Assembly (NCBI GenBank): GCA_022760435.1
Contig: JALEFY010000037.1
Location: 211,944 to 275,943 of the forward strand
DNA length: 64,000 bases
Source: Neomegalonema sp.
GTDB lineage: Bacteria; Pseudomonadota; Alphaproteobacteria; Rhodobacterales; Rhodobacteraceae
Reading direction: 5' to 3'
The notes beneath the pieces were generated by a model that made no database searches, was not told the origin of the DNA, and was given only the letters and a program-made list of their open reading frames with translations. Within the stretch, counting starts at the first letter, position 1. Every line of letters starts with the position of its first letter. Positions 1 through 64,000 of this stretch are shown here, in pieces. The translations under genes and the position numbers were made by a program.

Positions 1-1119
1 GAACAAGCCGCCGCCCTGCGCTGTGTCGAGCATCACCCGGCTCACGGTCAGCCGATCCCTGGCGGGATCATAGGCGAGGTCGGCCTCCAGCGCTTCAACA
101 TGCAGCTTGCCGCCCGGGCCGGCCATATCGGACGCGAGAACGACAGTGCTGTCATGGGTGCTGAGCGAGGCGGAGAAAGCGGCCAGATCCCCCGTATCGA
201 GCTGCATGCGCGCCTGAGCTTGCCCGGCAACCGCCCCGCGAAATGCTTGCAGGAAATCAAGCGCCGGCACTTGCTCGGCCACCGCCGCGCCTGTCGCGCC
301 ATCGAAGGCGATCTTCAGATCGAGATGCCCGCCCTGCATGGGCCGCAGCCCCTCGACCTCCAGATTGATCTTGTTCACCCGGTCCTGACGCGAATGCAAA
401 GAGGCGCTCATGCGCGCGCTCAAGCCTTCGGGCGTGCGGGCGATCGTGGTATTGGAATTTGGCGCAAACCATGCCGCGCCGGACATCTCGTCGAGATAGG
501 TCAGCCTCGCATCGACAATCCGGATCTGCCGGAAACGTCGGAGGAGCGGCAGGGCGTTGCGATCCCCGGCCATGCCCTCGACGATATGCTTGGCGAGATC
601 GAATTCGCTCCCCAAAGGCGCATCGCCGGACGGCTCGGCTGGCTCGGGAGAGTGCGATGCGGGCCCGTCTGACTGTCCGCCCGGATCGGCTATGTCGTCT
701 CCCGCGCCCAGCGCATAACGGAACTTGCCCGAGCCCGAGCGCACCAGCATCGCTTGCGGCCGCCGCAACCGCACTTCGGTCAGCGCGATTTCTCCGCGTA
801 ACAGGAGCCCGATATCGATTTGCACCAGCGCCTCGGGCGCAGCGCTCACCAGGTGGTCTTCGTCATCGAGAAGCCGCACCTGATCGAGCCGCAGTCCGAC
901 ATCGCCGATCTCACGATCCCATATCAGCGCGGCATTTTGCACCGAGAGTTGCCAGCCGCCGAGCTGCTCATTGACAGCGCGTTGCAGTTCGGGGACCGCC
1001 GATTTCAGCGGCACCGGCCCAGCGGCAAGGCGGCCAATGCCGATCAGCACCACCGCCGAGACGAAAAGCAGCAGGAATGACAACAGATTGACGCAGCCGC
1101 GCCAGCAGAGTTTGAGCAT
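1..1119 (-). CDS. AsmA-family / DUF3971-like envelope protein, partial (C-terminus runs off the window edge)
   Basis: Minus-strand frame reads MLKLCWRGCVNLLSFLLLFVSAVVLIGIGRLAAGPVP..., i.e. an N-terminal membrane anchor followed by a long periplasmic region. It was reconstructed by reverse-translating 1..1119 and is not listed as one ORF in the track. Confidence 0.45.
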   Translation of the reverse strand, partial: MLKLCWRGCVNLLSFLLLFVSAVVLIGIGRLAAGPVPLKSAVPELQRAVNEQLGGWQLSVQNAALIWDREIGDVGLRLDQVRLLDDEDHLVSAAPEALVQIDIGLLLRGEIALTEVRLRRPQAMLVRSGSGKFRYALGAGDDIADPGGQSDGPASHSPEPAEPSGDAPLGSEFDLAKHIVEGMAGDRNALPLLRRFRQIRIVDARLTYLDEMSGAAWFAPNSNTTIARTPEGLSARMSASLHSRQDRVNKINLEVEGLRPMQGGHLDLKIAFDGATGAAVAEQVPALDFLQAFRGAVAGQAQARMQLDTGDLAAFSASLSTHDSTVVLASDMAGPGGKLHVEALEADLAYDPARDRLTVSRVMLDTAQGGGLF

Positions 1120-1378
1120 TGACCTACCTGATTGCCGCGCGGCTCGTCCTGCGTGCCTTGCGTCCGCCGTCCCGTGTTCTCAACGTCCCGTGTTCTCAAC
1201 GTCCCGTGCCGTCATTGGGCCAGAGTATCCCCTTCTCCCGAATCCAACTGCACCCGAAAACACCTGGCCCCAAAAACCAATCGCTTCGCCGACTTTCCTT
1301 TGCCCGCCCGCGGCCCTAAAATCAGGATCAGCCTGAAAACAGGACCAACATTGACGAAAACACCAGACGAGGCGGAGC

Positions 1379-1870
1379 ATGACGCAGACAGACCCTTCTT
1401 CGGTTTCCCCGATCACTCCCGAAATGGCCGCGCCCGATTTCTCCTTGCCGCGCGATGGTGGCGGCACCGTGACCCTGAGCGCGCTTCGCGGCAAGAAAGT
1501 GGTGCTGTATTTTTATCCCAAGGACGATACCAGCGGTTGCACCAAACAGGCAATCGCCTTCAGCGAACAGATCGAAGACTTCGCCGCCGCCGGTGCGATT
1601 ATCATCGGCGTTTCGCGCGATGGTGTATCCAAGCATGACAAATTCATCGCCAAGCATGATCTGAAGATCCCCCTCGCCGCGGATGAGGACGGGTCAGTCT
1701 GCGAGAGCTACGGCGTGTGGGTCGAAAAATCGATGTATGGCAAGAAATACATGGGCATCGAGCGCAGCACCTTCCTCATCGATACCGAGGGCATGGTGAA
1801 GCAGGTCTGGCGCAAGGTGAAGGTTCCCGGTCATGTTGAGAAGGTCCTCCAGGCCGTGCGTGATCTGTGA
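1379..1870 (+). CDS. bcp: thiol peroxidase Bcp (thioredoxin-dependent peroxiredoxin)
   Basis: The 163-aa product has the peroxiredoxin motif YFYPKDDTSGCTKQA and a length typical of Bcp. Confidence 0.9.
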   Translation: MTQTDPSSVSPITPEMAAPDFSLPRDGGGTVTLSALRGKKVVLYFYPKDDTSGCTKQAIAFSEQIEDFAAAGAIIIGVSRDGVSKHDKFIAKHDLKIPLAADEDGSVCESYGVWVEKSMYGKKYMGIERSTFLIDTEGMVKQVWRKVKVPGHVEKVLQAVRDL

Positions 1871-2709
1871 GCGCCGATCCGCAAAGCTTCGTTTCTCTTG
1901 CACAAGGCGCCTCGCGGATCCTGCGCGAGCCTGACCCGCTGACCAAGGCGCGGATGAGCCATGCGCTTGCTGCACAATGGTTCGCGGGCGGCTTGCCAAT
2001 CGGTCAGTCCGAGCCGCCCGACCGCCCGGCACGGCCGAGCAAGCCCGATCTGCTGGCCCCAAAGGACATGCCGCGCCGCCGCCCCGGCACCGAGAAGGGG
2101 CGCGGCGCCTTGCTCCATGCCATCGCCCATATCGAGCTCAACGCAATTGATCTGCACTGGGATATCATCGCCCGCTTCACCCATGTCCCCTTCCCGAAAG
2201 GGTTCTATGACGACTGGGCTCTGGCTGCGGATCAGGAGGCCAAACATTTTGAACTCCTGAGCGCACGGCTCGCGGCGCAAGGCATGGCCTATGGCGATCT
2301 GCCCGCCCATGACGGGCTGTGGCAAGCCGCCGAGGAGACCTGCGAGGATCTGCCAGGCCGGCTCGCCGTAGTGCCGATGGTGCTCGAGGCCCGCGGGCTC
2401 GATGTGACCCCGGACATGATCGCGCTGTTCGAGAAAACCGGGGAGAGTGAGACCGTTGCCGCGCTACAGGTTATCTATGCCGAGGAAGTCGGCCATGTCG
2501 CCTATGGGTCGAAATGGTTTCACTTCCTGTGCGGCCGCCATAATCTGGACCCAAAGGAAACATTTCATCGCCTTGTGAGACAGTATTTCAGGACGACGCT
2601 CAAACCGCCATTCAACGAAGAGAAGCGAGCAGAGGCAGGCTTGCCGCCGGATTTCTATTGGCCATTGGCCGAGGAAACCGAGGCTTCCGAAACGTCAGAG
2701 CGTGGTTAA
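1867..2709 (+). CDS. DUF455 ferritin-like family protein
   Basis: The 280-aa product has E/H-rich ferritin-like helices (HAIAHIELNAIDL..., EEVGHVAYG). A GTG start overlaps the bcp stop. Confidence 0.75.
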   Translation: MSADPQSFVSLAQGASRILREPDPLTKARMSHALAAQWFAGGLPIGQSEPPDRPARPSKPDLLAPKDMPRRRPGTEKGRGALLHAIAHIELNAIDLHWDIIARFTHVPFPKGFYDDWALAADQEAKHFELLSARLAAQGMAYGDLPAHDGLWQAAEETCEDLPGRLAVVPMVLEARGLDVTPDMIALFEKTGESETVAALQVIYAEEVGHVAYGSKWFHFLCGRHNLDPKETFHRLVRQYFRTTLKPPFNEEKRAEAGLPPDFYWPLAEETEASETSERG

Positions 2710-2845
2710 AGGCCACGCCCCCTGACGTTTTCTCTATCGCAAGGCTTACAGGGTATAAAATCCAGTTGAACGGCCAGATCGCAGCGCCTACCACTTTGGC
2801 GGGGATCGCGTAGTTGAGTCGGGTGGACGTTTTTCCGGAGGAACG

Positions 2846-4198
2846 ATGGCAGCGGGGCTGAAGGACAGGATTGGCGCAGCGTATCACCGCCTGTTCCCGA
2901 CACGCGAAGTCTATGTCCGAAGCGAAGGGCATGTTCGCTATGTGACCCTGACGCCGCGGATCCAGGTGATCGCCGCGATCACCACCATCACCCTGATCGC
3001 CTGGGCAACGACCTTTACGATTCTTTCCTATCTCTCCGACACCGAGATCGCCACCCGCGACCAGGAAATGGTCGATGTGAAGCGCGCCTATGAGGCTCGG
3101 GTCGGCAAGCTGCTGGAGCGCTATCGTCGGCTCGAATCCGAGCTTGAGGAATCAGAGCTGCGCTTTGACAAGGTGATGCGGCGCCTGTCGGGCAAGCATG
3201 GCCTGCTTGAGAACGCGGCAGGGGTCGAGCTGGCGCTGCAAGGGCGCCTCGACGCCAACCAACGGCGCCTGCGCGAGGTCACCGAGCAGCGCGATGATGC
3301 GCTGACAAAGCTCGAAGAGATCCGTTACCGCTCGCTCGAGATGGAGCGCCGCCTCGCCGATGCCCAGCGCCTCGCCGATCAGCGCCGCGCCAATCTCAAT
3401 GATTTCGTTGCCACGCTCGAGGATACCGCGACCGAACGCGACGCCGCCCGCGGCCGCGTTCAGGAACTGAGCAACGAAGTCGCGACGCTGGAAAAGAATG
3501 TCGAGGACATTCGCCGCCATCAGTCGCAGGTCATGGCTCAACTCGAGGAAGCGGCCCGCACCTCGATCGGTGAGCTGGAAAGCGTGCTCGCCAAGACCGG
3601 GGTTAATATCGATTCTCTGGTCAATGAGATCGAGCGCGCCTATCGCGGCGAGGGGGGGCCCTTTACCCCGATCGCCTACCGCGTGCCCGATGCCGCGCGC
3701 AATCTGCCCATTGCCGAACCGCGCGTCGCAGCGACACTGCACTCCTTGCAAAGGGTCAATTCCCTGCGCATCGCACTTGAAAAAGTGCCGCTGGCAAAGC
3801 CGCTGAAGGACAGCTACCGCGTCTCCTCCAGCTATGGCAAGCGCAAGAACCCGGTTACCGGTATCTGGGCAATGCATCATGGCCTGGACCTGGCCGCGCC
3901 GAAGGGCACCCGTATCTATCCGCCCGTTGATGGCACGGTTGTGTTTGCCGGGACACAAAGAGGCTACGGTAAGGTCGTAAAAATAGACCACGCACTCGGC
4001 TTTCAAACAGTGTATGGTCATATGAGCAAGATCGAGGTCCAGAAGGGCGACACTGTAACCCGAGGGACCGTCATCGGCCGTGTGGGCAATACCGGCAGAA
4101 GCACCGGGGACCATCTGCACTACGAGATCCGCCTGCATGGACGGACGCTGAACCCAAGAAAATTCATCGAGGCTGGACGATATGTTTTCCAAAAGTAA
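2846..4198 (+). CDS. bitopic M23-family metalloendopeptidase: N-terminal cytoplasmic segment, one TM, coiled-coil, C-terminal LytM/M23 domain (LmdC-like)
   Basis: TM segment VIAAITTITLIAWATTFTILSYL; a long E/R/L-rich heptad region; C-terminal M23 signature HHGLDLAA...GTVVFAG...GYGKVVKIDH...GDHLHYEIR. Confidence 0.85.
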   Translation: MAAGLKDRIGAAYHRLFPTREVYVRSEGHVRYVTLTPRIQVIAAITTITLIAWATTFTILSYLSDTEIATRDQEMVDVKRAYEARVGKLLERYRRLESELEESELRFDKVMRRLSGKHGLLENAAGVELALQGRLDANQRRLREVTEQRDDALTKLEEIRYRSLEMERRLADAQRLADQRRANLNDFVATLEDTATERDAARGRVQELSNEVATLEKNVEDIRRHQSQVMAQLEEAARTSIGELESVLAKTGVNIDSLVNEIERAYRGEGGPFTPIAYRVPDAARNLPIAEPRVAATLHSLQRVNSLRIALEKVPLAKPLKDSYRVSSSYGKRKNPVTGIWAMHHGLDLAAPKGTRIYPPVDGTVVFAGTQRGYGKVVKIDHALGFQTVYGHMSKIEVQKGDTVTRGTVIGRVGNTGRSTGDHLHYEIRLHGRTLNPRKFIEAGRYVFQK

Positions 4199-4736
4199 GA
4201 TCAACGACCCGATCGACCCGAACAAGAAAGCGGACGCAGATCACAAGCCTGCCGTGTCGGCACCGGTGACACCGGCACCGCGCGCGCCGATGGCCCCCGC
4301 CGCCGCTGCGCAAGCGCCGATGGCCGCTGGCCGTCAGCCCAAGCCCGCGCCGTCGATCATCTCGGCCGATCTCACGATCAAGGGCAATCTCGAAACCACC
4401 GGCGATATGCAGATCGAAGGCAAGATCGAAGGCGATATCCGCTCTCATCTGCTGACCATCGGCCAGAACGCGGTGGTTCGCGGTGAAATCGTCGCCGATG
4501 ATGTTGTGGTCAATGGCCGGGTCATCGGTCGGATCCGCGGCCAGAAAATCCGCCTGTCCTCCACCGCTCGCGTGGAAGGCGACATCCTGCACAAGAATAT
4601 CGCCATCGAGTCGGGCGCCCAGTTCGAAGGCTCCGTACAACGCTCGGAAGATCCGATCGGTCAGGCAGGCCCGCAAAAAAAGCTCTCGGCCCCGGCGTTT
4701 GAAGCCAATGGCGCACAGCAACCGCTCAATAGCTGA
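4182..4736 (+). CDS. bactofilin family cytoskeletal protein
   Basis: Proline/alanine-rich N-terminal tail, then the repetitive beta-helical bactofilin (DUF583) core (IEGKIEGDIRSHLLTIGQNAVVRGEIVADDVVVNGRVIGRIRGQKIRLSS...). The gene overlaps the M23 gene by 17 bp. Confidence 0.85.
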   Translation: MFSKSKINDPIDPNKKADADHKPAVSAPVTPAPRAPMAPAAAAQAPMAAGRQPKPAPSIISADLTIKGNLETTGDMQIEGKIEGDIRSHLLTIGQNAVVRGEIVADDVVVNGRVIGRIRGQKIRLSSTARVEGDILHKNIAIESGAQFEGSVQRSEDPIGQAGPQKKLSAPAFEANGAQQPLNS

Positions 4737-4767
4737 TCCGCACCGGGCCAGCCTGTAGGACAAAAGA

Positions 4768-4802
4768 AAAGCCCAGTGGCCAATGCCGCTGGGCTTTTTC
4801 TG
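4768..4802. terminator. bidirectional rho-independent terminator between the convergent bactofilin and prfB genes
   Basis: aaaagcccagtggccaatgccgctgggcttttt: a GC stem flanked by A-run and T-run on both sides. Confidence 0.7.
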
Positions 4803-4821
4803 TCACCAAGGCCGCGCGCCG

Positions 4822-5937
4822 CTACGCCTCGTCAGCGCTGCCCGCCGTGACCTTCTTGGCCAGCGAGGCCGCCAGAAACGGATCCAGATCGCCATCGAGC
4901 ACGCCCTGACTATCGGAGGTTTCAACCCCGGTGCGCAGATCCTTGACCATCTGATAGGGCTGCAACACGTAAGAGCGGATCTGATGACCCCAGCCGATCT
5001 CGGTCTTGGCCTCGAACTCCGCCGAAGCCGCCTCCTCGCGCTTTTTCATCTCCAGATCATAGAGCCGCGCCCGCAGCGCCTTCATCGCGATATCGCGGTT
5101 CTGGTGCTGCGATTTCTCCGACGATGTCACCACGATGCCAGTCGGCATGTGGGTGATCCGCACCGCCGAGTCGGTGGTGTTGACGTGCTGACCGCCCGCC
5201 CCCGACGAGCGATAGGTATCGATGCGGATATCCTTGTCCTGAATATCGATCTCGACCGTGTCGTCAATCACCGGGTACACCCAAACCGAGCTGAACGAGG
5301 TATGCCGCCGCGCCTGACTATCAAAGGGTGAGATCCGCACGAGACGGTGCACGCCGCTTTCGGTCTTCAGCCAGCCATAGGCATTTTCGCCCTTGATCTG
5401 ATAGGTCACCGATTTGATGCCCGCCTCTTCACCGGCGCTTTCCGACATCATCTCGACCTTGAAGCCGCGCTTCTCTGCCCAGCGCAGATACATGCGCGAC
5501 AGGATCGACGCCCAATCGCAAGATTCGGTCCCGCCAGCACCGGCATGGATTTCGAGGAAGGTGTCGTTGCCATCCATCTCGCCCGAGAGCAGGGCTTCGA
5601 TTTCGCGCTGCGCCGCCTCTTCCTTGACCGACAGCAAGGAGCGCTCAGCTTCGGCAATGATCTCATCATCGCCCTCGGCCTCGCCCATTTCGATCAGCTC
5701 GACATTGTCATGCAAACCGCCCTCAAGCGCCTTGTAGCCATCAATCGCATCGGACAGCTTTTGCCGATCGCGCATCAGGGCCTGAGCTTTGCTCGGGTCG
5801 TTCCACAGCTCGGGATCCTCGGACCGGGCATTGAGTTCCTCAAGGCGCAGCTCCGCATCCTCCCACCCGATCCGCGCGCGCAGGAGCTCGAGCGACTTTT
5901 CAATCTCGGTAATGAGCGATTGCGTCTCCGCCCGCAT
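4822..5937 (-). CDS. prfB: peptide chain release factor 2
   Basis: SPF and GGQ (SGAGGQHVN) motifs with RF2-type N-terminal and C-terminal sequence. The start was chosen at MRAETQ. The reading frame is contiguous through the canonical frameshift site. Confidence 0.9.
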
Positions 5938-5957
5938 GGCTGGTCCCTCAATCAGTT

Positions 5958-5995
5958 TGGGAAAAAACAAAAACGGCCCGATACGGGCCGCGGGT
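5958..5995 (-). terminator. rho-independent terminator downstream of mrcA (minus strand)
   Basis: The reverse complement reads ggcccgtatcgggccgtttttgtttttt, a hairpin followed by a T-run. Confidence 0.55.
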
Positions 5996-6043
5996 CCGCC
6001 CCGGATAGCGCAACCGGGGCGGCAGGTCAAAGCGGATGAAAGC

Positions 6044-8770
6044 TCAGTAAACGCCGCCGGGGGTCAAACTTCCGGTCGGGCGCGGCGGACGGGGTGGCCG
6101 CGGCGCGCCCGGATCGAGCGAGCCGTCATCGCCCGTGGCCTCATTGCCTGTCGGCTCACTGCTCAGAGGCAGGCTGTCGCCGCCAAAAGCCAGCGCTTCG
6201 CCAATGGTGCGCCCACCGCGGCAAGGCTCATCCCCCTCGCGAAACGCTTCCATGATGAAATCACCGCCTTGTCGGCTTTGATCCACGCATTCGCCGTTCT
6301 GACGGTTGATCTTTTGCAAGAAGACATTGCTCGGCTTCTTGAACTCGCGCGCGGGCCGGTCGCCCTGGGCGGCCTTGATGACCTTTTCAAACACCGGTGC
6401 GCACATCGAACCGCCGGTGCCGCCGCGGCCCATCGGGCGCGGATTGTCATAGCCGATGAAGCAGCCCACCACGACATCGGCGGAGAAACCGAGGAACCAC
6501 GCATCGCGCGCCTCATTGGTGGTGCCGGTCTTGCCCGCAACCGGAAAATCGAGCGCCTTGCCGAGCCGCGAAGCGGTACCGCGCACCGTCACCCCGTTGA
6601 GCATCGAGACAATCTCATAGGCGGTTGCCGGATCCATCACCTGCTCGCCATCATCAGGCACATAGGGCTCGGCCTGCCCGCGCCACTTGTCCTGCTCACA
6701 GGCCAGGCAGATCCGGTCATCATGGCGATAGATGGTCTTGCCATGGCGGTCCTGAATGCGGTCGATCAACGTCGGCTCGATGCGTTTGCCGCCATTGGCG
6801 AACATCGCATAGGAAGACACCATCTGCATCAGCGTCGTCTCTCCCGCCCCGAGCGCATAGGAAAGATGCGGGGGCATCTCGTCATAGACGCCGAATTGCT
6901 GCGCGTATTGCGAGACCTTGCACATGCCAAAATCCATCGCCAGACGCACGGTCATGAGGTTCTGGCTATACTCGATCCCGTAACGCAGCGGGCGCGGGCC
7001 GTAGAATTTGCCCGAATAGTTCTTCGGCTTCCAGTCATCGCCCGACACTTGCGGCAGCACCACCGGCGCGTCGAGCACGATGGTGTTGGGCAGATAAGCG
7101 CTTTGCGCCTTTGATGGGTCGAGTTCCGTGACCACCTCGCCAGTGACCTGATCGGTATAGACGCAGCGCTCGGGATCCCAGTAGAGGCCCGGGAAAGTCT
7201 TGTGCTCAAGCGCGGCGGCATAGACGAAGGGCTTGAAGGAAGAGCCGGGCTGGCGCTTGGCCTGGGTCGCGCGGTTGAACACGCTCGACTGGTAGGAGAA
7301 GCCCCCCTGCATCGCCAGCACGCGGCCGGTATTGGGATCCATGGCCACGACGGCGCCGTTGATCTGCGGGATCTGCCGCATCGACCAGCGCTTGGAGCCG
7401 TCTTCGTTCTCGATCTGCTCGACAAAGATCACGTCACCGAGCGCAAACAGATCCGCTGGCGTTTTCGGTTTCTCGCCGAGGATCGGATAGCCCTTGGCGT
7501 TGTAGCCCTTGCGATCGACCGCCCAGTCCTTCACGTCCGAGAAGGGCAGATAGATCGGCTCGCCGCTCTCGATCCCCTCGATGCCGATCTGCACGCTGCG
7601 CTCACCGACCAGCAGCACCACGGCGCGGTGCCAGGGCTCAAGATCGCGGGGCAAGGAGAGATCGGCGAGCTTCTGGCGCCAATCCGCCTCGTTTTCCGGC
7701 GCCAGGTCTTCGATCCGAGCGACCGGGCCGACATAGCCGCGGGTGGTGGAATACTCGAACAACCGCGCCTGCAAGGTCTCGCGCGCCACATCCTGCAAGG
7801 CCGGGTCGACCGTCGAGCGGATCGCAAGCCCGCCGCCATAGACCGCATCCTCGCCCATTTCATCGATGAGATTGCGGCGGATTTCCTCGGCAAAATAATC
7901 GAGCCGTTGCTGCTTGCGCTCGCGCGCGGCATCCGGCTGATTGAGCAAGGTCACCAGCGGCTGCGCGAGGGCGGTCTGATATTGCTGCTCATCCAGATAC
8001 CCGTTCTCGCGCATCTCCTTGAGCACGTAATTGCGCCGATCCAGCGCTTTTTCGGGCTTGTGGACCGGGTGGATATCCGAAGGCGCCTTGGGCAGCGCCG
8101 CGATGAACGCGGCCTCATGCGGCTCGATATCCTCGAGCCGTTTGCCGAAATAATTCTCCGCTGCCGCTGTCACCCCATAGGAGCGCGCGCCCAGAAAGAT
8201 CTCGTTTAGATAGAGCTCAAGGATGCGCTCCTTGCCCACCGCCTTGTCGAGGCGCATGGCCAGGATTGCTTCGCGGATCTTGCGCTCGACCTTCTTTTCA
8301 CCCGAGAGCAGGAAGTTCTTCACCACCTGCTGGGTGATGCCCGACGCCCCACGCAGATTGCGCCCGGCGCTGGCGCGGATCACGTTATCGACCATCGCCT
8401 TGCCGAGCGCGAGCCAGTCCACGCCCTCATGGGTGTAGAAATTCTTGTCCTCGGCACTGACGAAAGCGTGCTTGATGAGCTCGGGGATCTCGTCGCTCGG
8501 TGTGAAGAGGCGCCGCTCGCGATGAAATTCGCCAAGGATATCGCCGGTCCCCGAATAGACCCGCGACAGGGTGGCAGGCTCATAGGAAGCCAGTTGCTGG
8601 GTGCTGGGCAGGTCGCGCGAGAACCAGAAAAAGAGCCCCGCCACGGCAAGCACCGCGCAGAAGAACCCTAGAATCATCAGCGAAAACAGCCCTGCAATCA
8701 GCCGCATTGGACACCCAAACCTTCTTTTGCTCAATTCGTTGCGCGCATCGGGCTCGCGCTGCGCCTTCAT
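6044..8770 (-). CDS. mrcA: penicillin-binding protein 1A (bifunctional glycosyltransferase/transpeptidase)
   Basis: 908 aa with an N-terminal TM, GT51 motifs ([29 protein letters not shown]) and transpeptidase SxxK/KTG (AGKTGTT) motifs. It ends in a Pro-rich tail. Confidence 0.92.
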
Positions 8771-8873
8771 TGCCGCACAGCCATTCTTGGTGAAAGCGGT
8801 AATTATGTGATCAAGTGCCTTTGCGGCGCGCCTTCGCAGATTTCACGCATAACGCGCGGCAAAAACGCCGCGG

Positions 8874-10172
8874 TCAGCGGGTGGCGCGGGCCTCGAGAAA
8901 ATGGCGCTGATCGCCGCGCGCCCAGCGACGGATCGCCTTGGCGATGGCTCCGGCGGCTTCATCCTGCCATGCCGGATTGGTCAAACGGCGCCGATCGCGC
9001 AGATTGGTGATGAAGCCGAGCTCGATCAGGATCGACGGTGTCTCGAAGGTCTTGAGCACCTTGAACCCGGCGTGACGATGCGGCCGCTTGGGCAGGAGAG
9101 GGATTTTCCCGTCCATTTCACCGACCAGCAGCCCGGCGAAACGCTCCGAGCCCTCGCCCGACGCCCGGCGCGCCAACTCGACCAGAATGGTCCGCACATC
9201 TTCTTCGTGATCGTTCATCGCATGGCCATAGAGCCGGTCCACTGCGTTCTCCTGCTCGGCGAGGCGTTCGGCCAGACGATCCGAGGCGACATGCGACAGG
9301 GTGTAGACCGAAGCCCCGGAGACATCCGGGTCGTGGATCGAGTCCGCATGCAGGGAGATGAAGAGATCGGCCCCTTGCGCCCGCGCGATGTTCACCCGCT
9401 CTTCCAGCTCGATGAAACGATCATCCTTGCGGGTCAGCACCACCCGGATGCCGCCCCCGGCTTCCAGCTCGCGGCCAAGACGGCGGGCGAAGGCAAGGAC
9501 GACCTCTTTTTCCAACACCCCATCCGCGTTCGCGCCAGAATCGCGGCCGCCATGACCAGGATCGAGCGCGACCACGAAAGTATCGGGCCGCAAGCCCGGA
9601 AGCGGCGCTTCGATCGGTGCGCCGGTTTGCGAGACCTGCACAGCTTCTTGTACCGGATCGCTCTCGTTGTCAGGCGCATCCGCTTGCTGCGGATCGGCCA
9701 GCAGATAGGACAGGTGAAAAACCGTTCCGCCCGTATCGCTCTTGCGCACACCATGCTCAAGGATCTCGACCGGACGGTTGAGATCGAGCACCAGCCGCGA
9801 TCGCCCGGCGCGAAACAGACCGACCCGCAGGCCGGCCACGTCATCATTGATCAGGGCGCTGCGATCCGCCTCCTTGATCCGCCAGGCGAGTTCAGGAAAG
9901 TCGATCACCAGACGCGAGGGACGTTCGAGCACGAAGGCCTGAAATTCCAGCGGCTCGGAAAGCGCAAGCTCGAAGCGGAAAGTCTCGCGACCTTGCGCGG
10001 CGATTTTCGGGGAAGAGGCCGCGGCCGGACCCAGAGCCGGCGCCAGTTGTGCCATCGGTTCGCGAGCCTGGGCGGTCTGGGAAAGCCCGAGCAGCAGCAC
10101 CGATGTGCAAAGCATCACCGAAAGCCTGGTCAGGAATGCATAAGAAGGGGCAAAGCAGGCTGGCACGTTCAT
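8874..10172 (-). CDS. amiC: N-acetylmuramoyl-L-alanine amidase (AmiC-type, with AMIN domain)
   Basis: Amidase_3 motifs LDPGHGGRDSGA and ADLFISLHADS. The start was chosen at MNVPA... just before the signal peptide MLCTSVLLLGLSQTAQA. The longer ORF in the track is probably an upstream extension. Confidence 0.85.
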   Translation of the reverse strand: MNVPACFAPSYAFLTRLSVMLCTSVLLLGLSQTAQAREPMAQLAPALGPAAASSPKIAAQGRETFRFELALSEPLEFQAFVLERPSRLVIDFPELAWRIKEADRSALINDDVAGLRVGLFRAGRSRLVLDLNRPVEILEHGVRKSDTGGTVFHLSYLLADPQQADAPDNESDPVQEAVQVSQTGAPIEAPLPGLRPDTFVVALDPGHGGRDSGANADGVLEKEVVLAFARRLGRELEAGGGIRVVLTRKDDRFIELEERVNIARAQGADLFISLHADSIHDPDVSGASVYTLSHVASDRLAERLAEQENAVDRLYGHAMNDHEEDVRTILVELARRASGEGSERFAGLLVGEMDGKIPLLPKRPHRHAGFKVLKTFETPSILIELGFITNLRDRRRLTNPAWQDEAAGAIAKAIRRWARGDQRHFLEARATR

Positions 10173-10348
10173 GCGCCCCCACGCTCCCTTGTCCTTCTTG
10201 GCCCTTGCAAGCCCTCTGACCATGCCAACCAACCAGATCATTACGCCCATCCCACTCGCCTGACCGCTCACGATATCCAAACCGGACCGGCCCTTCACCC
10301 GTGCATCCACCCGCTCCGCCTATACGCCGCCGACTGCTCCAGTCGGTG

Positions 10349-10955
10349 ACTGCATCCGCATGAACACCCTGCCTCCCCCCCTCCATTCCGCGCAGATGCG
10401 GCACGATCAGGGCAAGCGGACGACTTGAGCGGGGCGCGGGATAACCTTACCTCATCATCAAAATCGGTTTCGCGATTTAAGATAAAATTAAGAGCGCGCG
10501 GAAAATAGTGTTGGCACAGGTTGCATTACGCATATAGCATTCCAGCGGGTGCACCGTCCGAAGGATTGCATGAAGCTCGGAGAGCACCTGGTTCGGATAT
10601 TACAGACTTGTTGCAATATTGCAGCAAATCCCCGGCACTGACCGCGACCCCAGTCGCAGCTCCACCTGCAGCAAAGGCGCGCAAGGCCGGGAAAGATCGG
10701 AAGTTTAACCGCGTAACGGTGTCCCGACGCGGAAGAAGCAGGCGACCAGCATTGGGCGCTTATAGGTTTGGCAAGGTATGTGGCTCGCAGTTGTCATGGC
10801 AGAAGAAGGCAGCGCCGTTTTGCGGCGCGTCCCCGCCATGCTGAGCTCGCCACAGCATCGACATCTGAAAGGACGGCGCGTCTTCAGCGCCCTGCGGAAG
10901 GCCCTTTGGTGGGACCCATCGCACCGCGCAAGAGGCGGGCCGCGAGTAATCACTC
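10349..10955 (+). promoter_or_regulatory. long (~0.6 kb), AT-richer 5' leader of rne; probable autoregulatory UTR
   Basis: It is non-coding and compositionally distinct. It contains the perfect palindrome TTGCAATATTGCAA (10609-10622) and several stem-forming stretches. Long structured rne leaders are known from other bacteria. Confidence 0.5.
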
Positions 10956-13775
10956 ATGGCAAAGAAAATGCTCATCGATGCCACGCATCCCGAGGAGACT
11001 CGGGTCGTGGTCGTGGAAGGAAACCGGGTTGAGGAGTTCGACTACGAGTCGATCAACAAGCAGCAGCTAGCAGGCAATATCTATCTGGCCAAGGTCACAA
11101 GGGTCGAACCCTCGTTGCAGGCCGCCTTTGTCGAATATGGCGGCAATCGCCATGGCTTCCTCGCGTTTTCCGAGATCCACCCGGACTATTACCAGATCCC
11201 GCTCGCCGACCGCGAAGCGCTGCTCGCCGCCGAAGCCGAGGCCGCTGCTGCGGAAGAAGCTGCCGAGGAAGAGCAGGAGCGCGCGCGCAACGCGCGCAAG
11301 CGTGGCCGCACGGCGTCCAAGAATACCAAGAACGGCCAAACCCGCGGCAAGGGTCGGGGCGGGCGCAGCAAGCGCCGCGGCTTTGAGCTGACCGGTCTGG
11401 ATGAGACCGATGCCGCCGCTCTGCCCGAGGCGCTGCAAAGCCTGGGCGCCGAGGGCCAGGAAGCAAGCTGGCATATGCCGCCCTTGCCCGCCGTCGAAGA
11501 AGACGAACTCGCGCGCATCCTCGCCGAACTCACGCAAACCCGCGCCAGCCAGTCGGCCCCCATCGCTGCACAGGCGGAAGCGGCGCATCTGAGCGAGAGC
11601 ATCAGCGAAGAGCTCGAGGATGACGAGGACGACGCCGAGACGGCGGATGCCGACAACGCCGACACCACGTCCAGCGACAAGGACGAGGACGGCGCTGATG
11701 CCGATGTCGAGGAAGTCGGCGCTGAAGATAGCCGCGAAGAGGTGCAGCCGCGCCGGTTGCGGGTGAAGAAATACAATATTCAGGAAGTCATCAAGAAGCG
11801 GCAAATCCTGCTGGTTCAGGTGGTCAAGGAAGAGCGGGGCACCAAGGGTGCGGCGCTGACCACCTATCTCTCGCTGGCTGGCCGCTATTGCGTGCTGATG
11901 CCCAATACCGCGCGTGGCGGCGGCATCTCCCGCAAGATCACCAATGCCGCCGACCGCAAACGGCTCAAGGCTCTCGCCAATGATCTCGAAGTGCCCGAAG
12001 GCATGGGGCTTATCGTGCGCACCGCCGGCGCCGAACGCACCCAGGCCGAAGTGCGCCGCGACTATGAATATCTGCTGCGCCAATGGTCCTCGATCCGCGA
12101 TCTCACCCTGAAATCGGTGGCGCCGACGCTGATCTATGAGGAAGGCAGCCTGATCAAGCGCGCCATTCGCGACCTCTACAACAATGATATCGACACAATC
12201 ACCGTCGAGGGCGAAGAGGGCTTTGGCGAAGCGCGCGAATACATGCAGATGCTGATGCCCAATCACGCCAAGCATGTGCATCATTATTCGGACAGCGTGC
12301 CGCTCTTCATCCGGCATCAGGTGGAAAGCCAGATGAATGCGATGCTGAACCCGACGGTGCAGCTCAAATCCGGCGGCTATATCGTGATCGGCGTCACCGA
12401 GGCGCTGGTTGCCGTTGACGTGAACTCGGGCCGCGCCACCAAGGAAGGCTCGATTGAGGAAACCGCGCTCAAGACCAATCTCGAAGCCGCCGAAGAGGTG
12501 GCCCGCCAGCTCAAATTGCGCGATCTCGCCGGGCTGATTGTCATCGACTTCATCGACATGGATGAAAGCAAGAACAATCGCGCCGTCGAAAAGATGCTCA
12601 AGGAGAAGCTGAAGAACGATCGCGCTCGGATCCAGATCGGCAAGATCTCGTCCTTTGGGTTGCTGGAGATGTCACGCCAGCGGCTGCGGCCGGGCCTGCT
12701 GGAGGCTACGACCTCGCCTTGCCCGCATTGCCATGGCACCGGCATTATTCGCTCGGACGAATCGCTCGCGCTGTCGGTGCTGCGCGCGGTCGAGGAAGAG
12801 GGGGTGCGCGGACGCACCGCCGCTGTTCGGGTCACGGCCCCGGTCACCGTGGCCAATTACGTCATCAACCACAAGCGCGCACGGATCCTGCAAATCGAGG
12901 AACGTTACGGCATGCAGGTGATCGTGATCGGCGACCCGCACAAGGTCAGCCCCGATTTCACCGTCGAGCGGACCCAGCGTCTGGAGCGCGAAGAGATCGA
13001 GACCGCTGCGGTCACGGTCGAAACCGGCTTCTCGGAGCAAGGTGTCGAAGTGCCGGAAGTCGTCGAGGAACCGCAGGAAGACAATGGCAGCGACAAGCGT
13101 CGGCGGCGTCGGCGCAAGCGCAAGGATCGCGACGGCGAGGCGGTCGAGGATGCGGTGGAGGTCAATGCAGACGACACCGCAGCCGATGCTGATCAGGACG
13201 CGGCGGCCAAAAACACCGACGATGCTTCCGAAAGCACCGAGAATGAAGGCTCCGATGATGCCGATGGCGAAGAGGGCGAACGCTCGGCCGGGCGCCGTCG
13301 TGGCCGTCGCGGCGGGCGTCGTCGCCGGAAAAAGTCCGATGAGGACGCAGGGGCCGATCCGTTGCAGGTCATTGATCTGAGCGACCCCGCCGGGCAAGAG
13401 GCGGCTGAGCCAGCGAGTACAGAGGCCGCACAGACGCTCACGCCAGCACCCTCCGGTGAGATCGAGCCGGAAACCGCAGCCCAGACCTTCCCGGCTGAGG
13501 CTGCCGATATGCAGGACGCGGCGGCAACGGCTCCGAACGAGCCAGGAACCCAAGAATCCCCGGTCCAAGAATCCCCGGTCCAAGAATCGGCGGCTCAAGA
13601 GTTGGCGATCGAAGAACCGGTGATCGAAGAAGCCGCGCTCGCGGAAACGGCCACATCACAGAGCGCATCCGCTGCTGATGAGCCCGAACTGGTCATCGCC
13701 GATAACGGCGCTCCGGATGAGCCCCAATCGCGCCCCGCTCCCAAGCGGACCGGTTGGTGGAACCTGCGCCGCTGA
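10956..13775 (+). CDS. rne: ribonuclease E
   Basis: 939 aa with an S1/RNase E catalytic N-terminal half (MLIDATHPEETRVVVVEGNRVEEFDYE..., the Zn-link CPHCHGTG) and a low-complexity Arg/Glu/Asp-rich C-terminal scaffold. Confidence 0.95.
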   Translation: MAKKMLIDATHPEETRVVVVEGNRVEEFDYESINKQQLAGNIYLAKVTRVEPSLQAAFVEYGGNRHGFLAFSEIHPDYYQIPLADREALLAAEAEAAAAEEAAEEEQERARNARKRGRTASKNTKNGQTRGKGRGGRSKRRGFELTGLDETDAAALPEALQSLGAEGQEASWHMPPLPAVEEDELARILAELTQTRASQSAPIAAQAEAAHLSESISEELEDDEDDAETADADNADTTSSDKDEDGADADVEEVGAEDSREEVQPRRLRVKKYNIQEVIKKRQILLVQVVKEERGTKGAALTTYLSLAGRYCVLMPNTARGGGISRKITNAADRKRLKALANDLEVPEGMGLIVRTAGAERTQAEVRRDYEYLLRQWSSIRDLTLKSVAPTLIYEEGSLIKRAIRDLYNNDIDTITVEGEEGFGEAREYMQMLMPNHAKHVHHYSDSVPLFIRHQVESQMNAMLNPTVQLKSGGYIVIGVTEALVAVDVNSGRATKEGSIEETALKTNLEAAEEVARQLKLRDLAGLIVIDFIDMDESKNNRAVEKMLKEKLKNDRARIQIGKISSFGLLEMSRQRLRPGLLEATTSPCPHCHGTGIIRSDESLALSVLRAVEEEGVRGRTAAVRVTAPVTVANYVINHKRARILQIEERYGMQVIVIGDPHKVSPDFTVERTQRLEREEIETAAVTVETGFSEQGVEVPEVVEEPQEDNGSDKRRRRRRKRKDRDGEAVEDAVEVNADDTAADADQDAAAKNTDDASESTENEGSDDADGEEGERSAGRRRGRRGGRRRRKKSDEDAGADPLQVIDLSDPAGQEAAEPASTEAAQTLTPAPSGEIEPETAAQTFPAEAADMQDAAATAPNEPGTQESPVQESPVQESAAQELAIEEPVIEEAALAETATSQSASAADEPELVIADNGAPDEPQSRPAPKRTGWWNLRR

Positions 13776-13800
13776 CCGGACCAGCCTCAACGGCCCAACC

Positions 13801-13834
13801 CGCTCCCGGAGACTGAAATGATCCGGGAGCGGGG
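13801..13834 (+). terminator. stem-loop downstream of rne (possible terminator or processing site)
   Basis: ccgctcccgga-(11 nt)-tccgggagcgg forms an 11-bp stem; there is no clear U-tract. Confidence 0.35.
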
Positions 13835-14002
13835 CCAGGATTGCGCCGAAATCCTTGTTGATTGCAGGGACCGCCCCACCAATTGGGCAGGAAATTCCAC
13901 TCCCTATGCGGGAAACGGCACCTTTTCGCTCTCCCTCATCTGGTCAAGCCAGCCATTGCGGGTTACCTTCTTTCGATGGGGTTACAAGCAAGGGTTGGGT
14001 TC

Positions 14003-14947
14003 ATGCTGGGGAACGAGCTTCCTGAGGAATGCACTCGGATTACGATCCGTCCGCCCTCCAAATCCGAGCGTGTGCTCGATTTGGAGATCACAACCGGCGA
14101 GATCCGCCACAGTGCAAGCTACCTGCCCGCCGAAAGCCGCGATCAGGCGAATATTTTGCTGAGCGAGGAGGCGAGAGCCGCGCTGTTGCGCCAGGCCACG
14201 CATGACCGCACCGCGATCTTCACCGAGTTGACCCTCGAAAATCCGGCGAGCAAAGCCGAACTGACCTTTGACAATGTGACCTTGCCTCTGCGCCGGGGCC
14301 AGCTCGCGGCGAGTATCGTTCTGACCCGCAAGGACAAGGCGCTGCCGATTGCGCTCGCCAATATCGATCTCGACCGAAAGGAAGAGTTTGTCGGGCGCGA
14401 ACGCGAGATCCTGACCCTCTTTAGCGGCTATCGCATTGATTATCGCACCAAGCGGGCGGCGCTCTGGCTGCTCGCCGGAGCGGCGCTCAAGGCGGCGGCG
14501 CTCTATTTTGTGCTGTCGCTGGCGTTGGTCTTCGGCGCGCGGATCTTGCAAAATGATCCTGAACTCTCGGCGCTTTTGAAGCGCTATCTGGTTCAGGACG
14601 CCCCGCTCTATGTCGCGGGGGTGATGTTTGCGCTGTGGTCGGCCAAGGCGTTTTTTGTCTGGCAAGGCCGGGCACGGTATCAAAGCCAGATGCTGCGGCA
14701 GATCTGGAACACGGTCGGTCGCGCGCTCGACTACCTGCACAAGAATGCCGATGATTACCGCCCGGCGCCGCGCGAACAGGATGCTGTCGCGAGCCCGCAA
14801 TTGCCGCAACCGGCCAATGACAGCCGCGCCAGCCGCGAGGCGGAGCGGGCGACGATGCCGGATCCAAGCGTGGAAGAAGGCGCGGATGAGCCTTCCTCGA
14901 ATATCATCGCGCTCAATGACCAGGTCCGCCAAAAGCTTGCCGGATGA
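14003..14947 (+). CDS. hypothetical membrane protein with two predicted TM helices
   Basis: Uninterrupted ORF with coding-like composition. TM segments ALWLLAGAALKAAALYFVLSLALVFGA and LYVAGVMFALWSA. The start is uncertain (13862 or 14003). I recognise no family. Confidence 0.45.
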   Translation: MLGNELPEECTRITIRPPSKSERVLDLEITTGEIRHSASYLPAESRDQANILLSEEARAALLRQATHDRTAIFTELTLENPASKAELTFDNVTLPLRRGQLAASIVLTRKDKALPIALANIDLDRKEEFVGREREILTLFSGYRIDYRTKRAALWLLAGAALKAAALYFVLSLALVFGARILQNDPELSALLKRYLVQDAPLYVAGVMFALWSAKAFFVWQGRARYQSQMLRQIWNTVGRALDYLHKNADDYRPAPREQDAVASPQLPQPANDSRASREAERATMPDPSVEEGADEPSSNIIALNDQVRQKLAG

Positions 14948-14970
14948 TAGTCTGACAAGCCAGCGCCGCG

Positions 14971-16146
14971 CTACTGATCCGCCGCTTGTTTCGCACTCCA
15001 GGCAACCAGACGCGCCGCGGCTTCCGAGATCTCGTCCGCCCCGCGCGCAAAGCTGAAGCGCACCGTACCAGCGCCGCGCTCGGGATCGAAATCGAGCCCG
15101 GGCGTTGCAGCGACACCGGCTTGGGCCAGCAGCGCCTGACAGAAGGCAGCACTATCCGGAGCGCCCTCGGGCAGGGACGCGTAGACGTAAAAGGCCCCGT
15201 CGCAGGGCGCGATGTCCCGGAACCCGGCCGCGCGCACCGCCTCGAGCAAGACTTCGCGATTGCGGGCATAGACCTGCCGGTTCTCCTCCAGCTCCTCGGT
15301 CGCATCCAGCGCCGCCAGCGCCGCGATCTGGCTCGCATGCGGCGCGCAGATGAACAGGTTCTGCGCCAGCCGCTCGACAGTGCGCACGAGCTCGGGCGGC
15401 ACCACCATCCAGCCGATCCGCCAGCCGGTCATCGAGAAATATTTCGAGAAACTGTTGATGACGATGGCGCGGTCGGTGACTTCGAGAGCGCAAACGGCTC
15501 GCTCGCCAAAATGCAGGCCATGATAGATTTCGTCGGAAATGAAGATCCCGTCCTGCGCCTCGATCGCCTCGACCAGCGCTTGCATCGCTGGCAAATCCAG
15601 GATCGTCCCGGTCGGGTTTGCCGGGCTGGCGGCCAGAAGCCCCTGAACCGTGCCGATCTCGGCCAGTTGAGCAGCGGTTGGCTGATAGCGCGTTTCCAGC
15701 GTGGTTTGCAGACGCACGGGCTCAAGGCCATAGGCTTGCAGGATGTTGCGATAGCTCGGATAGCCCGGATCGCCAAGCGCCACCCGATCGCCCACATCGA
15801 AGGCCGTGAGGAAGGCAAGCTGGAACGCAGCGGAGGACCCCGCGGTCACAATCACGCGATCAGGATCGAGAGAGACCCCATACCAATCGGCATAAAGCTG
15901 CGCGATGCGCGCGCGCAAGGCGGGCAATCCAACCGCCAGCGTATAGCCCAAAGGGGTGTCGAGCGCCTGTTTGAGCGCCTCTCGCGCCAGACGCGGCGCT
16001 GGCGTGCCGGGCTGACCGACCTCCAGATGCATCACCGAGGCCCCTTCCGCCTCGCGCGCAGCGGCTGCATTCATCACATCCATGACCATGAACGGACCGA
16101 TTTCCGAGCGGCGCGAAGCCTTAACCAGCCTTGAATTTCGTCGCAT
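14971..16146 (-). CDS. PLP-dependent aminotransferase, class I/II (aspartate/aromatic aminotransferase family)
   Basis: 391 aa with the SFSKYFSMTGWRIGW lysine-containing motif and a typical fold-type I layout. Confidence 0.85.
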   Translation of the reverse strand: MRRNSRLVKASRRSEIGPFMVMDVMNAAAAREAEGASVMHLEVGQPGTPAPRLAREALKQALDTPLGYTLAVGLPALRARIAQLYADWYGVSLDPDRVIVTAGSSAAFQLAFLTAFDVGDRVALGDPGYPSYRNILQAYGLEPVRLQTTLETRYQPTAAQLAEIGTVQGLLAASPANPTGTILDLPAMQALVEAIEAQDGIFISDEIYHGLHFGERAVCALEVTDRAIVINSFSKYFSMTGWRIGWMVVPPELVRTVERLAQNLFICAPHASQIAALAALDATEELEENRQVYARNREVLLEAVRAAGFRDIAPCDGAFYVYASLPEGAPDSAAFCQALLAQAGVAATPGLDFDPERGAGTVRFSFARGADEISEAAARLVAWSAKQAADQ

Positions 16147-16315
16147 TCGACCCCCATTATCAGCGCGGAGCTGACTTCAACGGCGCGGCCAGCCTCGCCT
16201 TGCGGCAGCACAGGCCGAAGCGCTAGACCTTGCCGACGCGCCAGAACTTGCCGACGTTGCTGGGCATCAATGCAAGACAGCGTCGCTAAAGCAAGGAAAA
16301 GAGGGACCAGAGGCG

Positions 16316-17656
16316 TTGAGATACAAGATATGGAAAAATTGCCGGCGCCAGATTCTGTCGGGAGCGTTCGCTATGCTCGCCGCACTGGCCCTGCCCGTCA
16401 ATGCGAGCGCCGCCGGGCTGATCCGTGACAGCGAGATCGAGCGAACCCTGCGCCAGCTCATTACCCCTGTCTTCTCCGCTGCCGATCTGACCGAGCAAAC
16501 GGTTCGCCTGTTCATTATCCAGGACAATTCTCTCAACGCTTTCGTTGGCACCGGGCGCAACATGTTTTTCCACACCGGGCTGCTGCGCACGCTGGAAACG
16601 CCCGAAGAGCTGATCGGGGTGATGGCTCATGAGACCGGTCACATCACCGGCGGGCATCTGTTTGCCCGGATCAGTGCGGCGCGCAGTGCTCAGAACAAGG
16701 CCATCGCCGCCACCATCATCGGGATTGCAACAGCCGTCGCCGGAGCCGGGCGCGCGGGGCTCTCGATCGCGGGGATCGGTAACCGTCTCGCCGAGCGCGA
16801 CTATCTCTCCTTCACCCGATCGCAAGAAGCCAGCGCCGATGCCGCTGCGCTTGCGATCCTTGAAAGAGCGCGCATTGATCCGTCGGGCATGATCCGGGTG
16901 CTCGAGCGTCTGGAGGCCAATCAGGCGGCCTTTGCCCATAATGTCGACCCTTACGCGCTCACCCACCCGCTGAGCCGACAACGGATCGAGTTCTTGCAGC
17001 GCGATGTGCTGCGCTCGCCCGCACTGGGGGCCAAGGTTTCCGCCGAACTCACCTATTGGCATGGACGCATGCGCGCCAAGCTCGACGGGTTCATCGCGCA
17101 GCCGGGCACGCGCTTTACCACCTCGCTCGGCAGTCGCGAGCTCGATCTCTACCGTGAGGCGATCATGCTGCACCGCCTGCCGAGCCCGGATCGGGCGCTG
17201 GCCGCGGTTGACAAGCTGATCGAGATGCGGCCCTCGGACCCTTATTATTGGGAGCTGAAGGGGCAATTCCTGCTCGAGAGCGGGCGGGGAGAGGCCGCGA
17301 TCGCTCCCTATCGCAAGGCCGTGGCGCTGGCGCCGGGGGATGCGCTGATCGCTGGCGGGCTTGGCCAGGCGCTGCTGAGCGCAGATACGCAAGGCCATAA
17401 TCGCGAGGCGCTGCAAGTGCTCGAGCGCGCGGCGCTGGATGATCCCTATCATGCGGGGGTCAAGCGCTCCCTGGCCCTCGCCTATCAGCGCAGCGGCGAT
17501 GATGGAATGGCGGCGGTGGTTTCGGCCGAGCGCATGGCGCTTCAGGGCCAGCCGCGCGATGCCTTGATCCAGGCACAGCGGGCCAAGGCCTTGCTGCCCG
17601 TGGGCTCTCCGGGGCATCTGCGCGCCGAAGATATTACCCGCGAGATCGGCGGCTGA
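16316..17656 (+). CDS. periplasmic M48-family Zn-metalloprotease with TPR repeats (BepA/YfgC-like)
   Basis: HExxH motif MAHETGHITGGH, a signal peptide and a C-terminal TPR-like region. The start may lie a few codons downstream. Confidence 0.85.
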   Translation: MRYKIWKNCRRQILSGAFAMLAALALPVNASAAGLIRDSEIERTLRQLITPVFSAADLTEQTVRLFIIQDNSLNAFVGTGRNMFFHTGLLRTLETPEELIGVMAHETGHITGGHLFARISAARSAQNKAIAATIIGIATAVAGAGRAGLSIAGIGNRLAERDYLSFTRSQEASADAAALAILERARIDPSGMIRVLERLEANQAAFAHNVDPYALTHPLSRQRIEFLQRDVLRSPALGAKVSAELTYWHGRMRAKLDGFIAQPGTRFTTSLGSRELDLYREAIMLHRLPSPDRALAAVDKLIEMRPSDPYYWELKGQFLLESGRGEAAIAPYRKAVALAPGDALIAGGLGQALLSADTQGHNREALQVLERAALDDPYHAGVKRSLALAYQRSGDDGMAAVVSAERMALQGQPRDALIQAQRAKALLPVGSPGHLRAEDITREIGG

Positions 17657-17802
17657 CCATTTCGGGATAACGGGCGCTGCCGCTTGCCGCATAAACGCCA
17701 CCTCGCGAAGAAATGAAGGCAGAGCGGCAATTAAGCTGTTATGCCCAGTGCCAACCCATGGGCGCGCATCTGCATGCGCCGAGCCGTATCAAGGAGTGAC
17801 CG

Positions 17803-18600
17803 ATGACCCTGACCAAGACCCTGAAGCCCTCGGCAAAATCCTTTGCCCTCTCGCTCGCCCTGGTTGGCGCTGCTGCTGTCTCAGGGCTGTTCGCGCTGCC
17901 TGGTGCTGGCGAGGCGCAGGACGCTGCCTTCACCGATGCCCAGCGCGCCGCGATCCGTGAGGAAGCCCGCAAACTGCTCGCTGAGGAGCCTCAACTCGTT
18001 CTGCAAGCCCTGCAAGCGCTGGAAGAAGCACGCCGCCAGCAAGAGGAAGAAGCCGCCACGGCCGCCCTCTCCAGCTATGAGCAGGATCTGCTCAATGATG
18101 GCTATTCCTATGTCGGCGGCAATCTGGAGGGCGATATCACCCTCGTCGAATTCCTCGACTATCGCTGCGGCTTTTGCAAACGCGCGCACAAGGAGGTGGA
18201 GGACTTCGTTGCCGCCGATGGCAATGTCCGCCTGGTCGTCAAGGAATTCCCGGTACTTGGCCCCGATAGCGAGCGGGCTGGCCTGGCCGCATCGGCGGCG
18301 ATGAAGCAGGGGCCGGAGAAGTACAAGGCCTTCCATGATGGCATGATGACCCATCGCGGCGCGCTCGATGAGCGGGCGGTCTTCTTCTATGCCGAACAAG
18401 CCGGTCTCGATGTCGAGAAACTCAAGGCAGATATGGAGGATCCGGCGGTCAAGCAGGGCATCGGCAAGAATTATGAGATCGCTCAGGCCCTCCAGATCAA
18501 TGGCACCCCGGCCTTTATCATGGGTGACGAGATCATTCGCGGCTATGTACCGGCCGATGCGCTCAAGGGCTTTGCCGAGAAAGCGCGCGCGTCGAACTGA
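17803..18600 (+). CDS. DsbA-family thiol:disulfide oxidoreductase
   Basis: Signal peptide, CxxC active site (YRCGFCKR) and a thioredoxin fold, at about 265 aa. Confidence 0.85.
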   Translation: MTLTKTLKPSAKSFALSLALVGAAAVSGLFALPGAGEAQDAAFTDAQRAAIREEARKLLAEEPQLVLQALQALEEARRQQEEEAATAALSSYEQDLLNDGYSYVGGNLEGDITLVEFLDYRCGFCKRAHKEVEDFVAADGNVRLVVKEFPVLGPDSERAGLAASAAMKQGPEKYKAFHDGMMTHRGALDERAVFFYAEQAGLDVEKLKADMEDPAVKQGIGKNYEIAQALQINGTPAFIMGDEIIRGYVPADALKGFAEKARASN

Positions 18601-18658
18601 TCGGACCGCGGCGCGCGCCGCTTCTGGATAGGGCGGTGAGTCGCGAGTGGTTATCAAT

Positions 18659-18697
18659 TGTTTTCGCCGCATCCACTGCGGCGAAAACTTATTTCGC
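18659..18697 (+). terminator. rho-independent terminator after dsbA
   Basis: gttttcgccgca-tccac-tgcggcgaaaac is a perfect 12-bp stem followed by ttatttcg. Confidence 0.65.
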
Positions 18698-18938
18698 AGT
18701 TGCTCGAGACAGGACGCGCAATTGTCGCCTTACACGGCCTAAGCGCAAATTTTCCGCGAGAAATCGTTGCAGCCTGCGGCGGGACGGCGTAACGGCAATG
18801 GCCTGACCACGTCCTGCGGCGCGCCCGAGCCGCCGAGAACACTGACAAACACGGATCGCCCCCGCCAAGGCCCATGCCGCCCTGGCCGAGGCCATTATAG
18901 CCAAGACATCGCCCCTGCGCGGCGAAGGAACGCATGAT

Positions 18939-19484
18939 ATGACCGAATCAAAGAAGTCCAGCTCCCAATCCAGCCGCTCCGAAGCCGATGTCGCCTTCGT
19001 CGAAGCGCTCGCGCGCGTGCTCAAGGAAAACGATCTCGCCGAGCTGGAAGTGACCCGCGAATATGGTGAGGATGATGAGCTCACCGTGCGCCTGGCGCGC
19101 TACGCCGCCCCGGCACCGGTCTATGCCGAAGCGCCGCGTCCGGCGATGAGCGCCCCTGCGCCGATCGCTGCCGCTGCCGCTCCCATGGCTGCCCCCTCGG
19201 CTGCCCCCTCGGCTGCCGCTGATCAGCAGGCCGCCGATCTGAGCAACCATCCGGGCGCTGTCGTCTCGCCGATGGTTGGCACCGCTTATCTTGCCCCCGA
19301 GCCGGGCGCCCCTGAATTCGTGTCGGTGGGCCAGAGCGTGACCGAAGGCCAGACCATCGTCATCGTCGAGGCGATGAAAACCATGAACCACATCCCGGCC
19401 CCGCGTTCTGGTGTTGTGAAGCAGATCATCGTCTCCAATGAGGAACCGGTCGAATATGGCGCGCTGCTGATGATCATCGAGTAA
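18939..19484 (+). CDS. accB: acetyl-CoA carboxylase biotin carboxyl carrier protein
   Basis: C-terminal biotinyl domain with EAMKTMN (biotinyl-lysine motif) and an Ala/Pro-rich linker. Confidence 0.95.
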   Translation: MTESKKSSSQSSRSEADVAFVEALARVLKENDLAELEVTREYGEDDELTVRLARYAAPAPVYAEAPRPAMSAPAPIAAAAAPMAAPSAAPSAAADQQAADLSNHPGAVVSPMVGTAYLAPEPGAPEFVSVGQSVTEGQTIVIVEAMKTMNHIPAPRSGVVKQIIVSNEEPVEYGALLMIIE

Positions 19485-19520
19485 CGCCCAAGGCCCTGCC
19501 CTTCCTTCCTTCCTGACGCT

Positions 19521-20879
19521 TTGGACCTGCCGATGTTCGAGAAAATCCTGATCGCCAATCGCGGCGAAATCGCCCTTCGCATTCACCGCGCCTGCAAGGA
19601 AATGGGCATCAAGACGGTCGCGGTGCATTCCACCGCCGATGCCGATGCCATGCATGTGCGACTGGCTGATGAAAGCGTCTGTATCGGCCCGCCGCAGGCG
19701 GCGAAATCCTATCTCAACGTCCCGGCGCTGATCACGGCTTGTGAACTCACCGGCGCAGAGGCGATCCATCCGGGCTATGGCTTCTTGTCCGAGAATGCCA
19801 GCTTCGCGCAGATCGTGACCGAGCATGGGCTCACCTTTATCGGCCCCACCGCCGATCATATCCGTTTGATGGGCGACAAGATCATGGCCAAGGAGGCCAT
19901 GATCGAATTGGGCGTTCCTTGCGTGCCGGGCTCTGATGGCGGCATTCCGGATGTGAAAGAGGCCAAGAAGGTCGCCAAGAAGATCGGCTATCCAGTGCTG
20001 ATCAAGGCGTCCTCGGGCGGCGGCGGACGCGGCATGAAACTCGCGCGCAGTGAAGAGGAGCTGGCAACCGCCTTCTCGACGGCGCGTTCAGAGTCCAAGG
20101 CTGCCTTTGGCGATGACACTGTCTATATGGAAAAATATCTCGAGCTGCCCCGGCATATCGAGATCCAGGTGGTTGCCGACAGCCATGGTAATGTCGTCCA
20201 TCTGGGTGAGCGCGACTGCTCCTTGCAGCGCCGCCACCAGAAGGTGCTTGAAGAAGCCCCCTCCCCGGCCCTCAACGCCAAGGATCGCGAGAAGATCGGT
20301 AAGACGGTCTCCAAAGCGATCCAGAAGATGGGATATCTGGGCGTGGGGACCATCGAGTTCCTGTATGAAAATGGCGAGTTCTATTTCATCGAGATGAACA
20401 CCCGGCTTCAGGTCGAACACCCTGTGACCGAAGCGATCTACAACGTGGATCTGGTGCGCGAACAGATCAGCATTGCCGCCGGCAATCCGCTGTCCTTCTC
20501 CCAAGATCAGGTCGAGCCCTATGGCCACGCGATCGAGTGCCGGATCAATGCCGAGCACCCCGCCACCTTTGCCCCGTCTCCGGGCACGATCAACAGCTTC
20601 CACGCGCCGGGCGGGCTTGGCATTCGGATGGATAGCGCGATCTATACCGGCTACCGGATCCCGCCCCATTATGACAGCCTGATCGGCAAGCTGATCGTAC
20701 ATGGCCGCACCCGCAATGAATGCCTGATGCGGTTGCGCCGTGCGCTGGGTGAGATGGTCGTCGATGGCGTGCTGACCACCACGCCGCTGTTTCAGGCGTT
20801 GATGTCCGAGCCTGACTTCATCAATGGCGAATACAACATCCATTGGCTTGAAAAATGGCTGGAGAAACAAAAGAGCTAG
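19521..20879 (+). CDS. accC: acetyl-CoA carboxylase biotin carboxylase subunit
   Basis: 452 aa ATP-grasp protein ([17 protein letters not shown]...GGGGRGM...) located immediately after accB. Confidence 0.97.
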
Positions 20880-20912
20880 CGCGCGCGCTGGCTCTCACCT
20901 ACCCTTTGCGCC

Positions 20913-21572
20913 ATGAGTGATCGCCGGATTGACCTCACCCCGACGCTGCTGATGAACGCCTATGCGGCGGGCGTCTTTCCCATGGCGGACAGCGCCGATG
21001 ATCCAGAGATTTACTGGGTTGACCCCGCCTATCGCGGGATCATCGATATGGACAATTTCCATATCCCCAAATCGCTCGCAAAAAAGATCAAGCAAGGAAG
21101 CTTCGAGGTTACGGTCGATCATGATTTCGATGGCGTGATGTTGGGCTGCGCCGATCGCACCGAGACCTGGATCAATGCCAAGATCCGCGAGCTCTATAAC
21201 GCGCTGCATGGGCTGGGGCGGGCGCATAGTATCGAGGTCTGGATGGATGGCGAGCTGGCGGGCGGGCTCTACGGCGTAACCCTGGGCGCGGCCTATTTTG
21301 GCGAGAGCATGTTCAGCTACCGCACCGATGCCTCGAAGATCGCGCTGGTCTATCTGCTCGCGCGATTAAAGGCTGGCGGGTTCGTGCTGCTCGACACCCA
21401 ATTCGTCACCGAGCATCTGCGCCGGTTTGGCGCGCGGGAGATGGCGCGGGCCGAGTATCATCGGCAACTCGGCAACGCGCTGGAGATGGAAGCGGATTTC
21501 CTGGAGCTCGACCCGCAAACGCCGGCTCAGGAAATCTTGCAGCTCAGCACCCAGACATCGAAACGCGGGTGA
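20913..21572 (+). CDS. aat: leucyl/phenylalanyl-tRNA--protein transferase
   Basis: 219 aa with the conserved LLxAYxxGxFPM... motif. Confidence 0.9.
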   Translation: MSDRRIDLTPTLLMNAYAAGVFPMADSADDPEIYWVDPAYRGIIDMDNFHIPKSLAKKIKQGSFEVTVDHDFDGVMLGCADRTETWINAKIRELYNALHGLGRAHSIEVWMDGELAGGLYGVTLGAAYFGESMFSYRTDASKIALVYLLARLKAGGFVLLDTQFVTEHLRRFGAREMARAEYHRQLGNALEMEADFLELDPQTPAQEILQLSTQTSKRG

Positions 21573-22036
21573 TCCATGGCCGAGAGGGCCGGTGAGGACG
21601 CGAACATCCATCCCGAATAGGCCTGAAGCGGCGGATCGGCCTTGGTATCGAAGACTTGCAGGAAGGCGCTGGCATCGAGAGCCGAGGCCGAGACCCGCTG
21701 GTTGCAGGCTTGCGCCGAAATCAACAGCCGCTCATAGCGGCCCTGCTCGCCGATCTTGATCTCGAACTTTTGGGAAGTACCGGTCAGCTTGTCGAGCCCA
21801 CGCAAAACGACGGTGACGCCGGGCGTGCTGGTCACTTCCTCCTGCGGGATCGTGCCGGGATCGCCCAAAGCCTCTCGCAGCGCATCGGCGGTGGCGTCCA
21901 GCGCATTGCCAGGGATCGGCGCAGGCTCACTATCAGTGCCTTGCAGGGGCGCCGGGTCCTGCTGCGCCAGAGCCGGCCCGAAACCGCCCAGCAAGAGAGC
22001 CGCCGTTGTGATCGCCAGTGCTGACCGCCGGATCAT
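21527..22036 (-). CDS. DUF2155 family periplasmic protein
   Basis: Signal peptide plus the conserved DUF2155 C-terminus. It sits next to MlaD, as is typical in alphaproteobacteria. Its 3' end overlaps aat convergently by 46 bp. Confidence 0.7.
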   Translation of the reverse strand: MIRRSALAITTAALLLGGFGPALAQQDPAPLQGTDSEPAPIPGNALDATADALREALGDPGTIPQEEVTSTPGVTVVLRGLDKLTGTSQKFEIKIGEQGRYERLLISAQACNQRVSASALDASAFLQVFDTKADPPLQAYSGWMFASSPALSAMDHPRFDVWVLSCKIS

Positions 22037-22491
22037 TCGGCGCCTCCACCAGCAGTGGTGTGGATCGCACGGGCTATCAGATCCATGAAATTCACCGAGC
22101 CCTGAGTGAGCTCGATCTCCTCGCCCCCCTCGAGCAAGATATCCGACACGCCCGGCTCGATCGACAGATAGGCGCTGCCCAGCAGCCCGTCCGAGGCGAT
22201 CTTGGCTGAGCTGTCCTCAGGCACGAGCACCCCATTCTCGACCGCCAGAATGACGCGAGCACGGGCGCGCTCCTGGTTGAGGGAAACTTGCTTCACCGAG
22301 CCGACCCGCACGCCAGCGATGCGCACATCGGCGCCGGGGGTCACGCCCTCAACGCTGCGAAATTCCGCGATCAGATCATAGCCACCGGCGGACGAACCCG
22401 GCGAGCTGTTCGAGGCATAGAGGGCAAAGCCCACCGCCACAGCGACGACGACCGCGCCGACCAGCGTTTCAAACGGGTTCTCGATCTTCAT
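22033..22491 (-). CDS. mlaD: MlaD / Mce-family lipid-asymmetry protein
   Basis: N-terminal TM and Mce domain (IAEFRSVEGVTPGADVRIAGVRVGSV). Confidence 0.8.
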   Translation of the reverse strand: MKIENPFETLVGAVVVAVAVGFALYASNSSPGSSAGGYDLIAEFRSVEGVTPGADVRIAGVRVGSVKQVSLNQERARARVILAVENGVLVPEDSSAKIASDGLLGSAYLSIEPGVSDILLEGGEEIELTQGSVNFMDLIARAIHTTAGGGAE

Positions 22492-22621
22492 CCGGCTTCA
22501 TCCCTGATAGCAACTCGACAGGCCGCGGATGCGGCGCCGTGCGGGCGCGCCTTGCCGCCCATGAACAGCGCGCACTATTCGCAGGATCTGTGGCGCGATC
22601 AAGTCAAGGACGCGCGATTTC

Positions 22622-23005
22622 TCAGCCGTTTGGGGACCAGGCGGTATAATCGCCACTCACACGCGGGCGTTCCTCGGGTGTGAGCACCGAGCCTGGCGGG
22701 TGATAGGCGGCGGCCGTTCCGGTCATATTGGCGCTATGCGCCTTTTCCCAGGGCTTCTGGGGCAAGGGTGCCTCGGTCGGCGGCGCATCATAGGTGTGGT
22801 GCAACCAGCCATGCCAATCTGGCGAGACCCGTGAGGCTTCGGAAACGCCGTTGAAGATCACCCAGCGGCGTTTGCCACCCTTGGTCTGATAATAGACATT
22901 GCCCTGATCATCCTCGCCGACCTTCTCGCCATTCATCGCCGTGAACAGGCGGGTGCCGAGGGTCTGACCGTTCCACCAGGTAAAGATCTGCGAAAACAAG
23001 CTCAC
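22622..23005 (-). CDS. NADH:ubiquinone oxidoreductase subunit NDUFA12-like protein
   Basis: The [22 protein letters not shown]...YYQT signature, at 127 aa. Confidence 0.85.
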
Positions 23006-23140
23006 CGGAGACTCCCTTGATCATCTGCGGCGCACTATGGCGAGGCCGGGGGATTTCGTCCAGCCCTGCCGGGCGCATGCCCTCAAAGAAGCGCGCGCAG
23101 CGTCGCCGACGCGGTGAACCCCCGCGCCGGCTGAAGCGAC

Positions 23141-23500
23141 TTACTTTTTCTTGTCGTAGATCGCTTCTTTTTTGAAGTGCTTGGCAAGCAGGTAATAGAC
23201 CACCGCGCGGTGCTTTTGCTTGGTGGATTTGCCGTATTGATCGATCACCGACGCGATGGCGCCGTCCAGATCTTCGCTTTCGGACAGGCCGAGCTTTTTC
23301 ATCAGGAAGTTGGTCTTCACCCGCTCCAGCTCGCTGTTATCGCTCGACGATACCAGTGAACTATCCGCGTTATAGATGGCCGGACCGCAGCCGATGGTCA
23401 CCTTTTTCAGGAAGTCCATATCCGGCTCGACACCGCATTTGGATTTCAGGTCCTCGGCATATTTAGCGATCAAAGCGTCCCGCTTGCTCATGGTTTTCAC
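23141..23500 (-). CDS. small conserved hypothetical protein (DUF2853-like)
   Basis: 119 aa, Lys-rich and soluble. The family assignment is from memory only. Confidence 0.5.
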   Translation of the reverse strand: MKTMSKRDALIAKYAEDLKSKCGVEPDMDFLKKVTIGCGPAIYNADSSLVSSSDNSELERVKTNFLMKKLGLSESEDLDGAIASVIDQYGKSTKQKHRAVVYYLLAKHFKKEAIYDKKK

Positions 23501-23586
23501 TCCCTATCACAACCTAGTGGGAATTGTTGTCTTAACCCCTATAAACCGGGCACAGCGCAGCGTCACCACAAATTTGTCGAGTGAGA

Positions 23587-24717
23587 TCAAAGGCTCGGCA
23601 AGTCGCCCTGGGCGCGCAATGCGTGAAAATCATGCTCGAAAGCGGCAAATTCACCATTTTGGATAGCCGAACGCATCCCGCTCATCAATTCTTGGTAATA
23701 ATGCAGGTTATGCCAGGTCATCAGCATCGATGAGATGATCTCCTGCGCCTTGAAAACGTGATGCAGGTATGCACGAGAGTAATGGCTACAGGCCGGGCAG
23801 GCGCAATCGGGATCTAGCGGGCGCGGATCATCGGCATGGCGGGCGTTCTTGATATTGATCACCCCGCGCCGGGTGAAGGCCTGACCATTGCGCCCCGAGC
23901 GGGTCGGCAGCACGCAATCGAACATGTCCACCCCGCGCGCCACCGCCCCGACCAGATCATCGGGCTTGCCCACCCCCATCAGATAGCGCGGTCGATCCTC
24001 GGGCAGCATGTCGGGCGCATGATCGAGCACGCCGAACATCAGCTCCTGCCCCTCGCCCACCGCCAGCCCGCCGATCGCATAGCCGTCAAAGCCGATCTCA
24101 CGCAGCGCATCGGCGCTCTGTGCGCGCAGATCCGGATAGATGCTGCCCTGCTGAATACCGAACAGGAAATGCCCCTCACGCGTCCCGAACGCGCTGCGCG
24201 AGCGCTCGGCCCAGCGCATCGACAGCTCCATGGAGGCGCGGGCCACGCCCTCATCGGCCGGAAAAGGCGTGCATTCGTCAAAGGCCATCACGATATCCGA
24301 GCCCAGAAGCCGCTGGATCTCCATCGAGCTTTCCGGGGTCAGCAGCCAGTCCGAACCGTCGATATGGCTCTTGAAGCGCACCCCCTGCTCGGTCAGCTTG
24401 CGCAGCTTGGCCAGCGACATCACCTGAAAGCCGCCTGAGTCGGTGAGAATGGGCCGGTCCCAGTTCATGAACTGGTGCAGCCCGCCCAGGGCCGCGACGC
24501 GCTCGGCGCCGGGGCGCAGCATCAGGTGATAGGTATTGCCGAGCAGGATATCGGCGCCGGTCTCGCGCACCTGCCCGGGCAGCATCGCCTTCACGGTGGC
24601 CGCAGTGCCAACCGGCATGAAGGCCGGCGTACGGATCTCGCCGCGCGGGGTCGAGATCAGGCCCAGCCGCGCCTTGCCATCAGTTTTGCTCAGCTTGAAG
24701 AACGGGGCTGTACTCAC
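23587..24717 (-). CDS. tgt: queuine tRNA-ribosyltransferase
   Basis: TIM-barrel TGT motifs, a Zn-binding CxCxxC...H and the catalytic Asp region. A GTG start was chosen ([14 protein letters not shown]...). The 552-aa track ORF is an upstream extension. Confidence 0.9.
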
Positions 24718-24825
24718 GCTACTTTCCTGACTAGTTTTCTCGGAAGATGGACGCGCCGCCGCGCGCGCCTTATATGTCAAACCAAATGAGGCATCAGCGC
24801 CTAGCAAGCGCGGAAGGAAACAGCA

Positions 24826-25206
24826 ATGGATCATGCATCCGCTCCGGCTCAGGTTGCCGCCCCGCTTGAGGGCGAGCCCCTGATCCGCCCCTCGAGCACC
24901 GATCATCCGCTTTATGACAATGTCATCGAGGCGATCCGGACCGTGTTCGACCCCGAGATCCCGGTCAATATCTATGATCTCGGGCTGATCTATACCGTGC
25001 TCATTTCGCAAGAAGGGGATGTCGATATCGACATGACCCTGACCGCGCCTGGCTGCCCGGTCGCTGGCGAGATCCCCGGCTGGGTCGCCGATGCTGTCGA
25101 GCCCCTCCCCGGGGTGAAGACGGTCGATGTCGAGATCGTCTGGGACCCGCCCTGGGACATGAGCCGGATGAGCGATGAAGCCCGGCTCGAACTGGGCATG
25201 CTGTAA
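24826..25206 (+). CDS. DUF59 / SufT-like Fe-S assembly protein
   Basis: 126 aa with the DUF59 motif ([17 protein letters not shown]...TLTAPGCP). Confidence 0.8.
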
Positions 25207-25217
25207 GGGGAGGCATT

Positions 25218-25577
25218 GTGATGTTTGGCATTCCCGGAAAAGCACCGCTGACCCTGACGCCGGAGGCGGCCGAGCAGGTGCGCGCGCTCATGGCGGGCTC
25301 GGATGGCAAGGTCGTCGGCCTGCGCATTGGCGTGAAAAAGGGCGGCTGCGCTGGCATGGAATACACCATGGACTACGCCGAAGAGATCGGCCCGCATGAT
25401 GAGGTCGTCGAGCAGGACGGCGCCCGCGTGCTCATTGCGCCGATGGCGGCGATGTTCCTGATCGGCACCGAAATCCATTACGAGACCTCGCTGCTCGAGG
25501 CCGGGTTCAAGTTCCGCAACCCCAATGTCGTCGACGCCTGCGGCTGCGGCGAATCGGTGAAATTCGCCGAGCTGTGA
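25218..25577 (+). CDS. A-type Fe-S cluster carrier (IscA/SufA/ErpA family)
   Basis: 119 aa with three conserved Cys (GGCAGMEY...CGCGES). Confidence 0.88.
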
Positions 25578-25712
25578 TTATGCGCCTCCCGCAGAAGCGG
25601 CGCTGTTAGGGAGGGGGAAGCCGGTCTACGCTCCCCCGCCCTCCCCCCTTGCACTGCCCCTCCATCTTGCCCCGCTACCTTGCCTCTCGACTTTGCCAAT
25701 GGGCCTTCCGGC

Positions 25713-26423
25713 TCAGAACAATTCCATGAGCTTCACCTTGTCGGTCAGCTCATTGGGATCGCCATCAAAGATGATGCTGCCGGTCTTCATCACCACCGCC
25801 CGCTGGGCGACGGGGATGGCGTATTTTAGGTTCTGCTCCACCATCAGGATCGAAGTGCCAAAGCGGGCGTTGATCGCGGTGATCGACTGCATCACCCGCT
25901 CGACGAATTTAGGCGCCAGACCGATCGAGGGCTCATCGAGGATCAGCACATCGGGCCCGTGCATCATCGCCATGCCAATCGCCAGCATCTGTTGCTGACC
26001 GCCGGACATGGTGCCCGCGATCTGCTTCTGGCGCTCCTTGAGGATCGGGAACAGCTCGAAAACGGTCTCGATCCGCTCTTCCTGCTTGGCCGCATCGCGC
26101 TCGACAAAGGCGCCGAGCACGATGTTCTGCATCACGGTGAGCGAGCCGAAGACGCCATGCCCCTGCGGCACGAAAGCGAGCCCGGCGCCGACATTGCTCG
26201 CCGGGGTGGCGTTGGTGATGTCGCGCGCCCCCTTGTGCACCGAGCCGCCCGTGACCGGCAGCAAGCCACAGATCGCGCGCACGCTGGTGGTCTTGCCAGC
26301 GCCGTTATGGCCGACCATGAGCAGGATCTCGCCGGTCTTCAGTTTCAGATCGACGGAATGAACCACCGTCTTGCCCGCATACCCGGCCGACAGGCCGCGG
26401 GCTTCGATTGCAAAATCGCTCAT
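25713..26423 (-). CDS. livF: branched-chain amino acid-type ABC transporter ATP-binding protein (LivF-like)
   Basis: Walker A GHNGAGKTT, signature LSGGQQQ and Walker B ILILDEPS. Confidence 0.9.
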   Translation of the reverse strand: MSDFAIEARGLSAGYAGKTVVHSVDLKLKTGEILLMVGHNGAGKTTSVRAICGLLPVTGGSVHKGARDITNATPASNVGAGLAFVPQGHGVFGSLTVMQNIVLGAFVERDAAKQEERIETVFELFPILKERQKQIAGTMSGGQQQMLAIGMAMMHGPDVLILDEPSIGLAPKFVERVMQSITAINARFGTSILMVEQNLKYAIPVAQRAVVMKTGSIIFDGDPNELTDKVKLMELF

Positions 26424-28153
26424 TTGAAGTACCTCGCCGCCAGTTCGGGATCCGTCATCACCTGCTCGGGCGTGCCGACCGCCATCGCCCGCCCTTCGTC
26501 GAGGAAATAGACCACGTCGCTCAGTTCCTTGATGACATCGAGATTGTGCTCGATGATGCAGACGACCTTGCCATTATCCGCAAGCTTGCGGATCACGGGC
26601 AGGATCTCGGCGAGGGTGGTCGGATCGAGCCCCGATAAAGGCTCGTCGAACAGCATCACTTCGGCGCCGGTAGCGAGCAGCCGCGCGATCACCAGCAGCT
26701 TTTCCTCGGCATAGGAGAGCGCGTTGACGGTCTCGTTCGCCTTGCCGTCAAGCTCGACAAAGCGCAGCACCTCCATGGCGCGAGCGAGGTTCTCATGCTC
26801 CTGGCGCGAGACCTTGGCCGGGCGCAGGAAGACTTGCCCCAGATCATCGCCCGCCTGATCGGGCAGCGAGACCAGCACGTTGTCGAGCACCGTCATGTTG
26901 CGAAACAGGCGCAGATCCTGGAAGGAGCGCGCGACCCCGGCGCCGACGATGCGGTGCGGCTTGAGGCCGAGCAGGCTGTTGCCGCGCAAGGTGATGCTGC
27001 CCTCATTGGGCTGCAAGAACCCGGTCAGCATGTTGAAGGCAGTGGTCTTGCCAGCGCCATTGGGCCCGATCAGACCGGTGATCTGCCCGGCCCGCATCTC
27101 GATATCAAAGCCCGAGACTGCGGTGATCCCGCCAAAGCGTTTGACCAGCCCCTTGGCATCGACCACGATCTCGCCCTTGCTCGATCCGTCTCCCACCACC
27201 AGCGAGGAGGCGTTGCCCCCCGCGCTCGCGGTTTCCTCGCCATCATGCAGCGCCCCGCGCGGCTCGGGCAGGATGCCTTGCGGCCGGAAACGCAGCACCA
27301 GGATCAGGATCACCCCATAGATCACCAACCGCATCTGATCGGCGATATCGGTCGGCATATCGAGGAATTTGAGCAGCTCGGGCAGAGCGACCAGCACCGC
27401 CGCGCCAATCACCGATCCCCACAGATTGCCGATCCCGCCAACGATCACCATCGCCAGAATGTAGATCGTCTCGTTGATCGAGAAGCTGTCGACGCTGACA
27501 TAATTGTAATAGCGCGCGAACATCGACCCCGCGAGCGCGGCCAGCGCGGCGGAGACGGCGAAGGTGCTCACCTTGAGGTAAAGCAGGTTCTTGCCGACCG
27601 CCTGCGCAGCGCTCTCGTTCTCGCGCATCGCCTTCATCGCCCGGCCGAACGGGGAATGCCCGACCTTCCAGGCAAAGACGAAGACCAGCGCCGTCACGAT
27701 CGCGGCATAGATCAGGAAATGGCTCGGATCGGAGAGCGCCACCCCGAAGAAGCTCAGCCCCGGAATGCCCCGCACGCCTTCGGTGCCGCCGGTCAGGCTC
27801 TTCCAGTTCAGGATCACTTGCAGCACGACAATTTGCAGCGCCAGCGTCACGATCACCAGATAGTCGCCGCGCGTGCGCAGCGCCGGGAGCGCGATCAGCA
27901 CCCCGACGATGCCGCCGATGAGCACCGCGAGGATCTCCGGCATCGGGAAGGGAAGCCCCGCCACCGCCGCAAGTCCGGTGGCATAGGCTCCGATCGCGAA
28001 GAACACCGCTTGTGAGAGGGCGAAGAGACCGGCAAAGCCGATCAGCAGATTGAAGGAGATGGCAAGCACGGCATACATGCAGACCATCACCAGGATATGC
28101 ATCACATATTCCATGGAAAATGCCCCCTCAGCGTTTGACGCCGAACAGCCCAT
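26420..28153 (-). CDS. fused LivM-like permease / LivG-like ATPase
   Basis: 577 aa. The N-terminal ~300 aa is polytopic membrane and the C-terminal half is an ABC ATPase (GPNGAGKTT, LSYAEEKLL, MLFDEPLSG). Confidence 0.85.
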   Translation of the reverse strand: MGCSASNAEGAFSMEYVMHILVMVCMYAVLAISFNLLIGFAGLFALSQAVFFAIGAYATGLAAVAGLPFPMPEILAVLIGGIVGVLIALPALRTRGDYLVIVTLALQIVVLQVILNWKSLTGGTEGVRGIPGLSFFGVALSDPSHFLIYAAIVTALVFVFAWKVGHSPFGRAMKAMRENESAAQAVGKNLLYLKVSTFAVSAALAALAGSMFARYYNYVSVDSFSINETIYILAMVIVGGIGNLWGSVIGAAVLVALPELLKFLDMPTDIADQMRLVIYGVILILVLRFRPQGILPEPRGALHDGEETASAGGNASSLVVGDGSSKGEIVVDAKGLVKRFGGITAVSGFDIEMRAGQITGLIGPNGAGKTTAFNMLTGFLQPNEGSITLRGNSLLGLKPHRIVGAGVARSFQDLRLFRNMTVLDNVLVSLPDQAGDDLGQVFLRPAKVSRQEHENLARAMEVLRFVELDGKANETVNALSYAEEKLLVIARLLATGAEVMLFDEPLSGLDPTTLAEILPVIRKLADNGKVVCIIEHNLDVIKELSDVVYFLDEGRAMAVGTPEQVMTDPELAARYFK

Positions 28154-28994
28154 CGGGCCGCAGCATCAGCATGAGAAACAGGATGATGAAGGCGATCGAG
28201 CTCTGCCAGTCGGTCGAGATCTGCCACAGCCCCGCGCTCTCGACAAAGCCGATCAGGAACCCGCCCGCGACCGCGCCGCGCAGGGATCCGATGCCGCCGA
28301 CCACGACCGAAAGAAAGGCGAGAAAGACCGCCGAGAAGCCCATATGCGTCCCGGCGCTGTCCTTGAGCAGGATCAAGACCGCAGGCACCGCTGCGATGGC
28401 CGAGCCGATCGCAAAGACCAGCAGCGCAACAAAGCGGGTGTCGATGCCGACGATCTGCGCCATCTCGGCATTATCGGTCATCGCCATGATCGCCTGGCCA
28501 TAGCGGGTAAAGCGCAGGAACAGCGCGAGCGCTCCGCCAACCAGGATCAGGGCCGCGATCTGCATGAGCTGGAAGGAGGTGACAAAGACCGGCCCCAGAA
28601 AAAAGACATCGCTATCAATGCCCTGCACCGATTTGACGCCGGTGCCAAAGATCACCCCGAGCAGGTTCTCGATCACGGTATAAAGCCCCAGCGAGGCGAT
28701 CAGCGTGACCAGCCCGCTATCGCTGCGGCTTTGCAGCGGGCGATAGACGATCAGATAGCTGAGCAGCCCCAGCACGATCGCCGCGATTACACACAGGCCG
28801 AACGCTGCCCAGAACGGCAAGCCAAGCTGCATGAAGCTATACCAGCAGACATAGGCCGTCGCCGCGTAGATCGGCCCATAGGCGAAATGCACCAGCTTGG
28901 TGGTGGCGAAAATCAGCCCAAACCCTATGCCAAGCAGAGCATAATGGCTGCCATTCACCAGCCCGTTCATCATCAGTTGCAGTAAAAGATCCAT
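28128..28994 (-). CDS. livH: branched-chain amino acid-type ABC permease (LivH-like)
   Basis: 288 aa polytopic membrane protein of the LivH family. Confidence 0.85.
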   Translation of the reverse strand: MDLLLQLMMNGLVNGSHYALLGIGFGLIFATTKLVHFAYGPIYAATAYVCWYSFMQLGLPFWAAFGLCVIAAIVLGLLSYLIVYRPLQSRSDSGLVTLIASLGLYTVIENLLGVIFGTGVKSVQGIDSDVFFLGPVFVTSFQLMQIAALILVGGALALFLRFTRYGQAIMAMTDNAEMAQIVGIDTRFVALLVFAIGSAIAAVPAVLILLKDSAGTHMGFSAVFLAFLSVVVGGIGSLRGAVAGGFLIGFVESAGLWQISTDWQSSIAFIILFLMLMLRPDGLFGVKR

Positions 28995-29083
28995 ACTCCA
29001 CTCCCATGCGGCGGGAGCGAGGGCAGATCCGCCCTCGCCCCAGGGTCTGTTCTCCTTGAGCTGTCAAATGATCGTGCGTCGGC

Positions 29084-30241
29084 TTAGTCAGCCGAGACGT
29101 AGCGGAAGAATTTCGCCTGACCGTCCTTGACCGAGAAAAGCGCCACTTTCTTTTTGGCAACGCCGTTTTCCTGGTAGGTCATCTTGCCACCATAGACGCT
29201 GTCAAATTGCGGATCGGCCTTGATGGCATCCGCCAGCTTGTCGCCACGATAATAAGCGCCGCCTTGGGCCTTGGCACGGCGAATGGCTTCGGCCGCGACA
29301 TAGACATTCTCGTAGTAATTGGCAGCATAGAAGTCTGGCTTTTCGCCATACTTGGCTTCATAAGCGTCAGAGAACGCTTTCGACCACGGATATTCTTCGG
29401 TCGCGGTAAAGTAGTCTGAGGTATACTGGAACCCGTCCGAGGCATCCCCGGCGGCCTTTTGAGTATCGGGGGTGAATTCGATACCGATGATCGGCTTTGT
29501 AAAGCGGAACTCGCGCAGCCGCTTCAGCGCAAGGCCGGGCTCCGGGCTAAACAGCCACAGCGCGACAAAATCCGGGTTGGAGGCACGGATCTTGGCGATC
29601 TGGGTGTCGATATTCGATGCGCCGATCTCGACATATTCGGTAGCCGCGATTGTGCCGCCCATGGCGCCCCAATACTTGTTCGCCACTTCCTCGATCGACT
29701 CGCCGGCATCGTTTTTCCACACAAGCTGCGACATCTTCTTGAGCCCCAGACCATGGGCATGGCGCAGCGCTGCCAACCCCAGATCGGAGGCAAGCGAGCG
29801 GTTGTGGAACAGGTATTTCGACGCCCCGACCAGCGCCGCGCTCACCCCGCCGCCATTCAGGAGCAGGACCTTTTTCTCATCCGCGATCGGCGCGATGGCC
29901 AGGGTCGGGCCCGAAAAGGAGGTCAGAACGACTTGCGTGTTCTCGAGATTGATCAGGCGGTTGAGGGCGGCGACGCCTTCCTTGGCGACCCCGCTTTTGT
30001 GATCCTCGATCACCGCTTCGAGCGGAATGCCGTCGATGCCGCCCTTGGCGTTGATTTCCTCGATCGCGAGATTGATGCCCTGGCTCATCACTCGGCCATA
30101 TTCATTCGCCGCGCCGCTCATCGCGAGGATGGCGCCGATCTTGTAGCTTTCAGGATCCTGCGCGAGTGCCGCGCTGCCCGAGGCCAGCCCGGTCGCGAGC
30201 GCAAGCCCGGCAAGGGCGGTTTTCTTCAGTATAGTCAGCAC
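29084..30241 (-). CDS. Liv-type periplasmic substrate-binding protein
   Basis: Signal peptide and periplasmic binding protein type I fold, at 385 aa. Confidence 0.85.
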   Translation of the reverse strand: MLTILKKTALAGLALATGLASGSAALAQDPESYKIGAILAMSGAANEYGRVMSQGINLAIEEINAKGGIDGIPLEAVIEDHKSGVAKEGVAALNRLINLENTQVVLTSFSGPTLAIAPIADEKKVLLLNGGGVSAALVGASKYLFHNRSLASDLGLAALRHAHGLGLKKMSQLVWKNDAGESIEEVANKYWGAMGGTIAATEYVEIGASNIDTQIAKIRASNPDFVALWLFSPEPGLALKRLREFRFTKPIIGIEFTPDTQKAAGDASDGFQYTSDYFTATEEYPWSKAFSDAYEAKYGEKPDFYAANYYENVYVAAEAIRRAKAQGGAYYRGDKLADAIKADPQFDSVYGGKMTYQENGVAKKKVALFSVKDGQAKFFRYVSAD

Positions 30242-30344
30242 TGTAATTCCTCCAAGGATGCGCGGCTTTCGTCGTTATGTTGTTGAGCCGCCGTGAAAAA
30301 GAGGCGGAGGCCTTACGCCCCCGCCAGTGGGGTCCGGGCAGGGA

Positions 30345-30869
30345 TTACACCCCGGACACGCTGACCGACCCGGCGAGCTTCGCGCGGGCTTCGGCCTGCA
30401 TTCTGAGAAATTCGGGATTGCTTGGCCGATGCATCGGCTTGCCGGCCCAGCCGTCTTGCAGGCGGGTCAGGAAATCGAGATGGACGATCTTGCGAGCGAA
30501 TTTCCAATGCCCGCCCTCGCGCCGCATCTCTTCCTCGTAATGGCCGACCGAGAGATAGCTCTCGCCGCCCTTCACCGACCAGTATTGCAGCGAGGTGGTG
30601 CCGGTGGCGCGATCGCCCGCGATGTCGATGGTCTCATTGCCGATGAAATGCCACATGTCCTCGGCCATCATCGGCACTTGCTCGGCGAAGAACTGGCGCA
30701 GATCCGTACGGCCCTTGGCGATGCCCAGACCCTGGAAATACCCGTCCTCGGTGAACAGATCGACGACCTCATCAACCCGGCGCTGATCGAGCAGGAAGCA
30801 GTAGCGGGCGCGAAGCTGGCGGATGGCCAGATCATCCTCGATGCGGGTGAGGCGCTCATTCATATCCAT
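30345..30869 (-). CDS. SnoaL-like / NTF2-like domain protein
   Basis: 174 aa with a typical NTF2-like alpha+beta cone sequence (DEVVDLFTEDGYFQ...). Confidence 0.6.
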   Translation of the reverse strand: MDMNERLTRIEDDLAIRQLRARYCFLLDQRRVDEVVDLFTEDGYFQGLGIAKGRTDLRQFFAEQVPMMAEDMWHFIGNETIDIAGDRATGTTSLQYWSVKGGESYLSVGHYEEEMRREGGHWKFARKIVHLDFLTRLQDGWAGKPMHRPSNPEFLRMQAEARAKLAGSVSVSGV

Positions 30870-30906
30870 GGGTTTCCTCCGTTTTTTTTCGTTTGTTGTT
30901 ATGGGC

Positions 30907-31743
30907 TTATGCCGAGACCGGCCCGGCGCGGGCGAGGATGGCGCGGGCTCTGGCGAGCACCGGCGCGTCGATCATCTGTCCGTCGATTTTCACCGCACCC
31001 GCAGAGCCTGCCTTCACGGCATGCAGCACGCGCTGCGCCCAATCGAGCAGCGCCGGATCGGGGGCAAAGCCATCACGGATCGCGGCGATCTGCCGGGGAT
31101 GGATCGCCATCTTGCCGCCAAAGCCAAAGGCACAAGCGGCGCTCGCGGCACGGCGGCTGGGCTCGGGATCGTCGATAACCGGCGTCACGCCATCGAGCGG
31201 CGGCGCCACCCCGGCGGCTCGCGCGGCGATCACCAGACGCCCGCGGGCCTGATCCATCAGCGCATGATCGGGGGAGATGCCAAGATCGAGCGCCAGATCA
31301 AGGCTGCCAAAGGCCGGGCAAAGCACCCCCGGTTCGGCGCAAAGAGAATGGGCGCGCTCGATGCCCAGAGCGGTCTCGAGCAGCGCAATGAGGGGAACTT
31401 TGGGCAAGGCAGCGCGGACCTGCGCCAGCATCGCGGGCGTTTCAGCCTTGGGGACCATCACAGCCGCGAGCCGCAGATCAGCGCCGCATTCGCGCAGCAA
31501 ATCGAGATCCGCCGCGCCGACTTCGCTGCGCGGATCATTGATGCGCAGGATTACCGGGCGCTCGACGATCCCATGAGCGGCGATATGCGAACGCGCCGCG
31601 CCCTTGGCCTCCGGCGCAACTGCGTCCTCGAGATCGAGGATCACCGCATCGGCGCCGCTGGCGGCGGCCTTTGCGAAGCGCTCCGGGCGATCACCGGGCA
31701 CAAAGAGCGGCGCGAGCGGGGTTGTCGTCAGCGCAGCGATCAT
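30907..31743 (-). CDS. HpcH/HpaI (CitE-like) CoA-ester lyase, citramalyl-/malyl-CoA lyase-like
   Basis: 278 aa with the motif FVPGDRPERFAKAAASGADAVILDLEDAV typical of citrate lyase beta / CoA-ester lyases. Confidence 0.8.
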   Translation of the reverse strand: MIAALTTTPLAPLFVPGDRPERFAKAAASGADAVILDLEDAVAPEAKGAARSHIAAHGIVERPVILRINDPRSEVGAADLDLLRECGADLRLAAVMVPKAETPAMLAQVRAALPKVPLIALLETALGIERAHSLCAEPGVLCPAFGSLDLALDLGISPDHALMDQARGRLVIAARAAGVAPPLDGVTPVIDDPEPSRRAASAACAFGFGGKMAIHPRQIAAIRDGFAPDPALLDWAQRVLHAVKAGSAGAVKIDGQMIDAPVLARARAILARAGPVSA

Positions 31744-32663
31744 CGCCCGCCCTCCGGCTGCGCGCCCGGAAGGGCTTCGTTGACCTGAGCTGGGCTGACC
31801 TGAGCTAGAGAAACCTGAGCTAGAGTGATTTGGGCGAGCATGCAGACCCGGCCCGCCTCATCCTCGGTCCAGACTTCCCCGCCCCGCGCGCAGATCGAGA
31901 ACGGCGCCGCCCCCCCGATCAGCGGACAAAGCCCGCGATAGCTGAACCGGCGCAGGGGCGCATCCGACTTCCGGGCAATCGCCTGCATCAGCACGCTCGC
32001 TTGCATCGGGCCGTGCACGACCAGCCCCGGATACCCCTCTTCCTGCATGGCGTAGGGCAGATCATAATGGATCCGGTGAGCGTTGCAGGTCAGCGCGGAG
32101 TAGCGAAACAGCAGCGGCGCACTCGGCTCGATCTGCGCCAGCACCTCGCCGCGCGCTCGATCGGGATCGGCTGGCGGCAAACTCACCGGCCCGGTCGCGG
32201 CAGGACGATAGACAATGTCCTGACGCTCGCTGATTGCCGGTCCGCGCCCGGTGGTCAACTCATGCTCGACGGTCACGAAGACCAGCGCCGAGGAGCGGCC
32301 TTGCTTGAACACGACATCGCGGATCACCGAGCGCCGCGTGAGCGCATCGCCCAGCCGCAACGCATCGTGGAACTCGAGTGCGCCGCCCGCCCACATCCGG
32401 CGCGGCAGGCTCACCGGAGGCAGGAAGCCGCCGCGCGGCGGGTGACCATCGGGCCCGAGCATTGCCAGCGGCGGGCAGGGGGTGAAGAGGGTCCAGTGGA
32501 GCCCCAGCGCCCCCGCACCCTGCCCCGTTGCAAAGATCGCCTCGAACCCGGCAACCGCCGCCTCATCGAGCGTGCAAGTCGCTTCCTCACGCCGCCCGAT
32601 CCACTGGCGCAGCACCGCCGGATCGTCCGAGGCGGCCGGAAGGGAAGGGCTCGCCGCGCTCAT
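31740..32663 (-). CDS. two-domain MaoC-like (R)-specific enoyl-CoA hydratase (itaconyl-/mesaconyl-CoA hydratase-like)
   Basis: An N-terminal FAS1-like hot-dog half and a C-terminal MaoC half. Its 3' tail carries LAQVS tandem repeats and overlaps the lyase gene by 4 bp. Confidence 0.7.
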   Translation of the reverse strand: MSAASPSLPAASDDPAVLRQWIGRREEATCTLDEAAVAGFEAIFATGQGAGALGLHWTLFTPCPPLAMLGPDGHPPRGGFLPPVSLPRRMWAGGALEFHDALRLGDALTRRSVIRDVVFKQGRSSALVFVTVEHELTTGRGPAISERQDIVYRPAATGPVSLPPADPDRARGEVLAQIEPSAPLLFRYSALTCNAHRIHYDLPYAMQEEGYPGLVVHGPMQASVLMQAIARKSDAPLRRFSYRGLCPLIGGAAPFSICARGGEVWTEDEAGRVCMLAQITLAQVSLAQVSPAQVNEALPGAQPEGGR

Positions 32664-33928
32664 CAGAACGACCTCGGCAGCTTGAGCACATGCTCGCTGA
32701 GATAGGACAGGATCAGGTTGGTGGAGATCGGCGCTACCTGATAGAGCCGCGTCTCGCGGAACTTGCGCTCGACATCATATTCGCTGGCAAAGCCGAAACC
32801 GCCATGAGTCTGAAGGCAGGTATCCGCCGCCTTCCACGACGCCTCGGAGGCGAAGAGCTTGGCCATATTGGCCATCGCGCCCACATCCTGCCCGGCATCA
32901 AAGGCGCGGGCGGCGGCATAGACCATCATCCGCGCCGCCTCGAGCTCCATGTAATTGCGGGCAATCGGGAATTGGACGCCCTGATTCTGACCGATCGGGC
33001 GACCGAACACGACCCGCTCATTGGCATAATCGCGCGACTTGCCGACGAACCAATGCGCATCGCCGACGCATTCCGCTGCGATGAGGATCCGCTCTGCGTT
33101 CATGCCATCGAGGATATAGCGCAGGCCCTTGCCCTCGATACCGATCAGGTTCTCGGCCGGGATCGTCAGATTGTCGATGAAGATTTCGGTGGTGGCATGA
33201 TTGAGCATCGCGTCGATCGGCTGGATGCGAAGCTGCTCGGGCGAGGCATCGCGCATATCGACCACAAAGACCGACAGGCCATCGGTGCGCTTTTCCACCT
33301 GATCGCGCGGCGTGGTGCGCGCCAGCAGGAGCATCAGATCGGAATGCTGGGCGCGGCTGGTCCAGACCTTCTGCCCGTTGACCACATAGGTATCCCCCTG
33401 ACGGGTGGCGGTGGTCTTGATCGCCAGCGTATCGGTCCCGGCGGTCGGCTCGGTGACGCCGAAGGCCTGAAGGCGCAGTGCGCCCGAGGCGATTTGCGGG
33501 AGCCATTTTTGCTTCTGCGCCTCGCTGCCATGACGCAGCACCGTGCCCATCGTGTACATCTGCGCGTGGCAAGCAGCGCCGTTCGAGCCAGCGGCATGCA
33601 CCGCCTCAAGGATCGCCACCGCCGCTTCGAGCCCCATACCGCTGCCACCATAGGCTTCGGGCACCAGCACCGAGAGGAACCCGCCTTCGGTCATCGCGGT
33701 GACGAACTCGCTCGGATAGGCGTCGCGCTTGTCCAGATCGCGCCAGTACTCGCCGGGGAACTGGGCGCAGAGCTTGCCCACGGCCTCGCGGATGTCGTTG
33801 TGATCAGCGCCGGTTTCAAACTTGAGATCGAGCACGCGTTCCCTTCCCTCGTATCGTGTATTGCCCGGATTGCATGGCCCGGGCATCTTTGACACGATGA
33901 GGCTCCCCCAGCCGCGTGCGAGGCACAA
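32663..33928 (-). CDS. acyl-CoA dehydrogenase
   Basis: 421 aa with the ACAD N, M and C domains and a catalytic-glutamate region near the C-terminus. Confidence 0.88.
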   Translation of the reverse strand: MCLARGWGSLIVSKMPGPCNPGNTRYEGRERVLDLKFETGADHNDIREAVGKLCAQFPGEYWRDLDKRDAYPSEFVTAMTEGGFLSVLVPEAYGGSGMGLEAAVAILEAVHAAGSNGAACHAQMYTMGTVLRHGSEAQKQKWLPQIASGALRLQAFGVTEPTAGTDTLAIKTTATRQGDTYVVNGQKVWTSRAQHSDLMLLLARTTPRDQVEKRTDGLSVFVVDMRDASPEQLRIQPIDAMLNHATTEIFIDNLTIPAENLIGIEGKGLRYILDGMNAERILIAAECVGDAHWFVGKSRDYANERVVFGRPIGQNQGVQFPIARNYMELEAARMMVYAAARAFDAGQDVGAMANMAKLFASEASWKAADTCLQTHGGFGFASEYDVERKFRETRLYQVAPISTNLILSYLSEHVLKLPRSF

Positions 33929-34004
33929 ATACCGAATTCCTCTATGGCTGATATCAAGATTGTATGGGATTTTTTCTCTGTAATATCATACGGATACGGC
34001 CATC

Positions 34005-34976
34005 ATGGATCTGCGCCAGCTCAAATATTTCGTCGCCATCGCCAAGCATGGCTCCTTCTCGAAAGCCGCCCTTTATCTGCGCATCGCCCAACCGGCGCTG
34101 AGCCAGCATGTGCGCAATATGGAGGAGGAGCTGGGCATGCCGCTCTTTCACCGGCTCTCGCGCGGAGTGACGCCGACCGAGGCCGGGGAGCGCATGCTGG
34201 TCAAGGCCAATGCGATCCTGAGCGATTTCAACGCCCTGCCCGATTTCGTGCGCGGCAAGGAACATGCCCCCGCGGGGCCGGTCCATATCGGGCTGCCGGG
34301 CACTGTCTCCGAGATCCTGGCATTGCCGCTCATCGAAACTGCGCTGGAGGCGTTCCCGGACGTGCAGATCCGCGTGGCGGAGGCGATGAGCGGCTTCGTC
34401 CTTGAATGGCTGCGCCGCGGGGAGATTGATCTTGCGATCATCTATTCGGGCGCAAACCCGGCAGGCGTGCGGACCACGCCAATCCTGAACGAGCAGCTTC
34501 ACCTCTTCGCCGCCCCGTCCCTGGCCCCGGCGCATTTGCGGCCCGGTCAGGAGATCGGCATCGACGAGGCTACGGCGCATGATCTGATCCTGCCTTCGGT
34601 CACCCACGGGCTGCGCGATCTCGTCAACGAGGCTGCGAGCCGGGCCGGGGAGACGATCAAGACCTCGATCGAGACCGACAGCTATCGGCAGATCAAGCAT
34701 CTGGCGGCGCGCGGGCTCGGCTTTGCCATCCTGCCGGAGAACGCCATTCGCCCGATGCTCGACGCTGGCGAGCTGGTGTCCTGGCCGATCCGCCGCGCGG
34801 ATCTGGGCCGCCAAGTCTATCTCGCGATGTCCACCGAGCGCCCGCTGAGCAGCGCCGCACGGGCGATCGCGCAGCACAGCGTCAACACCATCATCGCGCT
34901 GGTCGAGCAAGGCCAGTGGAGCGCGCAGCTCACCGCCCCGCAGATCACGCTCGATTTCGAGGCCGATCCGAGCTGA
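34005..34976 (+). CDS. LysR-family transcriptional regulator (divergent from the acyl-CoA dehydrogenase gene)
   Basis: N-terminal HTH MDLRQLKYFVAIAKHGSFSKAA plus a LysR substrate-binding domain. Confidence 0.92.
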   Translation: MDLRQLKYFVAIAKHGSFSKAALYLRIAQPALSQHVRNMEEELGMPLFHRLSRGVTPTEAGERMLVKANAILSDFNALPDFVRGKEHAPAGPVHIGLPGTVSEILALPLIETALEAFPDVQIRVAEAMSGFVLEWLRRGEIDLAIIYSGANPAGVRTTPILNEQLHLFAAPSLAPAHLRPGQEIGIDEATAHDLILPSVTHGLRDLVNEAASRAGETIKTSIETDSYRQIKHLAARGLGFAILPENAIRPMLDAGELVSWPIRRADLGRQVYLAMSTERPLSSAARAIAQHSVNTIIALVEQGQWSAQLTAPQITLDFEADPS

Positions 34977-35015
34977 TTTCGCCGAGCTGATTTCGCCGAG
35001 TTGATTGCGCCGAGT
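34972..35015. repeat. ~3.5 tandem copies of a 14-15 bp unit between convergent genes
   Basis: gagctgatttcgcc / gagctgatttcgcc / gagttgattgcgcc / gagttgacc. Confidence 0.6.
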
Positions 35016-35038
35016 TGACCGGGCTGAATGAACCGGCC

Positions 35039-35860
35039 TCAGAACCCGATCCAGCCGCGATCGAGCACCACCGCATCGCGCTCAGGGGCCCGGGCCCGAA
35101 ACGCGGCACCGTCAGCCTCGTCCCAGATCTCGAGCAACAGACGCTCGCCCGGATAGACGATGGAGGAAAACCGGGTATCGAGTGCGCTCAAGCCGCGCCC
35201 CGAGCGTTGGCAGAGCGCCCGCGCGGCATGACCGAGGGTGCAGAGCCCATGCAGGATCGGGCGCTTGAACCCGGCCGCCGTCGCACGCTCGGGATCGATA
35301 TGGAGCGGGTTGCGGTCTCCGGTCAGCCGATAGAGCGCGGCGGCGTTCTGCGGCAGTGAGAGGGTGATCTCGGCATCGGGCGCGCGCTCGGGCAGCACCG
35401 CCAGCGGCTCGGGCGCCGGATCGGACTGGGAGAGCCCGCCATCGCCGCGGCAAAAATTGGTCTGGGTGACCCGCGCGATCTCGCGCCCGCTGGCATCGGT
35501 GAGCCGGTTCTCGACCTGCACCACCGCGCCCTTGCCCGCGCCCTTGTCCACCACATGCGTGACCCGCGCCTGCCCGCTCAGCGCCGCCCCGATCTCGATC
35601 GGCGCCAGCATCAAGAGCCGCTGCTCGCCATGCACCACGCGGGTATAGTCGATCCCGCTCCCCGGATCCGCCATCCAGCCGCCCTGATGCGCGAGCACGA
35701 AGGCCATGGTCGGGAAGGCGGAGCGCAGCCGCTCCTCCCAAACCTGCGCGAGATCCTCGGCGCCGAACCCGATCGCAAGATGATAGAGCAGCGCGCGATC
35801 GGGCGTGCAAACCTCGCTGATCGGGGCAAAGGCGCGGTTCTTGACGGCTGAATACTCCAT
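35039..35860 (-). CDS. two-domain MaoC/hydratase-2-like enoyl-CoA hydratase
   Basis: 273 aa double hot-dog with the motif LYRLTGDRNPLHIDPERA; it resembles the hydratase part of MFE-2. Confidence 0.8.
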   Translation of the reverse strand: MEYSAVKNRAFAPISEVCTPDRALLYHLAIGFGAEDLAQVWEERLRSAFPTMAFVLAHQGGWMADPGSGIDYTRVVHGEQRLLMLAPIEIGAALSGQARVTHVVDKGAGKGAVVQVENRLTDASGREIARVTQTNFCRGDGGLSQSDPAPEPLAVLPERAPDAEITLSLPQNAAALYRLTGDRNPLHIDPERATAAGFKRPILHGLCTLGHAARALCQRSGRGLSALDTRFSSIVYPGERLLLEIWDEADGAAFRARAPERDAVVLDRGWIGF

Positions 35861-36747
35861 CAGATCGGATCCCAGTCGATCACCTGCGGCGAGCGCTCGA
35901 GCGGGGTGAGATTGCCCTTCATCGCCGGTATCGCGATCTGGGCGATGGTCTCGGGCGACCAGCCCTCGGCGTGATGGACCGAGCGCACCGGGCGCGGCTG
36001 GCTGAAGATCATGATCTCATTGGCGCGCACGCCGAAGATCTGGCCGGACACGCCCTGCGCCAGATCCGAGAGCAGATAGGTGACAAGCGGCGCGATCTTG
36101 TGCGCCTCCATCTTCTTGAGCTTTTCGACCCGCGCCGCGGCCTCTGGCGTGTCGGTCGGGATCGAGGCCGTCATTGCTCCCCAGGCGAAGGGAGCCACGC
36201 AGTTCGAGCGCACGCCAAAGCGCTCCATATCGAGGGCGATGGAGCGCGACAGGCCGACGATCCCCATCTTCGCGGCGGCGTAATTGGCCTGGCCGAAATT
36301 GCCGATCAGGCCGGAGGTCGAGGTCATATGGACGAAGGCGCCCGCCCCCTGCTCGCGAAAATGCGGGGCCGCGGCGCTGCTGGTGTAAAAGCTGCCATTG
36401 AGATGAACGGCCTGCACCGCCAGCCAATCCTCGGCGCTCATCTTGTGAAAGATGCCGTCGCGCACATTGCCAGCATTGTTCACCACCCCGTCGATGCGCC
36501 CGAAGGCTTCGATCGCGCGGGCAATGAGTCCTTCGCCGCCCTCCTGGGTGGCGATGCTGTCGGGCGAGGCGATGGCGGTGCCGCCCGCGGCCTCGATCTG
36601 TGACACCACCGCCGGGGCATTCGGCCCGGGCAGGTCATTGACCACCACCTTCGCGCCCGCCGCCCCGAGCGCCAGCGCGATCTCGCGCCCGATGCCGCCC
36701 CCGGCGCCGGTCACCGCGATCACCTTGTCCTCAACCGCACCTGTCAT
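35860..36747 (-). CDS. SDR-family 3-hydroxyacyl-CoA dehydrogenase-like oxidoreductase (MFE-2 dehydrogenase-like)
   Basis: TGAGGGIGREIA Rossmann motif and a YxxxK catalytic region. The start was chosen at MTGAVEDK; the track ORF extends 32 codons upstream. Confidence 0.82.
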   Translation of the reverse strand: MTGAVEDKVIAVTGAGGGIGREIALALGAAGAKVVVNDLPGPNAPAVVSQIEAAGGTAIASPDSIATQEGGEGLIARAIEAFGRIDGVVNNAGNVRDGIFHKMSAEDWLAVQAVHLNGSFYTSSAAAPHFREQGAGAFVHMTSTSGLIGNFGQANYAAAKMGIVGLSRSIALDMERFGVRSNCVAPFAWGAMTASIPTDTPEAAARVEKLKKMEAHKIAPLVTYLLSDLAQGVSGQIFGVRANEIMIFSQPRPVRSVHHAEGWSPETIAQIAIPAMKGNLTPLERSPQVIDWDPI

Positions 36748-36772
36748 TCCTCTGCTCCCGATCCCTGGCGGC

Positions 36773-37942
36773 TCACAGCGCCGCTTCTGTTCCGAAAATC
36801 GCCGTCGCCTGGCTCGACAACGTGCCGCCATTGCCATGGGCAAGCGCGATCTGCGCCCCTTCGATCTGCCGCGCGCCGCAGCCGCCGCGCAGCTGGCGCA
36901 CCGCCTCGATCACCGTGAAGATGCCGTACATCCCCGGGTGATAGGCCGAGAGCCCGCCGCCATTGGTATTGACCGCGAGCCGCCCGCCCGGCGCAATCGC
37001 CCCGCCCTCAACGAAGGCCCCGCCCTCACCCTTCGCACAAAAGCCCAGATCCTCGAGAAACAGGATCGTGTTGATGGTGAAGGCGTCATAGAGCGCGACC
37101 ACATCGACCTCTTCCGGGCCGAGCCCCGCCATCGCATAGGCGCGCGCGCCGCTATCGCTCGCGGCGGTGGTGGTGAAACCGGGCATCATCGAGACCTGCC
37201 GATGCCAGACCGCCGCCCCTGCGCCGAGCACATGCACCGGCGGCTGCGCCAGATCGCGCGCCCGCTCGGAGCGGGTGAGCACGAAGGCCCCGGCGCCGTC
37301 GGTCACCAGACAGCAATCGCGCACGGTCAGCGGATCGCTCACCATCCGCGCGTCGAGCACATCGGCCAGGCTCATCGGCTCGCGTTTGAGCGCTTCGGGG
37401 TTGAGCGCGGCCCAGGCCCGCGCCGCTACCGCGACCTCGGCGAGTTGCTCGCGGGTGGTGCCGAACTCATGCATATGCCGCGCGGCGACCAGCGCGTAGG
37501 AGCTCAGCGGGTTGAGCGGCTCATAAGGCGTCTCAAAGGGCTGCGGGTCGAGCACCCGGCGATAGCGCCCGATCTCGGCCCGGTTCAGGGTCGAGCTGCG
37601 CTGCGTCGAGCCATAGCAGACCAGCACCGCCTTGCACTGCCCGGACAACAGCGCATGCATCGCCGGCAGGATATGGGCGACGAAGCTCGAGCCGCCCATC
37701 ATCGTGCTGTCCTGAAAGCTTGGGCGCAGGCCCAGATACTCGACCACCGGCATCACCCACATCGCCGACGAGACGCTGGCGGTGCAAATGCCGTCGATAT
37801 CCTGAAGGGTGAGCCCGGCATCCGCGACCGCGCGCTTGGCGGCCAGGCCGAGGATCTCGAGCTCGGTATGGCCGGTGGCATCGAGCCCGGCAATCCCGAC
37901 CCCGGCAACCGCAACGCGTCCGCGCATCTCCTGCATGGTCAT
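36773..37942 (-). CDS. SCP2/SCPx-type thiolase-like protein (lipid-transfer-protein thiolase family)
   Basis: 389 aa thiolase fold with a Cys nucleophile region and C-terminal NGGGLS...GH motifs. It is paired with a DUF35 protein. Confidence 0.82.
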   Translation of the reverse strand: MTMQEMRGRVAVAGVGIAGLDATGHTELEILGLAAKRAVADAGLTLQDIDGICTASVSSAMWVMPVVEYLGLRPSFQDSTMMGGSSFVAHILPAMHALLSGQCKAVLVCYGSTQRSSTLNRAEIGRYRRVLDPQPFETPYEPLNPLSSYALVAARHMHEFGTTREQLAEVAVAARAWAALNPEALKREPMSLADVLDARMVSDPLTVRDCCLVTDGAGAFVLTRSERARDLAQPPVHVLGAGAAVWHRQVSMMPGFTTTAASDSGARAYAMAGLGPEEVDVVALYDAFTINTILFLEDLGFCAKGEGGAFVEGGAIAPGGRLAVNTNGGGLSAYHPGMYGIFTVIEAVRQLRGGCGARQIEGAQIALAHGNGGTLSSQATAIFGTEAAL

Positions 37943-38337
37943 GATGCGCTCCCCTCCGGGGTGAATTCGACACGGCCATCAACCACTTCGGCCCGCACGC
38001 GCATCCCGATGCGCACGCTCGCGGGCGCGATGCCCTTGACGCAGGACATCATCTGCACCCCTTCGGCGAGGGTGATGATGGCGACATTGTAGTCGCCGCC
38101 CTTGTCTGCTGGGCGGCGCACGGTGGTGGTCGAATAGACCTCCCCGAGCCCGGTCGGCTCGATGACGCTCAGATCCTCGCTCATGCAAGCCGGGCACAGG
38201 ATGCGCGGCGGAAAGATCGTGCGCGCGCAGGCATCGCAGCGCTGCACGGTGAAGCGCCCTTCGCGCAGGGCCTCGAAATAGCGCGCCTCCGGCCCCATAG
38301 CGGGCAGCGCATCGGCGGATCTGGCCGGTTCAGACAT
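37939..38337 (-). CDS. DUF35 Zn-ribbon / OB-fold protein (thiolase partner subunit)
   Basis: 132 aa with a CxxC...CxxC rubredoxin-like knuckle (CDACARTIFPPRILCPAC) and an OB-fold. Confidence 0.85.
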   Translation of the reverse strand: MSEPARSADALPAMGPEARYFEALREGRFTVQRCDACARTIFPPRILCPACMSEDLSVIEPTGLGEVYSTTTVRRPADKGGDYNVAIITLAEGVQMMSCVKGIAPASVRIGMRVRAEVVDGRVEFTPEGSAS

Positions 38338-38352
38338 GCTGTGGTTCCTCCC

Positions 38353-39141
38353 TCACTGCCCCTTGAAAGCGGGGTCTCTTTTCTCGCGAAAGGCCGCAAC
38401 GCCTTCGGAATAATCATCGCTCCAGCCGAGCGCCTGTTGCAGTTCCGCTTCAAGCTCGAGCTGGGCGGCAAGATCACGGCCCGGCGCCGCATCAATCGCC
38501 GTGCAGGCGGATTTGAGCGCCAGGCTAGGGGCGCTGGCCAGCCAGTCGATCAGACGGGTCTGTTCTTCGCCAAGCGCCTCATCCTCGATCACCGACCAGA
38601 TCAGCCCCCAGTCGCGCGCCCGCTCGGCACCGAGCGGCTCGGCCCGCATCGCCAGCCCTTTCGCCCGCGCGGTGCCGATGAGCTGGGGCAACATCCAGCT
38701 CGCCCCTGCATCGGGCATCAAGCCGATCCTGGCAAAGGCGAGCACGAATTTGGCCGAGCGGGTCGCGATGACCATATCCGCGCAGAGCGCGAGACTGACC
38801 CCGGCCCCCGCCGCCACACCGTTCACGAGGCAGACAAGCGGCACTTTGAGCGCCTTGAGCTTGAGGATCAGCGGCACGTAATTCGCCCGGATCGTCGCGG
38901 CGAGATCGTATTTCTGCCCCGCAGGCAGCGGCGCACGCTCCGAGAGGTCCTGCCCGGCACAAAAGCCGCGCCCGGCGCCGGTCAGGATCACCCCGCGCAG
39001 CCCCGGATGCGCAGCGGCTTGATCGAGGCAAGCGCGCAGCTCGACATGCATCGCCTCGTTCAGCGCGTTCAGCCGATCGGGGCGGTTGAGCGTGATAACC
39101 GCGACATCGCGCGCGAAGCTGAGAAGGACAGGCGCGCTCAT
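38353..39141 (-). CDS. enoyl-CoA hydratase/isomerase (crotonase) family protein
   Basis: 262 aa with the oxyanion-hole motifs GAGRGFCAGQDL and VNGVAAGAG. Confidence 0.88.
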   Translation of the reverse strand: MSAPVLLSFARDVAVITLNRPDRLNALNEAMHVELRACLDQAAAHPGLRGVILTGAGRGFCAGQDLSERAPLPAGQKYDLAATIRANYVPLILKLKALKVPLVCLVNGVAAGAGVSLALCADMVIATRSAKFVLAFARIGLMPDAGASWMLPQLIGTARAKGLAMRAEPLGAERARDWGLIWSVIEDEALGEEQTRLIDWLASAPSLALKSACTAIDAAPGRDLAAQLELEAELQQALGWSDDYSEGVAAFREKRDPAFKGQ

Positions 39142-40103
39142 AGCACCATCTCGGGCACGAGCGCCTGGCGCGCCGCATCATACTCACGCGTGAGCCGCTC
39201 GATAAGCTGAGCCGTCGGCACCACCGCCGGGATCTGGCCGACGCCCTGACCTGCGCCCCAGATATCCTTCCACACTTTCGGGCGCGGCTTGCCATCGCCA
39301 AAATCCATCTTGCGCGGCTGGGCGAGCGCAGCCTCTTGCGGATCGACGCCGGCCGCCACCATCGACGGGACGAGGTAATTGCCATGTGTGCCCGAAAACA
39401 TCGGGGTGTAGAGAATTTCCGCCGCGCTGCTTTCGGCCACCATCTGCTTGTGTCCGGGCGCGGCGATGCTCTCCTCGGTCGCCAGAAAGGCGGTGCCGAT
39501 ATAGGCGAAATCCGCCCCCAGGGCCTGGGTCGCGAGCACCGCGCGGCCATCGGCAATCGCGCCGCCGATCACGATGGCGCCGTCAAAGAAGGCACGGACC
39601 TCCGCCGTCAGCGCAAACGGGCTGAGACGCCCGCCATGCCCGCCCGCGCCTGCACAGACCAGAATGAGCCCGTCCACCCCGCTCGCAGCGGCCTTTTGCG
39701 CATGGCGCAGCGCGATGACATCGTGAAACACCATGCCGCCATAGCCATGCACCGCCTCTACCACCTTATCGGGTGCCGCGAGCGAGGTGATGACCAGCGG
39801 CACCTTATGGCGCACAATCGTCGCCAGATCCTCATCGAGCCGCGCGTTCGAGCCATGCACGATCAGATTGACCGCGAAAGGCGCCGCAAGCCGCCCGGTC
39901 TGCGCCTCAAAGCGGCGCAGGCGCTCGGTGATCTCGGTGAGCCAGCGATCGAGCTCCTCGGCCGGACGGGCATTGAGCGCCGGAAAGCTGCCGATCACGC
40001 CATGGGTGCATTGCGCAACCACCAGATCGACCCCGGAGGCGAGGAACATCGGCGCCCCGATCACCGGCAGGGACAAGCCGCGCTTGAGTTCAGCAAGTTT
40101 CAC
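39138..40103 (-). CDS. nitronate monooxygenase (NMO / 2-nitropropane dioxygenase-like FMN enzyme)
   Basis: 321 aa FMN TIM-barrel of the NMO family (GAPMFLASG...LILVCAGAGGHGG). Confidence 0.8.
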   Translation of the reverse strand: MKLAELKRGLSLPVIGAPMFLASGVDLVVAQCTHGVIGSFPALNARPAEELDRWLTEITERLRRFEAQTGRLAAPFAVNLIVHGSNARLDEDLATIVRHKVPLVITSLAAPDKVVEAVHGYGGMVFHDVIALRHAQKAAASGVDGLILVCAGAGGHGGRLSPFALTAEVRAFFDGAIVIGGAIADGRAVLATQALGADFAYIGTAFLATEESIAAPGHKQMVAESSAAEILYTPMFSGTHGNYLVPSMVAAGVDPQEAALAQPRKMDFGDGKPRPKVWKDIWGAGQGVGQIPAVVPTAQLIERLTREYDAARQALVPEMVL

Positions 40104-40564
40104 GGGGCGACCTCCAGAGCGACGCGGCGCAGCACGACACCGTCGCTCAGCCCCTGCTGAACCGCCTCGCCGCGTTGATTGAGCAGGGTGAAGCGGCGCG
40201 TGACCTTGCCGCTCGATCGGCTGCGCGTCGCCTCGACCTCGGTGATCTCGAGCCGCGTGCGCAGCGTGTCCCCGACGAAGATCGGCGCCAGGAACTGCCA
40301 GTCGCGCAGATTGGCCATGGCCACGATACTGTCGTTGAAGATGCCGATCTCATGCATCTGCCCGGTCGCCATCGCGATGCCGAGCGCGCCATGCACCACG
40401 CGCTGGCCGAACCGGGTCTCGCGCGCGAACTCGACATCGGCATGGATCGGATGCCAGTCGCCCGAAAGCATCGAGAACAGGGTGAGATCGGCCTCGGTGA
40501 CCGTGCGCCCCTTGCTCTCGAAACTCATGCCGGGCTGGAAATCCTCGAAGTAAAGACTGCTCAT
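40100..40564 (-). CDS. MaoC-family single hot-dog dehydratase
   Basis: 154 aa (MLSGDWHPIHAD...). Confidence 0.8.
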   Translation of the reverse strand: MSSLYFEDFQPGMSFESKGRTVTEADLTLFSMLSGDWHPIHADVEFARETRFGQRVVHGALGIAMATGQMHEIGIFNDSIVAMANLRDWQFLAPIFVGDTLRTRLEITEVEATRSRSSGKVTRRFTLLNQRGEAVQQGLSDGVVLRRVALEVAP

Positions 40565-42219
40565 GAAGTGGTTTCCGTTTCTGCGCGGATATGCGCCGCC
40601 GCCATCTCGCGCAGCGTGTTGCGTTTGATCTTCTGGCCATTGGCGCTTTCGGTCGTCGGGAAGGCGTCGACGAACCAGATCCGCTCGGGGATCTTGAAGC
40701 TGGCGAGCCGGGCCTTCAGATCGGCGCGCACGGTTTCGGCTCCAAGCCCCGCTCCCGGCTCGGCGATGATGAAGGCGACGGGCATGGTGCGGCCCTGGTG
40801 CTCGATGCCGACGGTCTGCACATCGGCGACGCCCGGCACTTCCTTGATCGCGTCGTCGATCTCGACCGGGTTGACGAGATAGCCGGCGAGCCGGATCGAG
40901 TCGCCCATGCGCGAGAGATAGACGAAGCTGCCATCGGCGCGGGTATAGCCCAGATCGCCGGAGCGAAAGAACCCGTCCGCCGTCATCGCCTGAGCGGTTG
41001 CCTCGGGATCGTTGAAATAGCCGGTGAACAGGCCCGGATGGCGCAGCTCGAGCTCTCCGGGTTCCTCATGATCGAGCAAGGCACCGGTTTGCGGGTCACG
41101 CGCCCGCACCGCGCCATCATCGCCCGCCGCCATGCGTCCGCCGCCCTGCACCCGCAGCGCTTGCGGATCGTCCGAGCGCCAATTGGCGCAGAGCGCCTGC
41201 ACCTCGCTCGACCCATAGACGCCGGAAAGCGGCAGCCCGCGCGCTTCAAGCTCGGCGACCAGATGCGCCGCGCCGGGATGAAAGGCGCCAAAGCCAAACA
41301 GCCTCGCGGCAGGAAACGGGCGCTCGCCGCTCGCGGCCTCGGCGATGCGGCGATACATCTCGTCACTGCCAAACAGATGGGTGACGGCGTGCTCGCGCAT
41401 CAACGCCGCCGCGCGCGCTGCGTCGAACGCATCGAGCATCACCACCGCGCCGCCGGCTGCGATCCCGGCGAGGATGCCGTTGAAGCCAAACACACCGCAG
41501 AGCGGCAAACCGGTAAAGACGCGCACACCCGGCGCCGTCATCTCCAAGGTTCGGATCGCGGCGCAGGCATGCCAGCTCAGGCTACGCTGCGAATGACAAA
41601 CCAGCTTGGGCGCCTTGGTCGTGCCGGAGGTGGTGAACAGCAGCGCCGGAAGATCCGCGTTCTCGACCGCCGGGGTGCTCGCAGGGCTCTGGGCGGTGAG
41701 ATCGAGCGCGACCACCGGGCGATCGAGCAACCCATCCGGCAGCGCATCGCCAGCGTCATAGAGCGCGATCTGCCGCAGCTCGGGCAGATCCGCCGGATCC
41801 ATGCTCTGCAAGATCGCGGGGAAGTCGATCTTGCGAAAGCCGGGTTCCAGGATCAGCAGCCGTGCCCCGGATTTACGCAGGATATGCGTGACCTCGCGGC
41901 CCCGATAGCGGGTATTGACCGCCGCCACCCCCGCACCCAGCCGCGCCGCCGCGAACAGCGTCACCAGCCAGAGCGGACGATTGACCATCCACAGCGCCAG
42001 AATATCGCCCGCGCCGATGCCCTGCGCCGCGAGCCAGCCCTGCATGCGCAGCACCTGTTCGTGAAACGCCGAGTAGCTCAGATCGCCCGTCTCGTCGAAA
42101 ATCATCACCCGCTCGGGTGCCTGCGCCAGATGCTGCTCATAAAGGCCGCCAAGCTGGGCAGGGAATGGCTGGGCAGGGAATTGCCGCGAAGGGTTTAGCC
42201 CTCTGGGTGTCTCGGTCAT
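40561..42219 (-). CDS. AMP-dependent acyl-CoA synthetase/ligase
   Basis: AMP-binding motifs LFTTSGTTKAPK and GYG...GD. The start was chosen at MTETP with GAGAG upstream; the 708-aa track ORF is an N-terminal extension. Confidence 0.82.
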   Translation of the reverse strand: MTETPRGLNPSRQFPAQPFPAQLGGLYEQHLAQAPERVMIFDETGDLSYSAFHEQVLRMQGWLAAQGIGAGDILALWMVNRPLWLVTLFAAARLGAGVAAVNTRYRGREVTHILRKSGARLLILEPGFRKIDFPAILQSMDPADLPELRQIALYDAGDALPDGLLDRPVVALDLTAQSPASTPAVENADLPALLFTTSGTTKAPKLVCHSQRSLSWHACAAIRTLEMTAPGVRVFTGLPLCGVFGFNGILAGIAAGGAVVMLDAFDAARAAALMREHAVTHLFGSDEMYRRIAEAASGERPFPAARLFGFGAFHPGAAHLVAELEARGLPLSGVYGSSEVQALCANWRSDDPQALRVQGGGRMAAGDDGAVRARDPQTGALLDHEEPGELELRHPGLFTGYFNDPEATAQAMTADGFFRSGDLGYTRADGSFVYLSRMGDSIRLAGYLVNPVEIDDAIKEVPGVADVQTVGIEHQGRTMPVAFIIAEPGAGLGAETVRADLKARLASFKIPERIWFVDAFPTTESANGQKIKRNTLREMAAAHIRAETETTS

Positions 42220-42245
42220 GCTCACACTCTCTGGCATCTGGGCGC

Positions 42246-43394
42246 TCACCCTTGCGAGCTGGGCTCGGGATGGGGGACAATGAATTCGCGGCGGATCGCG
42301 CAATCCTGAGCACCAAGCGCCGGCATCGCGCGCAAGGGGCGACGCCTCCCGTTCCACAGGACCGGGGCGGCGAGCACCTCGGCCGCCCCGTCCGGCGTTG
42401 CCACGGTCTGAAAGCTGGCACTGCGGTGGCGCGTGAGATCGGCGAGGCTCGAGACGCGCCCATTGGCGATGCGATGCGCTTCCAGATCTTCGATCAGAGC
42501 CGCGCTGGCTCGCGTTGCGAAACTCTCGGCGATGATCGCATCGAGCGCCGCCCGGTTCGCAACCCGCGCGACATTGCTGGCAAAGCGCGGATCGGCCACC
42601 AGTTCGGGCTGTTGCAGGACCTCGCGGCACAAGAGGCGCCATTCGTCTTCGTTCTGCACCGAGATGATGACGGCACCATCGGCGCAATCGAAAGCGCCAT
42701 AGGGGGCGATGGAGGGATGCGCGAGCCCCGCACGCGGCACCTCTTGCCCACCATAGCGGTGCAGCAGATAGGGGACATTCATCAGATCGGCCATGGTGTC
42801 GAACAGCGATACCTGGAGCTGCGCCCCGCGCCCGCTCTCCTCGCGCTCCAGCAGCGCCTCGAGGATCGCAGCATGGGCCACGAGCCCGGTGGTGATATCG
42901 CAGATCGAGATCCCCACCCGCGACGGCCCGCTTTCGGGGGTGCCGGTAACGCCGGACAGCCCGGTTTCGGCCTGGATCAGCAGATCATAGGCCTTACGAT
43001 CCGCATCGGGCGTCCCTTCGGCAAAGCCGCGGATCTCGCAGGTGACCAGACGCGGATTGCGCGCCATCAGCGCCTTGGCGCCCAGCCCGAGCTTCTCGGC
43101 CCGGCCCGGCGCCATGTTCTGGATGAACACATCCGCCTGCGCCAGCATCTCCAGCACCAGCGCCCGATCCTCGCCCTGCCGCAGATCGACCCGGCAACTT
43201 TCCTTACCGCGATTGATCCAGACGAAATAGCTCGAATGGCCATGTACAGCATCGTCATAACCGCGCGCAAAATCGCCGCCAGCGCGTTCGAGCTTGATCA
43301 CCCTTGCCCCGGCATCGGCGAGCTTGCAACTGGCGATCGGCGCCGCCACCGCCTGTTCGAGTGTGACGACGAGCAGTCTGTCCATGAAAGACAT
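42246..43394 (-). CDS. CaiB/BaiF (family III) CoA-transferase
   Basis: About 383 aa with the family III CoA-transferase N-terminus (RLLVVTLEQAVAAPIASCKLADAGARVIKLE) and a catalytic Asp region. Confidence 0.85.
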   Translation of the reverse strand: MSFMDRLLVVTLEQAVAAPIASCKLADAGARVIKLERAGGDFARGYDDAVHGHSSYFVWINRGKESCRVDLRQGEDRALVLEMLAQADVFIQNMAPGRAEKLGLGAKALMARNPRLVTCEIRGFAEGTPDADRKAYDLLIQAETGLSGVTGTPESGPSRVGISICDITTGLVAHAAILEALLEREESGRGAQLQVSLFDTMADLMNVPYLLHRYGGQEVPRAGLAHPSIAPYGAFDCADGAVIISVQNEDEWRLLCREVLQQPELVADPRFASNVARVANRAALDAIIAESFATRASAALIEDLEAHRIANGRVSSLADLTRHRSASFQTVATPDGAAEVLAAPVLWNGRRRPLRAMPALGAQDCAIRREFIVPHPEPSSQG

Positions 43395-43570
43395 GCGGGC
43401 CTCCCTTTCGCGGCTGATCATCGCGATTGGGGGGCGGATGGGTCAAATATGAAAAAAGTCTGGGAGCTATACGGCAACGCGCTTGGCTTGCAGCGAGTTG
43501 GCTTGGAGCGACTTGCGTTAGCAACGCACGGCGGAGCGGGCAGTGCAGCCCCGCCGTTATCAGTGCTGCC

Positions 43571-44689
43571 CTACTGCGCCGCTGCCGGTGTCGCGGCCAC
43601 TTGCGGCGCCAAGGGGTCAGCAACCAGTTCCGCATCACAGGCGCGCAGCCGGGCGAGGCCACCAAAGGCGCTGAAAGCGTTCTGCGCCGCCGCGGCGATC
43701 GCGGCCGGCGTGATCGGCCCCGGCGGGATCGCCTCTTTTGGGAAGATGACTGTCACCGTCTCCCCTGCCCCATAGACCCGGGTCGCACCACGACTTTGCG
43801 GAAGCGTCTCAACCCCGCGCAGCGCCTTGTGCAGCGCCACGGATCCTTCGCCGGAAATCCAGCCCGGGCCGATATCACCGATGATCGCCGGGCTCATCCG
43901 GCCTGAAACGGGCTCAAGCACCATGGCCAAATCGCCCCGATCAACGCCGCGCAGGGCAAATTCGCGCCCCGATGGCCGAATGATGAACGGCACTTCCAGC
44001 GCGTTGAGATAGCGCCCCTGCTCGCACAATCCCTTCTCCGGATCGGCGGCAAGGGCCGTCGGCGCGATCATGTAGCCAGCATAGGGCGCCTGCTGATTGA
44101 GGCAGGGCCGATATTTCTCCGGTCGGCGATCACCCTGCCGCGCGACGCCCCACAAGATCAGGCGGGCGCCATCCTCGGGCTCCCAATTCCCATCGCGTAT
44201 ATGTTCGAACTCCGAGACCAGCTTGCGGCACTGATCCGGGCGCACGATGCGCCGGTCAGCGGCAAAGACCGACATCGCATTGCAAACGGTATTGATCGCA
44301 AGGCCGGTCTCGCCCCACGGATCCTTGGGATGGAAGGAATTGGGCGCGCCATCGGTATTCACCGCCATCACCGAACGCAGGACAAGCGCTTGATCATCCG
44401 CAAGAACGACGCGATCACCGTCATAGCGGGTATTGTGCACGAAGCGCGATCCGAGCGCACAGGCGGCAGGCTCGGACGCGGGAGTTGCCTCTGTCTCGGT
44501 CGCCTCTGCCTGGGTACCAGCATCGACAGGCGCTTGCGCAGGCCCGGGCACCGATCCGGTCTGCAACGCATCCAGCGGGGTCTGACCCTCCGCCACACTT
44601 CCCGGAGCAGGCAAGATCTCCCCGGAATGGAAAAGCGCGCAGCCGCTCAGGCTCAGCACCGCGATCAGCGCAGCAAAACAGGATCTCAT
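43571..44689 (-). CDS. hypothetical lipoprotein
   Basis: Lipobox signal peptide MRSCFAALIAVLSLSGC, then a Pro/Ala/Thr-rich linker and a globular domain. The start was chosen at the lipoprotein signal. I recognise no family. Confidence 0.55.
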   Translation of the reverse strand: MRSCFAALIAVLSLSGCALFHSGEILPAPGSVAEGQTPLDALQTGSVPGPAQAPVDAGTQAEATETEATPASEPAACALGSRFVHNTRYDGDRVVLADDQALVLRSVMAVNTDGAPNSFHPKDPWGETGLAINTVCNAMSVFAADRRIVRPDQCRKLVSEFEHIRDGNWEPEDGARLILWGVARQGDRRPEKYRPCLNQQAPYAGYMIAPTALAADPEKGLCEQGRYLNALEVPFIIRPSGREFALRGVDRGDLAMVLEPVSGRMSPAIIGDIGPGWISGEGSVALHKALRGVETLPQSRGATRVYGAGETVTVIFPKEAIPPGPITPAAIAAAAQNAFSAFGGLARLRACDAELVADPLAPQVAATPAAAQ

Positions 44690-44898
44690 TGCGGCCTCCC
44701 CACTTGTCCCAGATCGAATCGAACCACTCCCCGAAGCTGAAGTGTTAACGCTCTCGGTCAATGCCGTGAACCCCTCTCGCTCCGATCGACGCGGGAGAGA
44801 ACCAGTGCGTGCCATATTATGCACGCGCGCGGCCGCGCCCAGAGGTGATGGCCAGAGGTTGCAACCATGGCGAATTCACCTTGCTGCATCGGTTTTGA

Positions 44899-46977
<2,079 letters not shown>

Positions 46978-47211
46978 CCCCTCTCCCGCCGCTTCGAAAA
47001 GGAGGGCGCACGCGCCCTCCGGTCATCATCGGTGCCGTTTAGAGACGGCGTCGGAGATGGTAATGCGCATTCCGACGCGGTCTGCTCATCCGGGCCATTG
47101 GCCGCTGCCCATTACAGCCCCCCATCGGTACGGATGAAGGATCTCTTGAGAGGGTACAGCGAAGCGAGAAATTGATCACAACAATCTATCGGCTGATGGA
47201 TAACGCGGCAC

Positions 47212-48618
47212 TCACGTCATTTTAAAGAGATCGATCCAATCCCGATTGACCATTGCAGGTATTGATCTAGCATAGACTCCTCCGCGATGACCCAGCCTTA
47301 AGTTGATACTTGAATAGATATCCACATTCTCATCTGCCAATCTATCATTCATGGATATAAAAAACCAAATGTAGAATTGAGGGCAATAGTCTGAGCCAAG
47401 TCCATCAGCGCGCTCATGACCATCAAGGACCCTCCCCAAGAAAGGGCGGATTCCAAAGTATTCCTCAAGCGATTTGCGATCAATTTCAGCGCTCAAAAAT
47501 TTGGGGTATAGATCTGGACGAGCAATTTTTGAAACAACCAGCGTAACAGCGACGGCCACCCAAACTTCATTAGATTTTTCTCCAGTCAGGAGACTCGAAG
47601 CAAGCAGAGATGTGGCACTCAGAATTTTCCCAACGTCTCTTAGGGAAATTTGGTTGTTTCGAGAAACAATTTCGATTTGCTCCCTCATCGGTGCCGCAAT
47701 ATGCTCTGAAAGCGCCATTTGAGAAACTTGGAAATCAAAATAATTAAGAATATCACTGCATGGGCCGTATTGGCCGACACTCTCACGCGGCATAGAAAAT
47801 GTTACATGGATGAATTTGCGTAAATAAGCCGATGCATCGATGTTGGCGCCGTAGCGCGCCATCACGCTGTTCTCCAAGGCCTTGAGGTTCACCCCCAGGA
47901 CAAATATGACCCCGGGAATGTCGAAGAAGTGCTTTATCACTTCCAGGGTCTCCAACGCATAATCGGGTCGGCAGCGGTCCAGCTCATCAATGACGATGAC
48001 GAGTTTGCCTTGCGCGCTGGGTGCAGCATCTGCTTTCTCGGCTTTTTGGGCAGAGGGCTCCTGGGATACCAGTTCCTTGAGCGCTGTGCGAAATTCCGCC
48101 ATAGCCTCGCGCCGTCCGTCTTCTTGCGCCCAATATTTCCCCAATGCATGAGAGAATTCTTTGCTCGTAGCGTCGATCGCCGCACCACCAACAGCAGAAG
48201 CTACTTCTGTTGCTCCACAAGTTGCTATGGCTAATCCAATTCGTGCAGCAGGTTTGGCAAGCTTCAAGACAGCGGCTTTCACCTGCTTTACGACACCCTC
48301 TTTTTCCTCTGGAAAGCGATCGCCTAAAGCAGAGACAAGCGCCGGAAGCGGATCGCTGACGTAATCATTGGCAAAGGCATCAAAGTACACCATCGTTGCG
48401 CTGCGTGCTTCGTCCAAAGTGTGCGCGCCGACCCATCGCTTCAGGAAATATGTTTTTCCAGTGCCCCAACCGCCATCCAAGGCGACAACCATTGGATCGT
48501 CGATCCGCTCCACAAGGTCGGAAAGAGACTTCCCAACGCTCTTGCGGTTTAGAATATCGTTCTCCTCGAAGCCCTCTTTGTAGAGATCAACTTCAGGCTC
48601 TGATGGGAAAATTTTCAT
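47212..48618 (-). CDS. KAP-family P-loop NTPase
   Basis: 468 aa with Walker A LDGGWGTGKTYFLKRW and Walker B VIVIDELDRC. The gene sits in a strongly AT-rich stretch. Confidence 0.8.
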   Translation of the reverse strand: MKIFPSEPEVDLYKEGFEENDILNRKSVGKSLSDLVERIDDPMVVALDGGWGTGKTYFLKRWVGAHTLDEARSATMVYFDAFANDYVSDPLPALVSALGDRFPEEKEGVVKQVKAAVLKLAKPAARIGLAIATCGATEVASAVGGAAIDATSKEFSHALGKYWAQEDGRREAMAEFRTALKELVSQEPSAQKAEKADAAPSAQGKLVIVIDELDRCRPDYALETLEVIKHFFDIPGVIFVLGVNLKALENSVMARYGANIDASAYLRKFIHVTFSMPRESVGQYGPCSDILNYFDFQVSQMALSEHIAAPMREQIEIVSRNNQISLRDVGKILSATSLLASSLLTGEKSNEVWVAVAVTLVVSKIARPDLYPKFLSAEIDRKSLEEYFGIRPFLGRVLDGHERADGLGSDYCPQFYIWFFISMNDRLADENVDIYSSINLRLGHRGGVYARSIPAMVNRDWIDLFKMT

Positions 48619-48896
48619 TTATTTTCTGCCCACTAATCTCTCGCCGGCTAATCTGCTGCCGATGGTTGATATGTAAATTTATTTGGCGCCGCTTGAGCAT
48701 ACACCGTCTTGGCAACTCATTATTATCAATGTTTGCTGAGTTCAATCCCGCTTTATGACTTGAAGTATTTTAGTGGGTTAGCCTAGGTCACACGCAAAAT
48801 TTAACAGCAGTTATGGGATCGTTTATTCGCGACAATTCGAATTGGGCGGCTCCCCAGCTTATCCGCACACCGCCGCCCCCCAACCAATGCGCACAC

Positions 48897-48930
48897 AAAA
48901 AGCGGGGCCTTGTGGGCCCCGCTTGATAAA
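48897..48930 (-). terminator. rho-independent terminator for the minus-strand membrane-protein gene
   Basis: The reverse complement reads tttatcaagcggggcccacaaggccccgcttttt. Confidence 0.6.
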
Positions 48931-48968
48931 GACGCTGGCAGCAGCGTTGGTTTTGGCAATGGCTCGGC

Positions 48969-49580
48969 TCAGTGCCCTGTCGGCAGAACCCCGCCAAAAT
49001 CGCGCCGGGCTACCGCTTGCCCCACGATCCGATCCAGCAACAGATCTCCGATCCCCACCAGAGTGATCACCATGAAGGCGGTGGTGCCGAACCAGCTCAC
49101 GGTGAAGAACAGCACCAGACAGACCAGCGTCACCACCAGCGACATCCAGTCATTGCCCGAGATATCGCGCGCGGCGGTGGCCCGGATCACTTCGATCCAG
49201 CTTGCCAGAAAGCCGAAGATCACGAACAGGCTGGTCCAGGTGATCGGGAACTCGGTGCCGCTGACCAGCGGAACCTTGAACAGCGATGCGTCGAGCACGC
49301 ATTCAACTTGCTCAGCAACCGAGGCAGGCTGCACTTGGGCATCGGTAACGACAGCCGCCGTGCCTTCCCCCTCAACCGCGACGCCGTCCACCTGCTCGCC
49401 GATCGGAGCGGTGATCACGACATCGGTATTCGCGCGCTCGCACGCGTCATCGGCCATCGAGCCGCCCCAGACATTGGGCAGCGCAACAATACCGACATAG
49501 ACAACATAGAAAGCCGCCAGAAACAGATAGGCGGGCATACCGCGCCCGAACAAACGCCAGAACCAATCCATCGATCCCAC
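48969..49580 (-). CDS. hypothetical membrane protein
   Basis: 203 aa with hydrophobic helices at both ends and an acidic central region. A terminator lies immediately downstream. Confidence 0.45.
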   Translation of the reverse strand: MGSMDWFWRLFGRGMPAYLFLAAFYVVYVGIVALPNVWGGSMADDACERANTDVVITAPIGEQVDGVAVEGEGTAAVVTDAQVQPASVAEQVECVLDASLFKVPLVSGTEFPITWTSLFVIFGFLASWIEVIRATAARDISGNDWMSLVVTLVCLVLFFTVSWFGTTAFMVITLVGIGDLLLDRIVGQAVARRDFGGVLPTGH

Positions 49581-49715
49581 TCCCTTTCACTTGGCACCAG
49601 CGCCAGAAGCACACAGCGCGAAACAATCGGTTGCACTTAAGCCAATGACGCGCTTGTTGTCTATCGTGAAGCGGCTCGAGGGTTTTCGCCCCTGTTGCAT
49701 CGAGAAGGAGAGACC

Positions 49716-50471
49716 ATGCAGATCAGCATATCGGACCGCGAAGACCTGCCCATGGCTCGGCTGCCCGAGCGCCCGCTCTTCGCGATCGGAGATCTGCATG
49801 GATATAGCGATGCGCTCGATGCGCTGCACGGGCAGATCCGCAACACGGTGCTGCACGAACATGAAGGGCCGGTCGATCTTGTCTATCTTGGCGATTATGT
49901 GGATCGCGGCCCCGATCCGCTCGGCGTGCTCGATCGCGTGGCGACGGGGCTGGAGCTGCCCAATGTCACCGAACGCCGCCTGATCGGCAATCACGACCAG
50001 TTCCTGATGATGGCGGCGGCAATCGGCGGCTATCTCTATGATCCCGGTGCCTATGATGCCTGGGTGCGCTTTGGCGGCATGGAGACCTTGCAAGCGATGG
50101 CGCTGGAGGTCGATTGCCCGGCAGGCGAGGTCCGCGAAGCCCTCGGCCAGGACCGGGTGGCGATGCTCGAGGCCTTGTCGGTCGGCTTTCGCAGCGGCGA
50201 TATCTTCTGCGCCCATGCCGGGGTGAACCCCGACCGCCCTCTCTCCCAGCAGCGGCCCGATGATCTGTTGTGGATCCGCGAACCCTTCCTGAGCTGCAAG
50301 CAATGGCCGCATGAGGTGACGGTGGTTCATGGCCACACGCCGGGCAGCGAGGGCGTTTTCAGCCACCGGATCGGCGTGGATACCGGCGGCTGCTTTGGCG
50401 GCCCTTTCACCGCAGCCGAGATCAGCCCGCAAGGCTGGGTGCGCTTTCATCAGGTCCGCAAGGTGAGCTAG
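49716..50471 (+). CDS. PP2A/PPP-family metallophosphoesterase (Ser/Thr phosphatase / ApaH-like)
   Basis: Calcineurin-like motifs GDLHG, GDYVDRG, GNHD, and the HAGV/GHTP histidines. A strong RBS AAGGAGAG precedes the ATG at 49716. Confidence 0.85.
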   Translation: MQISISDREDLPMARLPERPLFAIGDLHGYSDALDALHGQIRNTVLHEHEGPVDLVYLGDYVDRGPDPLGVLDRVATGLELPNVTERRLIGNHDQFLMMAAAIGGYLYDPGAYDAWVRFGGMETLQAMALEVDCPAGEVREALGQDRVAMLEALSVGFRSGDIFCAHAGVNPDRPLSQQRPDDLLWIREPFLSCKQWPHEVTVVHGHTPGSEGVFSHRIGVDTGGCFGGPFTAAEISPQGWVRFHQVRKVS

Positions 50472-50486
50472 CAGGACGTGTGTCAA

Positions 50487-51389
50487 ATGCCATTCCCACT
50501 TTCACCGCAGAGCATCGATGCAATAGCCTTTATCATCAGCGGAGGCGCCGCCAATGCTGACGCGGCGCCTGTCGGGCTTTACCGTAGTGGTCCTAAGATC
50601 GAAAAGTTCATGCATGCATGCAACGTTGCCTTCACGCTCGACGGTTCTAGGGTGCCGTCGCTGGTTAATTGCTTGATCAGACTGAACAATGGTCACGAGG
50701 CGGCGACGGTTCTGCCTAGAATTATCGAAGCTGCCGCCGACCCACGCGACTTCGTGCATGATCCTGACCGCCACTCCGCTGTTTGCGACTATCTAAACCG
50801 TGCACTCCGCTTCGACGGATTCGAACTACAGAATCACGGTGTTAGGATGCGATTGCTCGAGGCTGGCAAAGGTGTACCGGTACTAACAGAACTAGCTGGG
50901 CTGTCAGAAGTTATCGACTTCGACACAGTGAGCCGTGATCTGGACCGAGCCCTCGAGAGCAGCCAAACGGATCCTGAAGATGCCGTTACTGCCGCATGCA
51001 GCACCATTGAGAGCGTGTGCCGTTCCATTTTGATTGATCTCGGTGAGCCTCTGCCCAAAAAGAAGGACGTTCAGGGGCTCTACAACGCGGTAAAGCAACC
51101 GCTCGGCCTTTCGACTGACCGGTCCGACATCGACCCCACAATTGCGAATGATGTGCTTCAGATACTATCCGGCCTTGCTAATGTTGTCCGCGGTGTTGGC
51201 GCCCTTCGTACGCACGGTGGCGATGCCCATGGCCGGGAGAAGGGCTATGCTCGAATTGACGCAAGAATCGCCAGGCTTGCCATTCATGCCGCAAGCACGG
51301 CAGCGCTCTTCCTCATTGAGACTTGGCAGCGAAAGTTCCCGGACCGTCCGCTGCCCAAAGCGACCGAGACTTCTCAGGATACCGATTGA
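50487..51389 (+). CDS. hypothetical protein with Abi_C-like (abortive-infection C-terminal-type) domain
   Basis: About 300 aa, with no TM and lower GC than its neighbours. The C-terminal block ...VTAACSTIESVCRSIL...NVVRGVGALRTHGGDAHGR...RLAIHAASTAALFLIETW resembles the Abi_C motif (recalled from memory, not HMM-confirmed). The start lies 7 bp (GTG 50478) or 15 bp (ATG 50487) after the phosphatase stop. Confidence 0.5.
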   Translation: MPFPLSPQSIDAIAFIISGGAANADAAPVGLYRSGPKIEKFMHACNVAFTLDGSRVPSLVNCLIRLNNGHEAATVLPRIIEAAADPRDFVHDPDRHSAVCDYLNRALRFDGFELQNHGVRMRLLEAGKGVPVLTELAGLSEVIDFDTVSRDLDRALESSQTDPEDAVTAACSTIESVCRSILIDLGEPLPKKKDVQGLYNAVKQPLGLSTDRSDIDPTIANDVLQILSGLANVVRGVGALRTHGGDAHGREKGYARIDARIARLAIHAASTAALFLIETWQRKFPDRPLPKATETSQDTD

Positions 51390-51684
51390 AGTTTCACCGG
51401 TCTGGCAGCAATGAGCTTTCAATCGATCAACGCCAGCTTCCCCGACAACAATTGACTTCTCCCGGCTTCGCGCAGCTACGACAACCCCCTGTTTTGACTT
51501 GAATTCGCCTGATGCGAGCAACGAACACGGAGCAAACCGCCTCAGGAGGTTCGCTGGACATTCTCGCCCTCAGACGCCGTCGTCGGAGACAGGTGCAAAA
51601 CCGAGTTGGAGACGACGCATGAAGAAAAACATAACGAAATCATCCGCCGGCCGCGCCTGCGCGCCCAGCGGATGATCTCGCCCG

Positions 51685-52872
51685 TCACTTCAGCTTGGCG
51701 ATATCGCTGAGCAGGCCCTGCGGTCCGTTATGGACCACCAGATTGCCGACCCGCCCCGCGATCGTCTCCAATGCCTCGAGCTCCTTGAGCCGAAGCATGA
51801 TCGGGTTCTCCTCCATCACCTTGGCGGTGTTGAGCAGCGAGCGCGTGGCGGCTGTCTCCTCGCGCCGGCGGATCACATTGGCCTGAGCCTGTTTCTCCGC
51901 ACTCACCACCTGGTTCAGGATCTCGCGCATCTCACCCGGCAAGATCACGTCCTTGAGCGCGATCTCGCCGACCTCGATGCCGATTTCCCGCATCTCGGAG
52001 CGGATCTGCTCCGCGGCTTCGGCATCGACCGAGACCTTGTTGGCCAGGATCTCGTCGAGCGTCTTCGCCCCGAGGGTCTTGCGGAAGGCGTATTGAACCG
52101 CCCGGTACAGCGCGTCCGAATAGTCCTTCACCTCCCGCACCGCTTTCAGCGGATCGGTGACCCGGTAATCCGCCGCCAGATTGACCCGGATCGAGACCCG
52201 GTCCTTGGTCAGGATCTCCTGCCCGGAGACATCGAGCGCGTGCCGGCGCAGATCGACGAGCTTGACGCTGACCGATCGGCCGACGCTCCAGAACAGGGTT
52301 TTACCCGCGCCGAGCATCCGCTGATACGCGCCATCAACAAAAAGCAGGCCCGCCTGCTCGTTCTCGACCTCGACGCGAGTGATGTTGGCCCGCATCCCCG
52401 GTTTGCTCAACAGGCTCTGCGGGGCGATCAGCCGCTCGATCCGGCGCGCGAGAGCTGCCGGGATCTCCTGTGCCTCACGCACATCGAACCGCTCGATCGT
52501 CCACGGACCGGCCGCCGTCCAGACCACCCGGCGCTCATCGGGGCCGAGCAGGCTGTCGGGCTGACCATTACGGGTGATCAACGCAATCTCATCGGCGCTG
52601 GTGCGGATCTCGGTCAAATGGGCCTCGACCAGATCCGGGCGCTCGCGAAACAACGCCTGCGCATAGGAAGACGAGAAGTCGGGATTGCCCAGCGCGTGCC
52701 GCTCGATCTCCACAGCCTTGCCCGCCGAGCGGAGCACGTGCTCGCCGGGGGTGAGGATGTCGGAAAAGCGACCTTGCACCAATACCAGTGCGCGCTCGTT
52801 CTCCGAAATGGTCAGGCGGGTTCGCCCGAGAAGGGCGTCGATCATCAATTTCATGGTCTGGGTCATCGTCAT
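51685..52872 (-). CDS. SPFH/band-7 domain protein without N-terminal TM
   Basis: About 395 aa. The C-terminal half has SPFH and coiled-coil features (ILTKDRVSIRVNLAADYRV..., EAAEQIRSEMREIGIEVGEIALKDV...QANVIRRREET). The N-terminal ~190 aa is soluble and unassigned. Confidence 0.7.
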   Translation of the reverse strand: MTMTQTMKLMIDALLGRTRLTISENERALVLVQGRFSDILTPGEHVLRSAGKAVEIERHALGNPDFSSSYAQALFRERPDLVEAHLTEIRTSADEIALITRNGQPDSLLGPDERRVVWTAAGPWTIERFDVREAQEIPAALARRIERLIAPQSLLSKPGMRANITRVEVENEQAGLLFVDGAYQRMLGAGKTLFWSVGRSVSVKLVDLRRHALDVSGQEILTKDRVSIRVNLAADYRVTDPLKAVREVKDYSDALYRAVQYAFRKTLGAKTLDEILANKVSVDAEAAEQIRSEMREIGIEVGEIALKDVILPGEMREILNQVVSAEKQAQANVIRRREETAATRSLLNTAKVMEENPIMLRLKELEALETIAGRVGNLVVHNGPQGLLSDIAKLK

Positions 52873-53246
52873 TCTCGTCTGTCTTGTCGCTACCAGGGGT
52901 CGTCCATGGACGCTCTTTCGTTTGGGGTTGAGGGTTGAAGGGTAAGGCCGCCTTGTGGAAGGGCGAGGGCAGGGATCTTCGGAGCCTGCCAGACGGGGCG
53001 CGAACGGGCTGGATGGAGTGGACGTCGAAGATTGTCGGCGGGGCGGCATGCCGCAGCAGACCACCTGACCGAGAACCGTCTAAGCCATGCCATCGAGCAC
53101 AAGGCGCGCGCCGCGCCGCCGGACCGGAACTCATCCCGCAACGCCGAAGCGATGACGGGCCTCATCCTCTGCGCGGCCAGGCCGCTCCGAAGACCATTGC
53201 GTATGCCAGCACCTGAAGCTGGTGAAACCTTCAAAGGGTTTCGAGG

Positions 53247-53319
53247 GGCAAATGACGGGAATCGAACCCGCTTCCAACAGAGTAACAGTCTGCTGCTCTA
53301 CCATATGAGCTACATATGC
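53247..53319 (-). tRNA. tRNA-Asn (anticodon GTT)
   Basis: The minus-strand sequence GCATATG-TA-GCTC-ATATGGTA-GAGC-A-GCAGA-CTGTTAC-TCTGT-TGGAA-GCGGG-TTCGATT-CCCGT-CATTTGC-C folds as a cloverleaf with a GTT anticodon. There is one T:T acceptor-stem mismatch, and the 3' tail is encoded as CCT. Confidence 0.7.
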
Positions 53320-53527
53320 GTCTCAGTCCCGTTTTCCGGGGCAGCGGCAAACGCGGTGGCAGGGCCAGGCGCTCCGGCGCGGTTTGGACCCGCGGCCAAG
53401 GCTGCTCAAGGAAGTCTCGGAAGACCGAGGCGCGCAAAATGGTGATTTGTTCGGCTTAACACAAGGAGAAAACCCCTGAACGGCGAGAGGTGCCTTCAGG
53501 TGTCACCCAAAAGCATCTTCGCACGCG

Positions 53528-54808
53528 TCAGAGCAGGACCTGCACGCAGATCATCGCAAAGACCAGCGCCAGATCCGCCACCAGAAACGGGATGACCCCG
53601 GCAAAGATCTGCTCGAGCTTCACATGATCCTTGGCCACCGAGTGGATCACGAACACATTGAGCCCGACCGGCGGCGTGATCATGCCGATCTCCAGGAGCT
53701 TGGCGAGCAGCAGACCGAACCAGATCTTCTCAACGCCATAGCTCGCCATGAGCGGCAGGAACAGCGGCAGGGTGAGCAGCATCGCGCCGATCGGCTCGAG
53801 GAACATGCCGAGCGCGAGATAGACGAGCACGATCATCAGCAGCAGCGCGAACAGCCCCAGCTCCATGCCGCCGATCCAGCCCGAGAGCGCCGAGGACAGG
53901 CCGGAAAAGGCGACGAGCCGGGTGAACAGATTTGCGCCAATCGCGATCATGAATAGCGAGCCGCAGGCCAGCAGGGTATCGACGACGCTCTCCCGAAAAT
54001 CATGCCAACTCAAGGTGCCGCGCGCGACCGCAATCAGGATCGAGAACACCGCCCCGACCGCGCCAGCTTCGGTGGCGGTGAACAGGCCCGAGAACAGGCC
54101 GCCAAACACCACCGCGATCAGCAGCAGCACTGGCCAGACCTCACGCGTGGCCCGCAACCTCTCGGCCAGCGAGTGGCCTTGCGCGGCGGGCAGGCGCTCG
54201 GGCCAGCGCCAATAGACCACAAAGATCGCCGCGATATAGAAGGCGAGGGATAACAGCCCCACGACCAGCCCGCCCATGAAGAGCTGGGTGATCGAAACCT
54301 CCGCCTGAATGCCATAGAGAATGAGCAGGATCGAGGGCGGGATCAGCGCGCCGATGGTGCCACCCGCGGCGACAGAGCCGGTAGCGATGCGGATGTCATA
54401 GCCCTGCTTCTTCATCTCCGGCACTGCGATCCGGCCGATCGCGGCCGAGCAGGCAACCGAGGAGCCGGTCACGGCCGCAAAGCCGCTCGCCCCGAACAGC
54501 GCCGCGATCGCAAGCCCGCCCGGCAGCCATCCCCACCAGATCCGCGCGGCCTCGAACAACCCCTTGGTCAGTCCCGAATGATAGGCGACATACCCCATCA
54601 GCAAGAACATGGGCACAGAGGACAGGGTCCAGCTCGCGGCAAAACCGTAAGGCGCGGTGGACATCAGCGAGAAGGCCGGACGCCAGCCGACAATGCTCCA
54701 GATCCCGATCACCGAGACCACGATCAGCGACACGGCGACCGGCACGCGCAGCGCAATCAGACCGAGCACGCCCGCCAGGCAAAGCAGGCCGATGGTAAGC
54801 GGGTCCAT
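53528..54808 (-). CDS. dctM: TRAP transporter large permease
   Basis: 426 aa 12-TM protein of the DctM family. Confidence 0.92.
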   Translation of the reverse strand: MDPLTIGLLCLAGVLGLIALRVPVAVSLIVVSVIGIWSIVGWRPAFSLMSTAPYGFAASWTLSSVPMFLLMGYVAYHSGLTKGLFEAARIWWGWLPGGLAIAALFGASGFAAVTGSSVACSAAIGRIAVPEMKKQGYDIRIATGSVAAGGTIGALIPPSILLILYGIQAEVSITQLFMGGLVVGLLSLAFYIAAIFVVYWRWPERLPAAQGHSLAERLRATREVWPVLLLIAVVFGGLFSGLFTATEAGAVGAVFSILIAVARGTLSWHDFRESVVDTLLACGSLFMIAIGANLFTRLVAFSGLSSALSGWIGGMELGLFALLLMIVLVYLALGMFLEPIGAMLLTLPLFLPLMASYGVEKIWFGLLLAKLLEIGMITPPVGLNVFVIHSVAKDHVKLEQIFAGVIPFLVADLALVFAMICVQVLL

Positions 54809-55350
54809 CAGATCACCTCGTCATCATGCGGGCCCATCAGGGCGACATCGTCATGGGGGTCGTCGGAGAACGAGCCGCCGAGCACGGTGATCAGGCGCAA
54901 GACACAGATCAGCACCATCATCCCGAAGCCAATCACCGGGATCCAGTAGGCTGGCCAGGTAACGAAATCCATCGTCCCGGCCTCGACATAAGCGCCGCGT
55001 GCGGTCTTGGAGAGCGCGTCCGTCGCCGATCCCCAGGTCAGCAGCCCATAGGCGCCCGCCGAAAGCAGGAAGCCGAAAAAGAACACCACCGGCATCAGGC
55101 TCTTGGGCAGATAATCGGTGAAGATCGTCGCCTCGATATGCCGCCGCCGCAGCTCGGCATAGGCGACGGGCAGAAAGCTGACCGCGACCATGAAATATTT
55201 CGCGACCAGCTCGGCAGTGACCGGAAACCCGGCCCCCACCACATTTCGCAAGAAAACATCGATGACGATCAGGAGCGCCATCAGGCACAGGATCGCTCCG
55301 CCAAACAGAATTACCGTATGCGAGATGAAACGCTCCAGACCGCGCATCAA
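54808..55350 (-). CDS. dctQ: TRAP transporter small permease
   Basis: 180 aa 4-TM protein immediately upstream of dctM with an overlapping stop/start. Confidence 0.85.
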   Translation of the reverse strand: MMRGLERFISHTVILFGGAILCLMALLIVIDVFLRNVVGAGFPVTAELVAKYFMVAVSFLPVAYAELRRRHIEATIFTDYLPKSLMPVVFFFGFLLSAGAYGLLTWGSATDALSKTARGAYVEAGTMDFVTWPAYWIPVIGFGMMVLICVLRLITVLGGSFSDDPHDDVALMGPHDDEVI

Positions 55351-55356
55351 TGCCTC

Positions 55357-56457
55357 CTATTGGCCGTAAGTGGCGAGATCGACCTTCGACCAGATCTCGT
55401 CATGACGCAGCTTGGCGAGTTGCTCGGCGGTGGTGTCATCGCCCACCAGCCCGTGCCATTTCTCGACCAGAGCGAGATAGCGGGCGACCTTGTCGGCCGC
55501 ATTGGTCACGCCGCGCTTTTCGAGCGTCTCGGCGACCGAGGCCAGATGCGCCGCATCGAAATCGGCCAGTGCCTTTGTGATGCTCGCATCCGGTGCGTGA
55601 AAGCCAATGCCCTGCTCGGCCCCCTTGCTGCGCCCTTCGCGGTCTGCCTCGAGCCAGCCCAGCACATCGACGCCTTGCGCATATTGGGTGGCGCGCACCA
55701 GCGCGTCGCGCTCCTCGATCGACATGCGGTCCCACAGCATGCGGCTGGCATTGGTCACCGCCGCGCCGTTGAACACGCCGTGATTGATGTCGAGCACATC
55801 GGTCACAACATCATAGAGACGCGCGAGTTTCAGCTCGGCGGCCGAAGAATAGGTGCCGTCGATCACGCCGGAGTTCAGCGCTTCAAAGAGCTGGCTGGAG
55901 GGCATCTGAACCGGCTCGGCGCCCAGCGCCTCGACGGTGCGGGTAAAGACCGGCCCGGCGGTGCGGATGCGCTTGCCCTGGAAATCGGCCAGCGTGGTGA
56001 TCGGGCTGCGCGACAGGATGTTGTAGGTCGGCGTGGTGTCCGAGCCCAGATAGACCTGACGGAACTCGGCAAACTCCGCCTGGCACTCGGCGCAGGTGAC
56101 AATATACTCGGTCACCGCCGAGGAGATGGCGAGGTTGTTGGACCCGGCGATCAGCAGCTCGGCGGTCAGACCGCTTTCGGGATAATCGGCGGCGAAATAG
56201 GGCATGAGCAGCGCGCCAAGCTCGGTGACACCGTCACGCAGGCCGGTGTTCATCTCGTTGGGGGCAACCAGCCCGCCGGGGGTGTCTTGCAGCGTCCACT
56301 TGCCGCCCGTGTATTCCTCGAGCTTTTGCGCGATCGCCGGATAGACCTTGGTCGCGAGCACATGCGAGGGGCCAAAGCCGCTGGTGGCACGGATGGTCTC
56401 GGCCTGAGCGGTGGTGGCGGCAAGCAGGACCGCCGAAGCTAGCAATACTGATCTCAT
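55357..56457 (-). CDS. dctP: TRAP transporter substrate-binding protein (DctP family)
   Basis: Signal peptide MRSVLLASAVLLAATTAQA and a GGGAGGAAG RBS. It lies adjacent to dctQM. Confidence 0.8.
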   Translation of the reverse strand: MRSVLLASAVLLAATTAQAETIRATSGFGPSHVLATKVYPAIAQKLEEYTGGKWTLQDTPGGLVAPNEMNTGLRDGVTELGALLMPYFAADYPESGLTAELLIAGSNNLAISSAVTEYIVTCAECQAEFAEFRQVYLGSDTTPTYNILSRSPITTLADFQGKRIRTAGPVFTRTVEALGAEPVQMPSSQLFEALNSGVIDGTYSSAAELKLARLYDVVTDVLDINHGVFNGAAVTNASRMLWDRMSIEERDALVRATQYAQGVDVLGWLEADREGRSKGAEQGIGFHAPDASITKALADFDAAHLASVAETLEKRGVTNAADKVARYLALVEKWHGLVGDDTTAEQLAKLRHDEIWSKVDLATYGQ

Positions 56458-56565
56458 TTCTTCCTCCCGTTCGGGGTGCCGGATCTGGCAGTTTGCGCCC
56501 GGCATCGCCCTCGTTCTCTTGTCGTGTCGAGGATCGCGCCGGACGGGCCGCCGCGATCGGTGGTG

Positions 56566-58167
56566 TCAGCCGATCAGCGCCGCCCACATCGGGGCGCGCG
56601 CCTGCCCGAGCCGCTGGGCGCGCGTGCAAAGCCGGCGCATCAGTTCGGGATCGGCTGCCTGATCCGCCGCGGCGGCGATCCGGGACCAGACGGTCTGGAA
56701 GGCCAGTTCGGCGGTAAGCTGGAGAAAGGCATCGGCGACCGGGCCGGGATCGGCCATCGCCGCCACCTGGGCGCGCGCGCCCTGCCAGATCGGCAGGATC
56801 CGGGCGAGGGTCTCGCCGCAAGCGCTGGCCGCCTCGGCTTGCACGAAGGCCTCGAAAGCCTGGGCCGCGGCGCCGTTCTTGTAGCGCAGCAGCCTTGTCG
56901 CCAGGGTCATCGCGTGGATGCCATTGGCGCCCTCATAGATCGCGGCGATCCGCGCATCGCGCCAGTTCTGCTCGGCGCGGTATTCGGCGAGATAGCCGTA
57001 GCCGCCCAGCACCTGAATGGCCCGATCCGCAGCGAGGATCCCGGCATCCGTGCAGGCGGCCTTGCAGATCGGGGTCAGGAAATCGACCAGCGCCTCATCC
57101 GCCCCGCTTTCGAGCGCGGCCATGGCGATATGGCAGAGCCCGCGCCCGGCGATGGCGGCGATCTGCGCCTCCTCGATCATCCGCTGCACATCGCCATGCT
57201 GATCGAGCCGCGCTGGCGAGCCATCGGGCAAGCGGCCCTGCTGGCGCTCGGCGGCATAGCGGCGGGCGATATCCGCGCCGCGCGCTGCATGCGCGACGCC
57301 TTGCAGCGCCACGTCGAGCCGCGCGTGGTTCATCATCGTGAACATCGCCATCAGCCCCTGACCTTGCGCCCCGATCAGTTCGGCATGGGCGTTCTCGAAC
57401 ACCATCTGGCAGGTCGGCGAGGCGTGAAGGCCCATCTTCTCCTCGATCCGCGCCACGGAGACCGCGTTGCGCTGCCCGTCTTGCGCGCTAGGGCACAGGA
57501 ACAGCGACAGGCCCTTGACCCCGTCTTCCATGCTGCCGGTGCGGGCGAGCACGAGATGCAAGATCCCCTCGCTCATGTCCTGATCGCCGCCGGAGATGAA
57601 GATCTTCTCGCCGCTGAGGCGCCAGGCCGCGCCATCGGGCTCGGCGCGGGTCCGCACCACCGACAGATCCGAGCCCGCGCCCGGCTCGGTCAGGCACATG
57701 GTCGAAAGCCAGGCCCCCGAGGCCAGCAGCGGCAAGTAGCGCGCCTGCTGCTCGGGCGAGCCGAAATGCATCAGCGTGCGCGCGGCGCCCGGCACCAGGC
57801 CCGTGACCATCTGCAAGGATTGATTGGCGCCGGAGAACACTTCCGAGACCGCCGCCATGGTCAGCGCGTCCATGCCCTGACCGCCATGCTCGACCGGCAG
57901 CGTCAGCCCTTGCCAGCCCTGCTCGGCAAGCTGGGCATAGACCGCGCCAAAACCTTCGGGCATGCGCACCCGCCCCGCCACGAGCCGACACCCTTCGCGG
58001 TCCCCGGTCTCATCGCTCGGCGCGATCTCGCCCTGCGCAAAGCTCGCGAAATGGCCCAGCAGCTCGGCGGTGAGATCGTATTCCCAGTCCGGCAGCACCG
58101 CCTCGGCCCGCGCGACATGGCGCAGCGAGAACAGGATGTCATCCACCGGCGCGCTGAACGGGGTCAT
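56566..58167 (-). CDS. acyl-CoA dehydrogenase (long form with extra C-terminal domain)
   Basis: 533 aa with ACAD N/M/C domains plus a C-terminal extension. Confidence 0.85.
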   Translation of the reverse strand: MTPFSAPVDDILFSLRHVARAEAVLPDWEYDLTAELLGHFASFAQGEIAPSDETGDREGCRLVAGRVRMPEGFGAVYAQLAEQGWQGLTLPVEHGGQGMDALTMAAVSEVFSGANQSLQMVTGLVPGAARTLMHFGSPEQQARYLPLLASGAWLSTMCLTEPGAGSDLSVVRTRAEPDGAAWRLSGEKIFISGGDQDMSEGILHLVLARTGSMEDGVKGLSLFLCPSAQDGQRNAVSVARIEEKMGLHASPTCQMVFENAHAELIGAQGQGLMAMFTMMNHARLDVALQGVAHAARGADIARRYAAERQQGRLPDGSPARLDQHGDVQRMIEEAQIAAIAGRGLCHIAMAALESGADEALVDFLTPICKAACTDAGILAADRAIQVLGGYGYLAEYRAEQNWRDARIAAIYEGANGIHAMTLATRLLRYKNGAAAQAFEAFVQAEAASACGETLARILPIWQGARAQVAAMADPGPVADAFLQLTAELAFQTVWSRIAAAADQAADPELMRRLCTRAQRLGQARAPMWAALIG

Positions 58168-59054
58168 GCGCCGCCTCCCTGTTCGGCGATACCGAGCAGG
58201 CGCATCGCGTTCTCCTTCAGGATCAGCGGGCGCACCTCATCGCGAAACTCCGCCTTGTCGAAGGCGTCGAGCCATTTCTCCGGCGCGATCATCGGCCAGT
58301 CGGAGCCGAACAGCATCTTCTTTTTCAGCAGCGTATTGGCGTACTGGATCAGGATCTTCGGGAAGTATTTCGGCGACCAGCCCGACAGGTCGATATAGAC
58401 ATTGGGCTTGTGCTGGGCGACCGCGAGCGCTTCCTCCTGCCAGGGGAAGGATGGATGCGCGAGGATGATCGGCATGTCGGGGAAATCCACCGCCACATCG
58501 TCCATATACATCGGGTTCGAGTATTTGAGCCGCATCCCGTTGCCGCCCTTCATCCCCGAGCCGACCCCGGTCTGGCCGGTGTGAAACAGCGCTGGCTTGC
58601 CGGTCTCGGCGATCGCCTCATAGAGCGGATAGGCCATGCGGTCATTGGGGTAAAAGCCCTGCATGGTCGGGTGGAATTTGAAGCCCTGCACGCCGTGATT
58701 GGCCACGAGGTCGCGGGCCTCACGCGCGCCGAGCTTGCCCTTGGCCGGGTCGATCGAGGCAAACGGGATCAGGATGTCGCTGTTCTTGGCGCAGGCTTGT
58801 GCGACCTCGTAATTGTTGTAGCGCCGATAGCCGGTCTCGCGCTCGGCATCGACCGGGAAGATCACCGCGGCGATGTTCTGCGCCCGGTAATGCGCTGCGG
58901 TCTCATCGATGGTCGGCGGATGCGTCCAGGGCGCGCCGAAATACTTCGCCATCGTGGTTTGCAGATCGTCATAGCCATCATCGGCGTGGCAGCCGCAGGG
59001 CTCCTCGGCATGGGTATGAAAATCGATCGCCCGGACCTTTGAAAAATCAACCAT
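58164..59054 (-). CDS. amidohydrolase-2 family metal-dependent hydrolase
   Basis: 296 aa with HxH (IDFHTHA), later His residues and the conserved Asp (MLFGSDWP), consistent with PF04909. Confidence 0.8.
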   Translation of the reverse strand: MVDFSKVRAIDFHTHAEEPCGCHADDGYDDLQTTMAKYFGAPWTHPPTIDETAAHYRAQNIAAVIFPVDAERETGYRRYNNYEVAQACAKNSDILIPFASIDPAKGKLGAREARDLVANHGVQGFKFHPTMQGFYPNDRMAYPLYEAIAETGKPALFHTGQTGVGSGMKGGNGMRLKYSNPMYMDDVAVDFPDMPIILAHPSFPWQEEALAVAQHKPNVYIDLSGWSPKYFPKILIQYANTLLKKKMLFGSDWPMIAPEKWLDAFDKAEFRDEVRPLILKENAMRLLGIAEQGGGA

Positions 59055-59065
59055 TTAAGTTCCCC

Positions 59066-60886
59066 TCATACCCGGATCAGCGCCGGGTCCTCATTATCGT
59101 AGAGCCGCTCGAGAAGGTCGTGGCGGCGGGTGATGATCTTGCGCACATTGAGGCTGCCCTTGTCGGTGATCTCGTGATCCTTCACCGAAGGCGGCTCGGC
59201 GAGGATCAGCGCGCGGGTGATGCGTTTGGCCGAGCCGGTGGCGCTTTTGGCGAGCTCGCGTAGCGCCGCCTCGATCTCGGCCTGCAAGATGGCGTCGACC
59301 ACCGCGCCCTGCGCCTGGTTGTCGCCATGCACATGATCGGGCAGCGGGAAGATCAGAAGGCCGATCTCGCCGCGATCATGGCCGCAGATCACCACGTCCT
59401 GCACCAGCCCGCGCAGCGCCGCCAACGCCTCGAGCCGCAGCGTGCTGGCCTGCACCCAGGTGCCGGTGGTCAGCTTGAAATCCTCCGACACCCGGCCGTC
59501 AAAGCGCAGGCCCCGCGCCGCATCACCCTCATCGACAAAGCGCACCGCGTCGCCGGTGATCAGATACCCTGCGGCATCGAAAGCGGCGGCGGATTTGGCG
59601 GCGTCCTGCCAGTAGCCGCTCATCACGTTCGGCCCCTTCACCCGCAGCTCGCAGCGCATCTCGTCATCGGGCAGAAGCCGCGCCTCGACCCCCGGCAGCG
59701 GCACGCCGATCACGCCGGAGCGCCCGATCGGCTCATGCACCATCAGGCAGGCGGGGGCGGTCTCGGTCATCCCCCAGCTCGAGGTCATCAGCGGCAAGCG
59801 CCCGCGCTCCTCCATCGCGAAACGCTCGAGCGCGCTCCACACATCCTGCGGCAGCGAGGCACCGGCATAGAAGATGAGGTCAAGATCGCCGAAATAGGCC
59901 CGGCGCAGCGCGGCGTCATTCGCCATCGCCTGCACCAGCATCGCGAACCCGACCGGGACATTGAAGGCGAGGGTGCCGGCATGGGCGCGGATATTCTCCA
60001 GCGTGCGGGCAAAGCCGGCCTTGGTCGGCTTGCCATCGTCAATATAGAAGCTGCCGCCATTGGCCAGCATCATGTTGAAATTATGCGAGCCGCCGAAGAC
60101 ATGGTTCCAGGGCAGCCAGTCGAGCACCCGGTGCGCCCGCTCCGCGAGGAAGGGCAGCGCGCCGACGATCTGCGCCTGGTTGGCGCACATCATGCCATGC
60201 GTGGTCAGCACGCCCTTGGGATCGGAGGAAGAGCCCGAGGTAAACAGGATCTTGGCCAGCGTGTCCGGCCCGACCCGCGCATGCGCGGCCTCGAGCGCGA
60301 CCGACCCGTCGCCCTTCAGAAGCTCGGCAAAGGCCGTGACCGGGCGCGGGGCGCCTTCGGTACGGCTCGCCACCACTTCGACCCCGGCAAGCTGCGGCAG
60401 TGCCAGCGCCCCCGCATAGCGCTCGGCATCATCGACGAAAGCCATCGCCGGGGAGATCTTGTCGAACACATAAAGCAGGCGGCCATGCGCCTCGGGGATC
60501 AGCGAATATTGCTCGGCCAGGGGCGAGACCGGGATACCCGCATATTGCGCGCCGAGTGAGAGCAGGGCGTGATCGACGCTGTTGCCCGACAGAATCGCGA
60601 TCGGCGTCGTCCCATCGAGCCCGCGCCCGAGCAAGGCAGCGGCGATCGCTCGCACGCTTTGCAGCGCTTCGCGGTAGCTGACCTCTCGCCACCCTGCGCC
60701 CGAGCGCTCGGCCAGAGCGATGCGTTCCGGAGCCTCGCGCGCCCAATGGTGCAGCCAGACGCCGGTATTGCGGGCCACGGGGCCCAGGGGGTAGATTGAG
60801 CGCATGGTCATAGAGCCATCCGGCGCGCGCTCAAGCGTGACCGAATGTGCCGGGGTCGCCACCCCGACTTGCAATGTCCCAGTCAT
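59066..60886 (-). CDS. AMP-dependent CoA ligase, feruloyl-/hydroxycinnamoyl-CoA synthetase-like
   Basis: About 606 aa AMP-binding enzyme (LFTSGSSSDPKGV). Its length and context are typical of Fcs-type ligases. The start was chosen at MTGTLQVG. Confidence 0.8.
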   Translation of the reverse strand: MTGTLQVGVATPAHSVTLERAPDGSMTMRSIYPLGPVARNTGVWLHHWAREAPERIALAERSGAGWREVSYREALQSVRAIAAALLGRGLDGTTPIAILSGNSVDHALLSLGAQYAGIPVSPLAEQYSLIPEAHGRLLYVFDKISPAMAFVDDAERYAGALALPQLAGVEVVASRTEGAPRPVTAFAELLKGDGSVALEAAHARVGPDTLAKILFTSGSSSDPKGVLTTHGMMCANQAQIVGALPFLAERAHRVLDWLPWNHVFGGSHNFNMMLANGGSFYIDDGKPTKAGFARTLENIRAHAGTLAFNVPVGFAMLVQAMANDAALRRAYFGDLDLIFYAGASLPQDVWSALERFAMEERGRLPLMTSSWGMTETAPACLMVHEPIGRSGVIGVPLPGVEARLLPDDEMRCELRVKGPNVMSGYWQDAAKSAAAFDAAGYLITGDAVRFVDEGDAARGLRFDGRVSEDFKLTTGTWVQASTLRLEALAALRGLVQDVVICGHDRGEIGLLIFPLPDHVHGDNQAQGAVVDAILQAEIEAALRELAKSATGSAKRITRALILAEPPSVKDHEITDKGSLNVRKIITRRHDLLERLYDNEDPALIRV

Positions 60887-60973
60887 GATCGTTTCCTCCC
60901 AGAAACGGCTCCGGCCTTGCCGGATCAATGGAGCGCGCCGGTCTTGGTGCCGGTTGCGCCTGAAGTGCCTGTG

Positions 60974-61498
60974 TCAGGCCTCCCCTGTGTCTTCGTCATT
61001 GCCCTCGATCACCCCGAGAAAGCGGCGCAGCGCATGGCGCTCCTGCTCGCTCAGGCCGGCCTGAAGGGCGGCTTCACGGGCCTCGATCGCCGCAGCGATC
61101 CGGTCGTAGAGGCGCCGACCACGCAAGGTGACCCGCAGCGCGTAGCTGCGCCGATCCCCCTCGACCGGGTTGCGCACGATCAACTCGTCATTCTCGAGCT
61201 GATCGACGATCACCACCACCGAGGAGCGCTTGAGCGCCAGCGCCTCGGCCAGCGTGCTCTGGGTGAGGTCCGGGTTCTCGATCACCACCGCCAGCGCCGA
61301 GAAGGTCACCACCTTCAGCCCATGTTCGGCGAGCAGATCATTGACCTCGCGCTCGATGGTCAGATAGGCGCGCTTGAGCCGGTAGCCGGTGAAGGCGCGC
61401 AGCATCTGATCGCCGACTTGCGTGGGCTGATCGGCGCGGGTCACGGGCTTGCTCTGGCTGCTTTGGGTCGGTTTGGTCACTGGCCGGTCCTTCAACAA
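60974..61498 (-). CDS. MarR-family transcriptional regulator
   Basis: 174 aa with a winged-helix core (TQSTLAEALALKRSSVVVIVDQLENDELIVR). Confidence 0.88.
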   Translation of the reverse strand: MLKDRPVTKPTQSSQSKPVTRADQPTQVGDQMLRAFTGYRLKRAYLTIEREVNDLLAEHGLKVVTFSALAVVIENPDLTQSTLAEALALKRSSVVVIVDQLENDELIVRNPVEGDRRSYALRVTLRGRRLYDRIAAAIEAREAALQAGLSEQERHALRRFLGVIEGNDEDTGEA

Positions 61499-61507
61499 TG
61501 CGCGCGT

Positions 61508-62326
61508 TCAGCGAAACACGGGCGCGCGCTTTTCGAGAAAGGCGCGCAGCCCCTCTTCGGCATCGGGCGAGGTCTGGGTGAGCGCGGCGCACAGGCTCTC
61601 GGCGAACAGCCCTTCGGAGCGCGGCATCTCCCCGATCCGCTTGAGCGCCTGCACCATCACGTAGTTGGAGAGCGGCGCATTGTCGGCGACCTTCTCGGCC
61701 AGTTCGCGCGCCAGGGGCAGGGCCTCGCCTTCGCCGACGCTGTAATGGGTGAGCCCGAGGGCCAGCCCCTCATCCGCCCCGTATTTGCGGCCCGTGAGCA
61801 TCATCTCGAGCATCCGATCGGCGCCAAGGATGCGCCCGACATGCACGCTCGCCCCGCCGCCGACAAAGATCCCGCGCCGCCCCTCGGGAAGCTGGAAGAT
61901 CACGCTCGGCTCGGCGATGCGCACATGGGTGCAGGCGGCAAGCTCGAGCCCGCCGCCGATCACCGCCCCGGTCATCGCCGAGATCGTGATCAGCCCGCCG
62001 AACTGCACTTGCTCAACCACCGCATGCCAGCCGCGCGAATGGCGCATGGTGCCTTCGGCGTCGCGTGCGACATGCTCGGACAGATCGAGGCCCGAGCAAT
62101 AATGCCCGCCCTCGCCGGAGAGGATCACCACCCGCACACCCTCGGGCGGACGGGCATAAAATTCGGCGATCTCGCCCAGCAGCCCGTCGCACATCGCATT
62201 GCGCTTGTGGGGGCGGTTCATGGTCAGCTCGGCGATGCGGCCGCGATAGGAGACATCGAGATAGTCGCCCTTCTTGGTGATCGTCTCGGACGCCAGTTGC
62301 TCGGAACTCATCCTTCCCTCCATCAT
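61508..62326 (-). CDS. enoyl-CoA hydratase (crotonase family)
   Basis: 272 aa with the GEGGHYCSGLDL oxyanion-hole motif. Confidence 0.85.
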   Translation of the reverse strand: MMEGRMSSEQLASETITKKGDYLDVSYRGRIAELTMNRPHKRNAMCDGLLGEIAEFYARPPEGVRVVILSGEGGHYCSGLDLSEHVARDAEGTMRHSRGWHAVVEQVQFGGLITISAMTGAVIGGGLELAACTHVRIAEPSVIFQLPEGRRGIFVGGGASVHVGRILGADRMLEMMLTGRKYGADEGLALGLTHYSVGEGEALPLARELAEKVADNAPLSNYVMVQALKRIGEMPRSEGLFAESLCAALTQTSPDAEEGLRAFLEKRAPVFR

Positions 62327-63087
62327 TTGGGCTGCATCCGCACCGCGCCATCGAGCCGGATGACGGTGCCGTTGAGCATCGGGTTTTCCACGATTGCCTG
62401 GGCAAGTCGCGCATATTCGTCGGGATCGCCAAGGCGCGAGGGGAACGGGATCGCGGCGCCAAGGCTCGCGCGGATCTCCTCGGGCAAGCCGGCGCTCATC
62501 GGGGTCTCGAACAGGCCCGGCGCGATCGACATCACCCGGATGCCAAACCGGGCGAGCTCGCGCGCCGCCGGCAGGGTCATCGAGGCAACGCCGCCCTTGG
62601 AGGCTGCATAGGCCGCCTGGCCGATCTGCCCGTCCTGCCAGGCGACCGAGGCGGTGGTGATGATCACTCCGCGCGCGCCATCGGCATCGAGCGGCTCCAG
62701 CGCCGCCATCGCCCGCGCCGCAATGGCGAGCACCACATAGGTGCCGATCAGATTGACCCGCAGCGTGCGCTCGAAAGTATCAAGGCCGAGGGAGCCATCC
62801 TTGGGCAGGATCCGCGCGCCGGTGCCGATCCCGGCGCAATGCACCACGATCCGCGGCGCGCCGATCTGCGCCTCGGCCGCGGCGAAGGCCGCCTCGAGCT
62901 GGGCAGTGTCGCTGACATCGGCGCTAAGCGCGATGCCGCCGATTTCCCGAGCAATGATCTCAGCATTATGCGCGTCGCGATCGAGCACGGCCACCCGTGC
63001 CCCAGCGGCCGCCAGCCGCCGCGCGGTCGCAGCACCCAAGCCGCCACCCGCCCCTGTCACCAGCGCTGAACAGTTTTCGATCAGCAT
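62323..63087 (-). CDS. SDR-family 3-hydroxyacyl-CoA dehydrogenase-like oxidoreductase
   Basis: TGAGGGLGAATA Rossmann motif and a YAASKGG active site. The start was chosen at MLIENCSALVTGAGGG. Confidence 0.85.
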   Translation of the reverse strand: MLIENCSALVTGAGGGLGAATARRLAAAGARVAVLDRDAHNAEIIAREIGGIALSADVSDTAQLEAAFAAAEAQIGAPRIVVHCAGIGTGARILPKDGSLGLDTFERTLRVNLIGTYVVLAIAARAMAALEPLDADGARGVIITTASVAWQDGQIGQAAYAASKGGVASMTLPAARELARFGIRVMSIAPGLFETPMSAGLPEEIRASLGAAIPFPSRLGDPDEYARLAQAIVENPMLNGTVIRLDGAVRMQPK

Positions 63088-63348
63088 TTTTTGTCGTTTC
63101 CTCCGATTGAGGAAACGGTGCCCGCAAAAAATTGTTCGGTCAACGAACAATTTCAATTCGCCACTAAATTTTGCGAAATATCATTCCAAAACACGAAAAA
63201 CCGGCATCCCGGATGCCGAAAAGCGCCCGCCGCAGTTTCGCAATCGCTGAAACCGGCGGCACGGATCTCTCATGCGTGGGGGAGCTTCGTCCCAGGCAGC
63301 AAGCTGGCGCAGATCCAGAGAACCGCACGCTCATCCCGTTTCATCGGG

Positions 63349-63786
63349 TTAACCAGTCGTCGCCTCGAGGCTCGGAAATCGCGCCAACAGCGCCGCGCGC
63401 ACTGGCATCGGGATCGGGATCTTGGCCATCGGCTCGGTGGTGGCGAAGACCGAAATCGTCCGCGCGGCAAAGCAGGCGCGCTGTGCCTGCGCCCCCTCGA
63501 CAAGCATGGTGATCGAGCTCTCCCCGATCCGCTCGGGCATCACCCGACATTCGAGCACGGTGCGCGGGGTGATCGGGGCGCTGAAATCAATCTCGAGGCG
63601 AACGAAAGGCATGCCGTAGCCGTGATCGACATTCATCTGGTACCAGCCCTGCCCCTCAAGCAGATCGTCCCAGAACGCATCCAGCGCCTCAAGCGCGAAA
63701 TCGGCGATGCGGCCTGTATAGGCGATGCGCGCGGGGTCGCAGTCACCAAAGCGGATCGGGCGCTGCCAGATAAAGGGATCGGTCAT
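63349..63786 (-). CDS. hot-dog-fold acyl-CoA thioesterase (4HBT/YbgC-like)
   Basis: About 145 aa with the motif FGDCDPARIAYTGRIADF. The start was chosen at MTDPFIWQ. Confidence 0.75.
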   Translation of the reverse strand: MTDPFIWQRPIRFGDCDPARIAYTGRIADFALEALDAFWDDLLEGQGWYQMNVDHGYGMPFVRLEIDFSAPITPRTVLECRVMPERIGESSITMLVEGAQAQRACFAARTISVFATTEPMAKIPIPMPVRAALLARFPSLEATTG

Positions 63787-63896
63787 CGGGGCCTCACACG
63801 GGGAAGAGCCTGCTTTGGGCGCGCCTTGCGCTCGGGGAGCCGCCGCCCGGAATGCACCCAACCTGGGTGCATCTGGCCGGGCGGCGGGCCGGATTA

Positions 63897-64000
63897 CAGC
63901 TTTTCGACCAGTTCCGGCACTGCCTCGAACAGGTCAGCGACGAGGCCGTAATCGGCGATCTGGAAGATCGGGGCTTCCTCGTCCTTGTTGATCGCGACGA
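63897..64000 (-). CDS. etfA: electron transfer flavoprotein alpha subunit, C-terminal fragment (gene continues beyond the window)
   Basis: Minus-strand translation ...[34 protein letters not shown] is the conserved EtfA C-terminus. Confidence 0.8.

Follow-up and report, generated by a model that had tools for sequence, protein, structure and literature searches.

A compact nine-gene operon for putative CoA-dependent acid catabolism in Neomegalonema and its apparent link to an itaconate/methylsuccinate-type operon

Nine co-directional open reading frames lie on the minus strand within 35039–43421 of the window, the 64,000-nucleotide stretch of a Neomegalonema MAG that was analysed, with the genes themselves spanning 35039–43394. 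As an earlier note on this DNA had proposed, the junctions and the shared direction show that these form a single compact operon. All nine of its domain calls were also confirmed by Pfam, giving, in 5′ to 3′ order, CoA_transf_3 (gene A), AMP-binding (B), MaoC (C), NMO (D), ECH_1 (E), zf-ChsH2 with OB_ChsH2_C, that is DUF35 (F), Thiolase_C_1 (G), adh_short (H) and MFE-2_hydrat-2_N with MaoC (I). Read directly, the junctions comprise three ATGA overlaps, one or two GTGA overlaps, a 1-bp overlap and gaps of 15 and 25 nt. The ATGA overlaps are at the ligase/MaoC (40561–40564), NMO/crotonase (39138–39141) and DUF35/thiolase-like (37939–37942, 4 bp) junctions, as had been noted, but the MaoC/NMO junction (40100–40103), previously read as a fourth, is GTGA, the NMO gene starting with GTG rather than ATG. 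The SDR and hydratase genes meet in a TGATG with a 1-bp overlap at 35860, while the 15-nt gap between the crotonase and DUF35 genes contains a GGGAGG ribosome-binding site and the 25-nt gap between the thiolase-like and SDR genes contains GGGAGCAGAGGA. The ligase gene either overlaps the CaiB gene by GTGA (GTG 42249) or starts at ATG 42237, 8 nt past the stop.

Gene A most likely starts at ATG 43394, which is preceded by GAAAGGGAGG, rather than at 43421, the upper end given earlier; the latter falls within the sole sigma-70-like site of the region (43446–43417). This promoter-like site, TTGACC-18-GATGAT (43417–43446, minus strand), lies in the 150-bp gap upstream of gene A and is the single such match within 33700–45000, but its position is suggestive only, since shuffled sequence gives at least as many matches. 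The start of the SDR gene is 36747 and not the maximum of its reading frame at 36843. An identical gene order and spacing pattern is found in three independent metagenome contigs (L085–L087) with proteins 61–87% identical, so the compaction of the operon is not due to chance. The exact nine-gene order is limited to close relatives, and no characterised operon orthologous to it was found.

Gene G (36773–37942, minus strand; Pfam Thiolase_C_1 and PDB matches) encodes a thiolase-fold protein of 389 residues that lacks the nucleophilic cysteine. It had been described as an SCPx-type thiolase, which is at odds both with its active-site residues and with its closest characterised homologues, the retro-aldolases CtSal and TcLtp2. 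Gly84 aligns with Gly89 of CtSal at the thiolase nucleophile position, and where thiolases have the His of HDxF the protein has the tyrosine of a YDAF motif; this residue, Tyr285, aligns with the catalytic bases Tyr302 of CtSal and Tyr294 of TcLtp2. Among the PDB matches 4u4e, of unknown function, ranks highest (357 bits), and CtSal (9myr, 175 bits) and TcLtp2 (6ok1, 168 bits) both stand above every characterised thiolase, with BbsB at 138 bits and thiolases at no more than 127. The motifs GG[ST][SA][FY] and YDAF are each present in 76/80 orthologues (54–74% identical). There are two candidates for the general acid of G: in pairwise alignment Tyr334 falls on Tyr344 of Ltp2, while a gap-free register through CtSal places the invariant His335 there instead; most orthologues have Cys333, and the window protein has Ala333-Tyr334. 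We know of no thiolase without an N-terminal Cys. On these grounds a canonical thiolase function is unlikely for G, and the protein is predicted to be, probably, a β-hydroxyacyl-CoA C–C lyase similar to Ltp2 and Sal. The adjoining gene F (37939–38337, minus strand) encodes a stand-alone DUF35 protein of 132 residues, with a C-x2-C-x10-C-x2-C zinc ribbon and an OB fold. The pairing of the two, already remarked on, extends well beyond this genome: in a survey of metagenome loci 9 kb or longer, the DUF35 gene directly precedes the G homologue in 51 out of 51.

A different reaction for this pair would be expected if the cluster worked like the bbs operon, in which the final step is thiolysis. An acyl-CoA dehydrogenase (ACAD) or the NMO-like enzyme, a hydratase and the SDR would then convert a substituted succinate or other acid to a 3-oxoacyl-CoA, to be cut into two acyl-CoAs by G and F acting as a non-canonical, CoA-using thiolase. 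The cluster proteins have homologues in all six bbs families (BbsB for G, 138 bits; BbsD for H, 126 bits; benzylsuccinate CoA-transferase for A, 75 bits; BbsA, weakly, for F; plus ACAD and crotonase), Cys333 near His335 is conserved in most G orthologues, and the most frequent neighbour of the G–F pair is an SDR of the MFE-2 type (17/51 loci). Moreover, the order ACAD–ECH–SDR–DUF35–G in L097, L099, L102, L103, L105 and L107 mimics the bbs operon, so that an unorthodox mechanism in which a 3-oxoacyl-CoA is cleaved with CoA is conceivable. The nucleophile position is, however, a glycine in 76 of the 80 orthologues of G, the HDxF histidine is replaced by tyrosine as in both characterised aldolases, and the window protein itself has Ala instead of Cys333. 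Thiolysis by G and F is for us an unlikely alternative to the retro-aldol reaction.

Gene H (35860–36747, minus strand) encodes an SDR of 295 residues resembling MFE-2-type (3R)-hydroxyacyl-CoA dehydrogenases, with TGAGGGIG and YAAAK motifs; it matches the yeast MFE-2 dehydrogenase (2et6) with 317 bits and 17β-HSD4 (1gz6 and 1zbq) with 164–167 bits. Gene I (35039–35860, minus strand) encodes a two-domain hydratase 2 of the MFE-2 type (273 residues; Pfam MFE-2_hydrat-2_N and MaoC), which carries the hydratase-2 motif YRLTGDRNPLHIDPERA and matches the human enzyme (1s9c) with 141 bits. H and I each match one half of MFE-2, and together they form a split MFE-2. A second, single-domain MaoC (R)-specific enoyl-CoA hydratase of 154 residues is encoded by gene C (40100–40564, minus strand; Pfam MaoC_dehydratas, 90 bits); its closest NCBIfam model, the PaaZ C-terminal hydratase, scores 70 bits, well under the cut-off, and it accompanies the ligase gene in L006, L007 and L086. 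For the crotonase and the NMO-like enzyme the families given earlier stand, and their types can be revised. Gene E (38353–39141, minus strand; 262 residues) is PaaG-like, of the enoyl-CoA isomerase type, retaining the GL(I/M)PD motif and scoring 256 bits against Escherichia coli PaaG (4fzw_C) and 321 bits against the NCBIfam PaaG model, under its cut-off of 345. Gene D (39138–40103, minus strand; 321 residues from a GTG start; Pfam NMO, 77 bits) encodes an FMN enzyme for which FabK enoyl-ACP reductases are the best relatives in both NCBIfam and the PDB, and which resembles IpdC, a FabK-like acyl-CoA desaturase of a CoA-dependent catabolic pathway (PMC5380842). Homologues of D with 52–73% identity are spread over many phyla with no conserved neighbours, and since they are mostly stand-alone genes the link of D to the pathway is weak.

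Two activating enzymes are encoded at the start of the operon. Gene A (42246–43394, minus strand) encodes a family III (CaiB/Frc-type) CoA-transferase of 382 residues (Pfam CoA_transf_3, 339 bits), for which the closest NCBIfam models, all under cut-off, are CoA:oxalate, succinate–glutarate and succinyl-CoA:mesaconate transferases; against the PDB, transferases reach 216 bits and α-methylacyl-CoA racemase 57 bits. It is 53% identical to the transferase of L081, and it groups with transferases that would be Ict by gene position, though only 43–44% identical to the Bordetella and Achromobacter protein encoded between Ccl-like and Ich-like genes. This makes it a candidate dicarboxylate CoA-transferase of the itaconate/methylsuccinate type. 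Gene B (40561–42237, minus strand, with an alternative start at GTG 42249) encodes an AMP-forming acyl-CoA ligase of 558 residues (Pfam AMP-binding and AMP-binding_C) that scores 658 bits against NCBIfam PRK06164 (cut-off 677); no PDB relative with E < 1e-40 was found, and orthologues of at least 40% identity are confined to L086 (69%) and L006/L007 (47%). The ligase seems to replace a second, module-specific transferase clade distinct from that of A. The two enzymes had been taken as two activation routes for one acid, which the transferase clades indicate is probably wrong: because A groups with the Ict-position transferases and B seems to stand in for a different clade, it is more likely that they serve two different substrates or steps.

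Beyond gene I, and missed when the nine genes were first described, lies a LysR-family regulator gene (34005–34976, plus strand; NCBIfam LysR models), which converges with gene I and diverges from a lower operon on the minus strand; together these appear to extend the functional unit across 25713–34976. L085 and L087 have a LysR gene with 76% identity at this position as well, and the clusters of Bordetella and Achromobacter likewise have one embedded in them. The lower operon begins with an Mcd-like ACAD (32663–33928, start uncertain and probably ~33835; Pfam Acyl-CoA_dh_N/M/1), 67% identical to an Achromobacter ACAD encoded directly upstream of an MmgE/PrpD gene, an arrangement like the mcd–msi pair (PMC12290011). 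It is followed by an itaconyl-CoA hydratase-like (Ich-like) protein of 307 residues (31740–32663; Pfam FAS1_DH_region; 196 bits and E 6e-57 to 8khg, 'Itaconyl-CoA hydratase') and, with a 4-bp overlap, by an HpcH/CitE-family acyl-CoA lyase of 278 residues (30907–31743; Pfam HpcH_HpaI) that resembles citramalyl-CoA lyase, its closest NCBIfam model being RipC/Ccl at 152 bits, under the cut-off of 375. Then come a SnoaL_4 (NTF2-fold) protein (30345–30869, 174 residues, 96 bits) and a LivK-type ABC transporter (25713–30241; Pfam BPD_transp_2 and ABC_tran) made up of a binding protein (29084–30241), a permease (28128–28994), a permease–ATPase fusion (26420–28153) and an ATPase (25713–26423), with NCBIfam and PDB relatives among branched-chain-amino-acid-type binding proteins. 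The Mcd-, Ich- and Ccl-like genes match the Pseudomonas-type itaconate/methylsuccinate route encoded by the mcd/msi/ict/ich/ccl cluster (PMC12290011).

The two operons could be functionally independent, with the nine genes degrading a branched, alicyclic or aryl-alkanoic monocarboxylic acid of ibuprofen-like, terpenoid or naphthenic type that has no relation to C5-dicarboxylates. No itaconate-type neighbour is present in 44 of the 51 G–F loci, and no operator common to both promoter regions was found. In Nitratireductor and Breoghania, ligase–MaoC–DUF35–G comes after genes for an ABC transporter, an IclR regulator and a thioesterase–NMO pair, with neither an Ich-like nor a Ccl-like gene in view. 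Yet the other 7 loci do have itaconate-type neighbours, arranged in no fewer than three different architectures, and in Bordetella genomosp. (L083/L084), Achromobacter aloeverae (L090) and metagenome contig L091 both gene sets are interleaved in one rearranged cluster, where orthologues of G (71–74%), H (68%), F, I, E, D and A accompany Ich-like, Ccl-like and LysR genes. In Achromobacter the SDR, hydratase-2, CaiB2, Mcd-like ACAD and MmgE/PrpD genes are contiguous on one strand, so that the module and the methylsuccinate genes share one apparent operon. The grouping of transferase A likewise speaks against independence, which we consider doubtful, if a real contender.

The earlier note also saw a resemblance to steroid or bile-acid side-chain degradation, in which the G–F pair would be orthologous to Ltp2/Sal and have a steroid-CoA as its substrate. 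This holds at the level of families, with an Ltp2/Sal-like protein, DUF35, MaoC hydratases, an Hsd4A-like SDR and a CoA ligase all present, and weak NCBIfam matches include the steroid ligase models FadD3 and CasG. It goes no further, as G matches Ltp2 and Sal with only 168–175 bits compared with 357 for the uncharacterised 4u4e, and F is a stand-alone protein with a canonical C4 ribbon, whereas in Shy and ChsH2 the DUF35 is fused to a hydratase. No steroid-ring genes were found among 14 further window proteins scanned with Pfam, and the related clusters lie in non-steroid contexts with small-carboxylate transporters (TctC or LivK-type) and itaconate genes. A steroid or bile-acid substrate is therefore very improbable.

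The explanation that we tentatively favour, which falls short of being probable, is an (R)-specific, CoA-dependent β-oxidation-like module for a branched or substituted carboxylate, most likely a dicarboxylate, that would feed a citramalyl-CoA route together with the lower operon. The CoA-dependent, β-oxidation-like catabolism first suggested is supported as such, the enzymes belonging to families shared with branched or steroid-side-chain acid pathways; we concur that the substrate cannot be inferred from the sequence, and each step proposed here comes from homology. The acid would be activated by ligase B, and an α,β double bond may be introduced, or removed, by the FabK/IpdC-like flavoenzyme D; the nine-gene operon itself has no ACAD. 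The PaaG-like isomerase E could shift a 3-ene to the 2-position, and hydratase 2 (I), possibly with the MaoC protein C, would form a (3R)-hydroxyacyl-CoA by adding water; secondary 3-hydroxy intermediates could be oxidised by SDR H. The G–F complex, combining the cysteine-less thiolase fold with the zinc-ribbon DUF35, would then cut the C–C bond, by analogy with Ltp2 and Sal in a retro-aldol reaction with Tyr285 as the base, yielding a carbonyl compound and a short acyl-CoA. Acting with the nine genes, the LysR-flanked operon (25713–33928) would take mesaconyl-C4-CoA through citramalyl-CoA to pyruvate and acetyl-CoA, with A as its likely CoA-transferase. The nine-gene operon appears to belong with its itaconate/methylsuccinate-type neighbour, and not to the catabolism of steroids or bile acids.

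The nine co-directional open reading frames on the minus strand at 35039-43421 form the compact operon described in the earlier note, and all of the domains listed there are recovered by Pfam: CoA_transf_3, AMP-binding, MaoC, NMO, ECH_1, zf-ChsH2/OB_ChsH2_C (DUF35), Thiolase_C_1, adh_short and MFE-2_hydrat-2_N+MaoC, in the products referred to here, in order, as A to I. When the junctions were read directly, the ATGA overlaps at 40561-40564, 39138-39141 and 37939-37942 were seen as claimed, while that at 40100-40103 is GTGA, with the GTG being the start codon of the gene for D, the NMO-like protein. The genes for H, the SDR, and I, the hydratase-2, overlap by 1 bp in a TGATG at 35860, and the spacers of 15 nt before the DUF35 gene and 25 nt before the SDR gene both contain good ribosome-binding sites. 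The junction between the CaiB-type transferase and the ligase is either a GTGA overlap (42249) or has an ATG 8 nt past the stop (42237). Gene order and spacing are repeated on three metagenome contigs (L085-L087), with proteins 61-87% identical, so the compact operon is real and conserved in this lineage. An exact-sequence look-up of G gave no record, but a 100% identical protein at NCBI assigns the window to a Neomegalonema sp. MAG.

The product of the seventh gene, G (36773-37942), has an SCP2-thiolase fold, with 227 bits to Pfam Thiolase_C_1 and matches in the PDB to CtSal, TcLtp2 and the SCP2 thiolases. Its top solved relative is 4u4e (357 bits), a structure without assigned function, followed by 9myr (175 bits), 6ok1 (TcLtp2, 168 bits), BbsB (138 bits, over the C-terminal half only) and the true thiolases at 127 bits or less. 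9myr was recognised as CtSal from its Y-D-C-Y motif and residue numbering, which is offset by 24, as checked against Tyr302, Cys304 and Gln352 of CtSal. In CtSal the position of the nucleophilic cysteine of SCP2 thiolases is taken by Gly89 and the catalytic residues are Tyr302 and Cys304 of the Y302DCY motif; those of TcLtp2 are Tyr294, in Y294DHF, and Tyr344 (PMC12329534). In the HMMER alignments Gly84 of G (MGGSSF) is aligned with G113 of 9myr, equivalent to Gly89 of CtSal, and Tyr285 (LYDAFT) with Tyr302 of CtSal and Tyr294 of Ltp2. At the motif where G has YDAF the true thiolases BbsB and 7yvy have HDAF in the same alignment. GG[ST][SA][FY] and YDAF are each kept in 76 of 80 metagenomic orthologues (54-74% identity), and both are invariant in all 34 of the database and genome orthologues sampled. 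An SCPx-type thiolase, as which G had been proposed, is ruled out by these active-site residues, the nucleophilic cysteine being replaced by Gly84 and the histidine of HDCF/HDAF by Tyr285. G is probably not a thiolase at all, and from these motifs we conclude that G together with F would be a DUF35-dependent thiolase-fold enzyme barred from the canonical thiolase mechanism, for which the most likely activity would be the retro-aldol cleavage of a beta-hydroxyacyl-CoA.

Tyr334 of G can be placed on Tyr344 of Ltp2 only by introducing a one-residue gap in the pairwise alignment; the gap-free register, which agrees with Gln352 of CtSal, puts the invariant His335 at this position. The two residues before His335 vary: most orthologues read "S-C-x" and 17 of 80 read "S-Y-C/N", and "S-A-Y" is confined to the window protein and a relative 83% identical to it; Cys or Tyr is present at 333/334 in 76 of 78. 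By analogy with Sal (Cys) and Ltp2 (Tyr), this variation may represent a natural exchange between Cys and Tyr at a catalytic position. The Ala-Tyr of the window protein and its relative at residues 333-334 compares with Cys-x in 118 of 120 close database homologues. At least 8000 homologues of G are present in the database at E <= 1e-50, and GGSSF, YDAF and [C/Y]-x-HPGMYG appear to be the sequence signature of the clade.

The DUF35 protein F (37939-38337) stands alone and has a canonical C-x2-C-x10-C-x2-C ribbon; its gene overlaps that of G by 4 bp. A DUF35 gene adjoins the G homologue in every one of the 51 metagenome loci of at least 9 kb in which the neighbours of G orthologues were surveyed, and F is predicted to be the partner of G, obligatory in this clade. 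The best characterised PDB relatives of G, at low identity (175 and 168 bits), belong to two steroid side-chain retro-aldolases, Sal-Shy(DUF35) of Comamonas testosteroni and Ltp2-ChsH2(DUF35) of Thermomonospora curvata and M. tuberculosis (PMC12329534). These share with G the SCP2-type thiolase fold, the glycine in place of the nucleophilic cysteine and the base tyrosine in Y-D-x-[FY], and with F and the operon the obligatory DUF35 zinc-ribbon/OB partner and a MaoC-type hydratase encoded alongside. In contrast to both, the third position of the Y-D-x-[FY] motif is Ala in G rather than the His of Ltp2 or the Cys of Sal, the candidate general acid would be His335 with the Cys333/Tyr334 toggle nearby, the DUF35 is encoded separately and has a canonical C4 ribbon, and the genes nearby, for small-carboxylate transporters and of the itaconate type, form a non-steroid context. 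Degradation of steroid or bile-acid side chains, to which the operon had been likened, is therefore a very improbable role: the likeness is at the level of families only, the transporters are of the small-carboxylate type, and no KstD, KshAB, HsaA-D, IpdAB or FadE heterotetramers were found among the 14 other Pfam-scanned proteins of the window or in the related loci examined.

The remaining enzymes of the operon are consistent with the catabolism of an acid as its CoA ester. A (42246-43394) is a family III CoA-transferase that matches Frc-like, YfdE and SUGCT structures at 172-216 bits, with CoA:oxalate, succinate-glutarate and succinyl-CoA:mesaconate transferases as the closest NCBIfam models. 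Its PDB scores of 146-216 bits to transferases against about 57 bits to MCR/AMACR rule out an alpha-methylacyl-CoA racemase. The AMP-forming ligase B (40561-42237) is of the PRK06164 type, which is uncharacterised (658 bits, cut-off 677), and has no close relative among solved structures, which thus provide no clue to its substrate. D (39138-40103) is an NMO-family FMN protein with the FabK enoyl-ACP reductases as its best solved relatives. In the steroid HIP pathway the FabK-like IpdC carries out the reversed reaction, forming an enoyl-CoA (PMC5380842), and is a precedent for a D-type enzyme taking the place of an acyl-CoA dehydrogenase (ACAD), which is relevant because the nine-gene operon has no ACAD. 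Like D, IpdC is a NMO/FabK-family FMN protein within a CoA-thioester catabolic operon, although the family of D (52-73% identity across phyla) is usually unclustered with CoA genes and the likeness runs through the FabK family.

E (38353-39141) gives 256 bits to E. coli PaaG and retains the GL(I/M)PD segment, and with 321 bits to the PaaG model would thus be an isomerase-type crotonase, not an ordinary hydratase. As the score falls below the cut-off of 345 and paa genes are not in the window, it was rejected as a PaaG orthologue and is PaaG-like only. C (40100-40564) is a single-domain MaoC hydratase for which the nearest NCBIfam model is the MaoC domain of PaaZ (70 bits, cut-off 563); in contrast to phenylacetate catabolism, however, the window has no genes for PaaABCDE, PaaK, PaaJ or PaaH. 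H (35860-36747) matches the yeast (3R)-hydroxyacyl-CoA dehydrogenase at 317 bits and 17beta-HSD4 at about 165 bits. I (35039-35860) matches human hydratase 2 at 141 bits and contains YRLTGDRNPLHIDPERA, which conforms to the hydratase-2 motif [YF]-x-x-[STG]-G-D-x-N-P-[LIV]-H. Judged by these matches, H and I are the predicted two halves of a multifunctional enzyme type 2 (MFE-2). Peroxisomal branched-chain beta-oxidation employs AMACR, MFE-2 and SCPx, with Mcr, Hsd4A and Hsd4B as the mycobacterial counterparts. The operon resembles this system in its MFE-2 halves, in the SCP2-thiolase-like G and in A, which is in the AMACR superfamily, but A is transferase-like (216 vs 57 bits), G is not an SCPx-type thiolase and the genes are split rather than fused.

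Directly downstream of the nine-gene operon is a LysR gene (34005-34976, plus strand), divergent from a lower operon at 25713-33928 on the minus strand that encodes an Mcd-like ACAD, an Ich-like hydratase, a Ccl-like lyase, a SnoaL_4 protein and a LivK-type ABC transporter. The Ich-like protein (31740-32663), 307 residues and of the FAS1_DH type, aligns over residues 18-271 with PDB 8khg, "Itaconyl-CoA hydratase" (196 bits, E 6e-57), and is, by homology, a putative itaconyl-CoA hydratase. The lyase belongs to Pfam HpcH_HpaI and its nearest NCBIfam model is the itaconate-pathway lyase RipC/Ccl, which is of the Yersinia type (152 bits, cut-off 375). For the binding protein of the ABC transporter the solved homologues are only of the generic Leu/Ile/Val type. 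The ACAD is 67% identical to one in Achromobacter encoded directly upstream of MmgE/PrpD. On gene content the lower operon appears to match the Pseudomonas-type itaconate/methylsuccinate cluster (ict, ich, ccl, mcd, msi), sharing its ACAD, Ich-like and CitE/Ccl-like genes (PA0878-0883 of P. aeruginosa, and C. necator; PMC12290011). It differs in that no msi (MmgE/PrpD) gene was found in the window, the transferase is in the other operon, a SnoaL protein and the LivK-type transporter are additional, and the NCBIfam scores of the window proteins, known here by sequence, are below the equivalog cut-offs.

Comparison of related loci shows that the two gene sets can be found together. G orthologues more than 70% identical occur throughout the Alcaligenaceae. 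In Bordetella genomosp. (L083/L084) the genes for Ccl-like, CoA-transferase, Ich-like, ECH and two ACAD proteins are accompanied by DUF35, G, ligase, TctC and NMO, by TctC and LysR, and by SDR, hydratase-2 and CoA-transferase, with identities to the window proteins of 73% for G, 68% for H, 54% for F, E and D, 48% for I and 44% for A and the Ich-like and Ccl-like proteins. Achromobacter aloeverae (L090) has the Bordetella-type arrangement and, in addition, contiguous genes on one strand for SDR, hydratase-2, CaiB2, ACAD and MmgE/PrpD; an equivalent cluster is present on a metagenome contig (L091). In the survey of 51 loci, at least one itaconate/methylsuccinate-type gene was a neighbour in seven, in several architectures, although this is probably an underestimate as the metagenome contigs are short. 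MFE-2-type SDR and TctC neighbours were each seen in 17 of the loci, hydratase-2 in 15, the first and second members of an ACAD pair in 13 and 10 respectively, and the NMO-like protein in 4. The association with the itaconate module is recurrent, not universal. Orthologues of B and C (at least 40% identity) were found only in the lineage of the window and in Nitratireductor and Breoghania, in the latter two as ligase-MaoC-DUF35-G. It follows that the DUF35-G core, to which SDR, hydratase-2, ACADs and a family III transferase may be added, is widespread, and that the arrangement of nine genes is an assembly specific to this lineage.

The region between and upstream of the operons was searched for common control elements. 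The start of the first gene at 43421, as originally proposed, is less plausible than the ATG at 43394, which has GAAAGGGAGG upstream, as 43421 falls within a promoter-like match, TTGACC-18-GATGAT (43446-43417, minus strand). This match is the only one in the region, but shuffled sequence gives as many, so only its position is suggestive. Just upstream of it, in the 150-bp gap that separates the operon from the next gene, are a perfect 15-bp palindrome, TGCGTTGCTAACGCA, at 43514-43528 and, adjoining it, a 15-bp tandem repeat (2.3 copies, 43482-43515), which together could be a candidate operator. No counterpart of either was found upstream of the lower operon, and the search for a LysR box or common operator 5' of both operons gave nothing convincing. 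The gene beyond the gap (43571-44689, minus strand) encodes a protein of 372 residues without a Pfam or NCBIfam match, whose N-terminus, by eye, looks like a lipoprotein signal (LSLSGC). At the other end of the operon a 14-bp tandem repeat, CCGAGCTGATTTCG (3.6 copies, 94% match, 34968-35018), begins within the final codons of the LysR gene, which stops at 34976, and occupies most of the 62 bp between the convergent genes, up to the hydratase-2 stop at 35039, where no obvious terminator hairpin is present. That the nine-gene and lower operons are functionally independent is a possibility, if a somewhat doubtful one; it would be in keeping with the lack of a shared operator and with the 44 of 51 loci that have no itaconate-type neighbours, but not with the interleaving of the two gene sets in the Alcaligenaceae.

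The transferases also bear on how the substrate is activated. A groups with the transferases at the ict position of L083 and of the A. aloeverae locus (43-44% identical) and is 53% identical to an A-like gene divergent from DUF35-G on a plasmid of Nitratireductor thuwali. The "post-hydratase" transferases of Betaproteobacteria are a clade of their own, with 73-82% mutual identity and no member in the window, for which ligase B may substitute. The presence of transferase and ligase had been taken to indicate two activation routes for one acid; the transferase clades argue against this and favour two different substrates or steps. The core of DUF35, thiolase-like protein and hydratase-2 is also plasmid-borne, on pMaq22A_2p of Methylobacterium aquaticum (L082) and p1536_2 of N. 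thuwali (L081). Such cores, in several Alphaproteobacteria, adjoin paired ACADs, or ETF genes and multiple CaiB-type transferases, and imply that the module is mobile. A megablast of the whole operon against plasmids gave only matches of about 700 bp within the thiolase-like gene (73-76% identity). The gene for D, tried as a synteny anchor across 185,579 genomes, has at least 512 relatives, but their neighbours are not conserved and only those in Nitratireductor sp. and Breoghania share further genes of the operon. The family of D (L001-L080) is 52-73% identical across Alpha-, Beta- and Gammaproteobacteria, SAR86, Myxococcota, Dehalococcoidales and others, which, with no conserved neighbour, suggests a conserved stand-alone function.

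Taken together, the families would allow the following pathway. B would activate a branched or substituted acid, D, or the ACAD pair in other hosts, would set the alpha,beta-unsaturation and E would shift a 3-ene to a 2-ene. I, perhaps with C, would then hydrate this to the (3R)-alcohol, with H oxidising secondary alcohols wherever a normal cycle can run and G-F cleaving the C-C bond of beta-hydroxyacyl-CoAs, for example of tertiary or 2-substituted ones that are unfit for the normal thiolytic cycle. Branched dicarboxylates of the C5 type, free or as CoA esters, would be passed through A and the Mcd-like, Ich-like and Ccl-like enzymes to pyruvate and acetyl-CoA. Substituted succinates would be an attractive substrate class because they bring together itaconate, methylsuccinate and the likeness to bbs at the level of families; methyl-branched dicarboxylates are equally possible. 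The bbs operon (BbsEF, BbsG, BbsH, BbsCD and BbsAB) is responsible for the anaerobic beta-oxidation of benzylsuccinate, itself a substituted succinate, and by analogy this substrate would be in line with a connection to itaconate and methylsuccinate. BbsB, BbsD, the benzylsuccinate CoA-transferase and BbsA are among the matches to the window proteins, and the two systems have in common a family III CoA-transferase, an ACAD, a hydratase, an SDR and a DUF35 protein with a thiolase-fold enzyme. The similarity is, however, at the family level (26-138 bits), the hosts here are aerobic and the hydratase is of the MaoC/hydratase-2 rather than the crotonase type. A truly thiolytic, bbs-like pathway would be in keeping with the frequency of SDR genes as neighbours and with the occurrence of ACAD-ECH-SDR-DUF35-G orders, yet it seems unlikely given that G is missing the nucleophile; BbsB, in contrast, is a working thiolase.

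A bolder and less probable reading, put forward tentatively, is that G-F represents an uncharacterised, very widespread clade of cysteine-less, DUF35-dependent thiolase-fold C-C lyases acting on small non-steroid substrates, in an unrecognised upper pathway feeding into, or running parallel to, the degradation of itaconate and methylsuccinate. The substrates would be substituted succinyl-CoAs or other branched dicarboxylyl-CoAs, the hosts would include the Alcaligenaceae (Bordetella among them) and some Alphaproteobacteria, and the toggle at 333/334 would be a swap of the general acid like that between Sal and Ltp2. No characterised orthologous operon was found in the literature on this combination of families or on DUF35 clusters of Bordetella, Achromobacter and Cupriavidus, and an RB-TnSeq study of dicarboxylates does not mention these families (PMC12543098).

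Several other features are visible in the window. A TPP riboswitch (Rfam RF00059, 68 bits) at 44917-45035 on the plus strand lies upstream of thiC; as it is within the open reading frame 44911-46977, translation of ThiC must begin beyond 45035, which makes 44911 a spurious start. A stretch of low GC content at about 46000-52500 (0.56-0.60 vs about 0.65 elsewhere), which encodes a KAP-family P-loop NTPase (47212-48618) among several other ORFs and has a tRNA-Asn nearby (53245-53319, minus strand), has the appearance of an integrated island. A second CoA-dependent catabolic cluster at 53528-60928 (minus strand) encodes a TRAP transporter (DctPQM), an Amidohydro_2 protein, a 620-residue AMP-binding ligase and a 533-residue ACAD with ACOX-like similarity at its C-terminus.

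All components of the operon are from known families and its logic is a variant of known CoA-dependent catabolism; if the proposal for G-F is wrong, this is one more uncharacterised operon of the beta-oxidation type. Less ordinary is that cysteine-less thiolase-fold proteins with an obligatory DUF35 partner appear to form a very large and mis-annotated clade outside steroid metabolism, met repeatedly within itaconate/methylsuccinate clusters. The itaconate/methylsuccinate pathway matters in host-pathogen metabolism, and where its substrate methylsuccinate comes from in the environment has been described as unclear (PMC12290011). If the proposal is correct, thousands of proteins now annotated as "thiolase" or "acetyl-CoA acetyltransferase" (NCBIfam PRK06158) would carry the wrong name, and a stand-alone DUF35-lyase pair acting on small CoA esters would be a useful biocatalyst for C-C bonds. 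The idea of the Ltp2/Sal aldolases would then extend beyond steroids, and the operon would provide a candidate feeder or sister pathway for itaconate and methylsuccinate that is genetically tractable in Achromobacter and Bordetella.

Follow-up and report, generated by a model that had tools for sequence, protein, structure and literature searches.

A block of about 6.3 kb lying between thiC and a tRNA-Asn gene in Neomegalonema sp. raises the question of whether its five genes constitute a single foreign island carrying a novel defence system, as the initial annotation had proposed, or an assemblage of unrelated parts. Based on our analysis of the window (the whole stretch of 64,000 nucleotides), we consider it likely that the region is a mosaic in which two unrelated single-gene cassettes of defence type are embedded within native genes, and not one system. 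The features involved are as follows.

47110 to 48800: foreign segment 1, the KAP cassette (GC in 100-nt windows; edges approximate)
47212 to 48618, minus strand: stand-alone soluble KAP-family P-loop NTPase, 468 aa (Pfam, PADLOC, PHROG)
48900 to 48924, minus strand: terminator-like hairpin with a T-run, 3′ of the membrane-protein gene (terminator scan)
48969 to 49580, minus strand: native membrane protein, 203 aa, divergent from the phosphatase gene (hydropathy, native GC3)
49716 to 50471, plus strand: native PPP-family metallophosphatase, 251 aa, PrpA/PrpB- and lambda NinI-like (Pfam, NCBIfam, PHROG)
50454 to 51642: foreign segment 2, the Abi_C cassette (blastn and MAFFT against metagenome contig L085, 91-95% nucleotide identity)
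50487 to 51389, plus strand: AbiJ-like protein, 300 aa, N-terminal domain plus C-terminal HEPN domain
51549 to 51642, plus strand: decayed recombinase-module remnant (94.7% identity to L085 positions 9222-9315)
51635 to 51680: inverted repeat with 22-nt arms, 86% complementary, just 3′ of the SPFH stop codon (repeat search)
51685 to 52872, minus strand: native TM-less SPFH/Band-7 "slipin family" protein, 395 aa (Pfam, native GC3)
53245 to 53319, minus strand: tRNA-Asn(GTT), neighbour of the SPFH gene (ARAGORN, Rfam)

Much of the initial description of the block was confirmed, including the five protein assignments (KAP_NTPase, Metallophos, Abi_C and Band_7 by Pfam, the membrane protein by hydropathy), the tRNA-Asn gene on one side and thiC with its TPP riboswitch (Rfam) as the upstream flank on the other. 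The reported AT-rich dips are also real: in 1-kb sliding windows, GC content fell from a background of 0.639 ± 0.028 to 0.489-0.520 at 47.0-49.0 kb (z −5.3 to −4.2) and to 0.558 at 50.5 kb (z −2.9). Per-gene codon usage is nevertheless incompatible with a single foreign island of 6.3 kb, since three of the five genes are native in this respect. Only the KAP gene (GC3 0.49; GC3 z −5.5, CAI z −4.4) and the Abi_C gene (GC3 0.575; z −3.9 for both GC3 and CAI) were GC3 outliers, whereas the genes for the membrane protein (GC3 z −0.3, CAI z −0.2), the phosphatase (GC3 z 0.0, CAI z +0.75) and the SPFH protein (GC3 z +1.2, CAI z +0.3) remained within ±1.2 SD. The foreign DNA thus amounts to about 2.9 kb only, split into two separate segments. 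The ancestral order was probably thiC, a divergent membrane-protein/phosphatase pair and a convergent SPFH gene preceded by tRNA-Asn, the empty sites being suggested by composition and distant synteny, and the two cassettes would have been inserted separately into intergenic gaps between these native genes.

The first foreign segment is marked by a drop in GC content from 0.61-0.65 to 0.37-0.51 across approximately 47110-48800 in 100-nt windows, and the hairpin at 48900-48924 marks the resumption of native sequence. It has neither a recombinase nor a close DNA homologue, and no direct or inverted repeats of at least 9 nt were found flanking it. This AT-rich cassette of about 1.7 kb would have brought in the NTPase gene alone with its own upstream region. 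The encoded protein matches KAP_NTPase in Pfam (5.1e-38), retains Walker A (G49-T56, K55) and Walker B (206-214, D211 and E212) motifs, and shows no TM segments by hydropathy. It belongs to a family of 1554 clusters at 50% identity (E ≤ 1e-30), whose nearest member is 50% identical, and a 44% identical homologue adjoins a tyrosine integrase and YqaJ in an IMG/VR contig.

Among defence models, the best PADLOC match of the KAP NTPase was PDC-S20 (4.8e-83, profile positions 6-370 of 464), and phrog_8614 was matched at 3.6e-71. Both models resemble the protein in size and align over nearly their full length, but stop short of its last approximately 80 residues, which are variable across the family. 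PDC-S20 is a single-gene candidate, and the KAP gene is likewise stand-alone and lies on horizontally acquired DNA; however, PDC systems, which are phage defence candidates only (10.1101/2024.01.29.577857), were nominated by their embedding in known defence systems, and the KAP gene is not so embedded. Weaker PADLOC matches were to PifA (2.1e-18) and QatA (1e-16). PifA of the F plasmid, QatA of QatABCD and Enterococcus EF_KAP all have the KAP P-loop core in common with this protein, including the Walker A and B motifs. Beyond this core the proteins diverge: the QatBCD partners are missing here and the QatA NCBIfam score of 65.8 bits is far below the cut-off of 600 bits, the extra regions of about 250 aa in PifA and QatA are absent, and so are the TM helices and the 322-aa effector region of EF_KAP (PMC12632615). 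By analogy with PifA and EF_KAP, the protein is most likely an NTP-driven switch, in which the conserved core (residues 1-390) would hydrolyse NTP and the variable C-terminal stretch of about 80 residues would provide sensing or effector specificity.

The second segment, with a GC content of approximately 0.55-0.59 against the 0.64 background, has a more traceable origin. Its DNA is 91.5% identical to the metagenome contig L085 (blastn, MAFFT), and this homology (91.5-94.7%) is confined to 50454/50467-51642 of the window, isolating the Abi_C gene alone. In L085, whose context is prophage-like with an S24-type repressor, the cassette lies directly upstream of a DUF2924 gene (2.8e-45) followed by a large serine recombinase (Resolvase, 3.4e-38), an arrangement like that of "RADS", in which defence cargo sits beside serine recombinases (PMC12632615). 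In the window, unlike L085, the recombinase module is reduced to a stub: the remnant at 51549-51642 holds the 3′-terminal part of a small ORF (ending in ...LDILALRRRRRRQVQNRVGDDA and a stop) and retains only the first eight codons of DUF2924 (MKKNITKS, 51619-51642). Relative to L085, the cassette also has a deletion of about 150 nt at approximately 51555. With only these codons kept, the Abi_C segment is a trimmed mobile-element remnant, and the suggestion of an old, degraded island thus holds for this segment and not for the block as one island. The 1.2-kb cassette would derive from a serine-recombinase element whose recombinase module was deleted.

The product of the Abi_C gene matches Abi_C in Pfam (3.9e-20) and carries a C-terminal HEPN domain with R241-x6-H248, the R-x6-H motif that it has in common with lactococcal AbiJ and Abi_C (PF14355). 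Like lactococcal AbiJ, it joins this domain to a non-catalytic N-terminal domain in one polypeptide, but the N-terminal domain differs, and the PADLOC AbiJ model aligns only over its own C-terminal two-thirds (profile positions 105-280 of 281). Residues 1-125 comprise six helices plus a beta-hairpin, match no Pfam family and are weakly similar to PD-Lambda-3_B (3e-5). The alphaproteobacterial subfamily is unusually conserved, with 65-92% identity among the 120 homologues listed. AbiJ-type proteins are described as self-contained fusions of sensor and toxin and occur in restriction-modification and defence operons (PMC3710099), as do the homologues of this protein. Family members come last in varied restriction or defence operons, at a distance of 3-16 nt from a preceding gene of the same orientation; where an upstream gene was called (41 loci), it was in most cases co-oriented and within about 16 nt. 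The upstream partners include T5orf172/MUG113 (7 of 33) and ResIII (3 of 33), as well as AAA_5, AAA_21/AAA_15/OLD-TOPRIM, DUF499, SWI2_SNF2, PIN, DUF559 and NotI; the wider neighbourhoods contain MmeI-type and other methylases, ResIII, integrases, resolvases, ParA/VirC1 and NikA. The protein is probably a one-polypeptide abortive-infection toxin. Its helical N-terminal domain would both act as the sensor of a phage cue and restrain the HEPN RNase (R241/H248); once released, the RNase would cut RNA and the infected cell would be arrested.

Thus, the KAP and Abi_C genes are both further members of known families, and the earlier statement that the locus corresponds to no named system is only half right, since one gene matches the candidate PDC-S20 and the other the AbiJ model. 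It is unlikely, though conceivable, that neither gene is anti-phage, the KAP NTPase having another role and the HEPN protein being a selfish addiction or stabilisation toxin left behind by decay and possibly inert. The candidate status of PDC-S20, the additional role of HEPN toxins in toxin-antitoxin stabilisation (PMC3710099) and the location of the Abi_C gene in a decayed remnant are in keeping with such a view. On the other hand, both ORFs are intact with their catalytic motifs kept, restriction and defence genes overwhelmingly dominate Abi_C neighbourhoods, and both lactococcal AbiJ, whose escape mutants are altered in SSAP genes (PMC13064643), and a stand-alone KAP NTPase that defends in a Walker-B-dependent manner (PMC12632615) protect against phages.

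Within the mosaic favoured here, the two genes between the foreign segments form a native unit. The 203-aa membrane protein, with approximately four hydrophobic or TM segments by hydropathy, had no match in Pfam, PADLOC, NCBIfam or PHROG, and its homologues (50-74% identity) lie divergently upstream of a phosphatase homologue in three loci (L153, L161 and L162) with the order ABC transporter, membrane protein, phosphatase, Fe-S biosynthesis, FeS_assembly_P and TGT. By this synteny, the two genes are a chromosomal pair that occupies one and the same housekeeping site in three further lineages of Alphaproteobacteria. The phosphatase (Metallophos, 2.7e-13) has the full PPP motif set (GDLHG, GDYVDRG, GNHD and HGH), is full length relative to 12 homologues and resembles PrpA/PrpB and lambda NinI phosphatases over its entire length (NF008516, 3.1e-5; phrog_246, 4.4e-32), although it falls well under the NF008516 equivalog cut-off and has no PADLOC defence-model match. 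Because of the resemblance to phage NinI enzymes, the family may have a very old phage origin.

The phosphatase and Abi_C genes had been presented as a pair 7 bp apart. The actual distance is 6 nt if an upstream in-frame GTG is taken as the start, whereas the family-conserved start (MPFPLSPQS) corresponds to the ATG at 50487, 15 nt past the phosphatase stop. The left cassette edge would now abut the phosphatase gene and supply its final codons, the last five and the stop (50454-50471) falling within the cassette homology. These co-oriented genes might have been co-opted after fusion as a functional two-gene module, for example with the phosphatase regulating the HEPN toxin or serving as its antitoxin, and since the family is habitually last behind a tightly spaced partner, some dependence on that partner, at least transcriptional, is plausible. 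Such a module is quite improbable: upstream partners are mutually unrelated and include no metallophosphatase, the pairing was seen in none of 66 Abi_C loci, the syntenic phosphatase gene lacked an adjacent Abi_C gene in all four other lineages, and AbiJ-type proteins are described as self-contained. Given the spacing typical of the family, the phosphatase promoter probably now drives the Abi_C gene.

At the other end of the block, the SPFH protein (Band_7, 1.4e-32) has no hydrophobic segments by hydropathy. It is typical of bacterial slipin/SPFH proteins in size (380-395 aa) but under the equivalog cut-off, and it has no PADLOC match. Homologues with 56-65% identity are widespread across Alphaproteobacteria, and in three loci (L157, L159 and L160) the SPFH gene is preceded, at a distance of about 400 bp, by one or more tRNA genes of the same strand, whereas its downstream neighbours vary. 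The inverted repeat at 51635-51680 is probably the SPFH terminator, and the Abi_C cassette homology ends within its left arm. As initially noted, the block has no integrase, transposase or att-like repeat. The tRNA-Asn gene is not demonstrable as an attachment site, as a search with its 16-mers (up to 2 mismatches) revealed no partial copy within 46.0-53.24 kb.

The model of one island of about 6.3 kb integrated at tRNA-Asn with a novel five-gene system is very improbable and already largely refuted. In its favour, the genes are contiguous, with a housekeeping gene on one side and a tRNA on the other, two have defence-type domains, and for one Abi_C homologue (L081) a KAP NTPase of 1161 aa is encoded about 1 kb away. 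However, besides the native codon usage and the absence of integrase and att repeats, the membrane-protein/phosphatase pair and the tRNA-SPFH arrangement are each found in other lineages unaccompanied by the remaining genes, the L085 homology singles out the Abi_C gene, none of the 66 Abi_C loci had a homologue of the phosphatase, KAP (E 1e-4), membrane or SPFH protein beside it, and KAP_NTPase was outside the 25 commonest Pfam families (each with at least two members) among 128 neighbour proteins from 20 loci. An assembly or binning artefact, with chimeric joins in what appears to be a metagenome-assembled contig, is hardly credible either, as both low-GC pieces are short with native composition on either side, the junctions coincide with terminators and gene ends, the phosphatase reading frame continues uninterrupted across the Abi_C junction, and a chimera predicts one breakpoint instead of four tidy ones.

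Considering the mosaic as a whole, the defence-like content originally ascribed to the block applies to two of its five genes, which belong to defence-type families and were horizontally acquired, and not to the three native ones; the idea of a novel multi-gene module is not sustained, as the families are known and the genes did not co-occur in the 66 Abi_C loci. With its recombinase module lost, the Abi_C gene is now a fixed part of the chromosome. The anti-phage role of this gene and of the KAP gene is putative. Since the two were separately acquired and belong to known families, the locus is a modest defence spot of known gene families, and not a new multi-gene system.

Between thiC and a tRNA-Asn gene, the window was shown to carry three native genes and, in separate cassettes, two intact genes that belong to defence-type families and were acquired horizontally. 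The features of this region are the following.

44917-45035, upstream of thiC: TPP riboswitch (Rfam, 68.1 bits)
45097-46977: thiC
47212-48618, minus strand: KAP NTPase (Pfam KAP_NTPase, 5.1e-38)
48969-49580, minus strand: membrane protein of 203 aa, with ~4 hydrophobic segments and no family
49716-50471, plus strand: metallophosphatase (Pfam Metallophos, 2.7e-13)
50487-51389, plus strand: Abi_C protein (Pfam Abi_C, 3.9e-20)
51685-52872, minus strand: SPFH protein (Pfam Band_7, 1.4e-32), with no hydrophobic segment
53245-53319, minus strand: tRNA-Asn(GTT) (ARAGORN and Rfam)

The initial annotation had described the same five genes and domains, which Pfam matches and hydropathy confirmed, and had assigned them to a single compositionally foreign island of ~6.3 kb (46978-53320) beside a tRNA-Asn gene that both tRNA searches recovered. 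Averaged over the window, GC content is 63.3%, the background being 0.639 +/- 0.028 in 1-kb windows outside 46-52 kb. The two GC dips noticed at that stage proved to be real in such windows, with values of 0.489-0.520 at 47.0-49.0 kb (z -5.3 to -4.2) and 0.558 at 50.5-51.5 kb (z -2.9). When z-scores were calculated for each gene with the 45 other ORFs of the window as reference, clear shifts were found for the KAP gene (GC3 0.49, z -5.5; CAI z -4.4) and the Abi_C gene (GC3 0.575, z -3.9; CAI z -3.9), and the GC3 of the membrane protein, phosphatase and SPFH genes (z -0.3, 0.0 and +1.2, respectively) did not depart from background. Among the five genes, only KAP and Abi_C are foreign. The single compositional island could not be maintained, as three of the five genes are native by GC3 and CAI and the foreign DNA lies in two pieces. 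Fine GC windows delimit the first piece at ~47110-48800, and it stops just short of the hairpin (48900-48924) that serves the membrane-protein gene as terminator.

Several features outside this block were recorded as well. A long TTG-started thiC ORF (from 44911) overlaps the riboswitch, so the true start of thiC is most likely the ATG at 45097. Upstream of thiC, a 417-aa ORF (43571-44824) has no Pfam match and the second lowest GC3 of the background set (0.70), and a 119-aa ORF with 52% GC is located beside the TGT gene (23141-23500). Strong AT skew (A > T on the plus strand, 0.27-0.43) at 53400-55200 covers the minus-strand TRAP transporter genes dctM/dctQ (53528-55350); its probable cause is the composition of these genes, which encode membrane proteins.

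With respect to a tRNA-integrated island, no integrase or transposase domain was identified by Pfam in any ORF of 46.98-53.32 kb, where the sole remainder of a recombinase module is an 8-codon DUF2924 stub. Within 46.0-53.24 kb no tRNA-Asn 16-mer (with up to 2 mismatches) was found, and a repeat search revealed neither a tRNA-derived att family nor repeats flanking the KAP segment. The absence of integrase, transposase and att repeat had already been noted by eye and is borne out; given these absences, including that of a distal tRNA 3′-end repeat, and a foreign composition that is not block-wide, this explanation was rejected. When thiC was used to scan a single genome for each species, 80 loci were obtained (best thiC identity 83%), none of which had a flanking gene, tRNA-Asn or block gene in common with the window, and exact-protein look-ups of KAP, Abi_C, P0001 and P0241 gave no match. 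The source proteins form singleton 90% clusters, which indicates that no close relative is present in the searched collections. For this reason, we infer the empty ancestral sites of both cassettes from distant relatives and composition rather than from direct observation. The membrane protein-phosphatase and tRNA-SPFH arrangements are kept in such distant relatives, at other chromosomal places.

Homologues of the phosphatase (42-54% identity) are common across Alphaproteobacteria; the protein resembles PrpA/PrpB and NinI, and every PPP motif is present. In three phosphatase-bearing contigs (L153, L161 and L162), the gene order is ABC transporter, divergent small membrane protein, phosphatase, Fe-S biosynthesis, FeS_assembly_P, TGT, outer-membrane Toluene_X-family protein, NDUFA12 and MlaD, with DUF2155 as an additional member of the block behind the phosphatase. 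The small divergent gene encodes a homologue (50-74% identity) of the window membrane protein. No such homologue was detected in the fourth phosphatase lineage (L156, Pelagibius marinus), and the pair is present in 3/4 lineages sampled. In the window, the Fe-S/TGT/NDUFA12/MlaD block lies inverted at 20199-25577, ~23 kb from the phosphatase. Since this block stands behind the phosphatase in the three contigs and is distant and inverted here, the 3′ end of the phosphatase, the site of the Abi_C remnant, represents a synteny breakpoint, and the decayed mobile element may have had a part in the rearrangement.

The SPFH gene encodes a "slipin family protein" with homologues of 56-65% identity in Mesorhizobium, Hoeflea, Nitratireductor, Rhodobacteraceae and others. 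One or more tRNA genes are also located ~400 bp upstream of SPFH, on the same strand, in three SPFH-bearing contigs (L157, L159 and L160), which implies that the tRNA-SPFH adjacency is ancestral. The sequence upstream of SPFH is partly alignable among relatives and the downstream neighbours vary (ParDE or cytochrome P460); the variable spot lies downstream of SPFH and not at the tRNA. The phosphatase, its membrane partner and SPFH are presumably bystanders unrelated to the defence genes. Some ARAGORN calls upstream of the SPFH homologues are odd, including a 75-nt 'tRNA-Leu(tag)' abutting tRNA-Cys(gca) at L157:7438-7588, an undetermined tRNA next to tRNA-Met at L160:7392-7565, and further calls at L159:2009-2159. 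The first tRNA of L157 is alignable with the 3′ half of the window tRNA-Asn.

The nearest Abi_C homologue (92% amino acid identity) is encoded on a metagenome contig (L085), whose DNA is 91.5% identical to the window over 50467-51555 and 94.7% identical over 51549-51642, with no other shared DNA. Similarity in the alignment begins at ~50454 (GTCCGCAAG...TAG), within the final phosphatase codons, which means that the phosphatase ends on cassette-derived sequence. Alignment with 12 homologues nevertheless showed the phosphatase to be full length, because these homologues stop 2-4 residues past a conserved RFH(H/Q)V. To the right of Abi_C, L085 contains a small ORF and, beyond it, genes for a DUF2924 protein (2.8e-45) and for a serine recombinase of large size (Resolvase 3.4e-38, Recombinase 5.8e-15). 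In the window, the small ORF has suffered a ~150-nt deletion relative to L085 with its 3′ end kept, and the first eight codons of DUF2924 remain (MKKNITKS, 51619-51642); homology to L085 ends at an inverted repeat beyond the SPFH stop. The linkage of Abi_C to a recombinase module in L085 and the truncated DUF2924 in the window show that the Abi_C gene is the remnant of a mobile element with a serine recombinase. The proposal that the block is old and degraded is thus appropriate for this 1.2-kb piece, with its recombinase-module remnant and L085 homology, but not for the remaining block. Directly upstream of the Abi_C homologue in L085 is a 231-aa low-GC gene (L085:7290-7985) with an R-x4-H-like motif (FRNNLAHR). 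Its product has no Pfam or PHROG match and is unrelated to Abi_C; by its motif, it may be another HEPN-like defence gene.

The Abi_C domain is well supported by Pfam (residues 201-281, 72.2 bits versus a gathering score of 24), and the match to the PADLOC AbiJ model (1.5e-16) is confined to the C-terminal two-thirds of the profile (positions 105-280 of 281). The HEPN residues R241-x6-H248 are invariant in 41 aligned sequences, and the protein combines a HEPN fold with the conserved Rx4-6H motif. An AlphaFold2 model has two domains (pLDDT 79.8), and the N-terminal domain modelled alone consists of six helices and a beta-hairpin (pLDDT 82, pTM 0.77). N-terminal residues 37-121 are weakly similar to PD-Lambda-3_B in PADLOC (3e-5); PD-lambda-3 has been cited as an abortive-infection system (PMC13190303). 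A search returned 1649 homologues, of which the best 120 are 66-92% identical (the self-match P0001 at 100% aside), ~297 aa long and distributed in Hoeflea, Thalassobaculum, Hyphomicrobium, many metagenomes and one record labelled Nocardioides marinus. The conserved start of the family is MPFPLSPQS. In AbiJ-family HEPN proteins, a non-catalytic N-terminal domain is fused to a HEPN RNase, often within restriction-modification operons, and the mechanism proposed for them is detection of a phage component by the N-terminal domain, followed by release of the toxin (PMC3710099). The Abi_C protein agrees with this published description in both architecture and operon setting (PMC3710099). In the case of lactococcal AbiJ, whose mode of action has yet to be established, escape mutants map to genes for single-strand annealing proteins (PMC13064643).

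The Abi_C homologue loci considered number 66 and come from genomes, metagenomes and IMG/VR. Of the 41 for which an upstream gene was called, most have this neighbour co-oriented and ending within ~16 nt of the Abi_C start or overlapping it. Almost always the Abi_C homologue is the last gene, with its co-oriented partner ending 3-16 nt before it or overlapping it (e.g., L085:7290-8906 and L082:5380-8891). The partners are mutually unrelated and include T5orf172/MUG113 GIY-YIG-type (7/33) and ResIII (3/33) proteins, as well as McrB-like AAA_5, AAA_21/AAA_15 with OLD-TOPRIM, DUF499, SWI2_SNF2/type I R, PIN, DUF559 and NotI. Wider neighbours comprise MmeI-type and other methyltransferases, helicases, integrases, resolvases, ParA/VirC1 and NikA. 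Individual settings include an ICE that carries type III restriction-modification together with an integrase (L082-84), as well as the end of a prophage (L081). Across these loci (L081-L146), the junction of recombination between differing partners lies right at the Abi_C start codon. The last-gene position fits the published observation that AbiJ-type HEPN proteins accompany restriction-modification operons. A far-reaching extension, which we regard as improbable, is that Abi_C, at 65-92% identity across many alphaproteobacterial contigs and with at least one record labelled as an actinobacterium, forms a distinct AbiJ subfamily of portable 'last-gene riders', in which a death-fold-like N-terminal adaptor would make the HEPN RNase respond when the upstream system fails or is activated, making it a generic second-line suicide module that has here been captured by a housekeeping phosphatase operon.

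The phosphatase and Abi_C had been described as a pair, and a two-gene, toxin-antitoxin-like phosphatase-HEPN module was considered and rejected, as the two genes co-occur in 0/66 Abi_C loci and an Abi_C neighbour was found in 0/4 phosphatase lineages. By tblastn, the phosphatase, the membrane protein, SPFH and the window-type KAP have no homologue in any of the 66 loci. A linked KAP/Abi_C pair was prompted by L081, the sole other such neighbourhood encountered, where, at the prophage end, the Abi_C homologue is followed after ~1 kb by a 1161-aa KAP NTPase (L081:9881-13366). The pair was dismissed because a ranking of Pfam families by frequency in 20 non-redundant neighbourhoods did not have KAP_NTPase among its first 25, and because the tblastn search recovered no window-type KAP. 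The L081 record, labelled Nocardioides marinus, also contains a HemolysinCabind protein, and its label may deserve a check.

The KAP protein is a well-supported KAP_NTPase (131.4 bits versus a cut-off of 20) with intact Walker A (GGWGTGKT, 49-56) and Walker B (LVIVIDELD, 206-214) motifs. It matches all four PADLOC PDC-S20 models, the best being PDLC04959 (4.8e-83, residues 6-388, profile 6-370 of 464), and the prophage family phrog_8614 (3.6e-71). PDC systems have been described as candidates only (10.1101/2024.01.29.577857), and no mention of PDC-S20 was found in the literature. PifA and QatA models match weakly in PADLOC. QatABCD differs from this locus, where the KAP gene is far below the QatA equivalog cut-off (NF041923, 65.8 bits versus 600) and has no adjacent QatB/C/D partner. 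Transmembrane helices accompany the NTPase domain in many KAP proteins. No 19-residue window of the KAP protein reaches a Kyte-Doolittle value of 1.6, and a soluble variant is predicted on this basis. An exhaustive search at E<=1e-30 yielded 1554 clusters (50% identity), most with proteins of ~450 aa. The nearest relative among 1.8 billion representatives is 50% identical, and the best matches elsewhere are 43% in plasmids and 44% in IMG/VR; none of these collections offered a DNA or protein relative close enough to fix the cassette boundaries. One IMG/VR contig carries a 44% identical homologue with a tyrosine integrase and a YqaJ exonuclease nearby. Among the 150 relatives listed, most alignments stop near residue 390, indicating that the last ~80 residues (~390-468, window 47212-47450) are variable; this C-terminus could confer specificity or serve as an effector. 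Another stand-alone KAP NTPase, EF_KAP, has been demonstrated to protect Enterococcus in a Walker-B-dependent, non-abortive manner (PMC12632615).

Taken together, the region is a small composite defence spot of known gene families and contains no novel multi-gene module. The suggestion of a new module matching no named system was correct in that both foreign genes are of defence type, but they belong to known families (PDC-S20 and AbiJ matches) and do not form a multi-gene module. The KAP protein would act as an NTP-dependent switch whose variable C-terminus supplies specificity or effector function, and the AbiJ-like protein would be a self-contained sensor-toxin that cleaves RNA once a phage cue is sensed. 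Members of the Abi_C family usually depend on an upstream gene, so read-through from the phosphatase promoter probably drives expression of the present copy; a promoter scan of the window gave no more sites than shuffled controls.

Composition combined with a tRNA close by can be misleading: the two pointed to a single large island, whereas the actual foreign DNA consists of two very small insertions, each of one gene, among native genes, and the phosphatase-then-Abi_C adjacency stems from mobile-element decay rather than function. With this locus, the known defence repertoire of a poorly sampled lineage of Alphaproteobacteria gains an intact KAP NTPase of the PDC-S20 type and an AbiJ-like HEPN gene. 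The most reusable observation is a conserved AbiJ-like subfamily that takes the last position after a wide variety of defence genes.

What the first reader, a model, noticed from the sequence alone, without database searches (positions are those of the whole stretch)
53528..63861. TRAP transporter + Fcs-like ligase / hydratase / SDR / thioesterase / MarR cluster: probable CoA-dependent beta-oxidative hydroxycinnamate (ferulate/p-coumarate) catabolism
Same-strand gene order: thioesterase, SDR, crotonase, MarR, ~606-aa AMP-ligase, amidohydrolase-2, long ACAD, dctPQM.

This matches the logic of reported beta-oxidative ferulate pathways: ligase, then hydratase, then 3-hydroxyacyl-CoA dehydrogenase, then thioesterase/thiolase, under a MarR repressor. 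A TRAP importer for the aromatic acid is added here.

The amidohydrolase-2 and ACAD genes are extra. They may extend the range to phenylpropanoate-type (saturated side-chain) substrates.
Basis: partly seen in the sequence, partly recalled or inferred. Interest (0 to 1): 0.55.

Follow-up and report, generated by a model that had tools for sequence, protein, structure and literature searches.

The report
Hydroxycinnamate side-chain cleavage operon with TRAP importer
This is an ordinary, widespread bacterial operon for importing plant-derived cinnamic-type acids and shortening their side chain to a benzoic acid plus acetyl-CoA.

Summary
The ten same-strand genes are real, in the stated order. The window comes from a Neomegalonema MAG, and NCBI already names the ligase "feruloyl-CoA synthase".

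Four enzymes are full-length homologues of the characterised Agrobacterium fabrum pathway:
- ligase: 39% identical to Atu1416
- crotonase: 47% to Atu1417
- SDR: 58% to Atu1415
- amidohydrolase-2: 72% to Atu1421, and 52% to Rhodococcus CouO

The amidohydrolase is therefore the core final enzyme. It cleaves the beta-keto-acyl-CoA to an aryl acid plus acetyl-CoA, so it is not an extra.

The 4HBT thioesterase probably lies outside the operon. A terminator-like hairpin and about 260 bp carrying a palindromic candidate operator separate it from the SDR. It was never found adjacent to the cluster. Six of 58 related loci hold a homologue, 7-10 kb away; in the two such loci I annotated, the intervening genes are benzoyl-CoA (box) genes.

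Ligase directly upstream of the amidohydrolase recurs in 50 of 58 loci. The 533-aa ACAD recurs in 29 of 58, so it is a frequent optional add-on. It plausibly admits saturated arylpropionates, but that is untested.

The TRAP system is a minority type, found inside the cluster in 5 of 58 loci. It is not orthologous to the commoner TRAP of these clusters.

Exact substrates cannot be read from sequence. Verdict: a new member of a known kind, of low interest.

The parts
63129..63153 (.). Perfect palindrome AAATTGTTCG-N5-CGAACAATTT, 42-66 bp upstream of the SDR start codon. Candidate operator of the cluster's MarR. Its centre reads TTGACC on the coding strand.
   Evidence: The identical core sits upstream of the SDR in the closest relative, L002. 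The relaxed motif TGTTC-N7-GAACA occurs 11 times in 1.53 Mb of related loci, and 8 of those lie less than 300 bp upstream of a cluster SDR, ECH or MarR gene.
62323..63087 (-). SDR, 254 aa from the ATG at 63087: predicted 3-hydroxy-3-arylpropionyl-CoA dehydrogenase (Atu1415 type).
   Evidence: Pfam adh_short. 58% identical to Atu1415 over 256 aa. Best solved relatives are type II 3-hydroxyacyl-CoA dehydrogenases, E 5e-78.
61508..62326 (-). Crotonase-family enoyl-CoA hydratase (Atu1417 type): hydrates the aryl-acryloyl-CoA.
   Evidence: Pfam ECH_1; NCBIfam PRK08150 at 325 bits, above its cut-off of 232. 47% identical to Atu1417, 45% to 3hin and 41% to DmdD 4izb. Both crotonase glutamate motifs are present (GGGLELA, LPEG).
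60974..61498 (-). MarR-family regulator embedded in the operon: predicted aryl-acryloyl-CoA-responsive repressor.
   Evidence: Pfam MarR_2. The best solved relatives are the two CouR repressors, 6c28 (E 1.3e-12) and 3fm5/5cyv (E 1.2e-9). Present in 49 of 58 related loci.
59066..60886 (-). Fcs-type aryl-acrylate:CoA ligase (606 aa from the ATG at 60886; the ORF extends to 60928).
   Evidence: AMP-binding + AMP-binding_C_3. PRK12582 at 643 bits. 100% identical to NCBI 'feruloyl-CoA synthase [Neomegalonema sp.]'. 39% identical to Atu1416 over 601 aa.
58164..59054 (-). Amidohydro_2 metal-dependent hydrolase (CouO/Atu1421/PipW type): cleaves 3-oxo-3-arylpropionyl-CoA to an aryl carboxylate plus acetyl-CoA.
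   Evidence: Pfam Amidohydro_2, E 5e-54. 72% identical to Atu1421, 52% to CouO and 54% to PipW. The HxH motif, three further His and D252 (equivalent to CouO D257) are conserved. Directly follows the ligase in 50 of 58 loci.
56566..58167 (-). 533-aa acyl-CoA dehydrogenase with a C-terminal extension: predicted 3-arylpropionyl-CoA dehydrogenase. This role is inferred, not shown.
   Evidence: Three ACAD Pfam domains. Best solved relatives are P. aeruginosa FadE 8pns and DmdC 6ijc (43% identity); the IYEGANG catalytic-Glu motif is present. Homologues of at least 50% identity occur in 29 of 58 related clusters, 17 of them directly after the amidohydrolase.
55357..56457 (-). DctP-family TRAP solute-binding protein. 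Probable start is M17 at 56457, followed by a signal-peptide-like N-terminus; the ORF extends to 56505.
   Evidence: Pfam DctP at 81 bits. Only 24% identical to the DctP of the R. capsulatus and Hoeflea clusters. 50-56% identical counterparts lie inside the same cluster in L006, L014, L020, L021 and L042.
54808..55350 (-). DctQ small TRAP membrane subunit.
   Evidence: Pfam DctQ. 48-53% identical counterparts in the five loci above.
53528..54808 (-). DctM large TRAP permease subunit.
   Evidence: Pfam DctM at 295 bits; TIGR00786 above its cut-off. 68-72% identical counterparts in the five loci above.
53472..53491 (-). Terminator-like hairpin 37 bp after the dctM stop codon: probable end of the operon.
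   Evidence: This is a consensus scan only.
63201..63219 (-). Terminator-like hairpin (TCGGCATCCGGGATGCCGG followed by TTTTT) between the thioesterase and the SDR: probable end of the upstream etfA-thioesterase unit.
   Evidence: This is a consensus scan only.
63349..63786 (-). 4HBT_2 hot-dog thioesterase (145 aa from the ATG at 63786). It is a neighbour and is probably not part of the operon. Possibly an aryl-CoA thioesterase.
   Evidence: Pfam 4HBT_2. Best solved relative is 2oaf, E 9e-35. Never adjacent to the cluster in related loci. 44-59% identical homologues lie 7-10 kb away in six loci; in L067 the gene directly follows boxC/boxB/boxA-like genes, and L052 carries the same box array.
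63894..64000 (-). 3' end of an etfA gene (electron-transfer flavoprotein alpha subunit), cut by the window edge.
   Evidence: Translation gives [34 protein letters not shown]. It is 94% identical to the C-terminus of the FAD-binding protein that follows EtfB on a Sagittula sp. P11 plasmid.

Best explanation
A nine-gene operon (SDR, hydratase, MarR, ligase, amidohydrolase, ACAD, dctPQM; about 63087 down to 53528 on the minus strand) imports cinnamate-type aromatic acids and removes two carbons from their side chain.

Proposed steps:
1. The TRAP system takes up the acid.
2. The Fcs-type ligase makes the aryl-acryloyl-CoA.
3. The crotonase hydrates it.
4. The type-II HADH-like SDR oxidises the 3-hydroxy intermediate.
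5. The CouO/Atu1421-type metal hydrolase cleaves the 3-oxo-3-arylpropionyl-CoA hydrolytically into the aryl carboxylate (vanillate, 4-hydroxybenzoate or benzoate, depending on the substrate) plus acetyl-CoA. No thiolase or thioesterase is needed.
6. The long ACAD most likely feeds saturated 3-arylpropionyl-CoAs into step 3, passing electrons to ETF. An etfA gene lies just upstream.
7. The MarR protein probably represses the operon from the palindrome at 63129-63153 and is released by the aryl-acryloyl-CoA.

Shown here: the gene families, the sequence homology to the characterised enzymes, the conserved active-site residues, the synteny, and the conserved position of the palindrome.

Inferred: the substrates, the ACAD and TRAP specificity, the regulation and the operon boundaries.
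For: Homology to the genetically characterised A. fabrum enzymes and to CouO/PipW, with pathway roles taken from PMC7797058 and PMC4737184. In vitro reconstitution of the related PipU/V/W/X set gives an aryl acid plus acetyl-CoA, with ferulate the best substrate (PMC12753220).

Metal-ligand residues, including the CouO D257 equivalent, are conserved. The SDR is closest to type-II 3-hydroxyacyl-CoA dehydrogenases. The hydratase has both catalytic Glu motifs. The MarR is closest to the two CouR structures.

NCBI names the ligase feruloyl-CoA synthase. Ligase-amidohydrolase adjacency holds in 50 of 58 loci, and the other genes recur. A TRAP of the same type sits inside the cluster in five genomes.

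The palindrome is conserved in promoter positions. Terminator-like sites flank the nine genes. A TRAP for these substrates has a precedent in R. palustris TarPQM (PMC3610893).
Against: No experiment exists for this organism, which is a MAG.

The ligase is only 39% identical to Atu1416, so substrate range is not fixed by homology.

The window holds no vanillate demethylase, pobA or pca genes to indicate which benzoate is produced.

The hydratase and the ACAD are about as similar to DmdD (41%) and DmdC (43%) as to anything aromatic-specific.

In Ruegeria pomeroyi a 'feruloyl-CoA synthase' gene lies in a benzoate-responsive box operon (bioRxiv 10.64898/2026.06.26.734754), so non-hydroxylated substrates are possible.

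No sigma-70-like promoter was found upstream of the SDR.

The DctP is only distantly related to any solved binding protein (best E 2.8e-17).
Confidence: 0.8

Rival explanations
1. The same enzymology, but the physiological substrates are non-hydroxylated cinnamate and 3-phenylpropionate (or other aryl-acrylates). The product would be benzoate, which is then activated and degraded by the aerobic benzoyl-CoA (box) pathway. The neighbouring thioesterase would act as an aryl-CoA safety valve.
For: In six related loci a homologue of the window's thioesterase lies 7-10 kb beyond the cluster. In the two I annotated (L052, L067) the intervening genes are a benzoate-CoA ligase (L052) and boxC/boxB/boxA-like genes. 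In R. pomeroyi a 'feruloyl-CoA synthase' is part of a benzoate-responsive operon with boxABC, badA-1 and two TRAP transporter genes. The window holds no van, pob or pca genes.
Against: The closest characterised enzymes act on ferulate, p-coumarate and caffeate (PMC7797058, PMC4737184). No box genes are visible in the window, and the source contig beyond 64000 could not be read. Substrate ranges in this pathway are broad, so this overlaps the main explanation rather than excluding it.
Confidence: 0.25
2. One reading: ligase, hydratase, dehydrogenase and then thioesterase or thiolase complete the pathway, and the amidohydrolase-2 is an accessory activity.
For: The thioesterase is on the same strand and adjacent. 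Hot-dog thioesterases do act on aryl-CoAs.
Against: The amidohydrolase is 72% identical to Atu1421 and 52% to CouO, the enzymes assigned to the final step (PMC7797058, PMC4737184). It follows the ligase in 50 of 58 loci, whereas the thioesterase was never found adjacent to the cluster and appears elsewhere in the locus in only 6 of 58. A terminator-like hairpin and the candidate operator lie between the thioesterase and the SDR. No thiolase is present in the cluster.
Confidence: 0.04
3. The cluster acts on non-aromatic 3-substituted propionates or acrylates (for example DMSP-derived methylmercaptopropionate or methylthioacrylate), or on short and medium fatty acids. This is suggested by the DmdC-like ACAD and the DmdD-like hydratase.
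For: The ACAD is 43% identical to DmdC (6ijc) and the hydratase 41% to DmdD (4izb). The related PipUVWX enzymes also turn over crotonate and 2-dodecenoate in vitro.
Against: The ligase is Fcs-type, not a DmdB-type or FadD-type ligase. A CouO-type C-C hydrolase and a 3-hydroxyacyl-CoA dehydrogenase have no role in the Dmd pathway. The MarR is CouR-like. The hydratase is closer to Atu1417 (47%) than to DmdD. No dmdA is nearby.
Confidence: 0.04

Closest known systems
Agrobacterium fabrum C58 SpG8-1b hydroxycinnamate pathway (Atu1415, Atu1416, Atu1417, Atu1421, repressor HcaR/Atu1422)
   Same: All four enzymes have full-length homologues here, at 58, 39, 47 and 72% identity. Both systems are controlled by a MarR-family repressor. 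The logic is the same CoA-dependent beta-oxidative deacetylation (PMC7797058).
   Different: Here all genes form one co-directional operon with the MarR inside it. A TRAP importer and a long ACAD are added. The tetrahydrofolate-dependent vanillate demethylase genes (Atu1418, Atu1420) and the GntR regulator Atu1419 are absent from the neighbourhood.
Rhodococcus jostii RHA1 cou genes (CouL, CouM, CouN, CouO, CouR, CouT) and R. ruber PipU/V/W/X
   Same: The final step uses the same CouO/PipW amidohydrolase-superfamily enzyme (52-54% identity, metal ligands conserved). The repressor is MarR-type; CouR is released by p-coumaroyl-CoA (PMC4737184).
   Different: The other enzymes are not orthologous. 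CouL is a 4CL-type ligase (28% identity). CouM is a 157-aa protein that gave no blastp match to the window's crotonase at E <= 1e-3, and the source paper notes no significant similarity between CouM/PipX and Atu1417. CouN is a different SDR (28% identity). I did not check the family of the cou transporter.
Rhodopseudomonas palustris CouAB/CouR with the TarPQM TRAP and CouPSTU ABC importers
   Same: A TRAP transporter is dedicated to lignin-derived cinnamates (PMC3610893). CouR is the best solved relative of the MarR here (6c28).
   Different: From my recollection, the R. palustris route uses a hydratase/lyase (CouA), not the SDR plus amidohydrolase. The window's DctP matches the PDB entries I recall as TarP-type (7nsw, 7nr2) only at E 5e-9 to 2e-7, so it is not a TarP orthologue.
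Rhodobacterales/Hyphomicrobiales 'feruloyl-CoA synthase' clusters (for example Rhodobacter capsulatus, Hoeflea ulvae, Actibacterium lipolyticum; at least 596 stretches in species-representative genomes)
   Same: The same core with the same order MarR-ligase-amidohydrolase. Identities are 72-75% for the ligase and 88-92% for the amidohydrolase. The ACAD follows directly in Hoeflea and Actibacterium.
   Different: The window places its TRAP genes at the 3' end and uses a minority TRAP lineage (24% DctP and 35% DctM identity to the common type) that is shared with only 5 of 58 loci.

Membership tests
CoA-dependent beta-oxidative hydroxycinnamate deacetylation pathway (A. fabrum Atu1415-1417/1421; R. 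jostii Cou) | Aryl-acrylate:CoA ligase (Fcs/Atu1416 type or CouL type) | tested here: met
   AMP-binding + AMP-binding_C_3. 39% identical to Atu1416 over 601 aa. NCBI name is feruloyl-CoA synthase.
CoA-dependent beta-oxidative hydroxycinnamate deacetylation pathway (A. fabrum Atu1415-1417/1421; R. jostii Cou) | Enoyl-CoA hydratase that hydrates without lyase cleavage (Atu1417 type) | tested here: met
   47% identical to Atu1417 and both catalytic Glu motifs are present. The best solved relatives are hydratases. Absence of lyase activity itself is not testable here.
CoA-dependent beta-oxidative hydroxycinnamate deacetylation pathway (A. fabrum Atu1415-1417/1421; R. jostii Cou) | NAD-dependent 3-hydroxyacyl-CoA dehydrogenase (Atu1415 type SDR) | tested here: met
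   58% identical to Atu1415. Type-II HADH structures match at E 5e-78.
CoA-dependent beta-oxidative hydroxycinnamate deacetylation pathway (A. fabrum Atu1415-1417/1421; R. jostii Cou) | Amidohydrolase-superfamily beta-keto-acyl-CoA cleaving enzyme (CouO/Atu1421) with its metal ligands | tested here: met
   72% identical to Atu1421 and 52% to CouO. The HxH motif, the His residues and D252 (equivalent to CouO D257) are conserved.
CoA-dependent beta-oxidative hydroxycinnamate deacetylation pathway (A. fabrum Atu1415-1417/1421; R. jostii Cou) | MarR repressor released by hydroxycinnamoyl-CoA | tested here: inconclusive
   A MarR gene is present and is closest to the CouR structures, though only at E 1e-12 to 1e-9. 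A candidate operator is conserved. Ligand response is not testable with these tools.
CoA-dependent beta-oxidative hydroxycinnamate deacetylation pathway (A. fabrum Atu1415-1417/1421; R. jostii Cou) | Growth on, or induction by, ferulate or p-coumarate, with the aryl acid as product | not testable with these tools
   The organism is a MAG and no expression or growth data exist for it.
Non-oxidative Fcs/Ech/Vdh (hydratase-lyase) hydroxycinnamate pathway of Pseudomonas and Acinetobacter | HCHL-type hydratase/lyase plus an adjacent vanillin (aryl-aldehyde) dehydrogenase | tested here: not met
   There is no aldehyde dehydrogenase in the cluster. The crotonase's solved relatives at E <= 1e-25 are plain hydratases. 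That HCHL structures exist in the PDB is my recollection.
TarPQM-type TRAP transporter for lignin monomers | DctP orthologous to TarP | tested here: not met
   The entries I recall as TarP-type (7nsw, 7nrr, 7nr2) match only at E 5e-9 to 2e-7. The best PDB hit overall is 4n6d at E 2.8e-17. The transporter may work like TarPQM, but it is not a member of that lineage.
DMSP demethylation pathway DmdB/C/D | DmdB-type ligase with DmdC and DmdD orthologues, and no SDR or C-C hydrolase | tested here: not met
   The ligase is Fcs-type. The ACAD is 43% identical to DmdC and the hydratase 41% to DmdD, which is a paralogue-level match. The hydratase is closer to Atu1417. An SDR and a CouO-type enzyme are present.
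Box-cluster-associated hot-dog thioesterase (applies to the 63349-63786 gene only) | 4HBT_2 thioesterase encoded at the end of boxC/boxB/boxA genes | tested here: inconclusive
   44-59% identical homologues occur in six loci; in L067 the gene directly follows boxC/boxB/boxA-like genes. In the window the gene follows etfA instead, and no box genes are visible.

The most novel reading that the evidence does not exclude
The window carries a distinct 'arylpropionate' variant of the pathway. A DmdC/FadE-like long ACAD (533 aa) would oxidise saturated 3-arylpropionyl-CoAs such as phloretate, dihydroferulate or 3-phenylpropionate, which are typical products of anaerobic or gut metabolism and plausible in wastewater, where I recall Neomegalonema being found. 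A divergent TRAP binding protein that is orthologous neither to TarP nor to the common cluster TRAP would import them. Neither this ACAD lineage nor this DctP lineage has, to my knowledge, a demonstrated substrate.
Probability: 0.35. Interest if true: 0.4.

Novelty: new member of a known kind. Interest (0 to 1): 0.2.

Why it matters
The value is mainly in correct annotation. In these very common alphaproteobacterial clusters the Amidohydro_2 gene is the pathway-defining C-C cleaving enzyme, and a nearby thioesterase should not be drafted into the pathway.

At least 596 stretches in species-representative genomes encode a close relative of this enzyme. That shows how widespread this route for lignin- and plant-derived cinnamates is in marine, soil and wastewater Alphaproteobacteria.

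Two parts have no assigned substrate: the recurrent long ACAD, and the two non-orthologous TRAP systems recruited to the same cluster. They are modest but concrete targets for biochemistry, for example to extend lignin-monomer funnelling to saturated phenylpropanoates.

Tried and rejected
- Thioesterase as the last pathway step: rejected on synteny, the terminator-like hairpin and the operator position.
- Hydratase/lyase (non-oxidative) route: rejected, because there is no aldehyde dehydrogenase and the crotonase resembles plain hydratases.
- Dmd (DMSP) pathway: considered because of the DmdC and DmdD hits, and rejected.
- TarP orthology of the DctP: not supported.
- Reading the source contig beyond 64000: both exact-sequence look-ups, for the NCBI ligase and for the amidohydrolase, found nothing on record.
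- Original papers: Campillo 2014, Otani 2014 and Frank 2018 are not held. The reference sequences were instead taken from machine-read alignment figures in the supplement of PMC12753220. They contain a few OCR errors, so the identities to Atu and Cou proteins are approximate.
- Pfam on the 34-aa EtfA fragment gave nothing. It was identified by tblastn against annotated plasmids instead.
- A literature search for the ligands of the nearest DctP structures found nothing usable.
- A Shine-Dalgarno-occluding hairpin in the SDR leader (z-score -2.9) is not conserved in the closest relative, so it was dropped.
- No sigma-70-like promoter was detected upstream of the SDR.

Full report
**Observation**

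All have coding-type third-position GC of 0.78-0.87.

Pfam assigns the families 4HBT_2 thioesterase, adh_short SDR, ECH_1 crotonase, MarR, AMP-binding + AMP-binding_C_3 ligase, Amidohydro_2, a three-domain acyl-CoA dehydrogenase of 533 aa, and DctP, DctQ and DctM.

The ligase is 100% identical to an NCBI protein named 'feruloyl-CoA synthase [Neomegalonema sp.]' from a 276-kb MAG contig. Neomegalonema belongs to the Rhodobacterales.

Likely true starts are:
- 63786 for the thioesterase
- 63087 for the SDR
- 56457 for DctP, followed by a signal-peptide-like N-terminus

**What the enzymes are**

The supplement of PMC12753220 prints alignments that contain the sequences of Atu1415, Atu1416, Atu1417 and Atu1421 (A. 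fabrum) and of CouL, CouM, CouN and CouO (R. jostii RHA1). These are machine-read and carry a few OCR errors, so the identities below are approximate.

BLASTP against them gives:
- amidohydrolase: 72% to Atu1421, 52% to CouO, 54% to PipW
- SDR: 58% to Atu1415
- crotonase: 47% to Atu1417
- ligase: 39% to Atu1416 over 601 residues, but only 28% to the 4CL-type CouL

In A. fabrum these four enzymes act in the order Atu1416, Atu1417, Atu1415, Atu1421 to turn ferulate into vanillate (PMC7797058). [quoted passage not shown] Purified PipU/V/W/X make the aryl acid plus acetyl-CoA in vitro, with ferulate the best substrate tested.

The window protein keeps the HxH motif, the further histidines and D252, which aligns with the position numbered 257 in PipW and CouO. 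From my recollection of Otani 2014, CouO Asp257 is the proposed metal ligand.

The SDR's best solved relatives are type-II 3-hydroxyacyl-CoA dehydrogenases (E 5e-78). The crotonase has both catalytic glutamate motifs, and its nearest structures are hydratases (3hin 45%, DmdD 41%).

So the amidohydrolase is not 'extra'. It is the enzyme that defines the pathway, and it makes a thiolase or thioesterase unnecessary.

**The thioesterase**

The thioesterase follows the 3' end of an etfA gene. Two features separate it from the SDR:
- a terminator-like hairpin with a T-run at 63219-63201
- about 260 bp of intergenic DNA containing a perfect 10+10 palindrome

It has no adjacent counterpart in the four neighbourhoods fetched through ligase homologues.

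Among 58 related loci with at least 6 kb on both sides, only six hold a homologue of at least 40% identity. In those it lies 7-10 kb beyond the cluster. In L067 it directly follows boxC/boxB/boxA-like genes. L052 carries the same array, preceded by a benzoate-CoA ligase.

I therefore treat the thioesterase as a neighbour, possibly an aryl-CoA thioesterase, and not as a pathway step.

**Synteny**

In the 58 loci with enough flank:
- ligase directly upstream of the amidohydrolase: 50
- MarR: 49
- crotonase: 47
- SDR: 34
- long ACAD at 50% identity or more: 29, of which 17 are directly adjacent
- any TRAP system: 33

The window's TRAP lineage (DctP at least 45% and DctM at least 60% identical) occurs in only five loci: L006, L014, L020, L021 and L042. 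There it again sits inside the cluster, in the order MarR-dctPQM-SDR-ECH-ligase-amidohydrolase-ACAD.

The commoner TRAP of these clusters is only 24% (DctP) and 35% (DctM) identical to the window's. Two TRAP lineages have therefore been recruited independently.

The window's DctP matches solved binding proteins only weakly (best E 2.8e-17). It is not close to the entries I recall as TarP-type. TRAP uptake of coumarate and ferulate has a precedent in R. palustris TarPQM (PMC3610893).

**The ACAD**

The ACAD belongs to the long ACADs, whose solved relatives are about 600 aa. Its best solved relatives are P. aeruginosa FadE (8pns) and the MMPA-CoA dehydrogenase DmdC (6ijc, 43% identity). It keeps the IYEGANG motif; the 8pns and 8pu5 sequences differ at this Glu (E to A), which I read as the catalytic-base mutant.

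DmdC oxidises a 3-substituted propionyl-CoA to the 3-substituted acryloyl-CoA. The analogous reaction on 3-arylpropionyl-CoA would feed the hydratase here. The recurrence of this ACAD directly after the amidohydrolase, and the etfA gene next door, fit that idea.

From my recollection, hcaD in the Acinetobacter hca cluster is a precedent. PMC3560178 says only that hcaD encodes an acyl-CoA dehydrogenase that 'could be responsible for' a beta-oxidative route. The role remains an inference.

**Regulation**

The MarR's best solved relatives are the two CouR repressors of coumarate catabolism (6c28, E 1.3e-12; 3fm5/5cyv, E 1.2e-9). RHA1 CouR is released from DNA by p-coumaroyl-CoA (PMC4737184).

The palindrome AAATTGTTCG-N5-CGAACAATTT lies 42-66 bp upstream of the SDR start codon. 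Its core is identical upstream of the SDR in the closest relative, L002.

The relaxed motif TGTTC-N7-GAACA occurs 11 times in 1.53 Mb of related loci. Eight of those lie less than 300 bp upstream of a cluster SDR, ECH or MarR gene.

The palindrome's centre is the -35-like TTGACC. This recalls the CouR box, which overlaps the -35 box in RHA1. However, no convincing -10 element was found in the window.

A terminator-like hairpin follows dctM at 53491-53472. The most likely unit is therefore nine genes, from the SDR to dctM.

**Substrate uncertainty**

The window contains no van, pob or pca genes, and I could not read the contig beyond 64000.

In several roseobacter loci the cluster continues into box genes. 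In R. pomeroyi a 'feruloyl-CoA synthase' lies in a benzoate-responsive operon with two TRAP transporter genes, boxABC and badA-1.

Cinnamate or 3-phenylpropionate giving benzoate is therefore a live alternative to ferulate or p-coumarate giving vanillate or 4-hydroxybenzoate. The two are not exclusive.

A DMSP/MMPA role is unlikely. The ligase is Fcs-type, and an SDR and a CouO-type hydrolase have no place in that pathway.

**Verdict**

It is wrong about which gene performs the last step and about the thioesterase belonging to the cluster.

The cluster is a new member of a known and very widespread kind, already named as such by NCBI for the ligase. Its only mildly unusual features are the minority TRAP lineage and the long ACAD, neither of which has a demonstrated substrate.

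Noticed in passing
window 47212-51389: A lower-GC stretch (0.56-0.60) holds three notable genes: a KAP-family P-loop NTPase (47212-48618, minus strand) that matches PADLOC candidate system PDC-S20 at E 4.8e-83, an Abi_C/AbiJ-like protein (50478-51389, plus strand, E 1.5e-16) and a metallophosphoesterase (49695-50471). It looks like a small anti-phage defence islet beside the operon.
   Followed up: partly
window 29084-43421: A second, unrelated CoA-thioester cluster. It holds an SCP-x-type thiolase (36773-37942) with a DUF35/ChsH2 OB-fold partner (37939-38337), a crotonase (38353-39141), an NMO-family oxidoreductase (39138-40103), two MaoC hydratases, an ACAD (32663-33928), a family III CoA-transferase (42246-43421), a LysR regulator and a branched-chain-type ABC importer. 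Substrate unknown.
   Followed up: no
L005-L084 (amidohydrolase at about 10001-10870 in each locus): The CouO/Atu1421-type amidohydrolase is unusually conserved: 78-92% identical across 80 species, against 40-75% for the adjacent ligase where one was found, and 32-59% for the MarR. Close copies (92% and 81%) occur in MAGs labelled Thiothrix (L006) and Gammaproteobacteria (L070). This suggests horizontal transfer or binning errors.
   Followed up: partly
L052 10870-20867; L067 13810-18632: In these roseobacter loci the cluster continues on the same strand. L052 adds DUF3237, the ACAD, a PnbB-like gene, a benzoate-CoA ligase, an alpha/beta hydrolase and boxC/boxB/boxA-like genes. In L067 a 4HBT_2 thioesterase homologous to the window's directly follows the boxA-like gene. 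L075, L077, L080 and L084 have a thioesterase hit at the same distance, but I did not annotate the genes between.
   Followed up: partly
window 63095-63117: The inverted repeat CGTTTCCTC / GAGGAAACG in the SDR leader would pair with the Shine-Dalgarno sequence. The fold energy is -26.2 kcal/mol for the 91-nt leader, z-score -2.9. The upstream arm is not conserved in the closest relative L002, so it is probably incidental.
   Followed up: yes
window 63894-64000: The window ends inside an etfA gene, of which 34 C-terminal residues are visible. ETF genes directly upstream of the thioesterase and the operon could supply the electron acceptor for the long ACAD.
   Followed up: partly
L003 2447-8465 (Hoeflea ulvae): Upstream of the Hoeflea version of the cluster, a TRAP system is followed by an aldehyde dehydrogenase and a thiamine-diphosphate enzyme. 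Then come a TGTTC-N7-GAACA palindrome and the ECH-MarR-ligase-amidohydrolase-ACAD genes. This may be an additional aromatic side-chain module.
   Followed up: no
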